The translations under genes were made by a program, and so were the position numbers. The notes below the pieces were generated by a model. The model saw only the letters and a list, made by a program, of their open reading frames with translations. It made no database searches and was not told the origin of the DNA. DNA of 64,000 nt from Eledone cirrhosa (taxonomy: Eukaryota), in NCBI GenBank assembly GCA_964016885.1, contig OZ024742.1, positions 57,536,001 through 57,600,000 of the forward strand. The letters run 5' to 3'. How positions within the stretch are numbered: position 1 is the first letter of the stretch; each line of letters starts with the position of its first letter. This document shows, in pieces, positions 1 through 64,000 of this stretch.

Positions 1-430
1 TCAGGCATAGCTCCCCAACTCTGATTAAACTGATTAGAGTTAAAGCCATATATAAGTGCTTCGAGCGTTTTGTACTGCAATTGCATTGGACCGAACATAC
101 TCTCAATCAGAAAGTAAAGTAAGCGAAGAAAAAATTAGGGGTAAACAAAATACAGTATTATAGAATTTAATGAGCTGGAGAATAAAACAAATATAAATGA
201 ATAAATAAATAAATAATTAATTAAATAATTAAGTAAACATGAAGTCTACAAATTATGAAATTTCCTGACATATAGAGGTTGGTGCACGTTTGATTCTATA
301 TCCACCATTGAAAAATATTACCCAATCCCACAATTGATGGAATGGTATTTTTTTTAACACACACACATATATATATATATATTATATGTATTATTTATGT
401 ATATATATATATATATATGTGTATTATATA

Positions 431-738
431 CATATGGCTTAGTGGTTAGAGTGTTGGACTTGCAACCGAGCGGTTGTGAGTCGACCGGGTACTGCTTTGT
501 GTCCTTGAGCAAGACATTTTATTTCACCTTGCTCCAGTTCACTCAGCTGTAGAAATAAGTTGCGACGTCACTGGTGCCAAGTTGTCATTGCCTTTCCCTC
601 GGACAACATCGGTGACGTGGAGAAGGAAACTGGTATGTGTGGGCGACTGCTGGTCTTCCACAAATAACCTTGTCCGGACTTGTGCCTCGGCGGAGAACTT
701 TCTAGGTCATTCATGACTGAAGGGTGTCGTTACCCTTT
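431..738 (+). mobile_element. tRNA-derived SINE (family A)
   Basis: A-box-like TGGCTTAGTGGTTAG, degenerate B-box, central GTGTCCTTGAGCAAGAC block typical of conserved-core SINEs; second copy at 49746-50030 shares the body. Confidence 0.8.
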
Positions 739-929
739 ATATATATATATGGGGGGGGGGGTGAATACATACATGCATACATGACCTTAAGCGAGATGAC
801 AGAAACTAATTGAATAACAAACACATTTATATATGTGTGTGTGCGGGAATATGCGTGTGTATGTATGTATGTATGTATGTATATATACATATACATTTAT
901 GAATGTGTGTATGTATGAATGTATATATG

Positions 930-1430
930 TCAGGTCGCTCTCGGGTGCTACTGGTAACATGTAACCCAGTACAACCTGTCTCATGGTCGGGTCGTCGGCG
1001 ACTAAACCGGCAACCCCACCAAGCTTGCTTGGTGAGGAGGGTGATATTTGGACACCCTGCGGTATGAAATACAAGACCCAGCAAAGGGTGGAAGAACTTA
1101 GCAGAGTCAACGGCCATCCAAAAAGTACTTCTTTTTTTACCTGGGAGTGAAAGGCCCCCCAGTTGTTGTCACAACACCTTTCTAAGAGAGAGAAACTGTG
1201 AGAAAAAACCTGCGGCTTCGGAAGCATTCGATGATGTTGACCAGCTCTCCTTTTCGGGTAGTGTTTTCGATACTCAGAGAGTGGGATTGGTCGAGTGCAG
1301 GGTTTTCCCCACTTAAAAACCTTCAAAGCACAGACATTGCTTGTTCAGGATCTGTTACAGGTTCGTGTGGCTGGCTGTAGCCTAAAGGTGAACCATTTTC
1401 TGTAATACGATTGCAATACTCTTAGCAGTG
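930..1430 (+). mobile_element. GC-richer repeat fragment, possibly the 5' leader of an RTE-type LINE
   Basis: Abrupt GC rise after a TATG microsatellite; general resemblance to RTE 5' UTRs; no recognisable protein domain. Confidence 0.3.
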
Positions 1431-1486
1431 TTTGCAGTTATTATGTATGAATTACGTACGTACGTCTATAAGTATCTATGCATGTA

Positions 1487-2734
1487 TGAGGTTTGTCCCA
1501 AAAGTAAAGATACTGATGTTTTGTTTAAATGTATATTAAACGTACATGAAATTGCGACACTTAGGAAGTCACACAGTGATTCCAACGTTTTTCCATTAGT
1601 CGTAGTAGTACCAAAAGTCATTTTCTGTGAGTGTCCTCAATTTTTTGTATGTTTTCCACACTCCTAAAATGATGATCCTTCAACTTAGAGAAGAGGTATA
1701 AACCATACAGAGCTAGATCTATGCTGCATGGAGGATGTGGAAGAGTGAGAATGTTTTTCTTCGCTAGAAATTGTCTAATTGAAAGTGCTGTGTGAACAGG
1801 CATGTAATCGTGATGCAGTACCCAACCTCCTGCAATGTCCTTTCAGACTCGTTGGAGCCGTTTTCGAAGTCGTTGCAAGGCATCTTTGTAAAAAGTGCGA
1901 TTAACTGTCTGTCCAGGAGGTAAATATTCTTTGTGACCAATACCACGGCTATTGAAAAAAATGATAATCATCGTTTTCACCCTGGATCTGCTCATGTATG
2001 CTTCTTCGAACGAGGATTTTTAGTGTGCCACTCCTCACTTTGCCTTTTTTTTTTCTCTGGATTGTACTCGAACACCCATGATTCATCTCCTGCTATTACT
2101 TTATCCAAGAAATTTGACTCAATTTTGAGTTTTTCTAGTAAATCCTGACAAATTTTCAGCCTGTTCGCTTTTTGCTCCACAGACAAGTATTTGGGAACTA
2201 GTTTCACACAAATGTTTCGCATGTGCAAATGGTCAGTTAAAATTCAGTGAACAACATTTTTATTCAAGCCCGTTTCTTCTGTAACCATCCTAACACTTAA
2301 TCGGTAATCATTGGCTATCACCACTCGCACCACTTCCACATTTTCTTCATTTGTTGACAAGATTGACCTTCAAGAACGAGGCTGATTTTAACATTTTCTC
2401 GGCCCTCTGAAAGCTTTGTGCCACTTAAAAACCTTACTTCTTAATAGAGTCGCATCTCCAGAAGCTCGTATTCAAGAATTAATGTTTCAGTGGCAAATTT
2501 GATCGCGTACCGTTGTTCGATATTTTCCAGCATCGCAAGCGTAACATAGCTTATATATATACGTCTGTACATAAACAGCAATAACTGACGATTGACTCAA
2601 TCGATCATGTTGAAACAATTATGTACGTCGTACAGCCAATGTTATAACCAACACGCCTATATACATCAACGAGGTGCTTCATTGCTATATCGTACTTAAG
2701 AAAATAAGTACCTTTACTTTTGGGACAAACATCG
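1487..2734 (-). mobile_element. Full-length but decayed mariner (Tc1/mariner) DNA transposon
   Basis: 28-bp TIRs TGAGGTTTGTCCCAAAAGTAAAGATACT (1487) and AGTACCTTTACTTTTGGGACAAACATCG (ends 2734), TA on both sides, 1248 bp long. Confidence 0.93.
1618..2480 (-). pseudogene. Frameshifted mariner DD34D transposase
   Basis: Fragments VIAGDESWVFEYNPE (ITGDESW motif), KLVPKYLS (WVPH-like) and HPPCSIDLA..LFSKLK (HPPYSPDLAP motif) in different frames. Confidence 0.9.
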
Positions 2735-3024
2735 TATACATATATATATATATGTATGCACATATGTATATATATATACATACATGTATTTGTATGTATG
2801 TGTATACGTAGTATGTCATTTATCAAAGCCGAACTAAATCCCACATTTTTTGTTTAATTATTTTTAACTTAATAAACAGCTAATATTAATGGCCCGTAAT
2901 AAATTAAATTACATAAGAGGAGCGTTTGTTGTTTCAAATTTTAAATCTTATTAATCAAAATTATTTCATTGAGTGAAGCTGCATTTGAAATGTGTTTTCA
3001 TCATTTCATTTAAGACTTCTGTAT

Positions 3025-3380
3025 GAAGGCAGCATAGCCGAAAGGTTTTGAGGTTTATTTTGCAGCCATTAGATCCTGGGTTCGATCCCACTACTGAGTA
3101 TCTTCAGCAAATTTCATTTACCATAGCCTCGGGTCAACGCAAACCTTTATTGAGTGAAACTGGGTAAACGGAAACTGTTTGGAAGCCTGTTGGATGGACT
3201 GTAACCGTAACTCAAAGGGTCAACTTATTCACACACTACGTTACGCTGAATCTCTCGTATGTAAGGGCCCACATGTCTGTGGAATGTTCAGCCACTTATA
3301 CGTTAATTTCAAGAGTAGGCTGTTCTGGTGTTTGAACAACTGGGACACTCCTTGACCAAACCTACGGAGGTCCATTCCAC
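3025..3380 (+). mobile_element. tRNA-derived SINE (family B)
   Basis: A-box TAGCCGAAAGG, B-box GGTTCGATCCC; body GAGTGAAACTGGGTA.ACGGAAACTGTTTGGAAGCC shared with the copy at 42825-43410. Confidence 0.8.
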
Positions 3381-3457
3381 TTCTGTACACTAATTTGCCG
3401 AGTCTTCTATTTTATCCTGATGCTTAATACTGTTTGTTTTTTTTATTTATGAATGCT

Positions 3458-3635
3458 TGGTAGGTGAATTGCCACAATCATTAGAGCGTCGGACAAAATG
3501 CTTTTCAGCATATGTTCTGACACTTTACGTTCTGTGTTCAAATCCTGCCTAGGTCAACTCTGCCTTTCATCCTTCTGAGTTCGATAAAATAAAGTACCCA
3601 TTTCTTGGCCGTGTACCTAAATTAGAAACCAATAT
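3458..3635 (+). mobile_element. SINE (family C)
   Basis: GTTCAAATCC B-box followed by GGTCAACTCTGCCTTTCATCC...GATAAAATAAAGTACC, a block recurring many times in the window. Confidence 0.8.
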
Positions 3636-3999
3636 TCATGACTGCTACTTCAATTAAATAGTAGTTAATTAAATCGATCTCAGTACATCATTGATGAATA
3701 TTTGTATCGATTTCGAAGAAACAAACAAAATGTAACTTGCCTGGTCTTGAACTCAGAAAATAATTATAGATCGAACAACTATAGGTCCGCCATACACAGG
3801 ATTGAAACCGAAACCTTGTGAACTCCTTATTTTTTATATTATTTTGTTAATTATGATTTGAAAGAAACAATTCACAGTTGGCGTAACACGTGATGGTTCA
3901 AATGTTTCTGTTATAAATGGAAGTGTCAAACATTCTAACCAGTCTCGGTAGACAGACCAACATCTCATCTTCTAATGAGCCATACACGCGCACATTCAC

Positions 4000-4116
4000 A
4001 ATATATATATATACATATTTATATATATATATATATATATATTTATATGTATATTTATATATATATTTATATTTATATATTTATATATATATGTATATAT
4101 TTATATATATATATAA
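4000..4116. repeat. Imperfect (TA)n microsatellite
   Basis: Direct reading. Confidence 0.95.
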
Positions 4117-4544
4117 ACTTTAATAAAGACACACACACAATGCTATTCACGACGAAATATCACATTTAGTGAGAAGGTTATAGAATATGTTGGCTGTGTT
4201 GGACAATCTCACATTATCAAATGTTGCATGTAATAACACACTACTGATGAAACAGTGAAATGTGCCAACAGCATTTATCTGTGTGTTAACAGCCAAATCA
4301 TATGTTACGATTGGAAAAGTCCATGTCTGTTGATGCCAAAATCGAGATAAACTTTATGGTTATATTCCCGAGAACAATTCGACATCAGCAGTTACTACTA
4401 TTCTTTGTATCCTGAAATCCTACTTTAGTTGTTGGGGCGCTATCATGGCATTTTAAATCTGGCGCAACCTATCCCTCTCCCAGTTTGAACATGGACGATT
4501 TCCTATGGCGAATCAGAAAAAGAGAGAGAAAGTAAGAAACAGAG

Positions 4545-4705
4545 GTCCTGGAAGAATCGATCCCAGCACTTGACTGGTACTTTATTTATCAGCTTCGGAA
4601 TGATGAATGGCAAAGTTAACCTCTGTGGAATTTGAACTCACGGTGCAGAATAGCACAAAGCATTCCATCCAGCCTTCTAACAACTCTACTAATCCACCGC
4701 CTTCA
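4545..4705 (-). mobile_element. SINE (family C), reverse copy
   Basis: CTGGTACTTTATTTATC...GGCAAAGTTAACCTC..GGAATTTGAACTCA is the reverse complement of the family C block. Confidence 0.75.
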
Positions 4706-4719
4706 ACGGCTTTTAAAGC

Positions 4720-5135
4720 AACAGTGTAGTATTAAAACAGTTGTTGTTAACATTATTCAGTAAATAGAGTGTGTATTAAAGCTGCAGTTAACGCATGATG
4801 TAGTTTACTCAGTTCATAAACAATAGTAACGTTAACATTACAGTCAACACACATCAGCAATTAATAGTGTTAACTGACAACCAATATTCTGTATATCACA
4901 TCCACATTTAACATAGTTAAGTACAAAGTAGTTTTGTGAGAATCAAGTGTTTGTCACAGCAAGAGTTAACTAACTACAGTTAACGTATTACAGTTAACAC
5001 ATTACTATAATTAACATACTACAGTTGTCACTTTACAGTTAACACACTACAGTTAACACACTACAGCATTACAGTCAACACACTAGAGACAACACGCTAC
5101 AATCATCATGCTAGGGACAACACACTACAGCTAAT
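4720..5135. repeat. Degenerate ~14-bp minisatellite (ACAGTTAACACACT-like)
   Basis: Recurrent ACAGTTAAC/ACAGTCAAC + ACACT, clearest at 4970-5130. Confidence 0.75.
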
Positions 5136-6639
5136 TTGTAAGTCGCTAAACATTCTATATACACGTATCGGACCTGCCAACCTCTAAAATCCAAAACGGG
5201 GAGTACCATGAAAAAAACGGAGTACCATGAAATGAGGCAAAATGGGGAGATTTTACATAATGAAAGCTATACCCATTTTCATAAGAGAAGACATCTAATT
5301 TTCAGGGAGATTCAGTTTGACAGCGTGTGACAAGGCTGGCTCTTTGAATTATAGGTACAATCCATCGTACAGGCTTCCAAATAGTTTCCGTCTAACCTAT
5401 TTCACTCACAAGGCATGGGTCAACCAATATGCCACGCTGTGGGATTGAATCCGGGGCATAATGATTGCGAAGAGAATCTCTTAACCATTCGACCACGCTG
5501 CGTCCACACACTTCATTTAACGCACTACTGAAGTTTACACAGCTGAAAAATCACAATATATATCTCAGAAATAAGTAACACACTAGAGTAGTTCTACATA
5601 GCATGAATTGCCACAAAAGCAATTATAGTAATGGATTCTTTAATTCAAGCAATATTTTTCTGGCTTTTGATTTAAACTTTAAAATTATTAAGAATGAAAT
5701 TTTTTCATCAATTGGGTGGGGAACGGAAATTGAAACCAAATAAAAACAATTCTAAAACGTAAAATTGAAATTCGAACTCGAGTTGAAATGAAGATTAAAA
5801 AATACAAAAATCTTTTATCGACTTAAATTTGCATTTCAGCTTTTTTTAATGAAATGATAGTCAGACTCCACATCTGAGAAGATCGATTTATAATATTGAC
5901 AGAGTCAAATTTTGCAGTAAGATATAATCGATTATATCAACCCATAACTTAAGTGACACTTTAATTTATCAAGCTCAGAAAAAGAAAAGGCCAAGAAGCT
6001 GACTTCAGTTGGTTTTGAGCACATCACGTAAAAGGCCGTAACGTAATATCTTAAGGTGATTTATCTGACATTTTAACCAATCTACCAATCTATCACCCGA
6101 TAATATTAAATCTCGTCTGTCTCTTTTCATTTAAATTTAAAAACTCCTAGGTTAATTTTGACTGTCTTCAAATCCAGTTAAAGAATGTTAATTGATAAGG
6201 TTTGTGAAACAAGGAAACCGTTGTTTAACTTCAATTGTGAACAGTACATCAATAATTCAATACAAGCTAGGACATAAAATCCCTAGTAACAAGTCAATTG
6301 GAATTTTTTCAATTAAACATTTATCAATTTATCAAGAAGAAATGAAAGCCTCACAAAATATCTGTGAGATTCTGTATTGCACGTTCTCGTTTCTTTTGGT
6401 TCGTTTTGATGTTATTCTTCTTCACTTACGTTTAACTCTTTCAATACCGACCCGGCTAAAACCGACTTTCTCTCACTCTCTTTCTATATTCCCTTCTCTC
6501 TCTCTCTCTCTCTAATAATGTCCAGCTTCTTAAATCTTTGAACAGAAATTCACAGACCACATCGAGACCTTTAAAATATCTTCCAATGAGTGGGGTCATG
6601 ACCCAGTAATATATTCGGGAACACCAAAAACACACTGTG

Positions 6640-6844
6640 CCTTTTTTTTCAAATCTTTCCCTGGGGAATGTTGTAGAAAATATTGGATAACGGGTAGCCA
6701 CTCCAGTATATTCTTTCTACAATATCCCGAAGATGTATTGATTTTTTTTTCCATGGGTTCACAAGGATTTATACATGACAGAGTAATACTTTTTTTTCTT
6801 ACATAATACTTTGTCTTTTCAAGAAAGAAAACTTCTTCCAGCAT
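6640..6844 (-). pseudogene. Probable piggyBac (PGBD4-like) transposase remnant
   Basis: RYPIFSTTFPRERFE resembles the piggyBac PIF..TMSR.RF motif; upstream frame EKTKYYVRK..SCINPCEPMEKK..TSSG resembles ETN.YA.Q..SRI..W.P....E...F.G. Confidence 0.45.
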
Positions 6845-8159
6845 TGTTTCTTTTTTTTTTTTTTATATGTTGAGATTTTACGTTAAAGACAATTAAAGTG
6901 CTATTATTAATTCAACGATCCGTTGGTGTGCTAAATGCCACGCATATGTTCACTGAATGTGAGAAATTTTTCGATGGTGAGAAATGGTGTGATATATATA
7001 TATTTTTTTTTTTTTTTTTTTTTCGTGTATTGATTCTTATAGTTTATTAATTTAATGAACGGGAAGTCTGATAATTCAGCTACTAACTTTTTCAATTAGT
7101 TTGGTGAATGATTGGATTGTTTTTATAAGCACGAGAGCAATTTAAGTAGATAGGGTGGTATAATCGTTGGAATTAACTGAGTTTACGTTTTTCCCCAAAC
7201 TCCAGAGACAGAGTCTACCACAGCGACATTTAAGTACATAGAAAAATTAAATAATTACTTCGATTTTTGACAGAAGGGGGAGAATGTAGTCGCCATATTA
7301 CAGATTGTTTTTTTCTACTTCCTGAAGTGTTGAAAAATAAAATCAAACGCCGCCGCGTGATTTCAACTCAAAACCTATATAAATGGATGTAAGTAAATAC
7401 CACAAGGCACTGTTTTTTCTTTCACTCATCGCTTGATCTGCAAAAAATCACATTATACCATCTTAAATTAAGAAAAGATATTGTATTCTGCATGACCGAA
7501 TACATTTATAGAATGAAATTTATGACTGATACAATATGACAGGGGGACCAGTGATAAAGTAGATTGATTGGGTTTGGCCGATAGAAGGGAACAAGTCGTG
7601 GGCAGGTTGGCTGGGTTTAACTGACACAAGGGATGGAGTGATGGGTAGATTAGCTGGTTTTGAGAGATTTAAAATGTAGTAGGGAACAGGCAACACAATG
7701 CGGTTGTTATGTTAGAGAATAAAGACTAATGTTCAGATATTTGCACGTTAATTTCACCAGAGGCTGTTTCCATTGGTCAAACAGCTGGAACACTCTTCGT
7801 CGAAACAGATGGAAGCCCAATTTATGTATATATGTATGTTTACTTATGTTTATATATATATGTTTATATATATGTATGTGTATTTATGTATGTCGATATA
7901 TATGGAAAAAAACTGCAGTTTTTAATAAGAGCAGAAATGAATGCTTGAAAGATTTCACAGCTCTAACATCAATCCTTTATAATCAGCCTATGAACTTTTC
8001 AGCGAACCCTCGTATATAGAAAACAGGCTGACGTATGAAACATTAGGAATATTTGAAATTTGAGAGGTAGTCGTCATAACGCAAATGACCATAATAAAAG
8101 TCGATCACCATTATTTATACTAATCAACTGTTATGCTCATTTGGAACAACATTTCAAAT

Positions 8160-8645
8160 TTGTGTGTCTATGTATATATATATATATACGTGTGTGTGTG
8201 TGTGTGTGTATGTGTGTGTCTGTATGTATGTGTGTGTGAATGTGCTTGTGTGGGAGTGTATATGTGTGTGTGTATATACACACATACATGCTCCTTCACA
8301 CACACACATATATATATGTGTGTGTGTGAATGTACTTGTGTGGGAGCGTATATGTATGTGTGCTAGAGTAGTTATGTATGTGAGAGAGATATATATAGAG
8401 TAGTTATATATGTGAGAGAGATATTATGTGTGTGAGTGTGGGTCTGTGTGAGTGTGTATATGAGTGAGTGTATATATGGGTGTATGAGTGTATGTGCATA
8501 TATATGTGTGAGTGAGAGTGTGTATGTGAATGTGAATGTATGTATGATTGTGTGTGTATGTGTGTGTATGTATGTACATATATGTATGTGAATGTGTGTA
8601 CGTGGGAGAGTGAGTGAATGTGAGTGTGAATCACTGTGTGTGTTG
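8160..8645. repeat. Compound TG/TA/GA low-complexity tract with a short internal duplication
   Basis: Direct reading; GTGAATGT.CTTGTGTGGGAG occurs twice (about 8236 and 8326). Confidence 0.9.
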
Positions 8646-9137
8646 CGGTATGGTTAAAACATTTTGCAAAATTCTGTTGTTTAATTTAGTTTGCTTGTAC
8701 TTAGCTTATAATATTTTTATATTTATATTTTCTTTTTATATTCTATTTGGTCTGGTGATGTTTTTGGTTGAGATAGTCAAGTAATGTATTTGTTTCATCA
8801 AATCATGATTAAGTCGTTAACTGTTCTGTTGATCAGTGCATATAACCGTTCGGAAATGTTCAGTTTGCTCGGGTTAGTACGATGATTGCTTAATGGTATC
8901 GTGGTCTAATGACTAAGCTCTGTAATAGGCAATGAAGACAGATGAAAACTGTCCCGCGCTTCATAAATCATCTGGTAATGTGGACGCTGAAGTAATGAAA
9001 TAATATTGACATACAGGTTCCTTCGTTTAATCAATATAAGGCCAGCATTCGGAGAGATAGATTGACGGAGTGATGGAGCGACGGAGTGATGGACATACAG
9101 AGAGATTGACAGTGGGATAGGCAGGCGGATAAATAGA

Positions 9138-9275
9138 TTTCTAGTATAGGCACAAGGCCAGTAATTTTGGGGGAGGGGAAAGTCGATTAAATGGACCCCA
9201 CTACGTTACTGGTGCTTTATTTTATTGACCCCTTAAGAATGAAAGGTAAAGTTAACCTCGGCAGGATTTGACCAT
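9138..9275 (-). mobile_element. SINE (family C), reverse copy next to the Tx1 array
   Basis: GGCACAAGGCCAG...CTGGTGCTTTATTTTATTGACCCC...GAAAGGTAAAGTTAACCTCGGCAGGATTTGA. Confidence 0.8.
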
Positions 9276-9588
9276 AACTCTATGCAGATACTGCCAACCC
9301 GAGAGAGGTATGTATGTAGATAGGTAAGTAGATAAATATGTTTCTTTATTAGCCACGGGGGCATAAAAGAAGGGGACAAATACAAAGGAGGAAGTTTACA
9401 TACAATAAAAACGTGTAAAATGTTATCACAAATGCAATTTAAAAAGTTAGTCGATTTTCCCCAATAGAGGGAGACAGTTTATATGGGTAACACATACCCC
9501 CGAAAAAATGTGCAACCCTCATCTCCAGGAGTACGAAGAGTTTGTACTCCTTTCCTCTCCTCCTCCTTTTCCTCAACCTACAGGCTGA

Positions 9589-12500
9589 TATAGAGAGAAG
9601 GCCCATTCACTCGGGTATTCTCGCCACTTTCACCCACCTTTCATAAAACTTGCTGGGGTACAGCACCTCTCTCTCCATCCTGATTCTTCTTCCAAAGTGG
9701 TATTTGAAAAAAAGAATCAGTTGTTGGCCGGAGAGAAAGGTGTCTGACCTCAACCCTTTCAACCTTGTCCACCATACAACCTCTTTCGCCATAGCTATCA
9801 CACAAAGGAAAACCGCCTCTCCTTCGTTTTTGAAGGAGGGTGGCGGTTTGATCATGACAATGGACTCGGTGATCAACCGGATTGGTCCCACCCGCGACAA
9901 TAGTCGTTCTACATAGCCCCACAGGTCAGTGACGCCCGGGCAGTGTATGAATGCGTGCTCGACGGTTTCTTCGTCTCGCCCGCACCTCGGACAGATCTTT
10001 TTTGCAGGGTCCCTGCCCGGGCGCCCATGTCTGTAGAGCTTGTCTCGAACTGGTAGAGCTCCTCGGTAGCACTGCCAGGCCAGGGACTTTTGGAAGTTGT
10101 CCATCGGTCCCGGGCGGAAGGTCCTACCGAACAGACTGGCCAGTTCATCTTCCTCTACGCCTAGAGTTTCACCGAGCGCGTCGTCGCACTTGCTGCGGAT
10201 CAACCCTCTATAGAATGACGAAGTGGAGTCTCCACTGATCGCCGGGTCTGCCTGCCAGAGGGCTGTGAGCGCCTGAGCACATTCGATGTGCCAGTCGCCC
10301 ATTTTCCTCGGTCTTTGCTTGACTCAGGACTGCAGCTCGGTCAGCGAGACGAGTCGTGGGAAGGCTCGCCTGACGAACGGGGTCCACACCGGTTGTCCGG
10401 TGAGGAATACGTAGAGATGCCGCAGCCTGAACGCGTGTTTGCGCATCGTCAACCACGGCATCCCCAGCCCTCCGTTAGAAGGGTGTTGGCAGCAGATGGA
10501 TCTTCTCACCAAAGGAGCCCGTCTCTTCCAAAGGAATTGGAAGAGCGCGCGCTCCATTTTGGCGAGCGTTTTGGCTGGACAAGGCACGACGGTCAAGCGG
10601 TAGTAGATGGCGGACGCTATAAAAGTGTTCGCCACCTCCGCTCGACCTTTCAAGGATAGTTTGCACTCGGCCCACTTCTGGGTGAGTGCAAACACCTTGG
10701 CCGTCACTTCGTTCAAGTTCTTCTCCACCTGGAGGTCCGGAACAAACCAGACCCCGAGCAGCTTTACCGGTCCTTCCGTCCAGCGTCCGACGACGCCATC
10801 GGAAGGCATCGGTTTGCCTCTCCACGATCCGAGTTGCAAACCGATGGACTTGTCCCGGTTCAGCTTCGCTCCTGTGAAACTTTCGTATTCCTTCAGTAAG
10901 GTGCCGACTTCCTCGATTTGCGAGGCGCTCGACACCATTACTGTCACGTCGTCGGCGTAGGCCGACGCCGTTTTCCGCAGTCCCGGTTCCAAAGGGATGC
11001 CCTGCAATAGCTCCAACTTCCGCAGTAGTGGCTCGAGAGTCAGTACGTACAGAAGGGAGGAGAGGGGGCATCCCTGTCGAATGGATCGCGTAATATGGAA
11101 CGGCTCCGAGAGGTAGCCGTTCACCTTGACCCTTGAGCAGATGTTGCTGTTGTGCATTGCAGAAATCCAGCCCCTGAACACGAGTCCGAAGCCTGCCGCC
11201 TCGAGCACCGCATCCAGGTAACGATGGTCAACCCTATCGAAAGCCTTAGACTGATCCAAGTTGATCAGGGCCCCACCGAAGCCGGGTTTACACCCTACCT
11301 TCTCTATGATGTATCGCATGAGGTGGAGGTTGTCGTGTATGGATCTGGTCGGGATTGCGCATGTCTGCGCTTCTCCCACCAGGTTCTCGACGACAAGCGC
11401 CAGCCTCTTTGCCAACACCTTGGTCAAAATCTGTAACTCTGTGTTTAGCAGAGTTATGGGTCGGAAGTTGCCTATGTCATCCCCCTTATTCTCGTCCTTC
11501 CTGATTAGTGTGACCACGCCCCCGGTTACAGAACTGGGAATTCTCCCGTTCTGTTGCCAGTTGCAGTAGACCGTTTCCAGGAGACCGGAGAATAAGTCCG
11601 GCATTGCTACGTAAAATTCGAAGGGTAGACCGTCGAGACCTGGAGATTTGCGTTTGCCGCATTGGCTCAGCGCGTCCCTTATCTCAGCGGCTGAAATCGG
11701 CTTTTCGCAGAACTTTGCCTCGCTGTCCGAGAGTCGCGGTAGGCCGTCGAGGTATGGACCGAAATCCATAGCCCCTCCCGGCGCGCCGGCCCGCCCGAAC
11801 AATTGAGAAAAGTGCCGCTGAAAGGCCGCACACATCTGCTTCGGCTCACGTATCACGCGTCGGTTTTGGTCCTTCAAAGACCGAATCGTGGACTTGTTGC
11901 CACTTTTTGCCTCCGTCACTCGAGCCCAGCTAACAGCTTTGGCTCCCTCGTTTCCCAGAGCACGTATTTTGCTTCTGACAACGCAGCCCTCGTGCTTTGC
12001 GTCGAAGAACTGGTCCAAGGCCGTTCTCCTTGCTAGCACGCTGGGTACGTTGCCACTTCTAATTGCTTCTTCTACTTTATCTACCAGTTCCTTCTCGGTT
12101 CTATTTCTATCTAACGCTAATTCTTTACTAAAAACTAACGAGTCTTATCTAACTGCCCTCTTGAGAGAGTACCACCATCTGTTGTTGACAATGGCCCCTG
12201 TCAAGTGCTGTTTAACTAAAGTGCTAATCCGTCTACTGTAGGCTTTGCTTGTCGGTAACGACAAGTTCAGCTTCGAGTAGCCGGGTCCTTGTCTATGGGT
12301 TCTATCAAGGTTGGCCATGCAGGTCACTAGTTTGTGATCTGAATAGGCAACCATGAACATTTGTGGACAGCTTAACATGTCCCTATCCTTATTTCTAACT
12401 AGAACCCTATCTAGGTACGATCTAGATGTTCCGCTACGATTAGTCCACGTCCACAGTAGCGCAGTCGGAAAATCTAGTCGATATCTATCGGCCAGGTCAA

Positions 12501-13010
12501 ATCGGTCGATTAAATGTTTGAGGCTGTTACACCCCTTTATCGGGACATGCTCCCACATAGTCCCAACGTGCATCTAGGATTCCATTCCAGTCCCCCACTA
12601 AAAGCAAGGAGCGGGACGTTCCCAGAAAAGTCTCTAGACGTTTGAAGAAGTCTGGCCGCGGTGTCTCGGGTGGGGCATATGCGGCCACCAGCCTGAAGGC
12701 TCCACCTTCACTACCGTCAACGTCTAGGACCACCAGTCGACCCTCCGGGTCCAGATGTACCGTCTGTGTTACGAGACTCAGATGTTTCCGCAGCAAAACG
12801 GCAACTCCGCCCCCACCCCCGGCCGACAGAGAGATGCGTAGATCTCAAAGTCATCGAAGATGGGGGCCAGCTGTCGCTCGTTGTGGATCCTGGACTCGCA
12901 AATGGCTACCACATCCATACTGTGCGACCTGAGGTCGTTTAAGAGTTGCCCTGTTTCCAGGGCATCCCCAGGCCGCGTACGTTCACACATCCAACTCTTA
13001 TATTGACCAT
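9589..13010 (-). pseudogene. Copy A ORF2 (APE endonuclease + reverse transcriptase + CCHC), broken by stops and frameshifts
   Basis: GDWN, YLDR, SDH; KSPGLDG, FRPITLLN, LDQSKAFDRV, RQGCPLS, AYADD; CPRC..ETVEHAFIHC. Confidence 0.95.
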
Positions 13011-13043
13011 GTTGGTGCTGAAAAGTTAAAAGAGGAAAAGAGA

Positions 13044-14961
13044 TCACTCACCCTTCGTCTCCTGGGGACCAGGCCGCACGATTTCCATGGGGGTGTTGGA
13101 GGGGTTGTCTGGATGGGTGGTGGTTTCCGGCGGGGTGGGGACGGAGATGTTTGGTGGGGTGGGGTCTGGTGGCATGGGGGTGTCTAGGGTGGGGAGACAT
13201 TTGAGAAGGACGCGGTTAAGTGGTTTCACGCAGGAATTCCCCACATCCTTCTCAAATGTTTCTTTTAGGGACCTATAAGTTTCTATAGGGACCCTAATCA
13301 GTTTTAGGTTCAGTTTTTTGTTATTTTAAATAGAGTGGGCGAAAGTTTTCCCTTCGGTTTTCACCGAAGGGTCGTTCGTGATGGTCTCCATTAGTGTTTT
13401 GTTTTCAGTGTTTATGTAAGTGTAAGTGTAATTTTCTTGTGTTGTGTTTGTTTTTGTCTGTAGTTCTTGTGTGTGCTTTCGTTTTGTTGTAGGTATTTTG
13501 TTTTCAGGAGGTGGGGGTTTTGTTTGTGATGTTTTTGTTGTTTGCGTTGGTGGTTGTATGTTTGTGGTAGTGTTTGCTGGTTTTTTGCTTTTGTGATGTC
13601 TTTTCTTTCTTTTCGAGCGATGGGGTTCTCCCTCGTCTTCACTGGGTGATGGCGAGATAGCCTCATCTGTTGTATCGTCTGTGTGATTGGGGATGGGTAT
13701 GTCTTGGGGAGCTGTTGTGTCTGTATGTAATTTTGCAGTGGTTTTAGGTGGAGTGGGGTTGGGTGGGACTGTGTTTGTTGTGGTTATTTTTGTGTGTTGG
13801 TGTTGTTGTTGTTGTGGTGGTGTTGGTGGTTGTGTTGTTTTGATGGGTGTCGGCAGAAGAGCCTTTTTTTACTCATTAATTTAGGACAGGAAGCCCTCAG
13901 GTGACCCCTGCTAAAGCAATGGTAACATGAAGGCCGCCTACCCTCAACCGAAAAGTTTATGTAGGTGAGTCCGTCCAGGAGTACACGTTGTGGGATCATA
14001 GCTATTCGCTCTGGGCTCATTTGCACCAGAACTTGAATGCTAGTCCCATTGAATACATCTCTGGGGGACTTTCCTACTGACAGTATTCTGTCTTCATCAA
14101 AATTGATGAAGCCGCACAGTATCCACCATATGTTCACCTTTGGTGTGACACTCGTGATTTTGATCTTTTGTGTCCTTTTTCCCATGTATGTAGGGAAAAA
14201 GGTGTACAGGTTGGATACAATTGGCGACACAGAGTAATTTGGGGCCGTCAATTGATCCTTCATGAGTACCGAAATACTCCCAAAAAGTTTGCTTCTTTGA
14301 ATGAATGCAACATCATTCATTGAATTTTTGAAAACCAGTTCAATTTCTTTCTGTGACAATTGGACTGGTTTTCGGGTAGAATTGGACACTGTCCTAAAAA
14401 CTATTGTTTTGAGAGCACTTTCCTTGCGAATTTCTACCGGAGAATTGATGCTGAAAGCACCATTTTTTCGAAAGTGACATATCTCCTAGCGTCCTTTAAA
14501 AGTTGTTCGGCATTTGTTATGTCGAGATATATCAGTTCCTCCTTTTTCTGAACTGTCTGTGCAAAGAAGATTTTTGGTTTCTTTGTGGAATTATCCGTGT
14601 TGGTGGTGTTGTCATTATTGTTGTTATTCTTGTTGTCACCGATGTTGATATTATTCGTATTTTCCTTGGTGTTGGTGTTGGTGTTGTTGTTGTCTTTGAT
14701 GCTGGTGTTATTGGTGTTGTCTTTATTTTTTTCTTTGTTGTTGTTATCATTGTTGTTTTTATCATCATTATTGGTGTTGCTGTTATTTTTGTTGTCATTG
14801 AACTGTTTGGTGTCATTTGTGTTGTTTGGATATGAATTTGTTTTTACATTTTCATTTTGTCTTTCCATCTCTATAGTATCTATTGAGAAGGAAAGGGAAG
14901 AAGACGATGTTGACTGCCAGCTCTGTAGTCTTACCGACTCTCCACCACCATTATCGTTCAT
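13044..14961 (-). pseudogene. Copy A ORF1 (gag-like, zinc knuckle), fragmented
   Basis: CYHCFSRGHLRASC (CX2CX4HX4C); YMGKRTQ and EGRRP shared with copies B and C. Confidence 0.9.
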
Positions 14962-15180
14962 AACGTAATCAAACTTATAATATTTTTTTTCAAGAATTCG
15001 ATGGAGAAAAAATTTTTCAAACGAATATTTCGCCCCTGTAGGGGCGAAAATGAGTTGACCCACCACCTGAAGGTCCAGACGGGAGGTCAAGTTACACAAT
15101 AATATAAAATTTAACTGAAAACTCACGTTTTTTTTCTTACATAAATTAACGGAAACTTCTCCGCGAAGTTACACACGTCT

Positions 15181-15212
15181 GATAGAGAGAGAGAGAGAGA
15201 GAGAGATAGATA
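15181..15212. repeat. GATA-(GA)n-GATA spacer between copies A and B
   Basis: Direct reading. Confidence 0.95.
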
Positions 15213-15476
15213 ATTTTCTTTTAATTTGCCACCAGGGCATCAAAAAGTGGGACAAGTACAATAGGGGGAGTTTACATAACAAGGCGTCCTCAATAAGGTG
15301 GAGGCAATAACAAGATATAAAATAATATACAACATAACAAAATAAATTTTATAACAAAATCCTCAATAGGGAGGAGGTACCTTGGGGGGTCGCACACACC
15401 CCCGAAAAAAAGTGTGCAACTCTTCTCCTCAGGAGCACAGAGACGGGGTGCTCCCTTGATCTTTCATCTTCCTCAC

Positions 15477-17764
15477 CTATAGTCTGATGTAGAGTGAAGG
15501 CCCATTCACACGGGCCATTCTCGCCACTTTCACCCATCTTTCATAAAAACGGCTGGGGTGCACCTCTCTCTCCATCCTGATCCTTCTTCCGAAATGATAT
15601 CGGAAGAAACGGACCAGTTGTTGGCCAGAGAGAAAGGTGTCTGACCTCAGTCCTTTCAGACGCGTCCACCATACAACCTTTTTCGCCATGGCTATTACGC
15701 ACAGAAACACCGCCTCTCCTTCGTTTTTGAAGAGGGGAGGCGGCTTGATCGTTACAATAGACTCGGTGGTCAACCGGATCGGTCCCACCCTTGACAGCAG
15801 TTGTTCGACATAGCCCCACAGATCGGCAATGCCCGAGCAGTGTACCAATGCGTGTGCAACGGTTTCCTCGTCGCACACGCATCTGGGACAGATCTTTTTC
15901 GAGGGGTCTCTACCCGGGCGCCCGTGTCTGTAAGGCCTTTCTCGAACGGGCAGAGCCCCTCGGTAGCACTGCCAGGCCAGGGACTTCTGGAAGTTATCCA
16001 TGGGTTCCGGGTCGAATGTCCTACCGAACAGGTTGGCCAGTTCGTCTTCCTCCATGCCTAGGGCTTCTCCGAGGGCGTCGTCGCACCTGCTAACCACCAG
16101 CCCTCTATAGAATGACGAGGTGGATTCTCCACTGGCAGCCGGGTCCGCCTGCCAGAGAGCCGTGAGCGCCTGGCCAAAATCTTTAACTCTGTGTTTAGCA
16201 GGGTTATGGGCCGAAAATTATTTATACTATCCCCCTTGTTCTCGTCCTTCCTCACCAGCGTGACTACGCCCTTGGCTACAGAACAAGGAATTCTCCCGTT
16301 CTGCTGCCAATTGCAGTAGACCACTTCGAGGAGTTCGGAGAAGAAGACCGGCATTGCTAAATAAAGTTCGTAAGGTATACCATCGAGACCTGGAGATTTG
16401 CGTCTGCTGCATTGGCTCAGCGCATCTCCGATCTCATCAGCCGAGATTGGTCCCTCGCAGGATTCTGCCTCTTCGCTCGAGAGACGCGGCAGGCCGTCGA
16501 GGTATGGACCGAAATCCACGCCCCCGCCCGGACCCTCGCCTCCCCCGAACAATCGGGCAAAGTGCCTTTGAAAGGCCTCGCACATCTGCTTAGGCTCCCG
16601 GATCACCCGTCCATCTTCGTCTTGCAACGACCGGATTGTGGATCGATTTCCACTCTTAGCTTCTGTCACGCGGGCCCAGCCAACGGCTTTGGCCCCCTCA
16701 TTACCTAGAGCACGTATTTTACTTCGAATGACGCAGCCTTCGTGCTTTGCATCGAAAAACTGGTTCAAGGCCGTCCTCGATGCCAGCACTCTGGCCACAT
16801 CTTCGCTCTTGATTGCCTCTTCTAATTTACCTGTTAATTCTTTCTCGTTTCTATTCCTATCGGCAGCTAACATCTTGCTATAACTTATTGATTCTGTTCT
16901 AATCTCTCTTTTGAGAGATGCCCACCATCGGTTGTTGACGATTGCACCCGTCAACCTCTCCTTAACTAATCTGCTAATCCGGTTTCTCTAAGTCTCTTTT
17001 GCCGGTAAAGACAAATTAAGTTTCCAGTAACCGGGACCCTGTTTATGTGTTTTCTCGAGATTGACTACGCAGGTCACTAATTTGTGGTCCGTGTAGCCAA
17101 CCGTGCGCATTTCTGGACAGCTTAATATGTCCCTATCCTTACTTCTAACTAAGAATCTATCTAAGTACGATCTAGATTGACCACTATGGTTTCTCCAAGT
17201 CCAGGTAGGCACAGTTGGAAAATCTAGTCGATATCGATCGACCAAGTTAAAACGGTCGAGTAACTCCTTGAGGCTGTTACACCCCCCTCTATTAGGACAT
17301 GCTCCTGCATAGTCCCAACGTGCATCTAGGATGTCATTCCAATCCCCCGCTAGAAGCAGGGAACGCGATGTTCCCAGAAAAGTCTCCAAACGCTGGAAGA
17401 AGTCGGGCCGTTCAGCTCCGAAAGGGGAGTAGACGGCGACCAGTCTCAAGGCCGCACTTTCACTACTGCCAACGTCTAGCACCAACAAACGACCCTCCGG
17501 GTCCGAGTGCACAACCTGTACGGCAAGACCCAGGTGTTTTTGCAGCAGTACGACAACCCCACCCCCACTTCCAGGTTGACAGAGAGATGCATGCACCTCA
17601 AAGTCATCGAAGGTGGGGGCCAGCTGCCGCACGACGCTGATTCGAGTCTCACAGATAACCATTACATTTATACTACATGACCTGAGGTCATTTAGAAGCT
17701 TTGCTTGCTTCCAAGTTGAGCCCAGGCCACGTGCATTCAAACATCCTACTCTTAACACATCCAT
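15477..17764 (-). pseudogene. Copy B ORF2 (APE domain retained, RT core deleted)
   Basis: VGCLNARGL, VICETR, GDWN, TDH; C-terminal CPRC..ETVAHALVHC; no YADD segment. Confidence 0.92.
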
Positions 17765-17797
17765 GTGGGCGGCAGAGCCAAAGGAGAGTGTAGAGGC

Positions 17798-19669
17798 CTA
17801 CCTTTCCGCTTCCCGGGGTTCGGGTTGCACGACTTCCATGGGGTCGGGGGTGTTGCGTGAAGGGGTGTCTTGTGGTGGTGTGGGGTCGTCAGTGTGTGGT
17901 GGGGTTGGGGTGTTTGCAGTTGTGTTGGGGAGGGGAAGGGGAGGGGGAAAGCTTTTTAGTAGGACGCGGTTTATGGGTTTGACAGAAGGTGGTCCTACGT
18001 CCTCCTTAAAATCCTTTTTTAGTTTTTGGTAGAGGTTCATTGGGATCTTTATTAATTTTAAATGTGAGTAGTTTTCTGAAGAAACAAAGTTTACACCTTC
18101 GGTTTGTACCGAAGGATTATTGTATATGAGTTCATTTAATTTATTATTGTTTCTGTTGATGTAAGTATAGTGTAATGTCTTTTTTTCGGATGGTGTGAGT
18201 GTTTCGAAGAGGGGAGGGGCAGGTTTGGTTTTGTTTGTTGCTGGAGGGGTGTTTTCTGTTTTGTTGGATTGTGTTGAGATTTGGGTGGGGTTTGTTTGGC
18301 CTTGTGTGTTTTGCACATGTTTTCTTTTTTTCCTTTTAATCTGTCTGAAGGACTCCGTTTCTTCCTCCGAATTCGTTGGGTTATCTTCAGTGTTGGAGGG
18401 AAGAGGTATGTTTGCTGGTAATGTTTCCGTGTTGGTTTTCTTTGTGGGGGAGATGGATGTCACTATGTTAGACTGTGTTGTGTGTTGTGTCTGCGGTGGT
18501 TGTGTTGTTTTATTGAGTGAGAGGTTGGGTGGGCCTGTATTTTGTTTTGGGGTAATGTGTTGTGGTGGTGGTGTGGTTTTACTGAGGGACGGGTTGGGTG
18601 GGACTGAGTTTTGTTGGTGGAGGAGCTGGTGTTGGTAGCAGGGTTTTCTTTTTGTTGAGTTGGGGACAAGCGGCCTTCAGGTGCCCTCTGCCTGCACAGA
18701 TATGGCAGGACGGCCTTCTCCCCTCCACGCTAATGTTCATATACCCGTGGTCCTCTAATAGGATTCTGTCGGGTATTTGGGCGATGCGTTCAGGCTTCAT
18801 TTGCACTACCAGCTCTATACCTGTTCCACTGAACGCATTGCCTGTGGTTTTCCCAATGGAAATCACGTTGTCATTCACTGGATCGATGAAGCCAGCTATG
18901 AGCCAGCAGTAGTCCACATCTGGCATCATTGCATCCAGCCATATGCGTTGAGTTCTTTTACCCATATAAGATGGATAAAAGGTAAAATTTTTCGAACGAA
19001 TCGGTGACAAAGCACATTTTTTTGCCGCCGATTCGTTCTTCATGATAATTGCTAGGCTTCCATACAGTCTGTCTTTTCTTATGAAAGTGGTTTCATTAAG
19101 TACTTCTGTGAGTACTGTTTTGATATCTGCTTGAGAAGGCTGTTCAGGTTTTTTTGTACTGTTGTTGATGGTCCGAAACTCGACCGTTCGGCTTTCAATG
19201 TCTTTGGTGAATTCTTGAGGCATTTTTACCAATAAAATACCATTCTCTCCTTCACTTATGTATTGTTTGGCGTCTGTGATCCTTCGTGCCACATCTGAAA
19301 TATTTTCCGGTATATAAGTCAAAGATTTCTTTGTTTTCTGTGCAAATGAAATCTTGTCGTCTGCTTTGCTTTCTGTTATGGTGTTATTTTCAAATGTTAT
19401 TTTTGTGTTTGTTGTGTCTTTGTTTGTGTTATTAGTATTGTCATGCAATTTTTCAAATTTTTTTTTCTCGTTGTTGGAATCCATGTTCAGATTTTTTTTT
19501 TTCGTCATTTTTCGTCATTTTTTTTCTCCGCAGATTCGTCTGTTTTTATTTTAATTTTTCCTTCCTTCTCTATGACGTTAGTTGGGAAGGAAGGGGGGAC
19601 TAAAGCGTGCGAGCTTACAACTCTTACCGCTGTCCCCCCACCACTATTTTCGTTCGCTGCGTTTAACAT
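17798..19669 (-). pseudogene. Copy B ORF1, frameshifted
   Basis: CHICAGRGHLKAAC knuckle; KDRLYGS, YPSYMGKRTQ; Pro/Thr linker; conserved C-terminal block. Confidence 0.9.
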
Positions 19670-19898
19670 TTCTGTTAGACGATTGAAATTTTTTTTTGCC
19701 ACAAAATTTTTTAAAACAGGTTTTTCACCTCTAGGAGGGGTAAAGATGAGCTGACCCACCGCCTGACAGTTCAGACGGGGGGTCAAGCTACACAATTGTA
19801 TCAAAATTAAGTTTGAACTCACAAAATTTCCTCAATAAATTTGAACAAAACTTCTGCGCGAAGTGAATTACATCCACACTGTAGAACAGACGACAGCT

Positions 19899-19962
19899 AG
19901 ATTATTATAGATATATAGATAGATAGACAGATAGATAGATAGATAGACAGATATATATATAG

Positions 19963-20027
<65 letters not shown>
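19899..20027. repeat. (GATA)n microsatellite between copies B and C
   Basis: Direct reading. Confidence 0.97.
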
Positions 20028-20028
<1 letters not shown>

Positions 20029-20259
20029 ATTTCTATTTATTTGCCACGAGGGCACAAAAGAAGGGGACATTTACACAGTGGGGGAGTTTACATAAATCGA
20101 GTAAAGAAAAAAGGAATAACAATAATAATATAACAATAAAAAGTCCTCAAAAGGGAGGGGGCGTGTTGGGGATTGCACATACCCCCGAAAAGTGTGCAAC
20201 TCTTTTCGCGGGGGAAGCCCAGAGAGGAGGCGCTCCCCCTTTCCTCTTCACTTTTTCAC

Positions 20260-23200
20260 CTACAGAACAATGTAGAGAGAAGGCCCATTTACACGGGTCA
20301 TTCTCGCTTCTTTCACCCACCTTTCATAAAACTGTCTGGGGCCAAGCACTTCTCTCTCCATCCTGATCCTTCTTCCGAAGTGGTATCGGAAGAAGTAAAC
20401 CAGGTGATGGCCGGAGAGAAAGTCACCCGACCTCAGACCTTTCAGGCGCGTCCACCACACAACCTCTTTCATCATGGCTATTACGCACAGAAAGACCACC
20501 TCTGCTTCATTTCTGAAGGGAGGAGGCGGCTTGATGTTCACCACAGACTCGACGGTTAATCGAATCGGCGCCACACGCGACAGCAGTCGTTCGACGTAGG
20601 CCCACAGATCGGCAACGCCCGGGCAGTGTACCAGTGCATGCGCAACGGTTTCCTCGTCGCGCACGCATCTGGGACAGATCTTTTTCGCGGGATCCCTGCC
20701 CGGGCGCCCGTGTCTGTAGAGCTTTTCTCGAACGGGCAGAGCCCCCCGGTAACACTGCCAGGCTAGGGACCTCTGGAAGTTGTCCATGGGTCCCGGGCCG
20801 AAAGTTCTACCGAACAGGCTGGCCAGTTCGTCCTCCTCCATGCCTAGCGACTCTCCAAGGGTGTCGTCGCCCTTGCTAGCCACCAACCCTCTATAGAATG
20901 TCGAGGTGGATTCTCCACTGATAGTCGGGTCCGCTTGCCAGATAGCCGTGAGCGCCTGGGCACACTCGGTGTGCCAGTTGCCCAGTTTTCTCGGTCTTTG
21001 CTTCACCCAGGATTGCAGTTCGGTGAGCGAGACGAGCTGTGGGAAGGCTCGCCTCACAAACGGGGCCCACACCGGCTGACCGTTGAGGAATACCTGTAGA
21101 TGCCGTAGCCTCAATGCGTGCCTACGCATCAACAGCCACGGCATACCCAGCCCTCCTTTCGAAGGGTGCTGGCAGCAGATCGATCTCCTCACCATGGGAG
21201 GCCGTTTCTTCCAGATGAACTGGAAGAGCATGCGTTCCATGATGGTGAGCTTTTCCTTGGGGCAAGGCACGACGGTCAGGCGGTAGTAGATGACGGACGC
21301 TATGTAAGCGTTCGTCACCTCCGCCCGACCTTTCAGTGATAGTTTGCACTTGGCCCACTTCTGGGTCAGCGCAAACACCCTGCTCGTCACCTCGCCCCAA
21401 TTCTTCTCCACCTGGAGGTCCGGTCCGAACCAGACCCCGAGCAGCTTCACCGGGCCCTCCGTCCACCGCCCGACGACACCGTCTAACGGCATCGGTTTGC
21501 CCCTCCACGTTCCGAGTTGCAAACCGACTGACTTGTCCCGGTTCAGCCTAGCCCCCGTCAGCCTTTCGTATTCCTCCAGTAGGGAGGCGATCGCCCCGAT
21601 TTCCGACGCGTCCGCCACCATTACTGTTACGTCGTCGGCAAAGGCCGAGACCGCTTTGTGCAATCCCGGTTCCAGGGGTATGCCCCGCAGCAACTCCAAC
21701 TTCCGCAGCAGTGGCTCGAGAGTCAATACGTACAGAAGGGAGGAGAGGGGGCACCCCTGTCTGATGGACCGGGTGATTTGAAACGGCTCCGAGAGGTAGC
21801 CGTTTACTTTAATCCTAGAGTAGATGTTGCCACTGTGCATGGCAGAAATCCAGCCCCTGAAAACGGGTCCGAAGCTCGCCGCCGCTAGCACCGCATCCAG
21901 GTAACCATGGTCGACCCTATCGAACGCCTTAGATTGATCCAAGTTGATCAGGGCCCCACCAAAGCCGGGTTCGTTGCCAACCCTCTCTACGATGTATCGC
22001 ATGAGGTGGAGGTTGTCGTGAATGGACCTGGACGGGATAGCGCATGTCTGCGCGTCTCCCACCAAACCACCCACCACAAGCGCCAACCTCTTCGCCAACA
22101 CCTTGGCCAAAATCTGTAACTCTGCATTTAGCAGAGTTATGGGCCTAAAGTTACTTAAGTCGTCCCCTTTGCTCTCGTCCTTCCTCACTAGCGTGACCAC
22201 GCCCTTGGTCACAGAACAGGGAATTCTCCCGTTCTGTTGCCAGTTGCAATAGACAGCCTCGAGGAGTTCGGAGAACAAGACCGGCATAGCTAAATAAAGT
22301 TCGTATGGTAGACCATCGAGACCCGGAGATTTGCGTCTGCTGCATTGGCTGAGCGCTTCCCCGATTTCAGTGGCTGTGATTGGCCTTTCGCAGCACTCCG
22401 CTTCGCCTCTCGAAAGACGCGGTAGACCGTCGAGGTATGGACCGAAGTCCACATCCCCGTCCGGCCCCCCGCCCCCTCCGAACAGTCGAACAAAGTGCCT
22501 TTGAAAGGCCTCGCACATCCGCTCAGGTTCAAGGATCACCCGTCCATCCTGGTCTCGCAAAGACCGAATGGTGGATTTAATCCCACTCTTGGCTTCTGTC
22601 ACGTGGGCCCAGCTAACAGCTTTGGTCCCCTCGTTTCCTAAAGCACGTATTTTACTTCGGACAACGCAGCCTTCGTGCTTCGCGTCAAAGAACTGGCTCA
22701 ACGCCGTTCTCGCCGCTAACACTCTGGCCACGTCTCCGCTCCTAATCGCCTCTTCTAGTTTATCTGTTAACTCCCTTTCCTTCCTATTTCTATTTGCCGC
22801 TAGTTCCTTACTGTAACCTATCGAACTTACTCTAATCTCTCTCTTTAGAGATACCCACCACCTGCTGTTGACGATCGCTCCCGTCAACCGCATCTTAACT
22901 AAGCTACTAATCCGGTTCCTGTAATCTTTCTTTGCCGGCAAGGACAAGTTCATCTTCCAGTAACCGGGACCCTGTCTATGCGTTCTATCAAGGTTGACCA
23001 CGCAGGTCACTAATTTGTGATCTGAATAGCCAACCATGATCAGTTCTGGACAATTAAATACGTCCCTATCCTTACTCCTAACCAAAAACCTATCTAGGTA
23101 CGATGTAGATTGTCCACTGCGGTTTGCCCAGGTCCAGGATGGCGCAGTTGGACAATCTAGTCGAAATCTATCGACCAGGTCGAATCGATCGAGTAACCCC

Positions 23201-23692
23201 TTGAGGCTGCTACACCCCCCTCTATCGGGACATGCCCCTGCATAGTCCCAACGCGCATCTAGGATTCCATTCCAGTCCCCCACTAAAAGCAGGGAACGCG
23301 ACGTTCCTAGAAAAGTCTCCAGACGCTGGAAGAAGTCGGCTCTTTCCGCCCCGAAGGGGGCATAAAGACCGACCAGTCTGAAAGCCCCGCCTTCACCGCC
23401 TCCGACGTCCAGCACCAGTAATCGACCCCCCGGGTCCGAGTGAACAATCTGTACGTCGAGAGCCAGACGTTTATCCAGCAGTACGGCAACTCCCCCCCCC
23501 CCCGCCTCCGGGTTGACAGAGAGATGCGTGCATCTCAAAGTCATCGAAGGCGGACGCCAGCTGTCTCACGCTGCTGATCCGACTCTTGCAAACAACCATC
23601 ACATCTATACTTTGTGACCTGAGATCACTTAGAAGCTTTGCTTGCTTCCAAGCTGAGCCCAGGCCACGCGCGTTCAAACAGCCAACTCTCAA
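20260..23692 (-). CDS. Copy C ORF2 polyprotein (APE-RT-CCHC), one frameshift at the C run near 23492-23503
   Basis: 1094-codon ORF plus the upstream frame MRVGCLNARGL; AFADD, QGCPLS, KAFDRV, SDH, CPRC..HALVHC. Confidence 0.92.
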
Positions 23693-23697
23693 TTGAT

Positions 23698-25538
23698 CTA
23701 TTTTGGTGTTGAAAGTGAAGAAAGAAAAGCACCTACCTCTCCGGGTTGTGTAATTTCCATGGCATTAGGTGTGTTGGGTGGAGGGATGTTTTGTGGTGGT
23801 GTGGGGGTACCCGTGTGTGGTGGGGTTGGGGTATTTGGAGTTGTGTCAGGGAGAGGGGCGGTTATGGGGAAATCTTTCAAGAGGACGCGATTTAACGGTT
23901 TTAAACAGGGGGGGGGGGGGCTCACGTCCCGTCTAAATTGTTCTTTTAAGGAACGATAAAGGTCCAGAGGGACCTTTATCATTTTTAAATGGGTGAAGTT
24001 CTCTGTTGAGATAAAGTTTGGCCCTTCGGTCTGCACCATAGGGTTATTGTTTATTAATTTAACCAGTTTTTTGTTTTCTTTATTTATATATGTGTATTGC
24101 AACGTCTTTTTTTGTGATGCTGTCAATGTTTCGGAGAGGGGAGGCGCAGATTTATTTTTGTTTGTTGAGGGTGGGGTGTTTTTGATTGGAGTTGGTGTTT
24201 GTGTGTGGGTTATTTGTGGTGTGCTGGGTGTGTGTTTTCTTTTTTTTCTTTTAACTTGTCTGAAGGCTTCTCCTCCTTCTTCTTCAGAAGTTGGGGGAAA
24301 CTCTTCAGCGCTAGGTGGGAGGGACGTGTTGTGTGGTTGTTGTTTTTTTTGCGGGAGGGGTAGATTTGTTACTGTTTTTTTTATTATTTGTTTGGAATGG
24401 GTTTTGTGGTGGTGGTGGTAATGTTTGTGTCGTGCTTGTGGTTGGTGATGGTGGTGGTGATGTTTGTGTTGTGGTTGGTGGTGGTGATTTTTGTGTCGTG
24501 CTTGTGTTTGGTGCTGGTGGTGGTGATGTTTGTGTTGTGTTTGTGGTTGGTGGTGTCTGTATTTTGTTTGCTGTGTGTGGTATTAGTGTATTTTTGGAGG
24601 TGGGTGGTGTTGGTGTACTGTTTGTGGTGGGTGTGAGCAATAGTCCTTTTTGGGGGATACGTTTCGGGCAGTTAGCCTTAACGTGTCCCCTTTCCGTGCA
24701 TAAATAGCATGCTGGTCTTCTCCCCTCTACAATTATATCTATTGGGGTAAGGTCATCCAGCCAGATGCGATCCGGGATTTGTGCTATTCTTTCGGGCCTC
24801 ATTTGGACTAGTATGTCGAGGCCCATTCCCAGGAACGCATCTCCAGTTGCCTTCCCCATTGACAGCATTGTGTCTTCGCCCATGTCTATGAAGCCAGCAA
24901 TAGCCCACCAGAAGTCCATTGTGGGCAGCATTGTTTTTACTTTTACTCTCTGTGTTCTTCTACCCATGTAGGAGGGATAGAAGCTGTATGTTGTCGATGA
25001 GAGTGGGCTTAGGGAAAGCTTCTCCGCCGTTTCCTTGTCTTTTGTTAAGACCGAAATGCTGCCATAGAGTCGGTCCTTTCGTATGAAGAGAATATTCTTC
25101 ATATAGTCTTTTAGGACCAACTCTATTTCCATTTGGCTGGGCTGTGCTGGCTTTCTTGTTTGGTTCAATATAGTTCTGAAGAGAACTGTGCTCTCTGTTC
25201 TGGCTTTCTTGAATTCTGGGGGGGGGAGTTAATGGAAAACATTCCGTTCTCCCCCAAGACTATTTGTTTTTTCGCTTCGGCCAGTTTTTCTCTGGCGGCA
25301 GTTAAGTCAATTGGTGTGTATGTTATGGATTGTTTTGTTTTCTGGGCGAAAGTTGCCCTGTTGTTATTTGTATTATTTTCTGTTTGTTTGTTTTCCGTTT
25401 GCTCATTTTCCTTAACATTTGTTTTTTCATTTTCCTTGTTTGTTTCGTTGTCTAATTTTGTTGTAATTATTTTTTGTTCTTCAGACTTGGGGGGGCGTGG
25501 CAGAGCTAATGGCAGACATGTCTGCCATCTTTTCCACC
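23698..25538 (-). pseudogene. Copy C ORF1, interrupted
   Basis: CYLCTERGHVKANC knuckle; RKDRLYGS, YPSYMGRRTQ; split across three ORF pieces. Confidence 0.9.
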
Positions 25539-25742
25539 ATGCTGCCAAGAAAGAAATTTTTCGGAAAAAAAGATATTTATTTTACCCCCTAAAAAGGGGG
25601 TAAATGCAAAAATGTTTCCCTAAATAACAGGGGTTAGTGTTCCAAATGTGTTGCACTGAAAAATGTATCCGGTACTTACTATAGTAAGGGTAAATCCCGA
25701 TGGAATAGCGGAGCCGATGTGAAGCGTGTCTTACTCTATCAA

Positions 25743-25842
25743 GATAGATAGATAGATAGATAGATAGGTATGTATGTAGGTAGGTAGGTAGGTAGGTAGG
25801 TAGGTAGGTAGGTAGGTAGGTAGGTAGGTAGGTAGGTAGGTC
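25743..25842. repeat. (GATA)n-(GTAT)-(GGTA)n compound microsatellite at the 5' end of copy C
   Basis: Direct reading. Confidence 0.97.
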
Positions 25843-26167
25843 GGTAGAAAATCTACACGTGTATGTGTATGTGTGCGTGAGTGTATATGGACAGATCTCT
25901 TTCCATATATATGCGTTAGCCGTGTTCGTATGTGTCAGTGCGTGTGAGAGCAAATTCAGTCTATAGTTTATAAGCTACTCATTATCCACACGTTAAATAA
26001 AATTAGATGTTACAAGGGTTAGATGTCCAAATTGACATAAAGATAGAACATTAGTTAGCTTTCATCAATATCTGTTCTCTGATATTTGCAGAAATTTTTG
26101 ACTCACTCTTTGCACTTTACAAAGAGGAAAATATATATGATGCAGAGGTACACATACGCCCACCCGC

Positions 26168-26178
26168 ACACACACTCA

Positions 26179-26263
<85 letters not shown>

Positions 26264-26283
26264 ATATATATATTTATATATAT
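26168..26283. repeat. (CA)n/(TA)n microsatellite
   Basis: Direct reading. Confidence 0.95.
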
Positions 26284-26590
26284 CGCCTTTGGAGTAACAA
26301 CATCAAACGTAGGTCTGTCTCCATATTAACACATTACAGTGCCTTACAAATGAATTACCTAATGAGCCATCTGAAGACGTCGTGTCATAGATTGCGTTAT
26401 GGTATCATGACATAATCATTTCACCACAGAAATACGTATTATGGCTAATTGCGTAATTAAAGAAGTTATGAAAACTAACCTTTGTATTGTATTATTAATG
26501 TATTTAACTATTTAACTTTGTCCTGCGCTATCCATGCGATGCCATATCAAAATCAGTAGAATACACAAGATGTTGAGTGTTTTTTCGTAT

Positions 26591-26681
26591 TAGACCATGG
26601 TTTTTGCTGATTGGAGCGACACATTCACGATCCCAGCTGCTAATTAGGAAACACACTATAACACATGTATGTGTGTATGAG

Positions 26682-26729
<48 letters not shown>

Positions 26730-27772
26730 CGAAACATAAGTCAATTGCATGAACTCATAATCCTTTATTTACTGCTATGTATATTTCGATGATAGCCGTT
26801 GAATGGCTATGACCTCATCAGGCAGTTAGTCAGTTCTTAGATATGCCAGCTCTGTGTTTATGGTGTTGATGGTATCAGAGTCTTGGGACATATGTATATA
26901 TACATATGTATATATATATATGGGAGTGGATGTGGGTGTGGGTGTGGGTGTGAGTGTGTGGGGGATGTCTAACGGTAGAGTATCACATATGTAACATAAT
27001 TTTTTTTTCTATTTTAGGCACAAGGCCAGCAATTACCCAGTACATTACTGGTACTTTATTTTATCGACCCCGTAAGGATGAAAGGCAAAGTTAACCTCGG
27101 CCGGATTTGAACTCAGATCGTAAAGGGACGTAACTATGCTGTAAAGCATGTCCGACCCTCTACCGATACGGCCAATTCATACTAAGATTATTTTTGTAAT
27201 TAAGAGTCTCACTTTAGAGGATTTAAATTTCAAAAATAGCAAGCAAGGGGAACAACTACATCAATATCAGTTAATAAAATACTTTGAAAATCAGAACAAT
27301 GGTGTTAAGCGTGGTTCCTGTTTTTAAAATTAACTATTGATCTCATCAGGTAAGCATATTCACCTCGATAGTTTTAGAAGTGATGAAGTATATATAAACA
27401 TGGTATGAAATTGGTGACACTCATTGTAAGTATCAACGATAGAACAGAGGAGAAATTAGTCGAACAGTGTTCTGCAAGATTTTATATATATATATATATT
27501 GACGAGGTTATAGGAAGTATATTCGCAATGATCCCGATTGTTCACAATTACTCACTCAATGTAATATTGTCTGAACGAATATCGAGCAAACGGGCCCCAT
27601 CCAGGGTGTTAACAAAATGTATATTTGTAATTGTGTTGGTTTCACGTGTTTGTCCGAATCTCGGGGTTTCAATTTGCAACTTGCCGGATACAGTGGCTGT
27701 ACAGTGCAAGTCAAATGCTGCAAAAACTTCATCAACGGATTCGATAATTACAGTGAGAGAGAGTGAAGCCAT
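26591..27772 (-). CDS. Candidate two-exon small gene (~88 aa): exon 27772-27556 and exon ~26640-26591
   Basis: ATG-initiated, non-repetitive ORF ends at a GTGAGT donor (phase 1); TTTCCTAATTAG acceptor near 26641 continues in frame as TAGIVNVSLQSAKTMV-stop. No homologue recognised. Confidence 0.35.
26771..26826 (-). ncRNA. Minimal type I hammerhead ribozyme in a Penelope-like pLTR fragment
   Basis: Minus strand ACTGC-CTGATGA-GGTCATAGCC...GGCTATCATC-GAAA-TATACA-TA-GCAGT, then AATAAA and a (TA)n junction. Confidence 0.8.
27010..27185 (-). mobile_element. SINE (family C), reverse copy
   Basis: GGCACAAGGCCAGC...CTGGTACTTTATTTTATCGACCCC...GAAAGGCAAAGTTAACCTCGG..GGATTTGAACTCAG. Confidence 0.85.
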
Positions 27773-28046
27773 TTATCCATGCTGAGCGTGAAAGCATAAC
27801 TGCTAGAATATGCTAGTCAGCTTCAATTAGTGATGTCACGTGTCGAAGAACGACTTATCGCTCGCTGTTGGACTGTGCCAAAAACGGCAAAATTTCAACA
27901 TATAACATACCCAGAATTTATATCTCAACCAGTTGGAAAAAATTTAAAAAGAAGAATTGCAAAGAAATACAGAGGTAAAAATGATGATAAAAATACCATT
28001 TACCCACATTTCTGGGTGTTCTGTTTACTGGGGAGAGTGGGGGAAA

Positions 28047-28085
<39 letters not shown>

Positions 28086-28091
<6 letters not shown>

Positions 28092-28705
28092 AAAGAATAG
28101 AGGTGTAACACACAAGTTATTATATATTGGTAAACGGAATAGAAAATGCTGACAAATTGTTCACAGTTGAAAAATGGTTTAATTAGGAATAAAAGAGTAT
28201 TAGTGATTGTATGGGTTAGTATTCAGTGGTGGTTTTAAGTTTTTAAGTTTTTACCGGTTGCGCATTTCTAAATGCTTTTCAAAAATAATTTTGAGATAGA
28301 GTGTCCGTGCTGTTTGCTCTGATCTGATTAGTTTTGGGAATTCTACCTGTTTTTATGTTAAAAAAGTGGCTCCAGCGTTACTTTGGTGTTGCAAAAATGA
28401 CCTCTACCGACCAATCAAAATTGTTTTGACCACAAGAATTTTTGCAACACCAAAGTAACGCTGGAGCCACTTTTTAAACATAAAAACAGGTAGAATTCCC
28501 AAAACTAATCAGATCAGAGCAAACAGCACGGACACTCTATCTCAAAATTATTTTTGAAAAGCATTTAGAAATGCGCAACCGGTAAAAACTTAAAAACTTA
28601 AAACCACAACTGAATACTAACCCATACAATCACTAATACTCTTTTATTCCTAATTAAACCATTTTTCAACTGTGAACAATTTGTCAGCATTTTCTATTCC
28701 GTTTA

Positions 28706-28714
<9 letters not shown>
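28086..28714. mobile_element. Fold-back element: ~278-bp inverted arms (28121-28398 / 28438-28714), 39-bp spacer, in (TA)n
   Basis: Arms are near-exact reverse complements; ~35-bp unique extension on the left only. Confidence 0.85.
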
Positions 28715-28785
<71 letters not shown>

Positions 28786-29001
28786 TTGCAAGGTTTTTGA
28801 TATGAAATCGTGTGTCGAAACAAATATTATTATAGTTGGGGAGGGTTATATTGTTGTAATAATATTGCCAGAAATAATAACAGAACACACTCACTGTTTG
28901 GTTGGTTTTCGCTTCTGTATCTTTTATATCTCCATAGTTAATTTATTTGGCAATCAATGTTTATGATTAACTGACCAACGGTTAAAAATACAGATATAAA
29001 T

Positions 29002-29034
<33 letters not shown>

Positions 29035-29041
29035 GTCTATC

Positions 29042-29082
29042 AAAATTCTTTCGTTGCATATCTGCAACATCATCAGTGGTAC
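29042..29082 (-). ncRNA. Degenerate hammerhead motif
   Basis: CTGATGA-T-GTTGCA-GATA-TGCAAC-GAAA; stems I and III eroded; abuts (TA)n. Confidence 0.5.
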
Positions 29083-29132
29083 TATTATCATGTTCCCTCC
29101 TATTGTATTGTAATGTTTACGCCATTTTTATT

Positions 29133-29179
<47 letters not shown>

Positions 29180-29330
29180 TTTTTGTCTCCGTCTCTGCGC
29201 ATGCGTTTGCGTGTGTGTATATTGTTTGGTGTGTGTGTTCGCGTTTGAGTTTATGTGGTTTGGTTTTTGTATTCTACCTTTGTTTACTGGTGTGTGTTTG
29301 TATGTGTTTGTTGTTATTGTACTTGTGTAT

Positions 29331-29369
<39 letters not shown>

Positions 29370-29651
29370 TATTTCCCTTAAGTCAGTATTGTTTGTTTTG
29401 GTATGGTTGCTGTTGTTATTCCATTCGTTTTTTCTGTTTAACTTCTGTTTTCTAAGCTCTATTTCACTTGCTTCTCTGATTTGCATACCTGTTGGGTCAT
29501 TTCTATGTTTAGATATTATTTTAATTTCTTTGTTGTCTATATTACCGTCATGTTGTTGTCTGGCGTGTTCGTATAGTACTGAACCGTTTTTTTTTTTCCT
29601 TTTAATTAACACACACACCCCCATTATTACAGTATGACCCTCCCCAAGTAT

Positions 29652-29688
<37 letters not shown>

Positions 29689-29691
<3 letters not shown>

Positions 29692-29913
29692 AGTAAGTAT
29701 GTTTTGAAACAGTGAGCAGGTTTGAAATTAGAAAATAGAATAGCTTTCATCGTATTTTTGACTAAAGGAATTTTAGTCTGATAATGGGGTTTAGAACCCT
29801 CAGATAAATGGAAAAAGATGAGTATTGACGTCAATCTTTTTCCATTTATCTGAGGATTCTAAACCCCATTATCAGGCTAAAATTCCTTTAGTCAAAAATA
29901 TGGTTAAAGCTAT
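29689..29913. mobile_element. Fold-back element: ~78-bp inverted arms (29740-29818 / 29835-29913) in (TA)n
   Basis: ATAGCTTT..TATTTTTGACTAAAGG... pairs with ...CCTTTAGTCAAAAATA..AAAGCTAT with a few mismatches; unique left extension. Confidence 0.8.
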
Positions 29914-29934
29914 ATATATATATGGTATATGGTA

Positions 29935-30453
29935 AAATTCCCGAGATCCATGGACGAGTTCTCTCCAGCGGTCTTTTTCCCTCATTATCGCTGCCATGTC
30001 CTGCGTCTCCAAGAGACCAGTGTCTGCCCTTAGGCCATCAACATATGTTAACCGCGGTCTTCCTCTTCCAGTGTGTCCATGCAGGGGCTCACACAGGAGC
30101 ACTGAGTGCAGTGTCAACTCTGGATGTCGGTGAGCATGTCCAGCTAACCTCAGTCTCCTCTCTGCTACTCTCGAGATGACTTTTGAGAGACTCCCGTACA
30201 GCTCTGAGTTCTTCATCCTCAGTGTATACTGATTAATGTTCAGAGCCGCACCCATCCACCATCTGGGTGAGTTTCTTGGTCAGTGTCCAAGTCTCAGACC
30301 CGTACAGTAGCACAGACTCCACTACAGCAACGAAGAGACGGATCTTCAGGTCCCCACGAAGACCTCAAACTGTGGCACGCCGCCCAGGCTTTACTCTTCC
30401 TCTCGACCACATCATTTCCCAATCTTTGCTGCCAAATACAGGAAGTCCTCAAC

Positions 30454-30455
<2 letters not shown>
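29935..30455 (-). pseudogene. 3' fragment of an RTE-clade LINE ORF
   Basis: [43 protein letters not shown]. Confidence 0.85.
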
Positions 30456-31790
<1,335 letters not shown>

Positions 31791-31985
31791 CATATCCTGT
31801 CTATCATCGATAGATCAATGTTGTCTCTCAACACCTTTCAGTCTGGTGGAAAATAAAAAATATTGAAAAAAGACGTCATCAACTGGAACATTGATTTAAT
31901 ATACAACGGCATGACGGGTAATCTCTATACACTTTCTGTATTTATGTTCTAATCTCTCACTCATTCGCTTTTCTTATTCATTTAG

Positions 31986-32061
<76 letters not shown>

Positions 32062-32063
<2 letters not shown>

Positions 32064-32260
32064 CGAAGGAAATGTGGTAAGGAACCAGGTGGACCATAAC
32101 GCACCAAAGTACTCAATACTTGAGGTAGTAGAGTGGGTAATAGGAACCAGTAAGACCCCGACAGCTGAGCTCAAGCCGTTTCGACGGCTAATTCTGGACG
32201 AATCAGTCCAGAATTAGCCGTCGAAACGGCTTGAGCTCAGCTGTCGGGGTCTTACTGATT

Positions 32261-32264
<4 letters not shown>
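32062..32264. mobile_element. Short fold-back element (family H) in (TA)n
   Basis: Head CCAGGTGGACCATAACGCACCA.AGTACTC plus ~59-bp arms around a GAATCA loop; homologous to 48593-48796 and 38742-38850. Confidence 0.85.
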
Positions 32265-32333
<69 letters not shown>

Positions 32334-32498
32334 AAAGTTATATTTAAAATTGTTGGGTTACAACTAGTAAATATTTATAACTGATATAAAAGCACTCGAC
32401 AAATATTTGGAGTATATTTACAATATTAAATAAATGGAAACTATATTTATATTTCAACGGTATGTCGAATCTATTTATCTATAAAACTGTTTATATTG

Positions 32499-32564
32499 TA
32501 TTTTGTCTGAGGAAGGCATAGCATATTGTTAATATGATATCCCTGAAATATATATAATGAAATA
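32499..32564 (+). ncRNA. Minimal type I hammerhead ribozyme (Penelope-like)
   Basis: TATTTTGT-CTGAGGA-AGG..CATATT/AATATG..CCT-GAAA-TATATA-TA-ATGAAATA overlapping AATAAA; fragment lies between two (TA)n tracts. Confidence 0.75.
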
Positions 32565-32601
32565 AATATGGTTTTATAAATATAGTTTCCATTTATTTAA
32601 T

Positions 32602-32770
<169 letters not shown>

Positions 32771-32834
32771 GCGTGTGTGTGTACCTAAATGAATATTATT
32801 ACTATTATTATTATTATATATTATTATTATATAT

Positions 32835-33017
32835 CGGTGGATTGGCAGTATCGGTGGAGGGTCGGACGCCATGCTTTGACGCATAGAGTTACGTCCCTTG
32901 CCATTCTGAGTTCAAATCCCACCAAGGTTAACTTTGCCTTTCATCCTCACGGGGTCGATGAAATAAAGTACCAGTAATGCACTGGGTAATTGCTGGCCTT
33001 GTGCCAAAAATAGAAAC

Positions 33018-33020
<3 letters not shown>
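32835..33020 (+). mobile_element. SINE (family C)
   Basis: GAGTTCAAATCCC..AGGTTAACTTTGCCTTTCATCC..GTCGATGAAATAAAGTACCAG..GCTGGCCTTGTGCC. Confidence 0.85.
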
Positions 33021-33075
<55 letters not shown>

Positions 33076-33089
33076 ATATATATATATAA

Positions 33090-33123
<34 letters not shown>

Positions 33124-33255
33124 AGTGTAACGCGGAGTTACTGTAGGGTCACCCGGGTGAGCACTCAATGTATAGGTTCACGTTGGTATCGAGGTGTAGA
33201 GCTGAACAGAGTGTAGTTTAATAAAACAAGAATGAATGGTTACTCCTTCATTATG

Positions 33256-33335
33256 TTTATTGGTTGGTGACGCGCGTTTCGCTATAGATCAGCTCAAGGT
33301 TCGATCTATATCGATCTAGCCCGACTCGTCGGTTC
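33256..33335 (-). ncRNA. Degenerate hammerhead, Penelope-like 3' end
   Basis: CCGACGA...TATAGATC/GATCTATA..GAAA-CGCGCG-TC then AATAAA; core U4 is C and stem I is lost. Confidence 0.55.
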
Positions 33336-33658
33336 ATTTATGTTTTATGGTTTAACTAATTCGTAGGTGGGTTTGTGATCCAGTCATTCCGATTATCAGA
33401 CCGTGATGCAATATGCAAAATCACTCGACGTTATGCTTATCGTCCATCATAGATGTGGTAACTCATGGTTAATACAAGAACAAAGTTAAATACTTCAATG
33501 AAAATATGAGAAGGTCGGATTCCAATATCTTCCTTTGTTGGCGTCTCATTACATAATACGTATTTCTATGTTGGCTCACGTCGTATGACCATGACGCAAA
33601 ACAATTGGTGATCTCATCGGATGTCATGAATATATAATATTTAGTTAAGTTATCTTTA

Positions 33659-33870
33659 TTGAAAAGACAGTTTGGAGAAACTGATTCTTTGCGACAAGAT
33701 CGTTGGGAAGATGAAAGAAGGAAGACAAAGAAAAACATTTACAGACAGCCTGAACAAATACGTCAACGAAAATAGGCCGAGAAAGAGTGACCTCATCCGG
33801 AACACTGACAACTGGAATGACTGGAGAGCTATGATCACCGATGTCTGAAACAGATCTGGCACCTGATGAT
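33659..33870 (+). pseudogene. 3' end of an RTE-clade LINE
   Basis: LEKLIL..KIVGKMKEGRQRKTFTDSL...LIRNTDNWNDWRAMITDV, ending in a TGATGAT tail. Confidence 0.75.
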
Positions 33871-34569
33871 AAATCCTTACTGGAGAACCATATATCTATA
33901 TATATACTTATCTAAATCATGGGGCGCACAGGATGACGTATAAACAATGGAAAAACAGGCATTCATTTCTCATCAGTCAACCTCTGGAAATCACAAAAGT
34001 TCCAGAACATGGAGGTTGTTCTATTAATACCAAAAGTTTCAGCACATCGAAGATGTATCTATTCATACCATTGCACATTAAGACGCAATGAAACAGGTAG
34101 ACACGGGAAGAGTTGTGCCTTTCAGCTAAATACCCAAATAAAGACGAAAAAAGAAGAAAAAAATGCTACAAACTAAAGTATATCAGAGGAAGAGAGATAG
34201 AAACGGTGCGCGGAAACTTAGCCAAAAGAAAAAAACTAGAAAAGAATGAAACAAAAAAAATGAAAAAATGAAAAAATATGGATTACTGTCTAACGTATAT
34301 ATAAAGAAATATGATACGGAGGCAAAGAAAAGTTAGGAAGGGGAAATAGAGAAAGCCAGGTACAACGTCTATTATTTGATAGGTCAAAAATGCCCGTGTG
34401 GCTAAAACTTTCGAATATGAAAGTGTGTGGTAGCTTAGCCAAAGGAGAAAAAATAGAATGAAGAGAAATAGAAAAAAGAAAAATATCTATACTTATGTAT
34501 TTATATATACTTATGTGCATATATATACATACGGGGCTATACGGATCGTATTCTGCTGGCTTTGTTAAG

Positions 34570-35160
34570 AAATTAATATATAACTATATACATATATTAT
34601 TTTGCTTGATTTCCATGATTCTTGAGGTTGGTTTCTTCAAAGAAATCTGTTCGCTCTTCAGAAGTATTTGCAACTTGCAACTTATATATTCTAAATCACG
34701 TTGAATTATGTTGAGTTTACACTGAAAACCCTTAATAAAGCCAAACACGGTGTTAATAGATTTCCCTGGCCCTTGCAGCTTGATATTAACTTCATTCATG
34801 TGCAATAGAAAATTCTTAAAACATATTACTATTACTGGGCCAAGCAAAATCATTTAGCTGACAAACCATGCTCCATACTTTTCAAATTTAAAAGTGATTT
34901 GATTCTATTTAAACATTCAACAAACCATTCAAGAACTCGACCATCGTACATTATTGCACATAGGTAAAACCATTATAAACCAATTTAACTTCATTTAAAC
35001 GTAAATGAAATTCTCATTTATGCAAAGCCCTGGCAACATTCAAACTAACTGTTTGTCACAATTCCATCATTTTATTCATATCATTAACGACTATATTTGT
35101 GAATATTACTTCCTGGTGTATAATACAATGGAGAAAAAAAGCAAGATAAAAAACAGTTGC
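34570..35160 (-). pseudogene. hAT (SPIN/Buster-like) transposase remnant, central part
   Basis: LHMNEVNIKLQGPGKSINTVFGFIKGFQCKL matches the LNELN.KLQG....I..M...VKAF..KL motif. Confidence 0.75.
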
Positions 35161-35167
35161 TATTTTT

Positions 35168-35958
35168 GCACTTGGGATGCTATCCAGTGCAGCCTGGCCT
35201 CAGACAGGCTCACGCGCCAGCTCGACCAGCACCGCCTTGCTTGTTTTCGTGCAGCCTCCAAACCCCACAGTGGTGCCTGGCTCCATGCTCTGCCCTCCTT
35301 CTCCACTGGCACGCAGCTAGCAAACCATAGCCTGCGAATCGGCGTTTCCCTGAGGCTCGGCCTCCGGATCTGCCAGCCACACCAATGTCGGTGCGGTTCC
35401 ACCGTGGACTCTTTCGACCTCCACTTTCTTTCCTGTCGCCACAGTGCCGGCCACATTCCACGCCATACTGCCCTCAACGAGGTCATTAAGCATGGCTTGG
35501 ACGCTGCAGGCTTCCCTTCACAGCTCGAGCCGGTGAGGCTGGATCGAGGGGACGGCAAAAGGCCAGATGGCATGACCATCTTCCCGTTCCGCGGTGGCAA
35601 ACCCCTCGTCTGGGATGTCACTTGCACCGACATTTTCTGCAGCCGCAACCTGGTGCAGTCTGCGACTGACCCAGGTTCTGCTGCACGTCGGGCTGAGGGG
35701 GCCAAACTCCTAAAATACCGGTCGCTCTCCGACAGGTTTGCGGACGTTCCCCTGGCAGTGGAGACTTCTGGTGTCCTCGGCCCCAGAGCTACCTCCTTAC
35801 TCACCACCATAGGCGCTGAGCTTGCCAGCCGCAAGTGTGAGCCCCGCGAATTGGAGTGGCTTTTCCAGTGCGTCTCCCTTGCCGTCCTTCGAGGAAACGC
35901 CTTCTCCATTCTGTCCACCGGGGCTGTGGGTGGGCCCCATCGCGTACCAATACATTAG
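35168..35958 (+). mobile_element. 5'-truncated CRE-clade (RLE-type) non-LTR retrotransposon
   Basis: SGAWLHALP, RLGL..C.PHQCRCG..VD....H.LSC, RH.ALN, RPDG..WDVT, KY, PLAVET.G, RGNA; GC-rich island in AT-rich DNA. Confidence 0.9.
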
Positions 35959-36124
35959 TTAAATGCCATTCAATATAATAGTTATAGCTAACTTAGATAA
36001 TTATATATATAAACAACAGTTGTTTCTGTAAATCGCTTTATAAAATCAGCGTTTCAGCCTACCGTATTAAAGGCACCATCAGTCGTAAAACCTTCTTTGA
36101 TTTATTAGACTCCACCGTGAAAAT

Positions 36125-36790
36125 ATCCTGTGATAACAACTGTCGTGCCATAACAGCTATCATGTATATAATACCGCATGAGTAATTATAGCTATCGTGT
36201 AATAACAGATATTGTATAAGTAACAGCCATCGAGTAATAACAGTTATTGTGTTATAACAAATATCGTGTAATAACAGCTATCACGTAATAATAGCTGTCG
36301 CATAATGACTGATATCGTTTAATAAGAGATATCATGCAATAACAGATAACATATAATTGTTTCTACTTTTGGCACAAGGCCAGCAATTATCCCAGTGCAT
36401 AACATATAATGACAGCTAAAGTGTTATAACAGATATTGTGTATTAACAGTTATTGTATAATAACAGCTATAGTGTTATTACAGATATCGTGTATTAACAG
36501 TTATTGTGTAATAACAGCTATAGTATTATAACAGCTATTGTTTAATGGCAGCTATCGTGTAATAACAACTACCGTGTAATAACAGCAACCGTGTAATAAC
36601 AACTACTGTGCAATAACAACTACTGTGTAATAACAGCTACTGTGTAATAACAGCTATAGTATTATAACAGCTATTGTTTAATGGCAGCTATCGTGTAATA
36701 ACAACTACCGTGTAATAACAGCAACCGTGTAACAACTACTGTGCAATAACAACTACTGTGTAATAACAGCTACTGTGTAATAACAGCTAA
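36125..36790. repeat. 17-bp minisatellite (CTGTGTAATAACAGCTA-like) with a higher-order duplication
   Basis: Repeating GTGTAATAACA[G/A]C[T/A]A; block ~36505-36640 repeated at ~36641-36780. Confidence 0.9.
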
Positions 36791-37059
36791 TCGAACTGAA
36801 GTTAGTGTATGTGTTCTTATTGAGAGAAATGTGGCAAATGTTCCTGAATATTTTAGCATCCAATTCCATAACTCTGCCTTTAAAAATATTTTCGTTTATT
36901 GTTACCTCATTCGCACCTTCTATAATGGCACCCTTATTGCAAAAGTCATAAAATAAATATGGTGCGTATTTTATAAAATATGCACCATATTTTTCCTATT
37001 ATCAACAACATAAAGCCACTAAAGAGGAAGGCCCTGTCAAGAATTTAAATAAGTTCTCT

Positions 37060-37275
37060 GTATAGCTGTTGATATATTTTTTTCTTTTTGAATTCTTCAG
37101 CATTTTTTTTCTTTTATTCTAGGAACGGCTGATATTTTGTGTCAAAATGCTTTTTTTAATTTTTCATTCTAAGTTCTACACACAACTAGCTGCTCCTCAC
37201 ACAATACAAACATAACTTTATCACCCGCATCAACAACGCTATATTGTTAAGCCATTTTTGTGATAACTTAGTTTT
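37060..37275 (-). pseudogene. hAT transposase N-terminal remnant
   Basis: KW..QYSVVDAGDKVMFVLCEEQLVVCRT....KKHFDTKY resembles the BED-like finger at the start of SPIN/Buster transposases. Confidence 0.6.
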
Positions 37276-37414
37276 TATCAGCATTTGATGCCATTGTTGA
37301 GAATAAAGAAATGAAAGGATGGATAAAATAGCTAAACTTATGCACTTTTCATCTTGTATAAGTCTTCGCAACAGGTCAATATTGACTTGCTGCTTCACTA
37401 TTTTTTGTGGATAT

Positions 37415-37520
37415 AGCATAGCTGAATGATTAAGGAACTTGTTTCGAGGTCATTAGGTCCCGGGATCGATCCCACTGCCTAGCATTTTCGGCAAATGCGG
37501 TTTACCAAAGCTTAGGTTTG
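37415..37520 (+). mobile_element. SINE family B head
   Basis: TAGCTGAATGATTAAG..GGGATCGATCCCACTG. Confidence 0.6.
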
Positions 37521-38262
37521 TTGTAGTGTAGCGCTGTTAGGAAGAATTAGATATATTGTGTGGATTAAGATCGTAGTTGAAAGATCTCTGGTACGGTGGC
37601 TTTTATGTTATTTAACTGAGTAATTCTATTTTGCGTTGTATGTTTTTGACTGGTTTAAGCTTCTTGTATTTTGTTATTGAGTAGGGTTGTATAAGGAAAA
37701 CTAATATATATTGTATCATGCCTTTGATACTATGTGGACTAAAATTATAGTTGAAAGGACTTCGGTTTGAAGGGTGTCTTTGTTGTAGTGTATTTTGGCT
37801 AGTTTAGGCTAGTATTTTGTTGTTGGATAGGGTTGTGTAAAGAAAATTTATATATCAAAATGTTAAAACTCTTTGTGAAATATAGTGAGCTTTTTATAAC
37901 ATGATATTAGTGGAAAATGTTTCCAAAGTTCATCACGTGTCACCTAAAATCCCACAGCGTGTCACAACTGACAGACCTGTCATAGGTTCGCCTCACACAT
38001 CAAGAATTACATTAGACAAGGTTGAGTGGTTTAGATGTTGACTTAAATATAGAAAGATATACAAACATGTCTGTATATGTATTCAGTACATTTGTTCAAT
38101 TGTATAAGCAAAAATATATTTCTATATATTTATGTGTATGTGTATATGTCCGAGAGAGTCTTTCGTGTTAGTATGTTTGTCTGCATGTGTGTCTGTTTGT
38201 GTGTATGTGTGTGTATAATAAATATATTCATACATGCATATATATACAGGTATATATATATA

Positions 38263-38300
<38 letters not shown>

Positions 38301-38421
38301 TGTGCGTGTGTGTGTGTGTGTGTGTGTATGTTTGTGTGCATATAGACTTTTTTCTAACTATATTAAGCGTTAAACTAATACAACTGTTCTGTGTTGTTTT
38401 TCTTTGATCAATTTTCTATAC

Positions 38422-38510
<89 letters not shown>

Positions 38511-38513
<3 letters not shown>

Positions 38514-38593
38514 GGTGTCCAAAAAAGGAATGTATACACAATTTCAATTAGACTGCTTTTGAAGTGTGTATACATTGTTTTGGGGACACCCTG
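38511..38593. mobile_element. 83-bp Tc1/mariner-type MITE
   Basis: TA-CAGGGTGTCC.AAAAA..AATGTATACACA / TGTGTATACATT..TTTT.GGACACCCTG-TA. Confidence 0.85.
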
Positions 38594-38685
38594 TATAGGA
38601 GAAAGTGATTTTTTTTTTTATATACCACACGGGTAAAAGTATAGGAAAAGAAATCTTTCTAATGTCTGCAATTGCATTACTTCTT

Positions 38686-38734
<49 letters not shown>

Positions 38735-38741
38735 TGTATGA

Positions 38742-38850
38742 AGAAATTCAGGACCCCGACGGCTGAGCTTCGGCCGTTTCGACAGCTAGATCGGAACCGA
38801 GTACTCTGGTGGTTTATGGTCCACCTGGTATTTTACCACACCCTATCTGA
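38742..38850 (-). mobile_element. Family H copy with the fold-back collapsed
   Basis: One arm (CAGGACCCCGACGGCTGAGCT.CGGCCGTTTCGACAGCTAG) fused to the reverse-complemented head. Confidence 0.85.
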
Positions 38851-38946
38851 TATATATATATATGTGTGTGTGTATGTGTGTGTGGGGGGGGGTGTTCGCG
38901 TGTGTGTGTGCGTGTGTGTGTGTGCGTGTGTATATATGTGTGTGTA

Positions 38947-38981
<35 letters not shown>

Positions 38982-39162
38982 CTTTGATAACTTTGATAGG
39001 TTTCGGCCAGTATTGGCCCAGGCCATGTCTAACTTAATAGCACCACCTGGCTATACATATATAGATATATATATTATATATATCTATATATGTATATATA
39101 TATATATTATATATATTATATATATCTATATATGTATATATATATTATATATATATACATAT

Positions 39163-39194
<32 letters not shown>

Positions 39195-39397
39195 CGTGTG
39201 TATGCATATTCGTGTATATACATCGAAGTGTCATAGTTGCTGGAACGTCTGCAAAAATGCCTTGCAGTATTCGTTCTGTCTAGGATCTGAGTTCAAGTCA
39301 TCCCCAGGGTCATCTTTGCCTTATATATTTATGTGAGTATCTTTGTGTCATAGGCACCTAGATATACATCACAGGCATCCATAATATCAACAAGAGA

Positions 39398-39400
39398 TAG

Positions 39401-39495
<95 letters not shown>

Positions 39496-39564
39496 GGTGG
39501 TGGTGGTGGTGGTGGTGGTGGTGGTGGTGGTGGTGGTGATGGCGGCGGCGCCGGTAGTGGTGGC

Positions 39565-39609
<45 letters not shown>

Positions 39610-39666
39610 GGTGGTGGTGGTGGTGGTGGTGGTGGTGGCGGCGGCGGCGCCGGTAGTGGTGGCAGC

Positions 39667-39702
<36 letters not shown>

Positions 39703-39753
39703 GGTGGTGGTGGTGGTGGTGATGGTGATGGCGGCGGCGCCGGTAGTGGTGGC

Positions 39754-39805
<52 letters not shown>

Positions 39806-39962
39806 ATGGTGATGGTGATGGCGGTGGCGCCGGTAGTAGTAGTAGTAGTAGTAATGGTGGTGGTGGTGGTGGTGGTGGTGATGGTGATGGTGATGGCGGC
39901 GGCGCCGGTAGTGGTGGCAGCAGTAGTAGTAGTAGTAGTAGTAGTAGCAATAGCAGCAGCAC
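39398..39962. repeat. Compound (TAG)n/(TGG)n repeat with a recurring GGCGGCGCCGGTAGT node
   Basis: Direct reading; five nodes. Confidence 0.95.
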
Positions 39963-40530
39963 CAACAACGACAACACCAGCAGCGACTGTGCTTGTTTAC
40001 AGTGTAAAGTCTGCTAGCAATATTAACATAACGAAAGCCACTTTAAGATCTATAAAAACGACCGCAGAGCTTCTAGTGGTGTTATTGCCTGCAAGTGTAT
40101 GCACATATGTGCAGATATGTATTATATTTTTGAATGTATGTGCACACTTTCACCACCATGGTGTCTCTATATGCATGTTATGTCAGTGTAGGTGTATTAT
40201 GTACACCTCAAGATGTGTGTGTAAAATATAGTGAATATTTATGTATATGTGTGCCCATGCTAAAATTTATTGCGTATTCAGGTGTACGACTATATGCATG
40301 TGTGTGCATTCATGTGTGTAGGAATGCATTTGTGTATCAGTACATGCATGTGAGTGCATGCGTGTGTGAAGTCATGTTTGTCGCTACATGTTTATAAGTG
40401 CATGTGTGTGAGGACACACTTTTTTCTGTGTGTGTGTGTGTGTGTATAAGCATCTCTCTGATACTATGTCTATTTTCTGTTCTATTGCGTACACGCTGCA
40501 CTTTGTGCAGAGATAGAGAGAATGAGAGAC

Positions 40531-40610
<80 letters not shown>

Positions 40611-40984
40611 CCACGCTAATATGGGTGATACGAGTTGTCCTGTTGTGAGACAGCCAGGTCGGAGGATCGTATTTTACTCACATAGAACTGATTTTGGCTT
40701 GCTGTATACGGCTGAGTGCCTTTCCTAACGCCAACCACATTTATAGTGTGATACCTAGACGACCACGGTACAGTGTGGGCTGGACACTTTTTGTCGTGTC
40801 ACCAGCACAACTACTTTACAGTGTGAGGTGGGCGCTTATAGTCGTGGCTCCAGGGTGGTCGCTTTATGGTGTGGATTAGGGACTTGGGTGGGTGGTCTAT
40901 GGGAAATTGGAGAGTTAGATATAGAGGTGGGGTGATTACAACGCGGGAGGTGTATTGGAGAGAAAGTGGTGCATACTAGATATA

Positions 40985-42240
40985 TGCCTCAGCTCCTGCA
41001 TTCCGTATTATTGCATAGCGCCAGAGATCATGGTCCTGTGTCATCACCTTTGAGAGGTGCAATTGTGCAAAGTCAGTTTTTATCACCTCATCCCAAGTCT
41101 TCCTAGGCCTGCCCACTCCATAGCTTCCATCGACTTTGAACACCTTTTTATACAGCTGCCATCCTTCATACGAAACATATCCATACCAACACAATCTCCT
41201 CTCCTGCACACTGCATCTGATCCCTCTTGTGCCTAATTTCTCACGCAGTTCATTTATGCATGGAAGTTTCATTTGTTTCCAATCTTCGCAGGTCCTCTAC
41301 ATGCAGTGTCCAGTTCTCGCTACCGTGCAACATAGTTGTTCGTATACATGAATCATACAGTGTGCTTTCCATTTTGAAGAGAAAATCTTTTGTAGTTAGC
41401 AGCAGTAGTAACTCCCTGAACTTTCTCTAACCCGTTCTCTGGCTACTGTGCTTTCGGAATAACCTCCTCCCCTGATAATTTGGTCACCCAGGTAACAGAA
41501 ACTATCTTCTGAGCATTTGAAGGAGATTGTATCCTAAGAACCCTTGCTACTTACTATCCCTGTGTTCATTGTTAGTCTGTCTGAGATCCCACTACATCTT
41601 TTGTGTAACCATAGTTTGCATTTGGGACATAGGATGGGATTTCTACCTACTCCTTTTCTGTACACTGAGCAAGGCCATTTCCCTGGGGAGATCTGGGCCC
41701 TACTTCCCGTTCTACTTACTAGAACTTTAGTCTTTGCCGATTTGACTTTAAGACTTCTAGGCCATGCTTCCAGGTTTGGAATTTCTTCTCTAATTCAGCC
41801 ATAGATTCAGCTATAAGGGTTAGGTCCTCTTCATACAGGACTTCCTATGGACAGGCTGCCTTAAACTCCTCATTATACCCCACAGGATGATATTAACAGG
41901 AGAGGGCTAAGAACTGAACCATGATGGACCCCAATCTTAGTACAAGTCTAGGTTTAATTATTCTGTCGTTTACTCTATTTACAGCAATAACTTTATCTAC
42001 CCATTTTTCTGCACCCAAAATCCCTATTCCAACCAGCCCATCGTCATTTCCCACCCAGAAAAAATTGTGACATTCCCCTGCATCTAGTCTCTTGTACACA
42101 GCCCACGTCAATTTTCATTCGTTAAAGAATCTCTACAAGTACTCCAGATCTTACTTTCAGCGTGACTGCGTTGATGGTGCCAGCTCTGAAATTATGGAGT
42201 TCAGCGGAAGAGTGGGAGAGGGAGGACGAAAACTTGGTAG
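40985..42240 (-). pseudogene. Internally deleted, decayed RTE LINE
   Basis: APE fragment FFWVGNDDGLVGIGIL..KWVDKVIAVNRVNDRII; C-terminal ERRLCWYGYV..GRPRKTWDEV. Confidence 0.85.
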
Positions 42241-42358
42241 GGTGTGTGAAAATGAGTTGGTATTGGTTTTCCATGTCTGAAATAAAGAAGAGCGTGTGCA
42301 TGGTCGTCCAGAGAAGGCTGGTGAGTTTATATTCATCTACATCTATATCTATATCTCT

Positions 42359-42450
<92 letters not shown>

Positions 42451-42824
42451 AGAGATATAGATATAGATGAATATATCATATATATATATATATATAAGAA
42501 TAAGAATGGGCGAAACAAACAGATAGATAGGTAGATAGGTAGAGAGAGAGGAAGGAAACAGCGTGTATGCATTAATATGATGGTGATGAGATGTTAGCAT
42601 TATAGAAGACCAAACTAAACAGAGTATGTAAATGTTATGTGAAGTCTTCGGTGTGAGTTCAAATTAACCAATCGTCAGATTTACCTTTCATCTATGCTGA
42701 GCCAATAAAACAAGTATAAGCAATATTCTGGAATCGATTCAATCGATCGTCTGTTCTTTCATATAAATATTGGCGCGGAGCCTATGTAAAAGAAATGAAT
42801 ATTACTTGTGTAATATTGTTGAAT

Positions 42825-43410
42825 GGACGCAGCATGACTGAATGATTAAGGAATTCGCTTCAAAATCATAAAGTCGTGGGTTCGATCCCTCGTCGTAGCA
42901 TCTTGGGTAAGTGGGGAGTTAGGGGGTTACAACAGCCTCAGGTCGACTCATTCTGGCTGAGTGAAACTGGGTAGACAGAAACTGTTTGGAAGCCCGTCAG
43001 ATAGATGGACTGTACCTGTAATTCAAAGAGCTAGCCTTGTTACACACTATTTCACGTTGAATTTTCTTGTGAATTGCGTTAAGGAAATATGTGTCTGTGG
43101 AATGCTCAGTCACTTCCACTATAATAGAAGAATGACTGTACTGTAATTCAAAGGACCAAACTTGTCACACAACGCGTCATGCTGAATCTCCCTGGGTACA
43201 CTTGTCTACGAAGTGCTCAGTCATTTACACTATAATACAAGATGCCCTGTACCTGTAATTCAAAGGGGCAAACTTGTCACACACTGTGTCATGCTGAATT
43301 ACGTCATGTGTGCACATGTCTGAGGAATGCTCAGCCACTTACACATTAATATTATAAACAGGCTGCTGAACAACTGGAACACTCATCTTCGAAATCGGCG
43401 GAGATCCATT
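42825..43410 (+). mobile_element. SINE family B with an internal triplication
   Basis: B-box GGTTCGATCCC; CTGTAATTCAAAG..CTTGT.ACAC..CA.G.TGAAT..TGCTCAG.CA.TT occurs three times (about 43016, 43141, 43253). Confidence 0.85.
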
Positions 43411-43956
43411 CTAAACTTGTCAAATCTTGTAGCAGCTTTTTAGTTATCGTAGTTTTAAATTTATAGATTCAAATTAAATTTAAAATTAAAATTGAACATC
43501 AACGTTATACGTTGATGTTCATCAATATCTGAATATTTTTTCTAATAATAAATTAACTTTTTCATATGTTAATGGAAATTGTCAAAAGTCATATGCAATA
43601 TAGTTAATTTAAATAACGTTACGCTAACTACGAATGAAGCTTAAAATGTGTATCTCATTAATTCTTTATTTGAAAAACATAATTTTTTATGTTGAGAACA
43701 TATTAATTTTGTTGTAAAGTAATTTCGGGGTTAAATTTTCAAGTTGATTATAAGATATTTCAGCGAAACAGTATATATTATGTTGATTTCTAAATTGACA
43801 CAAGTTCCTAAATTGTGTGGAAGAAAATTATTAAATCGACCTGAGTACTTAACTGATATTTTATTAGTCTGTCTACCTATCTATCTATCAGTCTGTCTAT
43901 CTGTTCCATCTTTCTCATTCTCATATACATTTTGGACGTGAGTCTACATGTAAAAA

Positions 43957-44052
43957 CACATATCTGAGGAGCTTTCGATTCCAGCGTCAGGAACGAACAT
44001 AATCGATCGTTCCTCAAGCTGATCGGCAGTGAAACAACATATGCAATATGTG
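43957..44052 (+). ncRNA. Type I hammerhead with a long stem II and U16.1>C
   Basis: CACATAT-CTGAGGA-GCT..CAGC..AGGAACGA/TCGTTCCT..GCTG..AGT-GAAA-CA..TG-CA-ATATGTG; then ATTAAA and (TA)n. Confidence 0.8.
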
Positions 44053-44264
44053 ATTAAATATGTATATGATGCAACACTGATTCTTATATATATATATATA
44101 TATAATATTAGTTGATGGTATAGAAAGCGGGAGTTTGTAATAAAATCAATTGTTGAGGAAATTGCTATCCTTGTCCGCCATAAGGAGGCGAATTAGCCGT
44201 GTTGTCGAATTGAAAGTCTTATGGTATATGGTGATGTGATATATGTTGTGGATGCTGTTGGGCC

Positions 44265-44625
44265 TCCGTCCGTTCCGAAGGCGAGTTTTGTACTTGTTCG
44301 TACAACAGAACAGCCTTCTCGTGAAATTAAGGTAACTGCGCGTCCCTCAGACACCTACACGTTTAACGTAGTTCTCAGTTTCTACTTCTTCTTCCCGTCG
44401 TGAGGGTAGAGTCCTTAGAAACGCCTTCTAGAGGATCTTAACAGAAGCAACCGCCTCTCTAAATGATCAGGCTGGATCCCCAAGCAAGACCAACCGAATT
44501 TATGAATGCTATCCAATCATCTTACTCGTGGTCTACTTCAGTGTCTCCTGTGACATGGATCGCCGGAATTCGAACTCACAACGATAATATTGTAAGCTGA
44601 ACATCCTAGCCTTTAAGCCAATTCA
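44265..44625 (-). mobile_element. SINE, reverse copy
   Basis: GGAATTCGAACTCACAAC reverse B-box; body related to 52330-52680. Confidence 0.6.
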
Positions 44626-45244
44626 TCAGATGCTGTTGCACACGTATTTATATTTACTTTCATAAATATACTTTGAACAATGTTTTTTCCACAAATATAC
44701 TTTAAACAATGTTTTTTTCTTCTACATCATAAGTGATTCATGTAATGGCGCATGGCTTAATAGTTATGATGTTCATCTCACAACTGCAACGTTATGAGTC
44801 CGATTCCTGGCGGTACGTTGTGATACTACTGTCACTTACGGCGACGCTTCACACCGAGTCTAAGCAAGGAACGGAAACCTGTTGATAACGTGAGTCTGCG
44901 TTTCGGTCTTCAAATGGCACAAGCTTGCATATTGCTCAAGTTGGATTGTTGATTTTGGATTTTCACAGAAACCAATCGAGGATATTGTATAGTATCCTTC
45001 GATGCGGTCCAGGTTTGTTATTTAACCTAAATGTATTTTCGTTTGTGTGGTGGCTTCTGTGGCTTTGTCCCCTTAACCACAGTTTTCAATTTGTCACGCT
45101 ATTTAACATATGTTTATTACTCTAAGATGTAACTTATCGATTTATCGATATCTTTTTATTGAGTACTTCGTGCAAAGCTCCGAATATTGTTTATTTCGTT
45201 GATGCTGGCCGAGCGCTGCAACTTGAAATTTACTAACTTCCACT

Positions 45245-45322
<78 letters not shown>

Positions 45323-45328
<6 letters not shown>

Positions 45329-45983
45329 GAGAAATTAATGTGAGCAGGAAGCCAACAGTAATTCATACATATAAGTGACTATTACGTCAAGATGGAAAAT
45401 ATTTAACGTAAGATATGGGAAAATAATTCAATCCCAATTCAAAAAAAGTCAAGACAGAAATTTTATCCACAGATTTTGTGTAATCCAGGGAAAAAAACCA
45501 ATAGAATCTTAACTCAGAATAAAATTAAGAGTCAATACTTATCCTTCAATTTGGAAAAATCTACAAATGCTCTATATAGTCTTAAAAAGACTATTTCACG
45601 AAACTTTTCAGTGTGGTTAGTCACGGTTGGAACCGTTCATCAGTAGAGCTCAACACGATAAACAAAAATCCACTGCTTAAATATGCCAGAAGGGAATTTA
45701 AAAGCAGGCTAGTTACACCTCGTGTGGAATTAAGATAATAAACACACATGGAGAACAGGGATAGTGACGTCAGAATGAGAAGAATGACTGTTTACAAGAA
45801 ACAGCAGTCAAAACATTCCGAAAAAAATCAACAAAAGATATGGAGTTCAGCATAAAGCAATATTATCGCGGTTTTTTTTTTTAAACCGGGATTAGTCACA
45901 AATAATTTAAAGCACTCTAGGAAAAATTCCGAGTATAAATATAAATGAAAATAGAGAAATTAATGTGAGCAAGCAGCCAACAG

Positions 45984-45987
<4 letters not shown>
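45323..45987 (-). mobile_element. Retrozyme-like or solo Penelope-pLTR-like unit: 625 bp plus a 40-bp terminal direct repeat, in (TA)n
   Basis: AAAATAGAGAAATTAATGTGAGCA.G.AGCCAACAGTAAT at 45323 and 45948; internal hammerhead; no ORF. Confidence 0.8.
45569..45649 (-). ncRNA. Canonical type I hammerhead ribozyme
   Basis: GCTCTA-CTGATGA-ACGG...TCGT-GAAA-TAGTCTT-TTT-AAGACTA-TA-TAGAGC; full core and three stems; AUA cleavage triplet. Confidence 0.9.
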
Positions 45988-46017
<30 letters not shown>

Positions 46018-46216
46018 TTAAGGATACTATTTATGGTTATGTATATACTAAAACCTTTTATAGTTATATATATTTTAAATCCTAAATAGTAAAAGACAGT
46101 AATTCATTACTATCTTATTACCAGTAAGATAAATAGCTCAATGTAACAACATCAGTTGTTTTACAGAGCAGTTATATAGAAATTACATGAATCAAAGTTC
46201 AGTTTAAATCATTTAT

Positions 46217-46265
46217 TTGCTTACAATTGTTTCCTCCAAACCGAGGTTTGGATTCTTCGGAGCAA
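46217..46265 (-). ncRNA. Hammerhead-like motif in the left pLTR
   Basis: Reverse complement of 48473-48521. Confidence 0.7.
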
Positions 46266-48472
46266 TTATTTAGTGATTTTTTACATACTTGACCTCCATT
46301 TCAACACAAGAGACATATAGAAACATATGTATATATTGACTCACAGTGGGTTGACATCCATCATAATAATATAGCATGGCAATTTACATACAAAGATTAC
46401 AGTCATATTAAAGGACAAAATTAAAGTTAAAATTAAAATTAAAATAAAAATAAAACATTGGCAGTTTATGAAGATAAAGCAAGAGGAAAGTTTGGAGTAG
46501 CCAGTGTATGCAACAGTCTCACGTGTGGCATGCACGCGTGTCCTATTTATACAAGATTATAGTGCAGCAGATTGTTACATGTAAAACAAGCAGTCAAAGC
46601 AGGCAATCAATAGCATCATGGGGGCTGTACTGTTAAAGCATTTTTCACACACACCTGTACGATATAGAAGCCCGTGTGTAGAGAAACACCAAAAATATCA
46701 AAAATATTACAAATGAGAAGCAAAACAGCACCACTGTCCTCGCACACACCACCACTCACACAATCCAGGAAACGCAATTTATAGACTACATGTCCATCAC
46801 ACAATCCACGATGATTCAACATTGGGTGCCTGGTGAACCATGTTAGAAATCATAGCTTGTCGTTCTCTATTCGATTCTATAGAGCAGGTTGTTTTTGTTG
46901 TGAGAGTTGACATCGTATTATATTCCGGAAGTGTGTGTGTGATTAAGGGGAGTTAATGCGTAAGGGGAGGTAACTATCTGATTTCCATAGTTAAATTTAT
47001 TATCCTAAAGTACATTAATGGTGTTTCAAATGAGTCCTTATCATATAAGGTTATAAACAATTTCTAAATTTAAGTATCTTATCTATAAATTACAGTGTAG
47101 TCTATCAAGAAGTACTAAAGGTGTTCATATTAGGATGATTACCTTCTATCATGGAGTGCCACAACCGAACATTCTACATGAAGGGTCAGACCTCCAAATC
47201 AATGATCTTTGTAAGTGTAGTCTACCCGCAGAACCTGGCAGGGTCTTATTAGAATCACTTCTATATATGACTCCTGGTAAAGCTCTGGGTCATTGTATGT
47301 CTGAATGCATGGCAAAGTTAAATATCACCAGGGTGGTCCAGAGATCAATTCTCTCATACAAATACACTAATCTGACCATCAAGCTATACATATACCTATA
47401 ACTCATACATCACCTGTACATAATTCATTGCACTCAGCATATAGATTATATAGCTCTTTTATGTTAATAAATTAATTACTTAATCTTCTATTTGTCCAAT
47501 GGTGGCACTCCATGCACAGGACAATGTTAGCACAACCAATTCAGTGCTTACAGTTTACATTAATTATATATTGGTGCAATGTAGTCCAAGTAATTTAAGG
47601 CCAATATACCAAAAGTAGAAGTACATGGGGATATCTCTAGAGTAAAAGGTACTATGAGGGTGTCACTATTTGCGTTAAAGTGGATTAATGGGTGTGGAGA
47701 TGAGGTGTAAGGTGTGCCCCTGATGTTAGTTGCTAGATGTGGTGACGGGTTCAAGTCTGACATTGTTATATATTGGGTTTAAAGTTTTGGAAGGAGTGTC
47801 GGAAGCGGTGTTGGCAAGACGCGAACACTTCTGATTTTTTATTAAGGAGGTTATGGTTTGAGAAGATGATAGTATGGGTCTCTAGTAGACAGAGGTTACA
47901 AAATGTTGTAACATGGTTACACCAGGCACCCAATGTTGAATCATCGTGGATTGTATGATGGACATGTAGTCTATAAATTGCGTTTCCTGGATTGTGTGAG
48001 TGGTGGTGTGTGCGAGGACAGTGGTGCTGTTTTGCTTCTCATTTGTAATATTTTTGATATTTTTGGTGTTTCTCTACACACGGGCTTCTATATCGTACAG
48101 GTGTGTGTGAAAAATGCTTTAACAGTACAGCCCCCATGATGCTATTGATTGCCTGCTTTGACTGCTTGTTTTACATGTAACAATCTGCTGCACTATAATC
48201 TTGTATAAATAGGACACGCGTGCATGCCACACGTGAGACTGTTGCATACACTGGCTACTCCAAACTTTCCTCTTGCTTTATCTTCATAAACTGCCAATGT
48301 TTTATTTTTATTTTTATTTTTGTTCTTTAATATGACTGTAATCTTTGTATGTAAATTGCCATGCTATATTATTATGATGGATGTCAACCCACTGTGAGTC
48401 AATATATACATATGTTTCTATATGTCTCTTGTGTTGAAATGGAGGTCAAGTATGTAAAAAATCACTAAATAA

Positions 48473-48521
48473 TTGCTCCGAAGAATCCAAACCTCGGTTT
48501 GGAGGAAACAATTGTAAGCAA
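48473..48521 (+). ncRNA. Hammerhead-like motif in the right pLTR (variant core CCGAAGA)
   Basis: TTGCT-CCGAAGA-A-TCCAAACC/GGTTTGGA-G-GAAA-CAATTG-TA-AGCAA, then AATAAA. Confidence 0.7.
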
Positions 48522-48554
48522 ATAAATGATTTAAACTGAACTTTGATTCATGTA

Positions 48555-48916
<362 letters not shown>

Positions 48917-49202
48917 CAGTAGTTTCATTTTACCTGAGTGGTCATCTGTAGTTTTTCGATTTCAAATGGCATTTATGACATAAGTAGGTTTTGTAACTCT
49001 ATCTTCGTCTCAACTGTACAACAATGGTAAATGCCACGTTATTCTTTACTTTGGAATATTTAATGCATCTTTAAGAGGAGAAATGTCAGCGCAATAAAAC
49101 TACCAGATACAAGTAATTACAGATAATAATCCATGTTAAAGTCAAGAATTTTACTAATTCTGAATGTGACATATGTAAAACATGATAAACCTATGTATTA
49201 TG

Positions 49203-49300
<98 letters not shown>

Positions 49301-49365
49301 CGTTTCTATGTGACGTTTATATACACTCACACATACTAAAATAGAGTCGGTATACTTTCGTATAC

Positions 49366-49505
<140 letters not shown>

Positions 49506-49597
49506 CGCGTGCGTGTGTGCATAGTTCAAGGAGACAACAAACAGAGGTACAAAATGTCTTATTAGTTTCACGCTTTGTATTGGAAAGAGGAGAAGAA

Positions 49598-49635
49598 AGC
49601 TCGACGTGTCGGGCTCAATCCCTTCTTCAGTAGTA
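49598..49635 (-). ncRNA. Decayed Penelope-type hammerhead motif
   Basis: CTGAAGAAGGG-ATTGAG-CCC-GACACGTCGA; the expected GAAA reads GACA. Confidence 0.5.
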
Positions 49636-49745
49636 CAAACTAGAGACAGGATCACAATAGAGAAACAGAAAAAAGATCCGAGTAAAGACAAAAAAGAATC
49701 GAAAAGAAGATTGAAAATAAGACCATTAGTCTTATAAGGGAAGGC

Positions 49746-50030
49746 ACGAGAGTCGGATTCACAATGTTGAGGTTGTGAGTTCGATTCCCGGACCGGGTGA
49801 TGTGTTGTGACCTCGAGCAAGACATTATTTCACGTTACTCCAGTTCATTCAGCTGTAGAAATGTGTTGCAATGTTGCAATGTTACTGGTTCCAACCTGTA
49901 TTGGGGAACCCAGCATGGACGAATGCTTGTCTTCCACAAAAACACCTTGCCGGGCTTATACCTCGGAAGGAAACTTTCTAGGTGCAAATCACAAGGTCAT
50001 TCCTGACTGAAGTGGGGTCTTTACCATTCA
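49746..50030 (+). mobile_element. SINE family A
   Basis: GAGTTCGATTCCC B-box; body homologous to 431-738. Confidence 0.8.
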
Positions 50031-50041
50031 TATATATATAT

Positions 50042-50203
<162 letters not shown>

Positions 50204-50990
50204 ATATGTGTGTATACAATTAACATAATTCTCAAGTAGATTCAACATGATCCGGTGTGTGATAAGGCTAACCTTCTGAATTACAGGTACAGTCCACTTG
50301 ACGGGCTTCCAAACTGTTTCTATCCACCCATTTTCACTCCCAATGCTTGGGTTTATACGCGGCTATGATAAAGTACACGTACCCAACACACCATGCATTG
50401 GATCGAGCACCGAATCTAATTGTTGCGAGGCTTACTTCTTTACCATTCAACCATCGTGTCATGGTGTCACCCGATATAACCTCTACTATATATACATTGA
50501 TGAAAATTGGCCATTATAAATGCCGAAGATAAATGTTAACCTACAATTTAGAAACGTTCACTTTTTTCATAATTTTCTTTAATTTTTACATTTTTGCATG
50601 ACTGTTACCGAACAGTTAACATTATAAAGAACATCTCAAAAGTAATAGTAATTTATTTTTATTTCTATTTTAATACTAATAAACCTTCTTGTTTTTAAAA
50701 GAAAATGAAAAAATTAACTACCTAACACACACACTATGATGCCACTCTCATCTTTGCCGGAAGTATTAAGCCACGAACATGGAATCAAAGAATCGTAGAA
50801 GCATCAAAATGAATTTGGCACGCATACCTTTATTCGTTATATAAAAAATATATAAATTCTTGAGAAGGTAAAAACCTGATCTCAGTATATAAATTCACGA
50901 AGATAAAAACACTAAATAAATCAAACGAATGGAAAATTGGACTTTCAACTCCATGTGCATCAAAGTAATGTTGTACAAATGTGTGTAGTG

Positions 50991-51059
<69 letters not shown>

Positions 51060-51346
51060 CATTCAACAAGAATAGTTTGTATACAAAATGCGCAACACTT
51101 TAAAAACTTTCATACCTCCGACTGCCAACGAGGATAACGAATTCGAAATACATGTATACAGCACATTGAGACCGATACAGAGGGAGCTATCATATAATCA
51201 CGAAACTAAATGTATGCATATTGTAAATAAAAATTAATTTCTTGTCTCTGGGAGAAAACCGTGATTAAGTCGAATTGTGTTGCCGCCTGGCAAAACATCA
51301 GTTAATTTCGAAAACTGTATTATATATATATATACGCACACACGCG

Positions 51347-51436
<90 letters not shown>

Positions 51437-51585
51437 CGTGCGTGTGTGCGTATGCGTCTATGTGTGTGTGAGTGGACCCGTAACTTCTGATGGAGTCATG
51501 GCGATGCTATAATGACATTACATATCATGGGCAGAGACCATCCACTTTCCAGGTCTGAATACACCCAATTTCTTCATACAATCTT

Positions 51586-51653
<68 letters not shown>

Positions 51654-52329
51654 CGTATGTGTGTAATTATATGTGTGTGTGTGTGTGTGTGCGTATGTGT
51701 GTAATTATATGTATATGTGTGTGTCTTTGATTAATATACGAGGAATTGGAGAAACCTCAAATTTGAAAATATGTTAACCAAAATGCTATAAATAGATAAC
51801 TATAAAAATTAGCTGAATAAATCCTGGTGACAGAAAAAAGTGCATATCGATGCCTGTGGGAATCGAACCATGCTTCTCTGAAGTGCATTTAACCAATTAT
51901 CACCAATTACCATAATTTTTTAGAAAATTGAAGTGTCAAGCTAGAAGTGTAAACAACATCTGGTTAACTTATATTAGCCACAATGCAAATAACTTTTGAT
52001 AATAGGTGAATAAGTTAGGTAAATTACCGTTGGAGATGGAAAATATGTATATACAAACAAACATATATATGTACAAACACACATACACACACACACACAC
52101 ATACATATATACATATATACATGCATATATACATACATGCACACATACATACCTGCCCAAATACAAACACATACACATATACACCTACACACATACATTA
52201 CACAATAATTCTAATAGTTGCACTGATAGAAATCACGTGACAGAGAAATTCATTTGCATTACTTTGTTTAGTGTTAAATATTTTTAGAATTGTTGAAAAT
52301 AATGAAATTATCACATAAATGACTGAATT

Positions 52330-52682
52330 ATTTAATTGATATAAATTTATTTAGCAACTGTGTTGTGTGGGAACGGATCTCCGTCGGTTTTGCCGATGAG
52401 TGTTCCAGTTTTTTATTTACGTTGTTTGCTAACGAGCAAATAGTTGAACATTCTACAGTCAAGTGCACCCTTAAAGTAGTTCTCAGGGAGATTCGGTTTG
52501 ACATATTGAGTGGCGAAGTTGGTTCCTTGAATTGCAGGTACAAGTAATTTGTCAGCTGAGTGGGCTGGAATGATGTGAAATAAAGTGTCTCGCTCAAGGA
52601 CACAACACGCTGTTTGGTAATCGAACTCACTACATTGCGATTATGAGTCGAACACCTTAATCAACAAGCCACTCGCCTTCAC
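52330..52682 (-). mobile_element. SINE, reverse copy
   Basis: GTCTCGCTCAAGGACACAAC..AATCGAACTCAC..AAGCCACTCGCC (reverse core, B-box and A-box). Confidence 0.75.
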
Positions 52683-52763
52683 TTTGTAATTTTAAGTAAT
52701 TAGTTAAAATAAATTAATAGCTGTTATTTTTTGTAGATATAGGAGTCTGTGGGAGATGGGACA

Positions 52764-52880
52764 GAACATCATCTTCATCATCATAATCATCATCATCACC
52801 ATTACCACCATCACTGCCATCATTATCATCATCACGATCACCATCGTCATCATCACCATCGTCATCATCACCATCGTCAT

Positions 52881-52912
<32 letters not shown>

Positions 52913-52920
52913 CCATCAAG
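52764..52920. repeat. Imperfect (CAT)n repeat
   Basis: Direct reading. Confidence 0.95.
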
Positions 52921-52954
52921 AATAATTGCAAACGGAAATTTGAAATTACATCCA

Positions 52955-53090
52955 ATTGGCAGAATCATTAGAGCATCGGATTAAATGCCTCGGTGTTTGT
53001 CTTAGCACTCTGTGCTCTGAGTTCAAATCCCACACTGGTCAGCTTTGATTTTCATCCTTTTGAGAGTCAATATATAAAGTATCAGACCAG
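52955..53090 (+). mobile_element. SINE family C
   Basis: TTGGCAGAATCATTAGAGC.TCGG..GAGTTCAAATCCC..TTTCATCC. Confidence 0.75.
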
Positions 53091-53189
53091 GGGAGGGGTA
53101 GGGGTGGAGGATAGGCGGAATTGTTGACGAGTGAGACGGAATATTTTGCTGAATCTGGTTCGGCACCGCATGTTCTGAGTTCATAATCC

Positions 53190-54140
53190 CGCCTTCTTCT
53201 TCCAGAAGTTGCAACTGAAAGTTAATATCAGCAATTGAGAGACCGGTGTTTCCTTGGTCCGATCTGATTACCAGCTTCTTTCTTCTGCCAAGAGTTATAA
53301 CCAACTGAGAGTATTGGCAATAGAAAGACCAAAGGAAACATTGTTCCCTTGGTCCGATCTCATGACCAGCTTCTTTCTTCTGCCAAGAGTTATAACCAAC
53401 TGAGAGTATTGGCAATAGAAAGACCAAAGGAAACATTGTTTCCTTGGTCCGATCTCATGACCAGCTTCTTTCTTCTGCCAGGAGTTATAACCAACTGAGA
53501 GTATTGGCAATAGAAAGACCAAAGGAAACATTGTTTCCTTGGTCCGATCTCATGACCAGCTTCTTTCTTCTGCCAAGAGTTATAACCAACTGAGAGTATT
53601 GGCAATAGAAAGACCAAAGGAAACATTGTTTCCTTGGTCCGATCTCATGACCAGCTTCTTTCTTCTGCCAAGTGTTATAACCAACTGAGAGTATTGGCAA
53701 TAGAAAGACCAAAGGAAACATTGTTTCCTTGGTCCGATCTCATGACCAGCTTCTTTCTTCTGCCAAGAGTTATAACCAACTGAGAGTATTGGCAATAGAA
53801 AGACCAAAGGAAACATTGTTTCCTTGGTCCGATCTCATGACCAGCTTCTTTCTTCTGTCAAGAGTTATAACCAACTGAGAGTATTGGCAATAGAAAGACC
53901 AAAGGAAACATTGTTTCCTTGGTCCGATCTCATAAACAGCTTCTTTCTTCTGCCAAGAGTTATAACCAACTGAGAGTATTGGCAATAGAAAGACCAAAGG
54001 AAACATTGTTTCCTTGGTCCGATCTCATGACCAGCTTCTTTCTTCTGCATGAAGTTGAAACCATCAGACAGAATCAGCACTAGAGAGTCCAATGGAAACA
54101 TTTCTTCGTTGATCCGATCTGTCGATCAGCTCCTTTCATT
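53190..54140. repeat. 95-bp tandem satellite: about 8 near-identical units plus diverged edge units
   Basis: Unit TTGTTTCCTTGGTCCGATCTCATGACCAGCTTCTTTCTTCTGCCAAGAGTTATAACCAACTGAGAGTATTGGCAATAGAAAGACCAAAGGAAACA; ORF-track offsets of 95 confirm the period. Confidence 0.97.
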
Positions 54141-54171
54141 TTTTGCTCAAGTCATTCACAAATGTGTTATC

Positions 54172-54407
54172 ATTGATGTTGTTGTTGTTGTTCTTCTTCT
54201 TCTTCTTCTTCTTCTTCTTCTTCTTCTTCTTCTTCTTCTTCTTCTTCTTCTTCTTCTTCTTCTTCTTCTTCTTCATCATCCTCCTTCTTTAAATCCCCTC
54301 ATATCACATGATTTGAAAGGATTATGATGATCATTAATAGCATCATCATCATCATCATTATCATCGCCATCAGGAAAAGAACAAGTTGTTATTACAATCT
54401 CTATTTA

Positions 54408-54444
<37 letters not shown>

Positions 54445-54490
54445 CACTCTTTCTCTCCTCCCCTCACTCTCCTCCCCTCTCTCTCCTTCC

Positions 54491-54525
<35 letters not shown>
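54172..54525. repeat. (GTT)n(CTT)n, (CAT)n, (TA)n and (CT)n microsatellites
   Basis: Direct reading. Confidence 0.95.
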
Positions 54526-54669
54526 ATACTGTTTACTGATGTCTTTATAATCTTCAGTATTTGTTGCTGATATTCTTGTTACCCCCCCCCCCCCCCACGC
54601 TAAACACACTCAGTGTTACTTTTCAGTCGTTTTTGCAGCATTTTTGTATTTATTTCATTTTAATTTAAT

Positions 54670-57600
54670 GTGTGGTAGTGATGGAGGTGGAGGTAGTGGT
54701 CGTGATAGTGTTGGTGGTGGAGGTAGTAGTCGTGGTAGTGTTGGTGGTGGAGGTAGTGGTCGTGGTAGTGATGGTGGTGGTGGAGGTAGTGGTTGTGGTA
54801 GTGTTGGTGGTGGTGGAGGTAGTAGTCGTGGTAGTGTTGGTGGTGGTGGAGGTAATGGTCGTGGTAGTGATGGTGGTGGTGGAGGTAGTGTTCGTGGTAG
54901 TGTTGATGGTGGAGGTAGTGGTCGTGGTAGTGATGGTGGTGGAGGTAGTGGTCGTGGAGGTGTTGGTGGTGGAGGTAGTGGTCGTGGTAGTGTTGATGGT
55001 GGAGGTAGTGGTCGTGGTAGTGTTGGGGGTGGTGGAGGTAGTGGTCGTGGTAGTGTTGGTGGTGGTGGAGGTAGTGGTCGTGGTAGTGTTGGTGGTGGTG
55101 GAGGTAGTGGTCGTGGTAGTGTTGGTGGTGGTGGAGGTAGTGGTCGTGGTAGTGTTGGTGGTGGTGGAGGTAGTGGTCGTGGTAGTGTTGGTGGTGGTGG
55201 AGGTAGTGGTCGTGGTAGTGTTGGTGGTGGAGGTAGTGGTCGTTATAGTGTTGGTGGTGGAGGTAGTGGTCGTCGTAGTGTTGGTAGTGGAGGTAGTGGT
55301 CGTGGTAGTGTTGGTGGTGGAGGTAGTAGTCGTGGTAGTGTTGGTGGTGTTGGAGGTAGTGGTCGTGGTAGTGTTGGTGGTGGAGGTAGTGGTCGTGGTA
55401 GTGTTGGTGGTGGTGGAGGTAGTGGTCGTGGTAGTGTTGGTGGTGGAGGTAGTGGTCGTGGTAGTGTTGGTGGTGGAGGTAGTAGTCGTGGTAGTGTTGG
55501 TGGTGTTGGAGGTAGTGGTCGTGGTAGTGTTGGTGGTGGAGGTAGTAGTCGTGGTAGTGTTGGTGGTGTTGGAGGTAGTGGTCGTGATAGTGTTGGTGGT
55601 GGAGGTAGTAGTCGTGGTAGTGTTGGTGGTGTTGGAGGTAGTGGTCGTGGTAGTGTTGGTGGTGGAGGTAGTGGTCGTGGTAGTGTTGGTGGTGGTGGAG
55701 GTAGTGGTCGTGGTAGTGTTGGTGGTGGAGGTAGTGGTCGTGGTAGTGTTGGTGGTGGAGGTAGTGGTCGTGGTAGTGTTGGTGGTGGAGGTAGTGGTCG
55801 TGGTAGTGTTGGTGGTGGAGGTAGTGGTTGTGGTAGTGTTGGTGGTGGAGGTAGTAGTCGTGGTAGTGTTGGTGGTGGAGGTAGTAGTCGTGGTAGTGTT
55901 GGTGGTGGTGGAGGTAGTGGTCGTGGTAGTGTTGGTGGTGGTGGAAGTAGTGGTTGTGGTAGTGTTGGTGGTGGTGGAGGTAGTAGTCGTGGTAGTGTTG
56001 GTGGTGGTGGAGGTAATGGTCGTGGTAGTGATGGTGATGGTGGAGGTAGTGTTCGTGGTAGTGTTGGTGGTGGAGGTAGTGGTCGTGGTAGTGATGGTGG
56101 TGGTGGAGGTAGTGGTCGTGGTAGTGTTGTTGGTGGTGGTAGTGGTCGTGGTAGTGTTGATGGTGGAGGTAGTGGTCGTGGTAGTGTTGGGGGTGGTGGA
56201 GGTAGTGGTCGTGGTAGTGTTGGTGGTGGTGGAGGTAGTGGTCGTGGTAGTGTTGGTGGTGGTGGAGGTAGTGGTCGTGGTAGTGTTGGTGGTGGTGGAG
56301 GTAGTGGTCGTGGTAGTGTTGGTGGTGGAGGTAGTGGTCGTTATAGTGTTGGTGGTGGAGGTAGTGGTCGTGATAGTGTTGGTGGTGGAGGTAGTAGTCG
56401 TGGTAGTGTTGGTGGTGTTGGAGGTAGTGGTCGTGGTAGTGTTGGTGGTGGAGGTAGTGGTCGTGGTAGTGTTGGTGGTGGTGGAGGTAGTGGTCGTGGT
56501 AGTGTTGGTGGTGGAGGTAGTGGTCGTGGTAGTGTTGGTGGTGGAGGTAGTGGTCGTGGTAGTGTTGGTGGTGGAGGTGGTGGTCGTGGTAGTGTTGGTG
56601 GTGGAGGTAGTGGTTGTGGTAGTGTTGGTGGTGGAGGTAGTAGTCGTGGTAGTGTTGGTGGTGGAGGTAGTAGTCGTGGTAGTGTTGGTGGTGGTGGAGG
56701 TAGTGGTCGTGGTAGTGTTGGTGGTGGTGGAGGTAGTGGTCGTGGTAGTGTTGGTGGTGGAGGTAGTGGTCGTGGTAGTGTTGGTGGTGGAGGTAGTGGT
56801 CGTTATAGTGTTGGTGGTGGAGGTAGTGGTCGTGGTAGTGTTGGTGGTGGAGGTAGTGGTCGTCGTAGTGTTGGTGGTGGAGGTAGTGGTTGTGGTAGTG
56901 TTGGTGTTGGTGGAGGTAGTGGTCGTGGTAGTGTTGGTGGTGGAGGTAGTAGTCGTGGTAGTGTTGGTGGTGGAGGTAGTGGTCGTGGTAGTGTTGGTGG
57001 TGGAGGTAGTGATCGTGGTAGTGGTGGTGGTGGAGGTAGTGGTCGTGGTAGTGATGGTGGTGGAGGTAGTAGTCGTGGTAGTGTTGGTGGTGGAGGTAGT
57101 GGTCGTGGTAGTGTTGGTGGTGGAGGTACTGGTCGTCGTAGTGTTGGTGGTGGAGGTAGTGGTCGTCGTAGTGTTGGTGGTGGTGGAGGTAGTGGTCGTG
57201 GTAGTGTTGGTGGTGGAGCTAGTGGTCGTGGTAGTGTTGGTGGTGGAGGTAGTGGTCGTGGTAGTGTTGGTGGTAATGGAGGTAGTAGTCGTGGTAGTGT
57301 TGGTGGTGGAGGTAGTGGTCGTGGTAGTGTTGGTGGTGGAGGTACTGGTCGTCGTAGTGTTGGTGGTGGAGGTAGTGGTCGTCGTAGTGTTGGTGGTGGT
57401 GGAGGTAGTGGTCGTGGTAGTGTTGGGGTGGAGCTAGTGGTCGTGGTAGTGTTGGTGGTGGAGGTAGTGGTCGTGGTAGTGTTGGTGGTGGTGGAGGTAG
57501 TGGTCGTGGTAGTGTTGGTGGTGGAGGTAGTGGTCGTGGTAGTGTTGGTGGTGGAGGTAGTAGTCGTGGTAGTGTTGGTGGTGGTGGAGGTAGTGTTCGT

Positions 57601-60600
57601 GGTAGTGTTGGTGGTGGTGGAGGTAGTGGTCGTGGTAGTGTTGGTGGTGGAGGTAGTGGTCGTGGTAGTGTTGGTGGTGGTGGAGGTAGTGGTTGTGGTA
57701 GTGTTGGTGGTGGAGGTAGTGGTCGTGGTAGTGTTGGTGGTGGAGCTAGTGGTCGTGGTAGTGTTGGTGGTGGAGGTAGTGGTCGTGGTAGTGTTGGTGG
57801 TGGTGGAGGTAGTAGTCGTGGTAGTGTTGGTGGTGGTGGAGGTAGTGGTCGTGGTAGTGTTGGTGGTGGTGGAGGTAGTGTTCGTGGTAGTGTTGGTGGT
57901 GGTAGAGGTAGTGGTCGTGGTAGTGTTGGTGGTGGTGGAGGTAGTGGTCGTGGTAGTGTTGGTGGTGGTGGAGGTAGTGTTCGTGGTAGTGTTGGTGGTG
58001 GTGGAGGTAGTGGTCGTGGTAGTGTTGGTGGTGGTGGAGGTAGTGGTCGTCGTAGTGTTGGTGGTGGTGGAGGTAGTGGTCGTCGTAGTGTTGGTGGTGC
58101 TGGAGGTAGTGGTCGTAGTAGTGTTGGTGGTGGTGGAGGTAGTGGTCGTCGTAGTGTTCGTGGTGGTGGAGGTAGTGTTCGTGGTAGTGTTGGTGGTGGT
58201 GGAGGTAGTGGTCGTGGTAGTGTTGGTGGTGGTGGAGGTAGTGGTCGTGGTAGTGTTGGTGGTGGTGGAGGTAGTGGTTGTGGTAGTGTTGGTGGTGGTG
58301 GAGGTAGTGGTCGTCGTAGTGTTGGTGGTGATGGAGGTAGTGGTCGTAGTAGTGTTGGTGGTGGTGGAGGTAGTGGTCGTCGTAGTGTTGGTGGTGGTGG
58401 AGGTAGTGTGCGTGGTAGTGTTGGTGGTGGTGGAGGTAGTGTTCGTGGTAGTGTTGGTGGTGGTGGAGGTAGTGGTCGTGGTAGCGTTGGTGGTGGTGGA
58501 GGTACTGGTCGTCGTAGTGTTGGTGGTGGTGGAGGTAGTGGTCGTGGTAGTGTTGGTGGTGGAGGTAGAAGTTGTGGTAGTGTTGGTGGTGGTGGAGGTA
58601 GTGGTCGTCGTAGTGTTGGTGGTGGTGGAGGTAGTGGTCGTAGTAGTGTTGGTGGTGGTGGAGGTAGTGGTCGTCGTAGTGTTGGTGGTGGTGGAGGTAG
58701 TGGTCGTGGTAGTGTTGGTGGTGGTGGAGGTAGTGGTCGTAGTAGTGTTGGTGGTGGTGGAGGTAGTGGTCGTCGTAGTGTTGGTGGTGGTGGAGGTAGT
58801 GTTCGTGGTAGTGCTGGTGGTGGAGGTAGTGGTCGTGGTAGTGTTGGTGGTGGAGGTACTGGTCGTCGTAGTGTTGGTGGTGGAGGTAGTGGTCGTCGTA
58901 GTGTTGGTGGTGGAGGTAGTGGTCGTAGTAGTGTTGGTGGTGGTGGAGGTAGTGGTCGTCGTAGTGTTGGTGGTGGTGGAGGTAGTAGTCGTGGTAGTGT
59001 TGGTGGTGGTGGAGGTAGTGGTCGTCGTAGTGTTGGTGGTGGAGGTAGAAGTCGTAGTAGTGTTGGTGGTGGTGGAGGTAGTGGTCGTCGTAGTGTTGGT
59101 GGTGGTGGAGGTAGTGGTCGTGGTAGTGTTGGTGGTGGAGGTAGTGGTCGTGGTAGTGTTGGTGGTGGAGGTACTGGTCGTCGTAGTGTTGGTGGTGGAG
59201 GTACTGGTCGTCGTAGTGTTGGTGGTGGAGGTAGTGGTCGTGATAGTGTTGGTGGTGGAGGTAGTGGTCGTGGTAGTGTTGGTGGTGGAGGTAGTGTTCG
59301 TGGTAGTGTTGGTGGTGGTGGAGGTAGTGGTTGTGGTAGTGTTGATGGTGGTGGAGGTAGTGGTCGTGGTAGTGTTGGTGGTGGAGGTAGTAGTCGTGGT
59401 AGTGTTGGTGGTGGAGGTAGTGGTCGTGGTAGTGATGGTGGTGGTGGAGGTAGTGGTTGTGGTAGTGTTGGTGGTGGTGGAGGTAGTAGTCGTGGTAGTG
59501 TTGGTGGTGGTGGAGGTAATGGTCGTGGTAGTGATGGTGGTGGTGGAGGTAGTGTTCGTGGTAGTGTTGGTGGTGGTGGAGGTAGTGGTCGTCGTAGTGT
59601 TGGTGGTGGAGGTAGTGGTCGTCGTAGTGTTGGTGGTGGTGGAGGTAGTGGTCGTGGTAGTGTTGGTGGTGGTGGAGGTAGTGTTCGTGGTAGTGTTGGT
59701 GGTGGTGGAGGTAGTGGTCGTGGTAGTGTTGGTGGTGGTGGAGGTAGTGGTCCTGGTAGTGTTGGTGGTGGAGGTAGTGGTCGTCGTAGTGTTGGTGGTG
59801 GAGGTAGTGGTCGTCGTAGTGTTGGTGGTGGTGGAGGTAGTGGTCGTGGTAGTGTTAGTGGTGGTGGAGGTAGTGTTCGTGGTAGTGTTGGTGGTGGTGG
59901 AGGTAGTGGTCGTGGTAGTGATGGTGGTGGTGGAGGTAGTGGTCTTTGTAGTGTTGGTGGTGGAGGTAGTGGTCGTCGTAGTGTTGGTAGTGGAGGTAGT
60001 GGCCGTCGTAGTGTTGGTGGTGGTGGAGGTAGTAGTCGTGGTAGTGTTGGTGGTGGTGGAGGTAGTGGTCGTGGTAGTGTTGGTGGTGGTGGAGGTAGTG
60101 GTCGTGGTAGTGTTGGTGGTGGAGGTAGTGGTCGTCGTAGTGTTGGTGGTGGAGGTAGTGGTCGTCGTAGTGGTGGTGGTGGTGGAGGTAGTGGTCGTGG
60201 TAGTGTTGGTGGTGGAGGTAGAAGTCGTGGTAGTGTTGGTGGTGGTGGAGGTAGTGGTCGTGGTAGTGTTGGTGGTGGTGGAGGTAGTGGTCGTGGTAGT
60301 GTTGGTGGTGGAGGTAGTAGTCGTGGTAGTGTTGGTGGTGGTGGAGGTAGTGGTCGTGGTATTGTTGGTGGTGGTGGAGGTAGTGGTCGTGGTAGTGTTG
60401 GTGGTAGTGGAGGTAGTGGTCGTGGTAGTGTTGGTGGTGGTGGAGGTAGTGGTCGTAGTAGTGTTGGTGGTGGAGGTTGTAGTCGTGGTAGTATTGGTGG
60501 TGGTGGAGGTAGTGGTCGTGGTAGTGTTGGTGGTAGTGGAGGTAGTAGTCGTGGTAGTGTTGGTTGTGGAGGTAGTAGTCGTGGTAGTGTTGGTGGTGGT

Positions 60601-63600
60601 GGAGGTAGTGGTCGTTGTAGTGTTGGTTGTGGTGGAGGTAGTGGTCGTGGTAGTTTTGGTGGTGGAGGTAGTGGTCGTGGTAGTGTTGGTGGTGGAGGTA
60701 GTGGTGGTGGTAGTGTTGGTGGTGGAGGTAGTGGTCGTGGTAGTTTGGTGGTGGCGGAGGTAGTGGTCGTGGTAGTGTTGGTGGTGGAGGTAGTGGTGGT
60801 GGTAGTGTTGGTGGTGAAGATAGTGGTCGTGGTAGTATTGGTGGTGGTGGAGGTAGTGGTCGTGGTAGTGTTGGTGGTGGAGGTAGTGGTCGTGGTAGTG
60901 GTGGTGGTGGAGGTAGTGGTCGTGGTAGTGGTGGTGGTGGAGGTAGTGGTCGTGGTAGTGTTGGTGGTGGAGGTAGTGGTCGTGGTAGTGTTGGTGGTGG
61001 AGGTAGTGGTGGTGGTAGTGATGGTGGTGGAGGTAGTGGTCGTGATAGTGTTGGTGGTGGAGGTAGTGGTCGTGGTAGTGTTGGTGGTGGAGGTAGTGGT
61101 GGTGGTAGTGATGGTGGTGGAGGTAGTGGTCGTGATAGTGTTGGTGGTGGAGGTAGTGGTCGTGGTAGTGTTGGTGGTGGAGGTAGTGGTCGTGATAGTG
61201 TTGGTGGTGGTGGAGGTAGTGGTCGTGGTAGTGTTGGTGGTGGAGGTAGTGGTCGTGATAGTGTTGGTGGTGGAGGTAGTGGTCGTGGTAGTGTTGGTGG
61301 TGGAGGTAGTGGTCGTGGTAGTGGTGGTGGTGGCGGTAGTGGTCGTGATAGTGTTGGTGGTGGAGGTAGTGGTCGTGATAGTGTTGGTGGTGGAGGTAGT
61401 GGTCGTGATAGTGTTGGTGGTGGTGGAGGTAGTGGTCGTGGTATTGTTGGTGGTGGTGGAGGTAGTGGTCGTGGTAGTGTTGGTGGTGGTGGAGGTAGTG
61501 GTCGTCGTAGTGTTGGTGGTGGTGGAGGTAGTGGTCGTAGTAGTGTTGGTGGTGGTGGAGGTAGTGGTCGTCGTAGTGTTGGTGGTGGTGGAGGTAGTGT
61601 GCGTGGTAGTGTTGGTGGTGGTGGAGGTAGTGTTCGTGGTAGTGTTGGTGGTGGTGGAGGTAGTGGTCGTGGTAGTGTTGGTGGTGGTGGAGGTAGTAGT
61701 CGTGGTAGTGTTGGTGGTGGTGGAGGTAGTGGTCGTGGTAGTGTTGGTGGTGGAGGTAGAAGTCGTGGTAGTGTTGGTGGTGGTGGAGGTAGTGGTCGTC
61801 GTAGTGTTGGTGGTGGTGGAGGTAGTGGTCGTAGTAGTGTTGGTGGTGGTGGAGGTAGTGTTCGTGGTAGTGTTGGTGGTGGTGGAGGTAGTGGTCGTGG
61901 TAGTGTTGGTGGTGGTGGAGGTAGTGGTCGTGGTAGTGTTGGTGGTGGAGGTAGTGGTCGTCGTAGTATTGGTGGTGGTGGAGGTAGTGGTCGTCGTAGT
62001 GTTGGTGGTGGAGGTAGTGGTCGTGATAGTGTTGGTGGTGGTGGTGGAGGTAGTGGTGGTGGTAGTGATGGTGGTGGAGGTAGTGGTCGTGATAGTGTTG
62101 GTGGTGGAGGTAGTGGTCGTGGTAGTGTTGGTGGTGGAGGTAGTGGTCGTGGTAGTGTTGGGGGTGGAGGTAGTGGTCGTGGTAGTGTTGGTGGTGGAGG
62201 TAGTGGTCGTGGTAGTGTTGGTGGTGGAGGTAGTGGTCGTGATAGTGTTGGGGTGGAGGTAGTGGTCGTGATAGTGTTGGTGGTGGTGGAAGTAGTGGTG
62301 GTGGTAGTGATGGTGGTGGAGGTAGTGGTCGTGGTAGTGGTGGTGGTGGAGGTAGTGGTCGTGGTAGTGGTGGTGGTGGAGGTAGTGGTCGTGGTAGTGT
62401 TAGTGGTGGAGGTAGTGGTCGTGGTAGTGGTGGTGGTGGAGGTAGTGGTTTGTGGTAGTGGTGGTGGTGGAAGTAGTGGTCGTGGTAGTGTTGGTGGTGG
62501 TGGTGGTAGTGGTCGTGGTAGTGGTGGTGGTGGAGGTAGTGGTCGTCGTAGTGGTGGTGGTGGATGTAGTGGTCGTGATAGTGTTGGTGGTGGAGGTAGT
62601 GGTCGTCGTAGTGTTGGTGGTGGAGGTAGTGGTCGTGGTAGTGTTGGTGGTGGAGGTAGTGGTCGTGGTAGTGTTGGTGGTGGTGGTGGAGGTAGTGGTG
62701 GTGGTAGTGATGGTGGTGGAGGTAGTGGTCGTGATAGTGTTGGTGGTGGAGGTAGTGGTCGTGGTAGTGTTGGTGGTGGAGGTAGTGGTCGTGGTAGTGT
62801 TGGTGGTGGTGGAGGTAGTGGTCGTGGTAGTGTTGGTGGTGGAGGTAGTGGTCGTGGTAGTGTTGGTGGTGGAGGTAGTGGTGGTGGTAGTGATGTTGGT
62901 GGAGGTAGTGGTCGTGATAGTGTTGGTGGTGGAGGTAGTGGTCGTGGTAGTGTTGGTGGTGGAGGTAGTGGTCGTGATAGTGTTGGGGGTGGAGGTAGTG
63001 GTCGTGGTAGTGTTGGTGGTGGAGGTAGTGGTCGTGGTAGTGTTGGTGGTGGAGGTAGTGGTCGTGGTAGTGTTGGTGGTGGAGGTAGTGGTCGTGGTAG
63101 TGTTGGTGGTGGAGGTAGTGGTCGTGATAGTGTTGGGGGTGGAGGTAGTGGTCGTGATAGTGTTGCTGGTGGTGGAAGTAGTGGTGGTGGTAGTGATGGT
63201 GGTGGAGGTAGTGGTCGTGATAGTGTTGGTCGTGGAGGTAGTGGTCCTGGTAGTGTTGGTGGTAGTGGAGGTAGTGGTCGTGGTAGTGTTGGTGGTGGAG
63301 GTAGTGGTCGTGGTAGTGTTAGTGGTGGAGGTAGTGGTCGTGGTAGTGGTGGTGGTGGAGGTAGTGGTCGTGGTAGTGGTGGTGGTGGAGGTAGTGGTCG
63401 TGGTAGTGTTAGTGGTGGAGGTAGTGGTCGTGGTAGTGGTGGTGGTGGAGGTAGTGGTTTGTGGTAGTGGTGGTGGTGGTGGTGGTGGAGGTAGTGGTCG
63501 TGGTAGTGTTGGTGGTGGTGGTGGAGGTAGTGGTGGTGGTAGTGATGGTGGTGGAGGTAGTGGTCGTGATAGTGTTGGTGGTGGAGGTAGTGGTCGTGGT

Positions 63601-64000
63601 AGTGTTGGTGGTGGAGGTAGTGGTCGTGGTAGTGTTGGTGGTGGTGGAGGTAGTGGTCGTGGTAGTGTTGGTGGTGGAGGTAGTGGTCGTGGTAGTGTTG
63701 GTGGTGGAGGTAGTGGTCGTCGTCTTCGTGGTAGTGTTGTTGGTGGTGGTGGTCGTGGTGGTGGTCGTCGTTTTCGTGGTAGTGTTGGTGGTGGTGGTGG
63801 TCGTCGTTTTCGTGGTAGTGTTGTTGGTGGTGGTGGTCGTCGTCGTTTTCGTGGTAGTGTTCGTGGTGGTGGTGGTCGTGGTGGTGGTCGTCGTTTTCGT
63901 GGTAGTGTTGGTGGTGGTGGTCGTCGTCGTTTTCGTGGTAGTGTACGTGGTGGTGGTGGTGGCGATGGCGGTGACAGTGTTTGTGATGGTGGTGGAGGCG
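54670..64000. repeat. ~9.3-kb 30/33-bp minisatellite GGTAGTGGTCGTGGTAGTGTTGGTGGT(GGT)GGA
   Basis: Direct reading; the unit degenerates after ~63720 and the array runs to the window end. Confidence 0.98.

Follow-up and report, generated by a model that had tools for sequence, protein, structure and literature searches.

We identified in the genome of Eledone cirrhosa a multi-subfamily, recently active group of Tx1-like LINEs that very probably inserts into (TATC)n/(GATA)n microsatellites in a single orientation genome-wide, likely through nicking of the GATA strand by the element-encoded APE endonuclease. The group came to light in a 64-kb window (the whole stretch of DNA analyzed), where co-oriented LINE segments are separated and flanked by four GATA/GA/GGTA tracts (Table 1). 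Outside this array, 12-base GATA/TATC runs occurred at a single place in the window, position 43878. Every window copy is disrupted by frameshifts or stops. All three elements carry a CX2CX4HX4C knuckle in ORF1, and their ORF2 contains the Pfam domains Exo_endo_phos, RVT_1 and zf-RVT together with the catalytic motifs; the Pfam search returned no RNase H match in the window ORF2.

Table 1. Coordinates of the LINE array and its tracts in the window.
Feature	Positions	Strand	Basis or remark
Degenerate TATC/TACC/TACA tract	9301-9338	-	3′ flank of array, target remnant
E1, full-length decayed Tx1-like LINE, one subfamily throughout	9339-15180	-	ORF comparison, Pfam
E1 ORF1 core with CCHC knuckle	~14485-13787	-	
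E1 ORF2 (APE-RT-zinc finger), interrupted by stops and frameshifts	~13038-9607	-	
Spacer TATC-TATC-(TC)n-TATC	15181-15212	-	
E2b, 3′ part (0.96 kb) from a subfamily-B copy	15213-16174	-	96-97% identical to L419-L424
E2a, 5′ part (3.72 kb) from a subfamily-A copy	16172-19903	-	96-99% identical to L414-L418
(TATC)n tract, ~30 units, interrupted	19904-20027	-	
E3, full-length, youngest subfamily	20028-25742	-	Pfam, ORF comparison
E3 ORF1, frameshift near 24360	~25540-23701	-	
E3 ORF2 with APE, RT and zf-RVT, frameshift near 23520	~23764-20260	-	
(TACC)n-(TACA)2-TACC-(TATC)6 tract	25743-25842	-	5′ flank of array, target remnant

The array did not arise by tandem duplication, because the ORF2 DNA of its elements is only 75-82% identical, their ORF1 protein cores share 46-53% identity and their 5′ UTRs barely align. 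Separate insertions were also the reading of the first-pass annotation, which had described three elements of three subfamilies between the four tracts, starting at 9335. The tracts and the shared orientation held up, with two amendments: four subfamilies are represented, as detailed below, and positions 9335-9338 are a TATT variant of the target, so that the family end rule places the end of E1 at 9339. In the E1 subfamily, a TC run frequently precedes the head at 5′ junctions, yet TC runs at junctions are secondary sequence only. E3 ends in a hairpin and AATAAA without poly(A). A 5′ ribozyme was considered as the cause of the precise 5′ ends and rejected, as no Rfam match approached the gathering score in 8700-26300; the hairpins predicted in the 5′ UTRs are unclassified. 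Comparison of the E1 3′ end with sequencing runs of four other organisms, one run each, yielded some loose ends resembling GATA, GA or GGTA, a weak hint given single contigs or low agreement. None of the joints listed from contigs of four runs bypassed the array, which carries no weight either way.

Judged by comparison with other genomic copies, the middle element joins parts of two subfamilies, which brings the number of subfamilies in the array to four. All five subfamily-A copies compared closely match its 5′ part (5′ UTR, ORF1 with knuckle, APE identified by Pfam as Exo_endo_phos, and the start of the RT), but their 3′ ends are just 81-82% like the middle element. Conversely, all six subfamily-B copies closely match its 3′ part (ORF2 C-terminus, 3′ UTR, hairpin and an AATAAA-like signal) and are 77-81% like it in their middle parts. 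The joint is a 3-bp microhomology near 16172-16174. The same comparison ruled out a single element with a private RT deletion. The array was probably once four copies, with the middle junction lost via microhomology-mediated deletion; template switching is an alternative origin of the chimera.

Genome-wide flanks supported the repeat as the target. We sampled copies as top BLAST matches, which skews them to young insertions; two contigs supplied the 39 E3 copies, and L121, retrieved on the wrong side, was excluded. A TATC run preceded 78/87 full-length 5′ ends within 24 nt (28/29, 24/29 and 26/29 in the three sets), against a background of 0.2% (102 of 49,920 strand-windows, counted in evenly spaced genomic samples totaling 600 kb), and 46 of 53 after removal of copies lying behind another family end. 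Among 54 apparent 5′ truncations, we excluded 23 in which element sequence ran on upstream; the 31 kept, with 30 different break points, had an upstream run in 21 cases (13/19 without an upstream family end). In the other 10, no run fell within the strict window; 6 are without a duplication. At 3′ junctions, TATC began the flank in 80/87 and a run followed in 67/87. The opposite orientation was found at none of the 87 full-length 5′ junctions and at none of the 174 full-length 5′ and 3′ junctions together. All 38 full-length E3 copies chosen by their 3′ end had TATC on both sides, as did, on the adjoining side, 3 of 4 family 3′ ends in the unselected 600-kb sample. Random 5′ flanks elsewhere would have spoken against the fixed-orientation targeting put forward in the first-pass annotation; instead, a TATC run precedes most 5′ ends.

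The flanks also bear on whether TATC is merely a 3′ tail or 5′ head made by the element itself on otherwise random insertions. TATC does follow each young 3′ end, and surplus units occur at some 5′ junctions, as in L136 with 12 additional TATC bases, which indicates that some repeat can be added. However, truncated copies cannot bear a head, yet most follow TATC, and 3′ tracts are often imperfect already from the first or second unit. Off-target copies have target duplications of 12-15 bp and no added TATC, and the repeat is therefore target rather than tail. In L364, the fourth 3′ end of the unselected sample, a perfect 15-bp duplication begins directly after the element. Informative duplications were also found at L173, L178, L187, L214, L220 and L136, and lengths in the family range from ~5 bp or fewer up to 20 bp. 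We therefore regard a self-made tail or head as extremely improbable. Specificity is not absolute: one subfamily-A copy lies inside pure (TA)n, and the TA-rich off-target sites that are tolerated begin with TA or TAT.

Equally improbable is random insertion followed by survival or duplication within microsatellites, although L131 and L132 share two private substitutions and L169 is a tandem pair with an identical break. Neither selection nor tandem duplication fits the strict orientation and base-exact phase of the junctions, which follow the rule AATAAA..GAAA plus 2 nt, then TATC. Nor does it fit copies already in the TATC pattern at just 0.55% divergence, the lack of any shared private change in L135/L136, or the divergence of the window neighbors. 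The E3 subfamily is very young, with both ORFs retained in 11/38 full-length copies. Close family members make up ~1.6% of the 600-kb sample and occupy 2 of its 8 long TATC tracts. The same genome also has a relative, ~70% identical, that ends in (ATT)n.

A sister lineage was present in contigs CAXXMW01 (L301-L345, L349, L353), whose DNA is animal-like although the bin is labelled bacterial. It shares 41-43% ORF2 identity, the CCHC knuckle, a 3′ hairpin with AATAAA, the absence of poly(A) and head-to-tail arrays. The hairpin keeps a CTNGT-type loop with a swapped stem (GCC/GGC versus GGC/GCC). By contrast, no TATC or GATA 12-mer occurred in 427 kb of its overlapping loci, where the spacers are subfamily-specific, ~16-bp non-repeat duplications. 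Such non-repeat targets hint that microsatellite targeting arose independently of Kibi and Koshi.

From these patterns, we propose that the predicted APE endonuclease would nick the GATA strand where two units meet, that reverse transcription would be primed at that nick and that ORF2p may bind the conserved 3′ hairpin. Alternatively, a loose endonuclease could nick TA-rich DNA, with specificity set by RNA-DNA pairing: GATA ends annealing to read-through TATC would prime best. The lack of poly(A) at all 87 3′ ends despite AATAAA, the TA or TAT start of off-target sites and the extra TATC units beside the duplications of L180 and L136 agree with such pairing. Against it stand the duplication directly abutting L364 and the precise targets of the sister lineage, the latter pointing to protein-encoded recognition; pairing as the main source of specificity is an unlikely explanation, although both may act together.

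With endonuclease recognition of the repeat, each insertion would leave a TATC tract on both sides, and later copies of any subfamily could land beside earlier ones. The array growth by regenerated targets that the first-pass annotation foresaw fits the co-oriented neighbor found beside 25 of 38 full-length copies. The same neighbors could, however, reflect self-targeting, a preference for sites adjoining the family's own 3′ ends beyond that for the microsatellite. In its favor, a family 3′ end lay in 34/81 upstream tracts versus 3/105 random tracts of at least 8 nt, and the sister lineage builds long arrays without microsatellites. Yet the excess vanished once tract length was matched in a BLAST recount (31/71 versus 2/8 at 16 nt or more, p 0.46; 23/51 versus 2/3 at 24 nt or more). 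Stacking was thus not more frequent than expected, in a small control sample of low power. Because long tracts are scarce and often already occupied, head-to-tail arrays can form without self-targeting, which we consider improbable.

Elements of the Tx1 clade carry an ORF1 with a CCHC zinc knuckle. The window elements do so and have the Tx1-type ORF2 layout: N-terminal APE, RT, C-terminal zinc finger and no RNase H match. They also show a target-sequence preference, a frequent Tx1 trait. The Tx1-clade membership given in the first-pass annotation is likely. The RT tree (71 sequences, 354 columns, FastTree) recovered our lineage as monophyletic (support 1.0) and joined it, as sister rather than nested, to a clade comprising U2-flanked Keno-like elements and a protein named TX1, with weak support (0.75). 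The best clade-informative named match was a TX1 149 kDa protein (30%). Most relatives in JGI metagenomes had 24-33% identity and one had 44%; no TATC runs were seen in any of them. Mammalian-type L1 elements have a poly(A) tail and a T-rich TTTT/AA site; here we found neither, only GAAA-NN followed by TATC. The proportion of TATC flanks (78/87) is far above the 20% flank rule applied in PMC4494074.

More tentatively, these elements could form a separate invertebrate lineage that acquired microsatellite targeting independently of Kibi and Koshi, switches targets fast (TATC, (ATT)n and several 16-bp sites) and has filled a large share of its host's long GATA tracts. If so, the APE specificity code could be tested directly on closely related, intact endonucleases that differ in target. 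Microsatellite recognition by LINE APE endonucleases is described as poorly understood (PMC3812793). Young intact copies, at least four subfamilies on one target, the (ATT)n relative and the sister lineage offer a natural series for domain swaps. The insertions also shape the host genome, as GATA markers in E. cirrhosa may carry 6-kb insertions.

Among known target-specific elements, Keno is a Tx1 family specific for U2 snRNA genes. U2-flanked metagenome elements gave the best RT matches outside our lineage, but these Keno-like elements share only ~30% identity, have another target and poly(A)-like ends and form a separate branch. Waldo, Mino and Dong belong to the R1 and R4 clades. The literature lists Waldo (ACAY), Mino (AC) and Dong (TAA) (PMC3812793) and Togen (TG)n (PMC4640811) as microsatellite-specific non-LTR elements; they differ from ours in unit and lineage, Togen being NeSL-related. 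No Tx1 family with a GATA/TATC target was found in the papers searched, in line with the first-pass annotation, which named none; the supplementary lists of PMC4494074 may hold more targets. Several crocodilian Tx1 families share the target class (TTCC)n/(TTTC)n (PMC4494074), like ours in tetranucleotide preference and in several families per target and unlike it in repeat unit. The closest parallels are Kibi (TC)n and Koshi (TTC)n, microsatellite-specific, APE-type non-LTR elements of the teleost Tx1 clade, whose units, as written there, are also pyrimidine-rich (PMC4494074, PMC3812793). They too have the microsatellite on both sides of insertions, here including truncated copies; the unit is TC, TTC, TTCC or TTTC in their group and TATC in E. 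cirrhosa. By this analogy, the family would work like Kibi and Koshi with a new repeat unit, extending an established principle to a new target and providing a test system.

The window contains co-oriented LINE sequence on the minus strand between four microsatellite tracts, as the first-pass annotation had described (see the table). The window elements (E1, E2 and E3) carry APE, RT and zf-RVT domains in ORF2 and a CCHC knuckle in ORF1, with copy-versus-copy identities of 75-82% in ORF2 DNA and 46-53% in ORF1. On sequence grounds, E2 is a fusion of two subfamilies. Its 5' 3.72 kb (E2a) is subfamily A (96-99% identity, 5/5 fetched copies), its 3' 0.96 kb (E2b) is subfamily B (96-97% identity, 6/6 copies), and the two join at a 3-bp microhomology. 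Because E2 joins A to B, the earlier claim of several subfamilies held but their number rose from three to four. Elsewhere in the window are very long GGT/AGT triplet-type satellites (~54550-63470 and 39330-40040), a 17-bp minisatellite (36124-36789) and a 317-aa open frame (35005-35958, plus strand) that has a Cys/His motif and may be nuclease-like at its C-terminus; the frame had no Pfam match and is perhaps a fragment of another retroelement.

Elements and microsatellite tracts of the array, in element-sense order
Feature	Coordinates	Strand	Place in the array
(TACC)n..(TATC)6 tract		-	first, before E3
E3	25742-20028	-	after the (TACC)n..(TATC)6 tract
(TATC)~30 tract		-	between E3 and E2
E2	~19903-15213	-	between (TATC)~30 and TATC-(TC)n-TATC
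TATC-(TC)n-TATC tract		-	between E2 and E1
E1	15180-9339	-	after TATC-(TC)n-TATC
Degenerate TATC/TACC tract		-	last, after E1

We scored junctions for an 8-nt TATC-phase run (element sense; GATA is the complementary strand) no more than 24 nt away, excluding the window's own copy. Such runs were present at 28/29, 24/29 and 26/29 full-length 5' junctions in three element sets (18/18, 17/22 and 11/13 once copies behind another family end were removed) and at 24/29, 22/29 and 21/29 of the 3' junctions. Opposite-orientation runs numbered 0/87 at the full-length 5' junctions and 0/87 at the 3' junctions, and the background rate of TATC runs was 0.2% (102/49,920 strand-windows). At the 3' junction, GAAA plus two subfamily-typical bases preceded TATC in 80/87 copies, and none of the 87 had poly(A). 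The key control was the 5'-truncated copies, because these cannot carry a repeat head. From 54 candidates we excluded 23 in which element sequence ran on upstream, leaving 31 with 30 different break points; under the strict window, 21 of the 31 followed a TATC run (23 if 16 nt were granted for microhomology), as did 13/19 of those without an upstream family end. Further, TATC abutted 3/4 family 3' ends in an unselected genome sample, and one subfamily-A copy was inserted in pure (TA)n. The preference is thus strong, not absolute, and the runs at full-length and truncated junctions bear out the proposal that the family targets (GATA/TATC)n in one orientation. As a (TATC)n-specific group of Tx1-like LINEs, the family is real and well supported.

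Target duplications were scorable where the flanking repeat was imperfect. The off-target copy L364 had a perfect 15-bp duplication with no TATC added, and five others (L173, L178, L187, L214 and L220) had duplications of ~17, 14, 12, 10 and 15 bp, some with one mismatch or microhomology. L136 had a 20-21 bp duplication, and its 5' junction carried an additional 12 bases of TATC repeat. Duplication length is not fixed: in L168, L171 and L213 it can be no more than 5-6 bp, and six truncated copies show no duplication. One off-target truncated copy (L204) has mutually reverse-complementary flanks, as if placed at a palindrome centre. Junction position, orientation, duplications and domain content are established directly; we infer that insertion would begin with nicking of the GATA strand within ~2 nt of a unit boundary, with target-primed reverse transcription starting just past AATAAA..GAAA-NN and a second nick at a variable position. 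Target choice is set mainly by the endonuclease, which cuts first (PMC4494074, excerpt). RNA-DNA pairing through read-through TATC may also help. At full-length 5' junctions, TCTATC-TT-GATAGA (window 25735-25748) is a short inverted repeat made up jointly by the target and the E3 head. The 5' UTRs of E1 (~15050-15095) and E2a (~19745-19790) are predicted to share a long hairpin in which both arms have changed; it has no Rfam match.

Searches with the three 3' ends gave 2105, 969 and 2604 first-look candidates, and those with the three 5' ends 663, 1198 and 813, which are not copy numbers; the best 40 candidates were scored and 30 loci taken per search. Clustering of 134 distinct 3' ends yielded five groups of at least three plus many singletons, and close family matches made up ~9.8 kb of a 600-kb evenly spaced genome sample. 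Among E3-family copies (chosen by 3' end, from two host contigs only), 38/39 were full-length, mean pairwise distance was 0.55%, and 11/38 kept both frames (611-aa ORF1, ~1166-aa ORF2). A co-oriented neighbour lay beside 25 of the 38 full-length copies, and none had an antisense neighbour within 450 nt downstream. The tandem pair L135/L136 had zero private substitutions in common, and L131/L132 two. The apparent array excess over chance at unmatched tract length (34/81 tracts with a family copy versus 3/105 random tracts) disappeared once length was matched (31/71 versus 2/8, p 0.46, with a small control). The suggestion that each insertion regenerates a target, so that arrays grow, fits the frequency of neighbours; together with saturation of long tracts it suffices for arrays, though the control is small.

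In the youngest subfamily (window 23680-23750; L122-L160), none of the listed variants had an ORF2 ATG upstream of the first APE motif (survey anchor matched in 37/39 E3-family sequences). The ORF1 stop overlaps an ATA and a TTG follows soon after, unlike E2a, where an ATG is present. These features suggest non-AUG reinitiation or frameshifting for ORF2. Putative splice motifs also occur: a donor-like AG/GT near the ORF1 end of E2a (~17790) and E3 (~23735), and an acceptor-like, pyrimidine-rich TAG/GT at the ORF2 end of all three 3' parts (~20260, ~15480 and ~9580).

The family, an Argonauta hians protein (66% identity) and a group at 41-45% identity form one branch (support 1.0), which groups in turn with TX1-named and U2-flanked Keno-like sequences, here with a support of only 0.75. 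From the Argonauta protein, the host, with its 3.0-Gb genome, is probably an octopod. DNA of the 41-45% group, from the CAXXMW01 contigs, matches the group's proteins at 92-99% identity and is stacked head-to-tail in long arrays, with short spacers specific to each subfamily; in one case an identical 16 bp flanks an element on either side, and the 427 kb of overlapping loci contain no TATC 12-mer. In this group as in the family, the element's end has a small hairpin with a CTNGT-type loop ahead of AATAAA; the stem strands are swapped between the two, and the hairpin may be an RNA signal for ORF2p that has been conserved. The host genome also contains a ~70% identical relative (L368, G000:C2:150000001-150010000) whose 3' end is of this type but runs into (ATT)n. 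Poly(A)-free stacking seems to be a trait of the lineage, while the TATC target is specific to the family's own branch. The bacterium-labelled CAXXMW01 bin (L301-L345, L349, L353) holds many eukaryotic LINE-array contigs with adjoining AT/GT microsatellites, which look like host-animal contamination. Metagenome elements with U2 snRNA sequence inside or flanking (L223, L231, L232, L221, L226, L234) are Keno-like; L237, with 5S rRNA downstream, is Mutsu-like.

The literature searched, as excerpted, contained no GATA-targeting Tx1 family. Listed microsatellite targets are ACAY, AC, TC, TTC and TAA, with GATA not among them in the excerpt (PMC3812793); Togen targets (TG)n and Utopia forms tandem insertions (PMC4640811, excerpt). 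Excerpted reports of L1-Tx1 in cephalopods or molluscs give no targets (PMC13282606, PMC8967140, PMC10294476). Given that one Tx1 target is known from Repbase Reports alone (PMC10088271, excerpt), the TATC target could likewise be published there. Kibi targets (TC)n, Koshi (TTC)n, and crocodilian families (TTCC)n/(TTTC)n (PMC4494074, excerpt). Likened by target behaviour, not by tree placement, the family works like Kibi and Koshi, sharing their principle of microsatellite-specific insertion but with a different unit, TATC.
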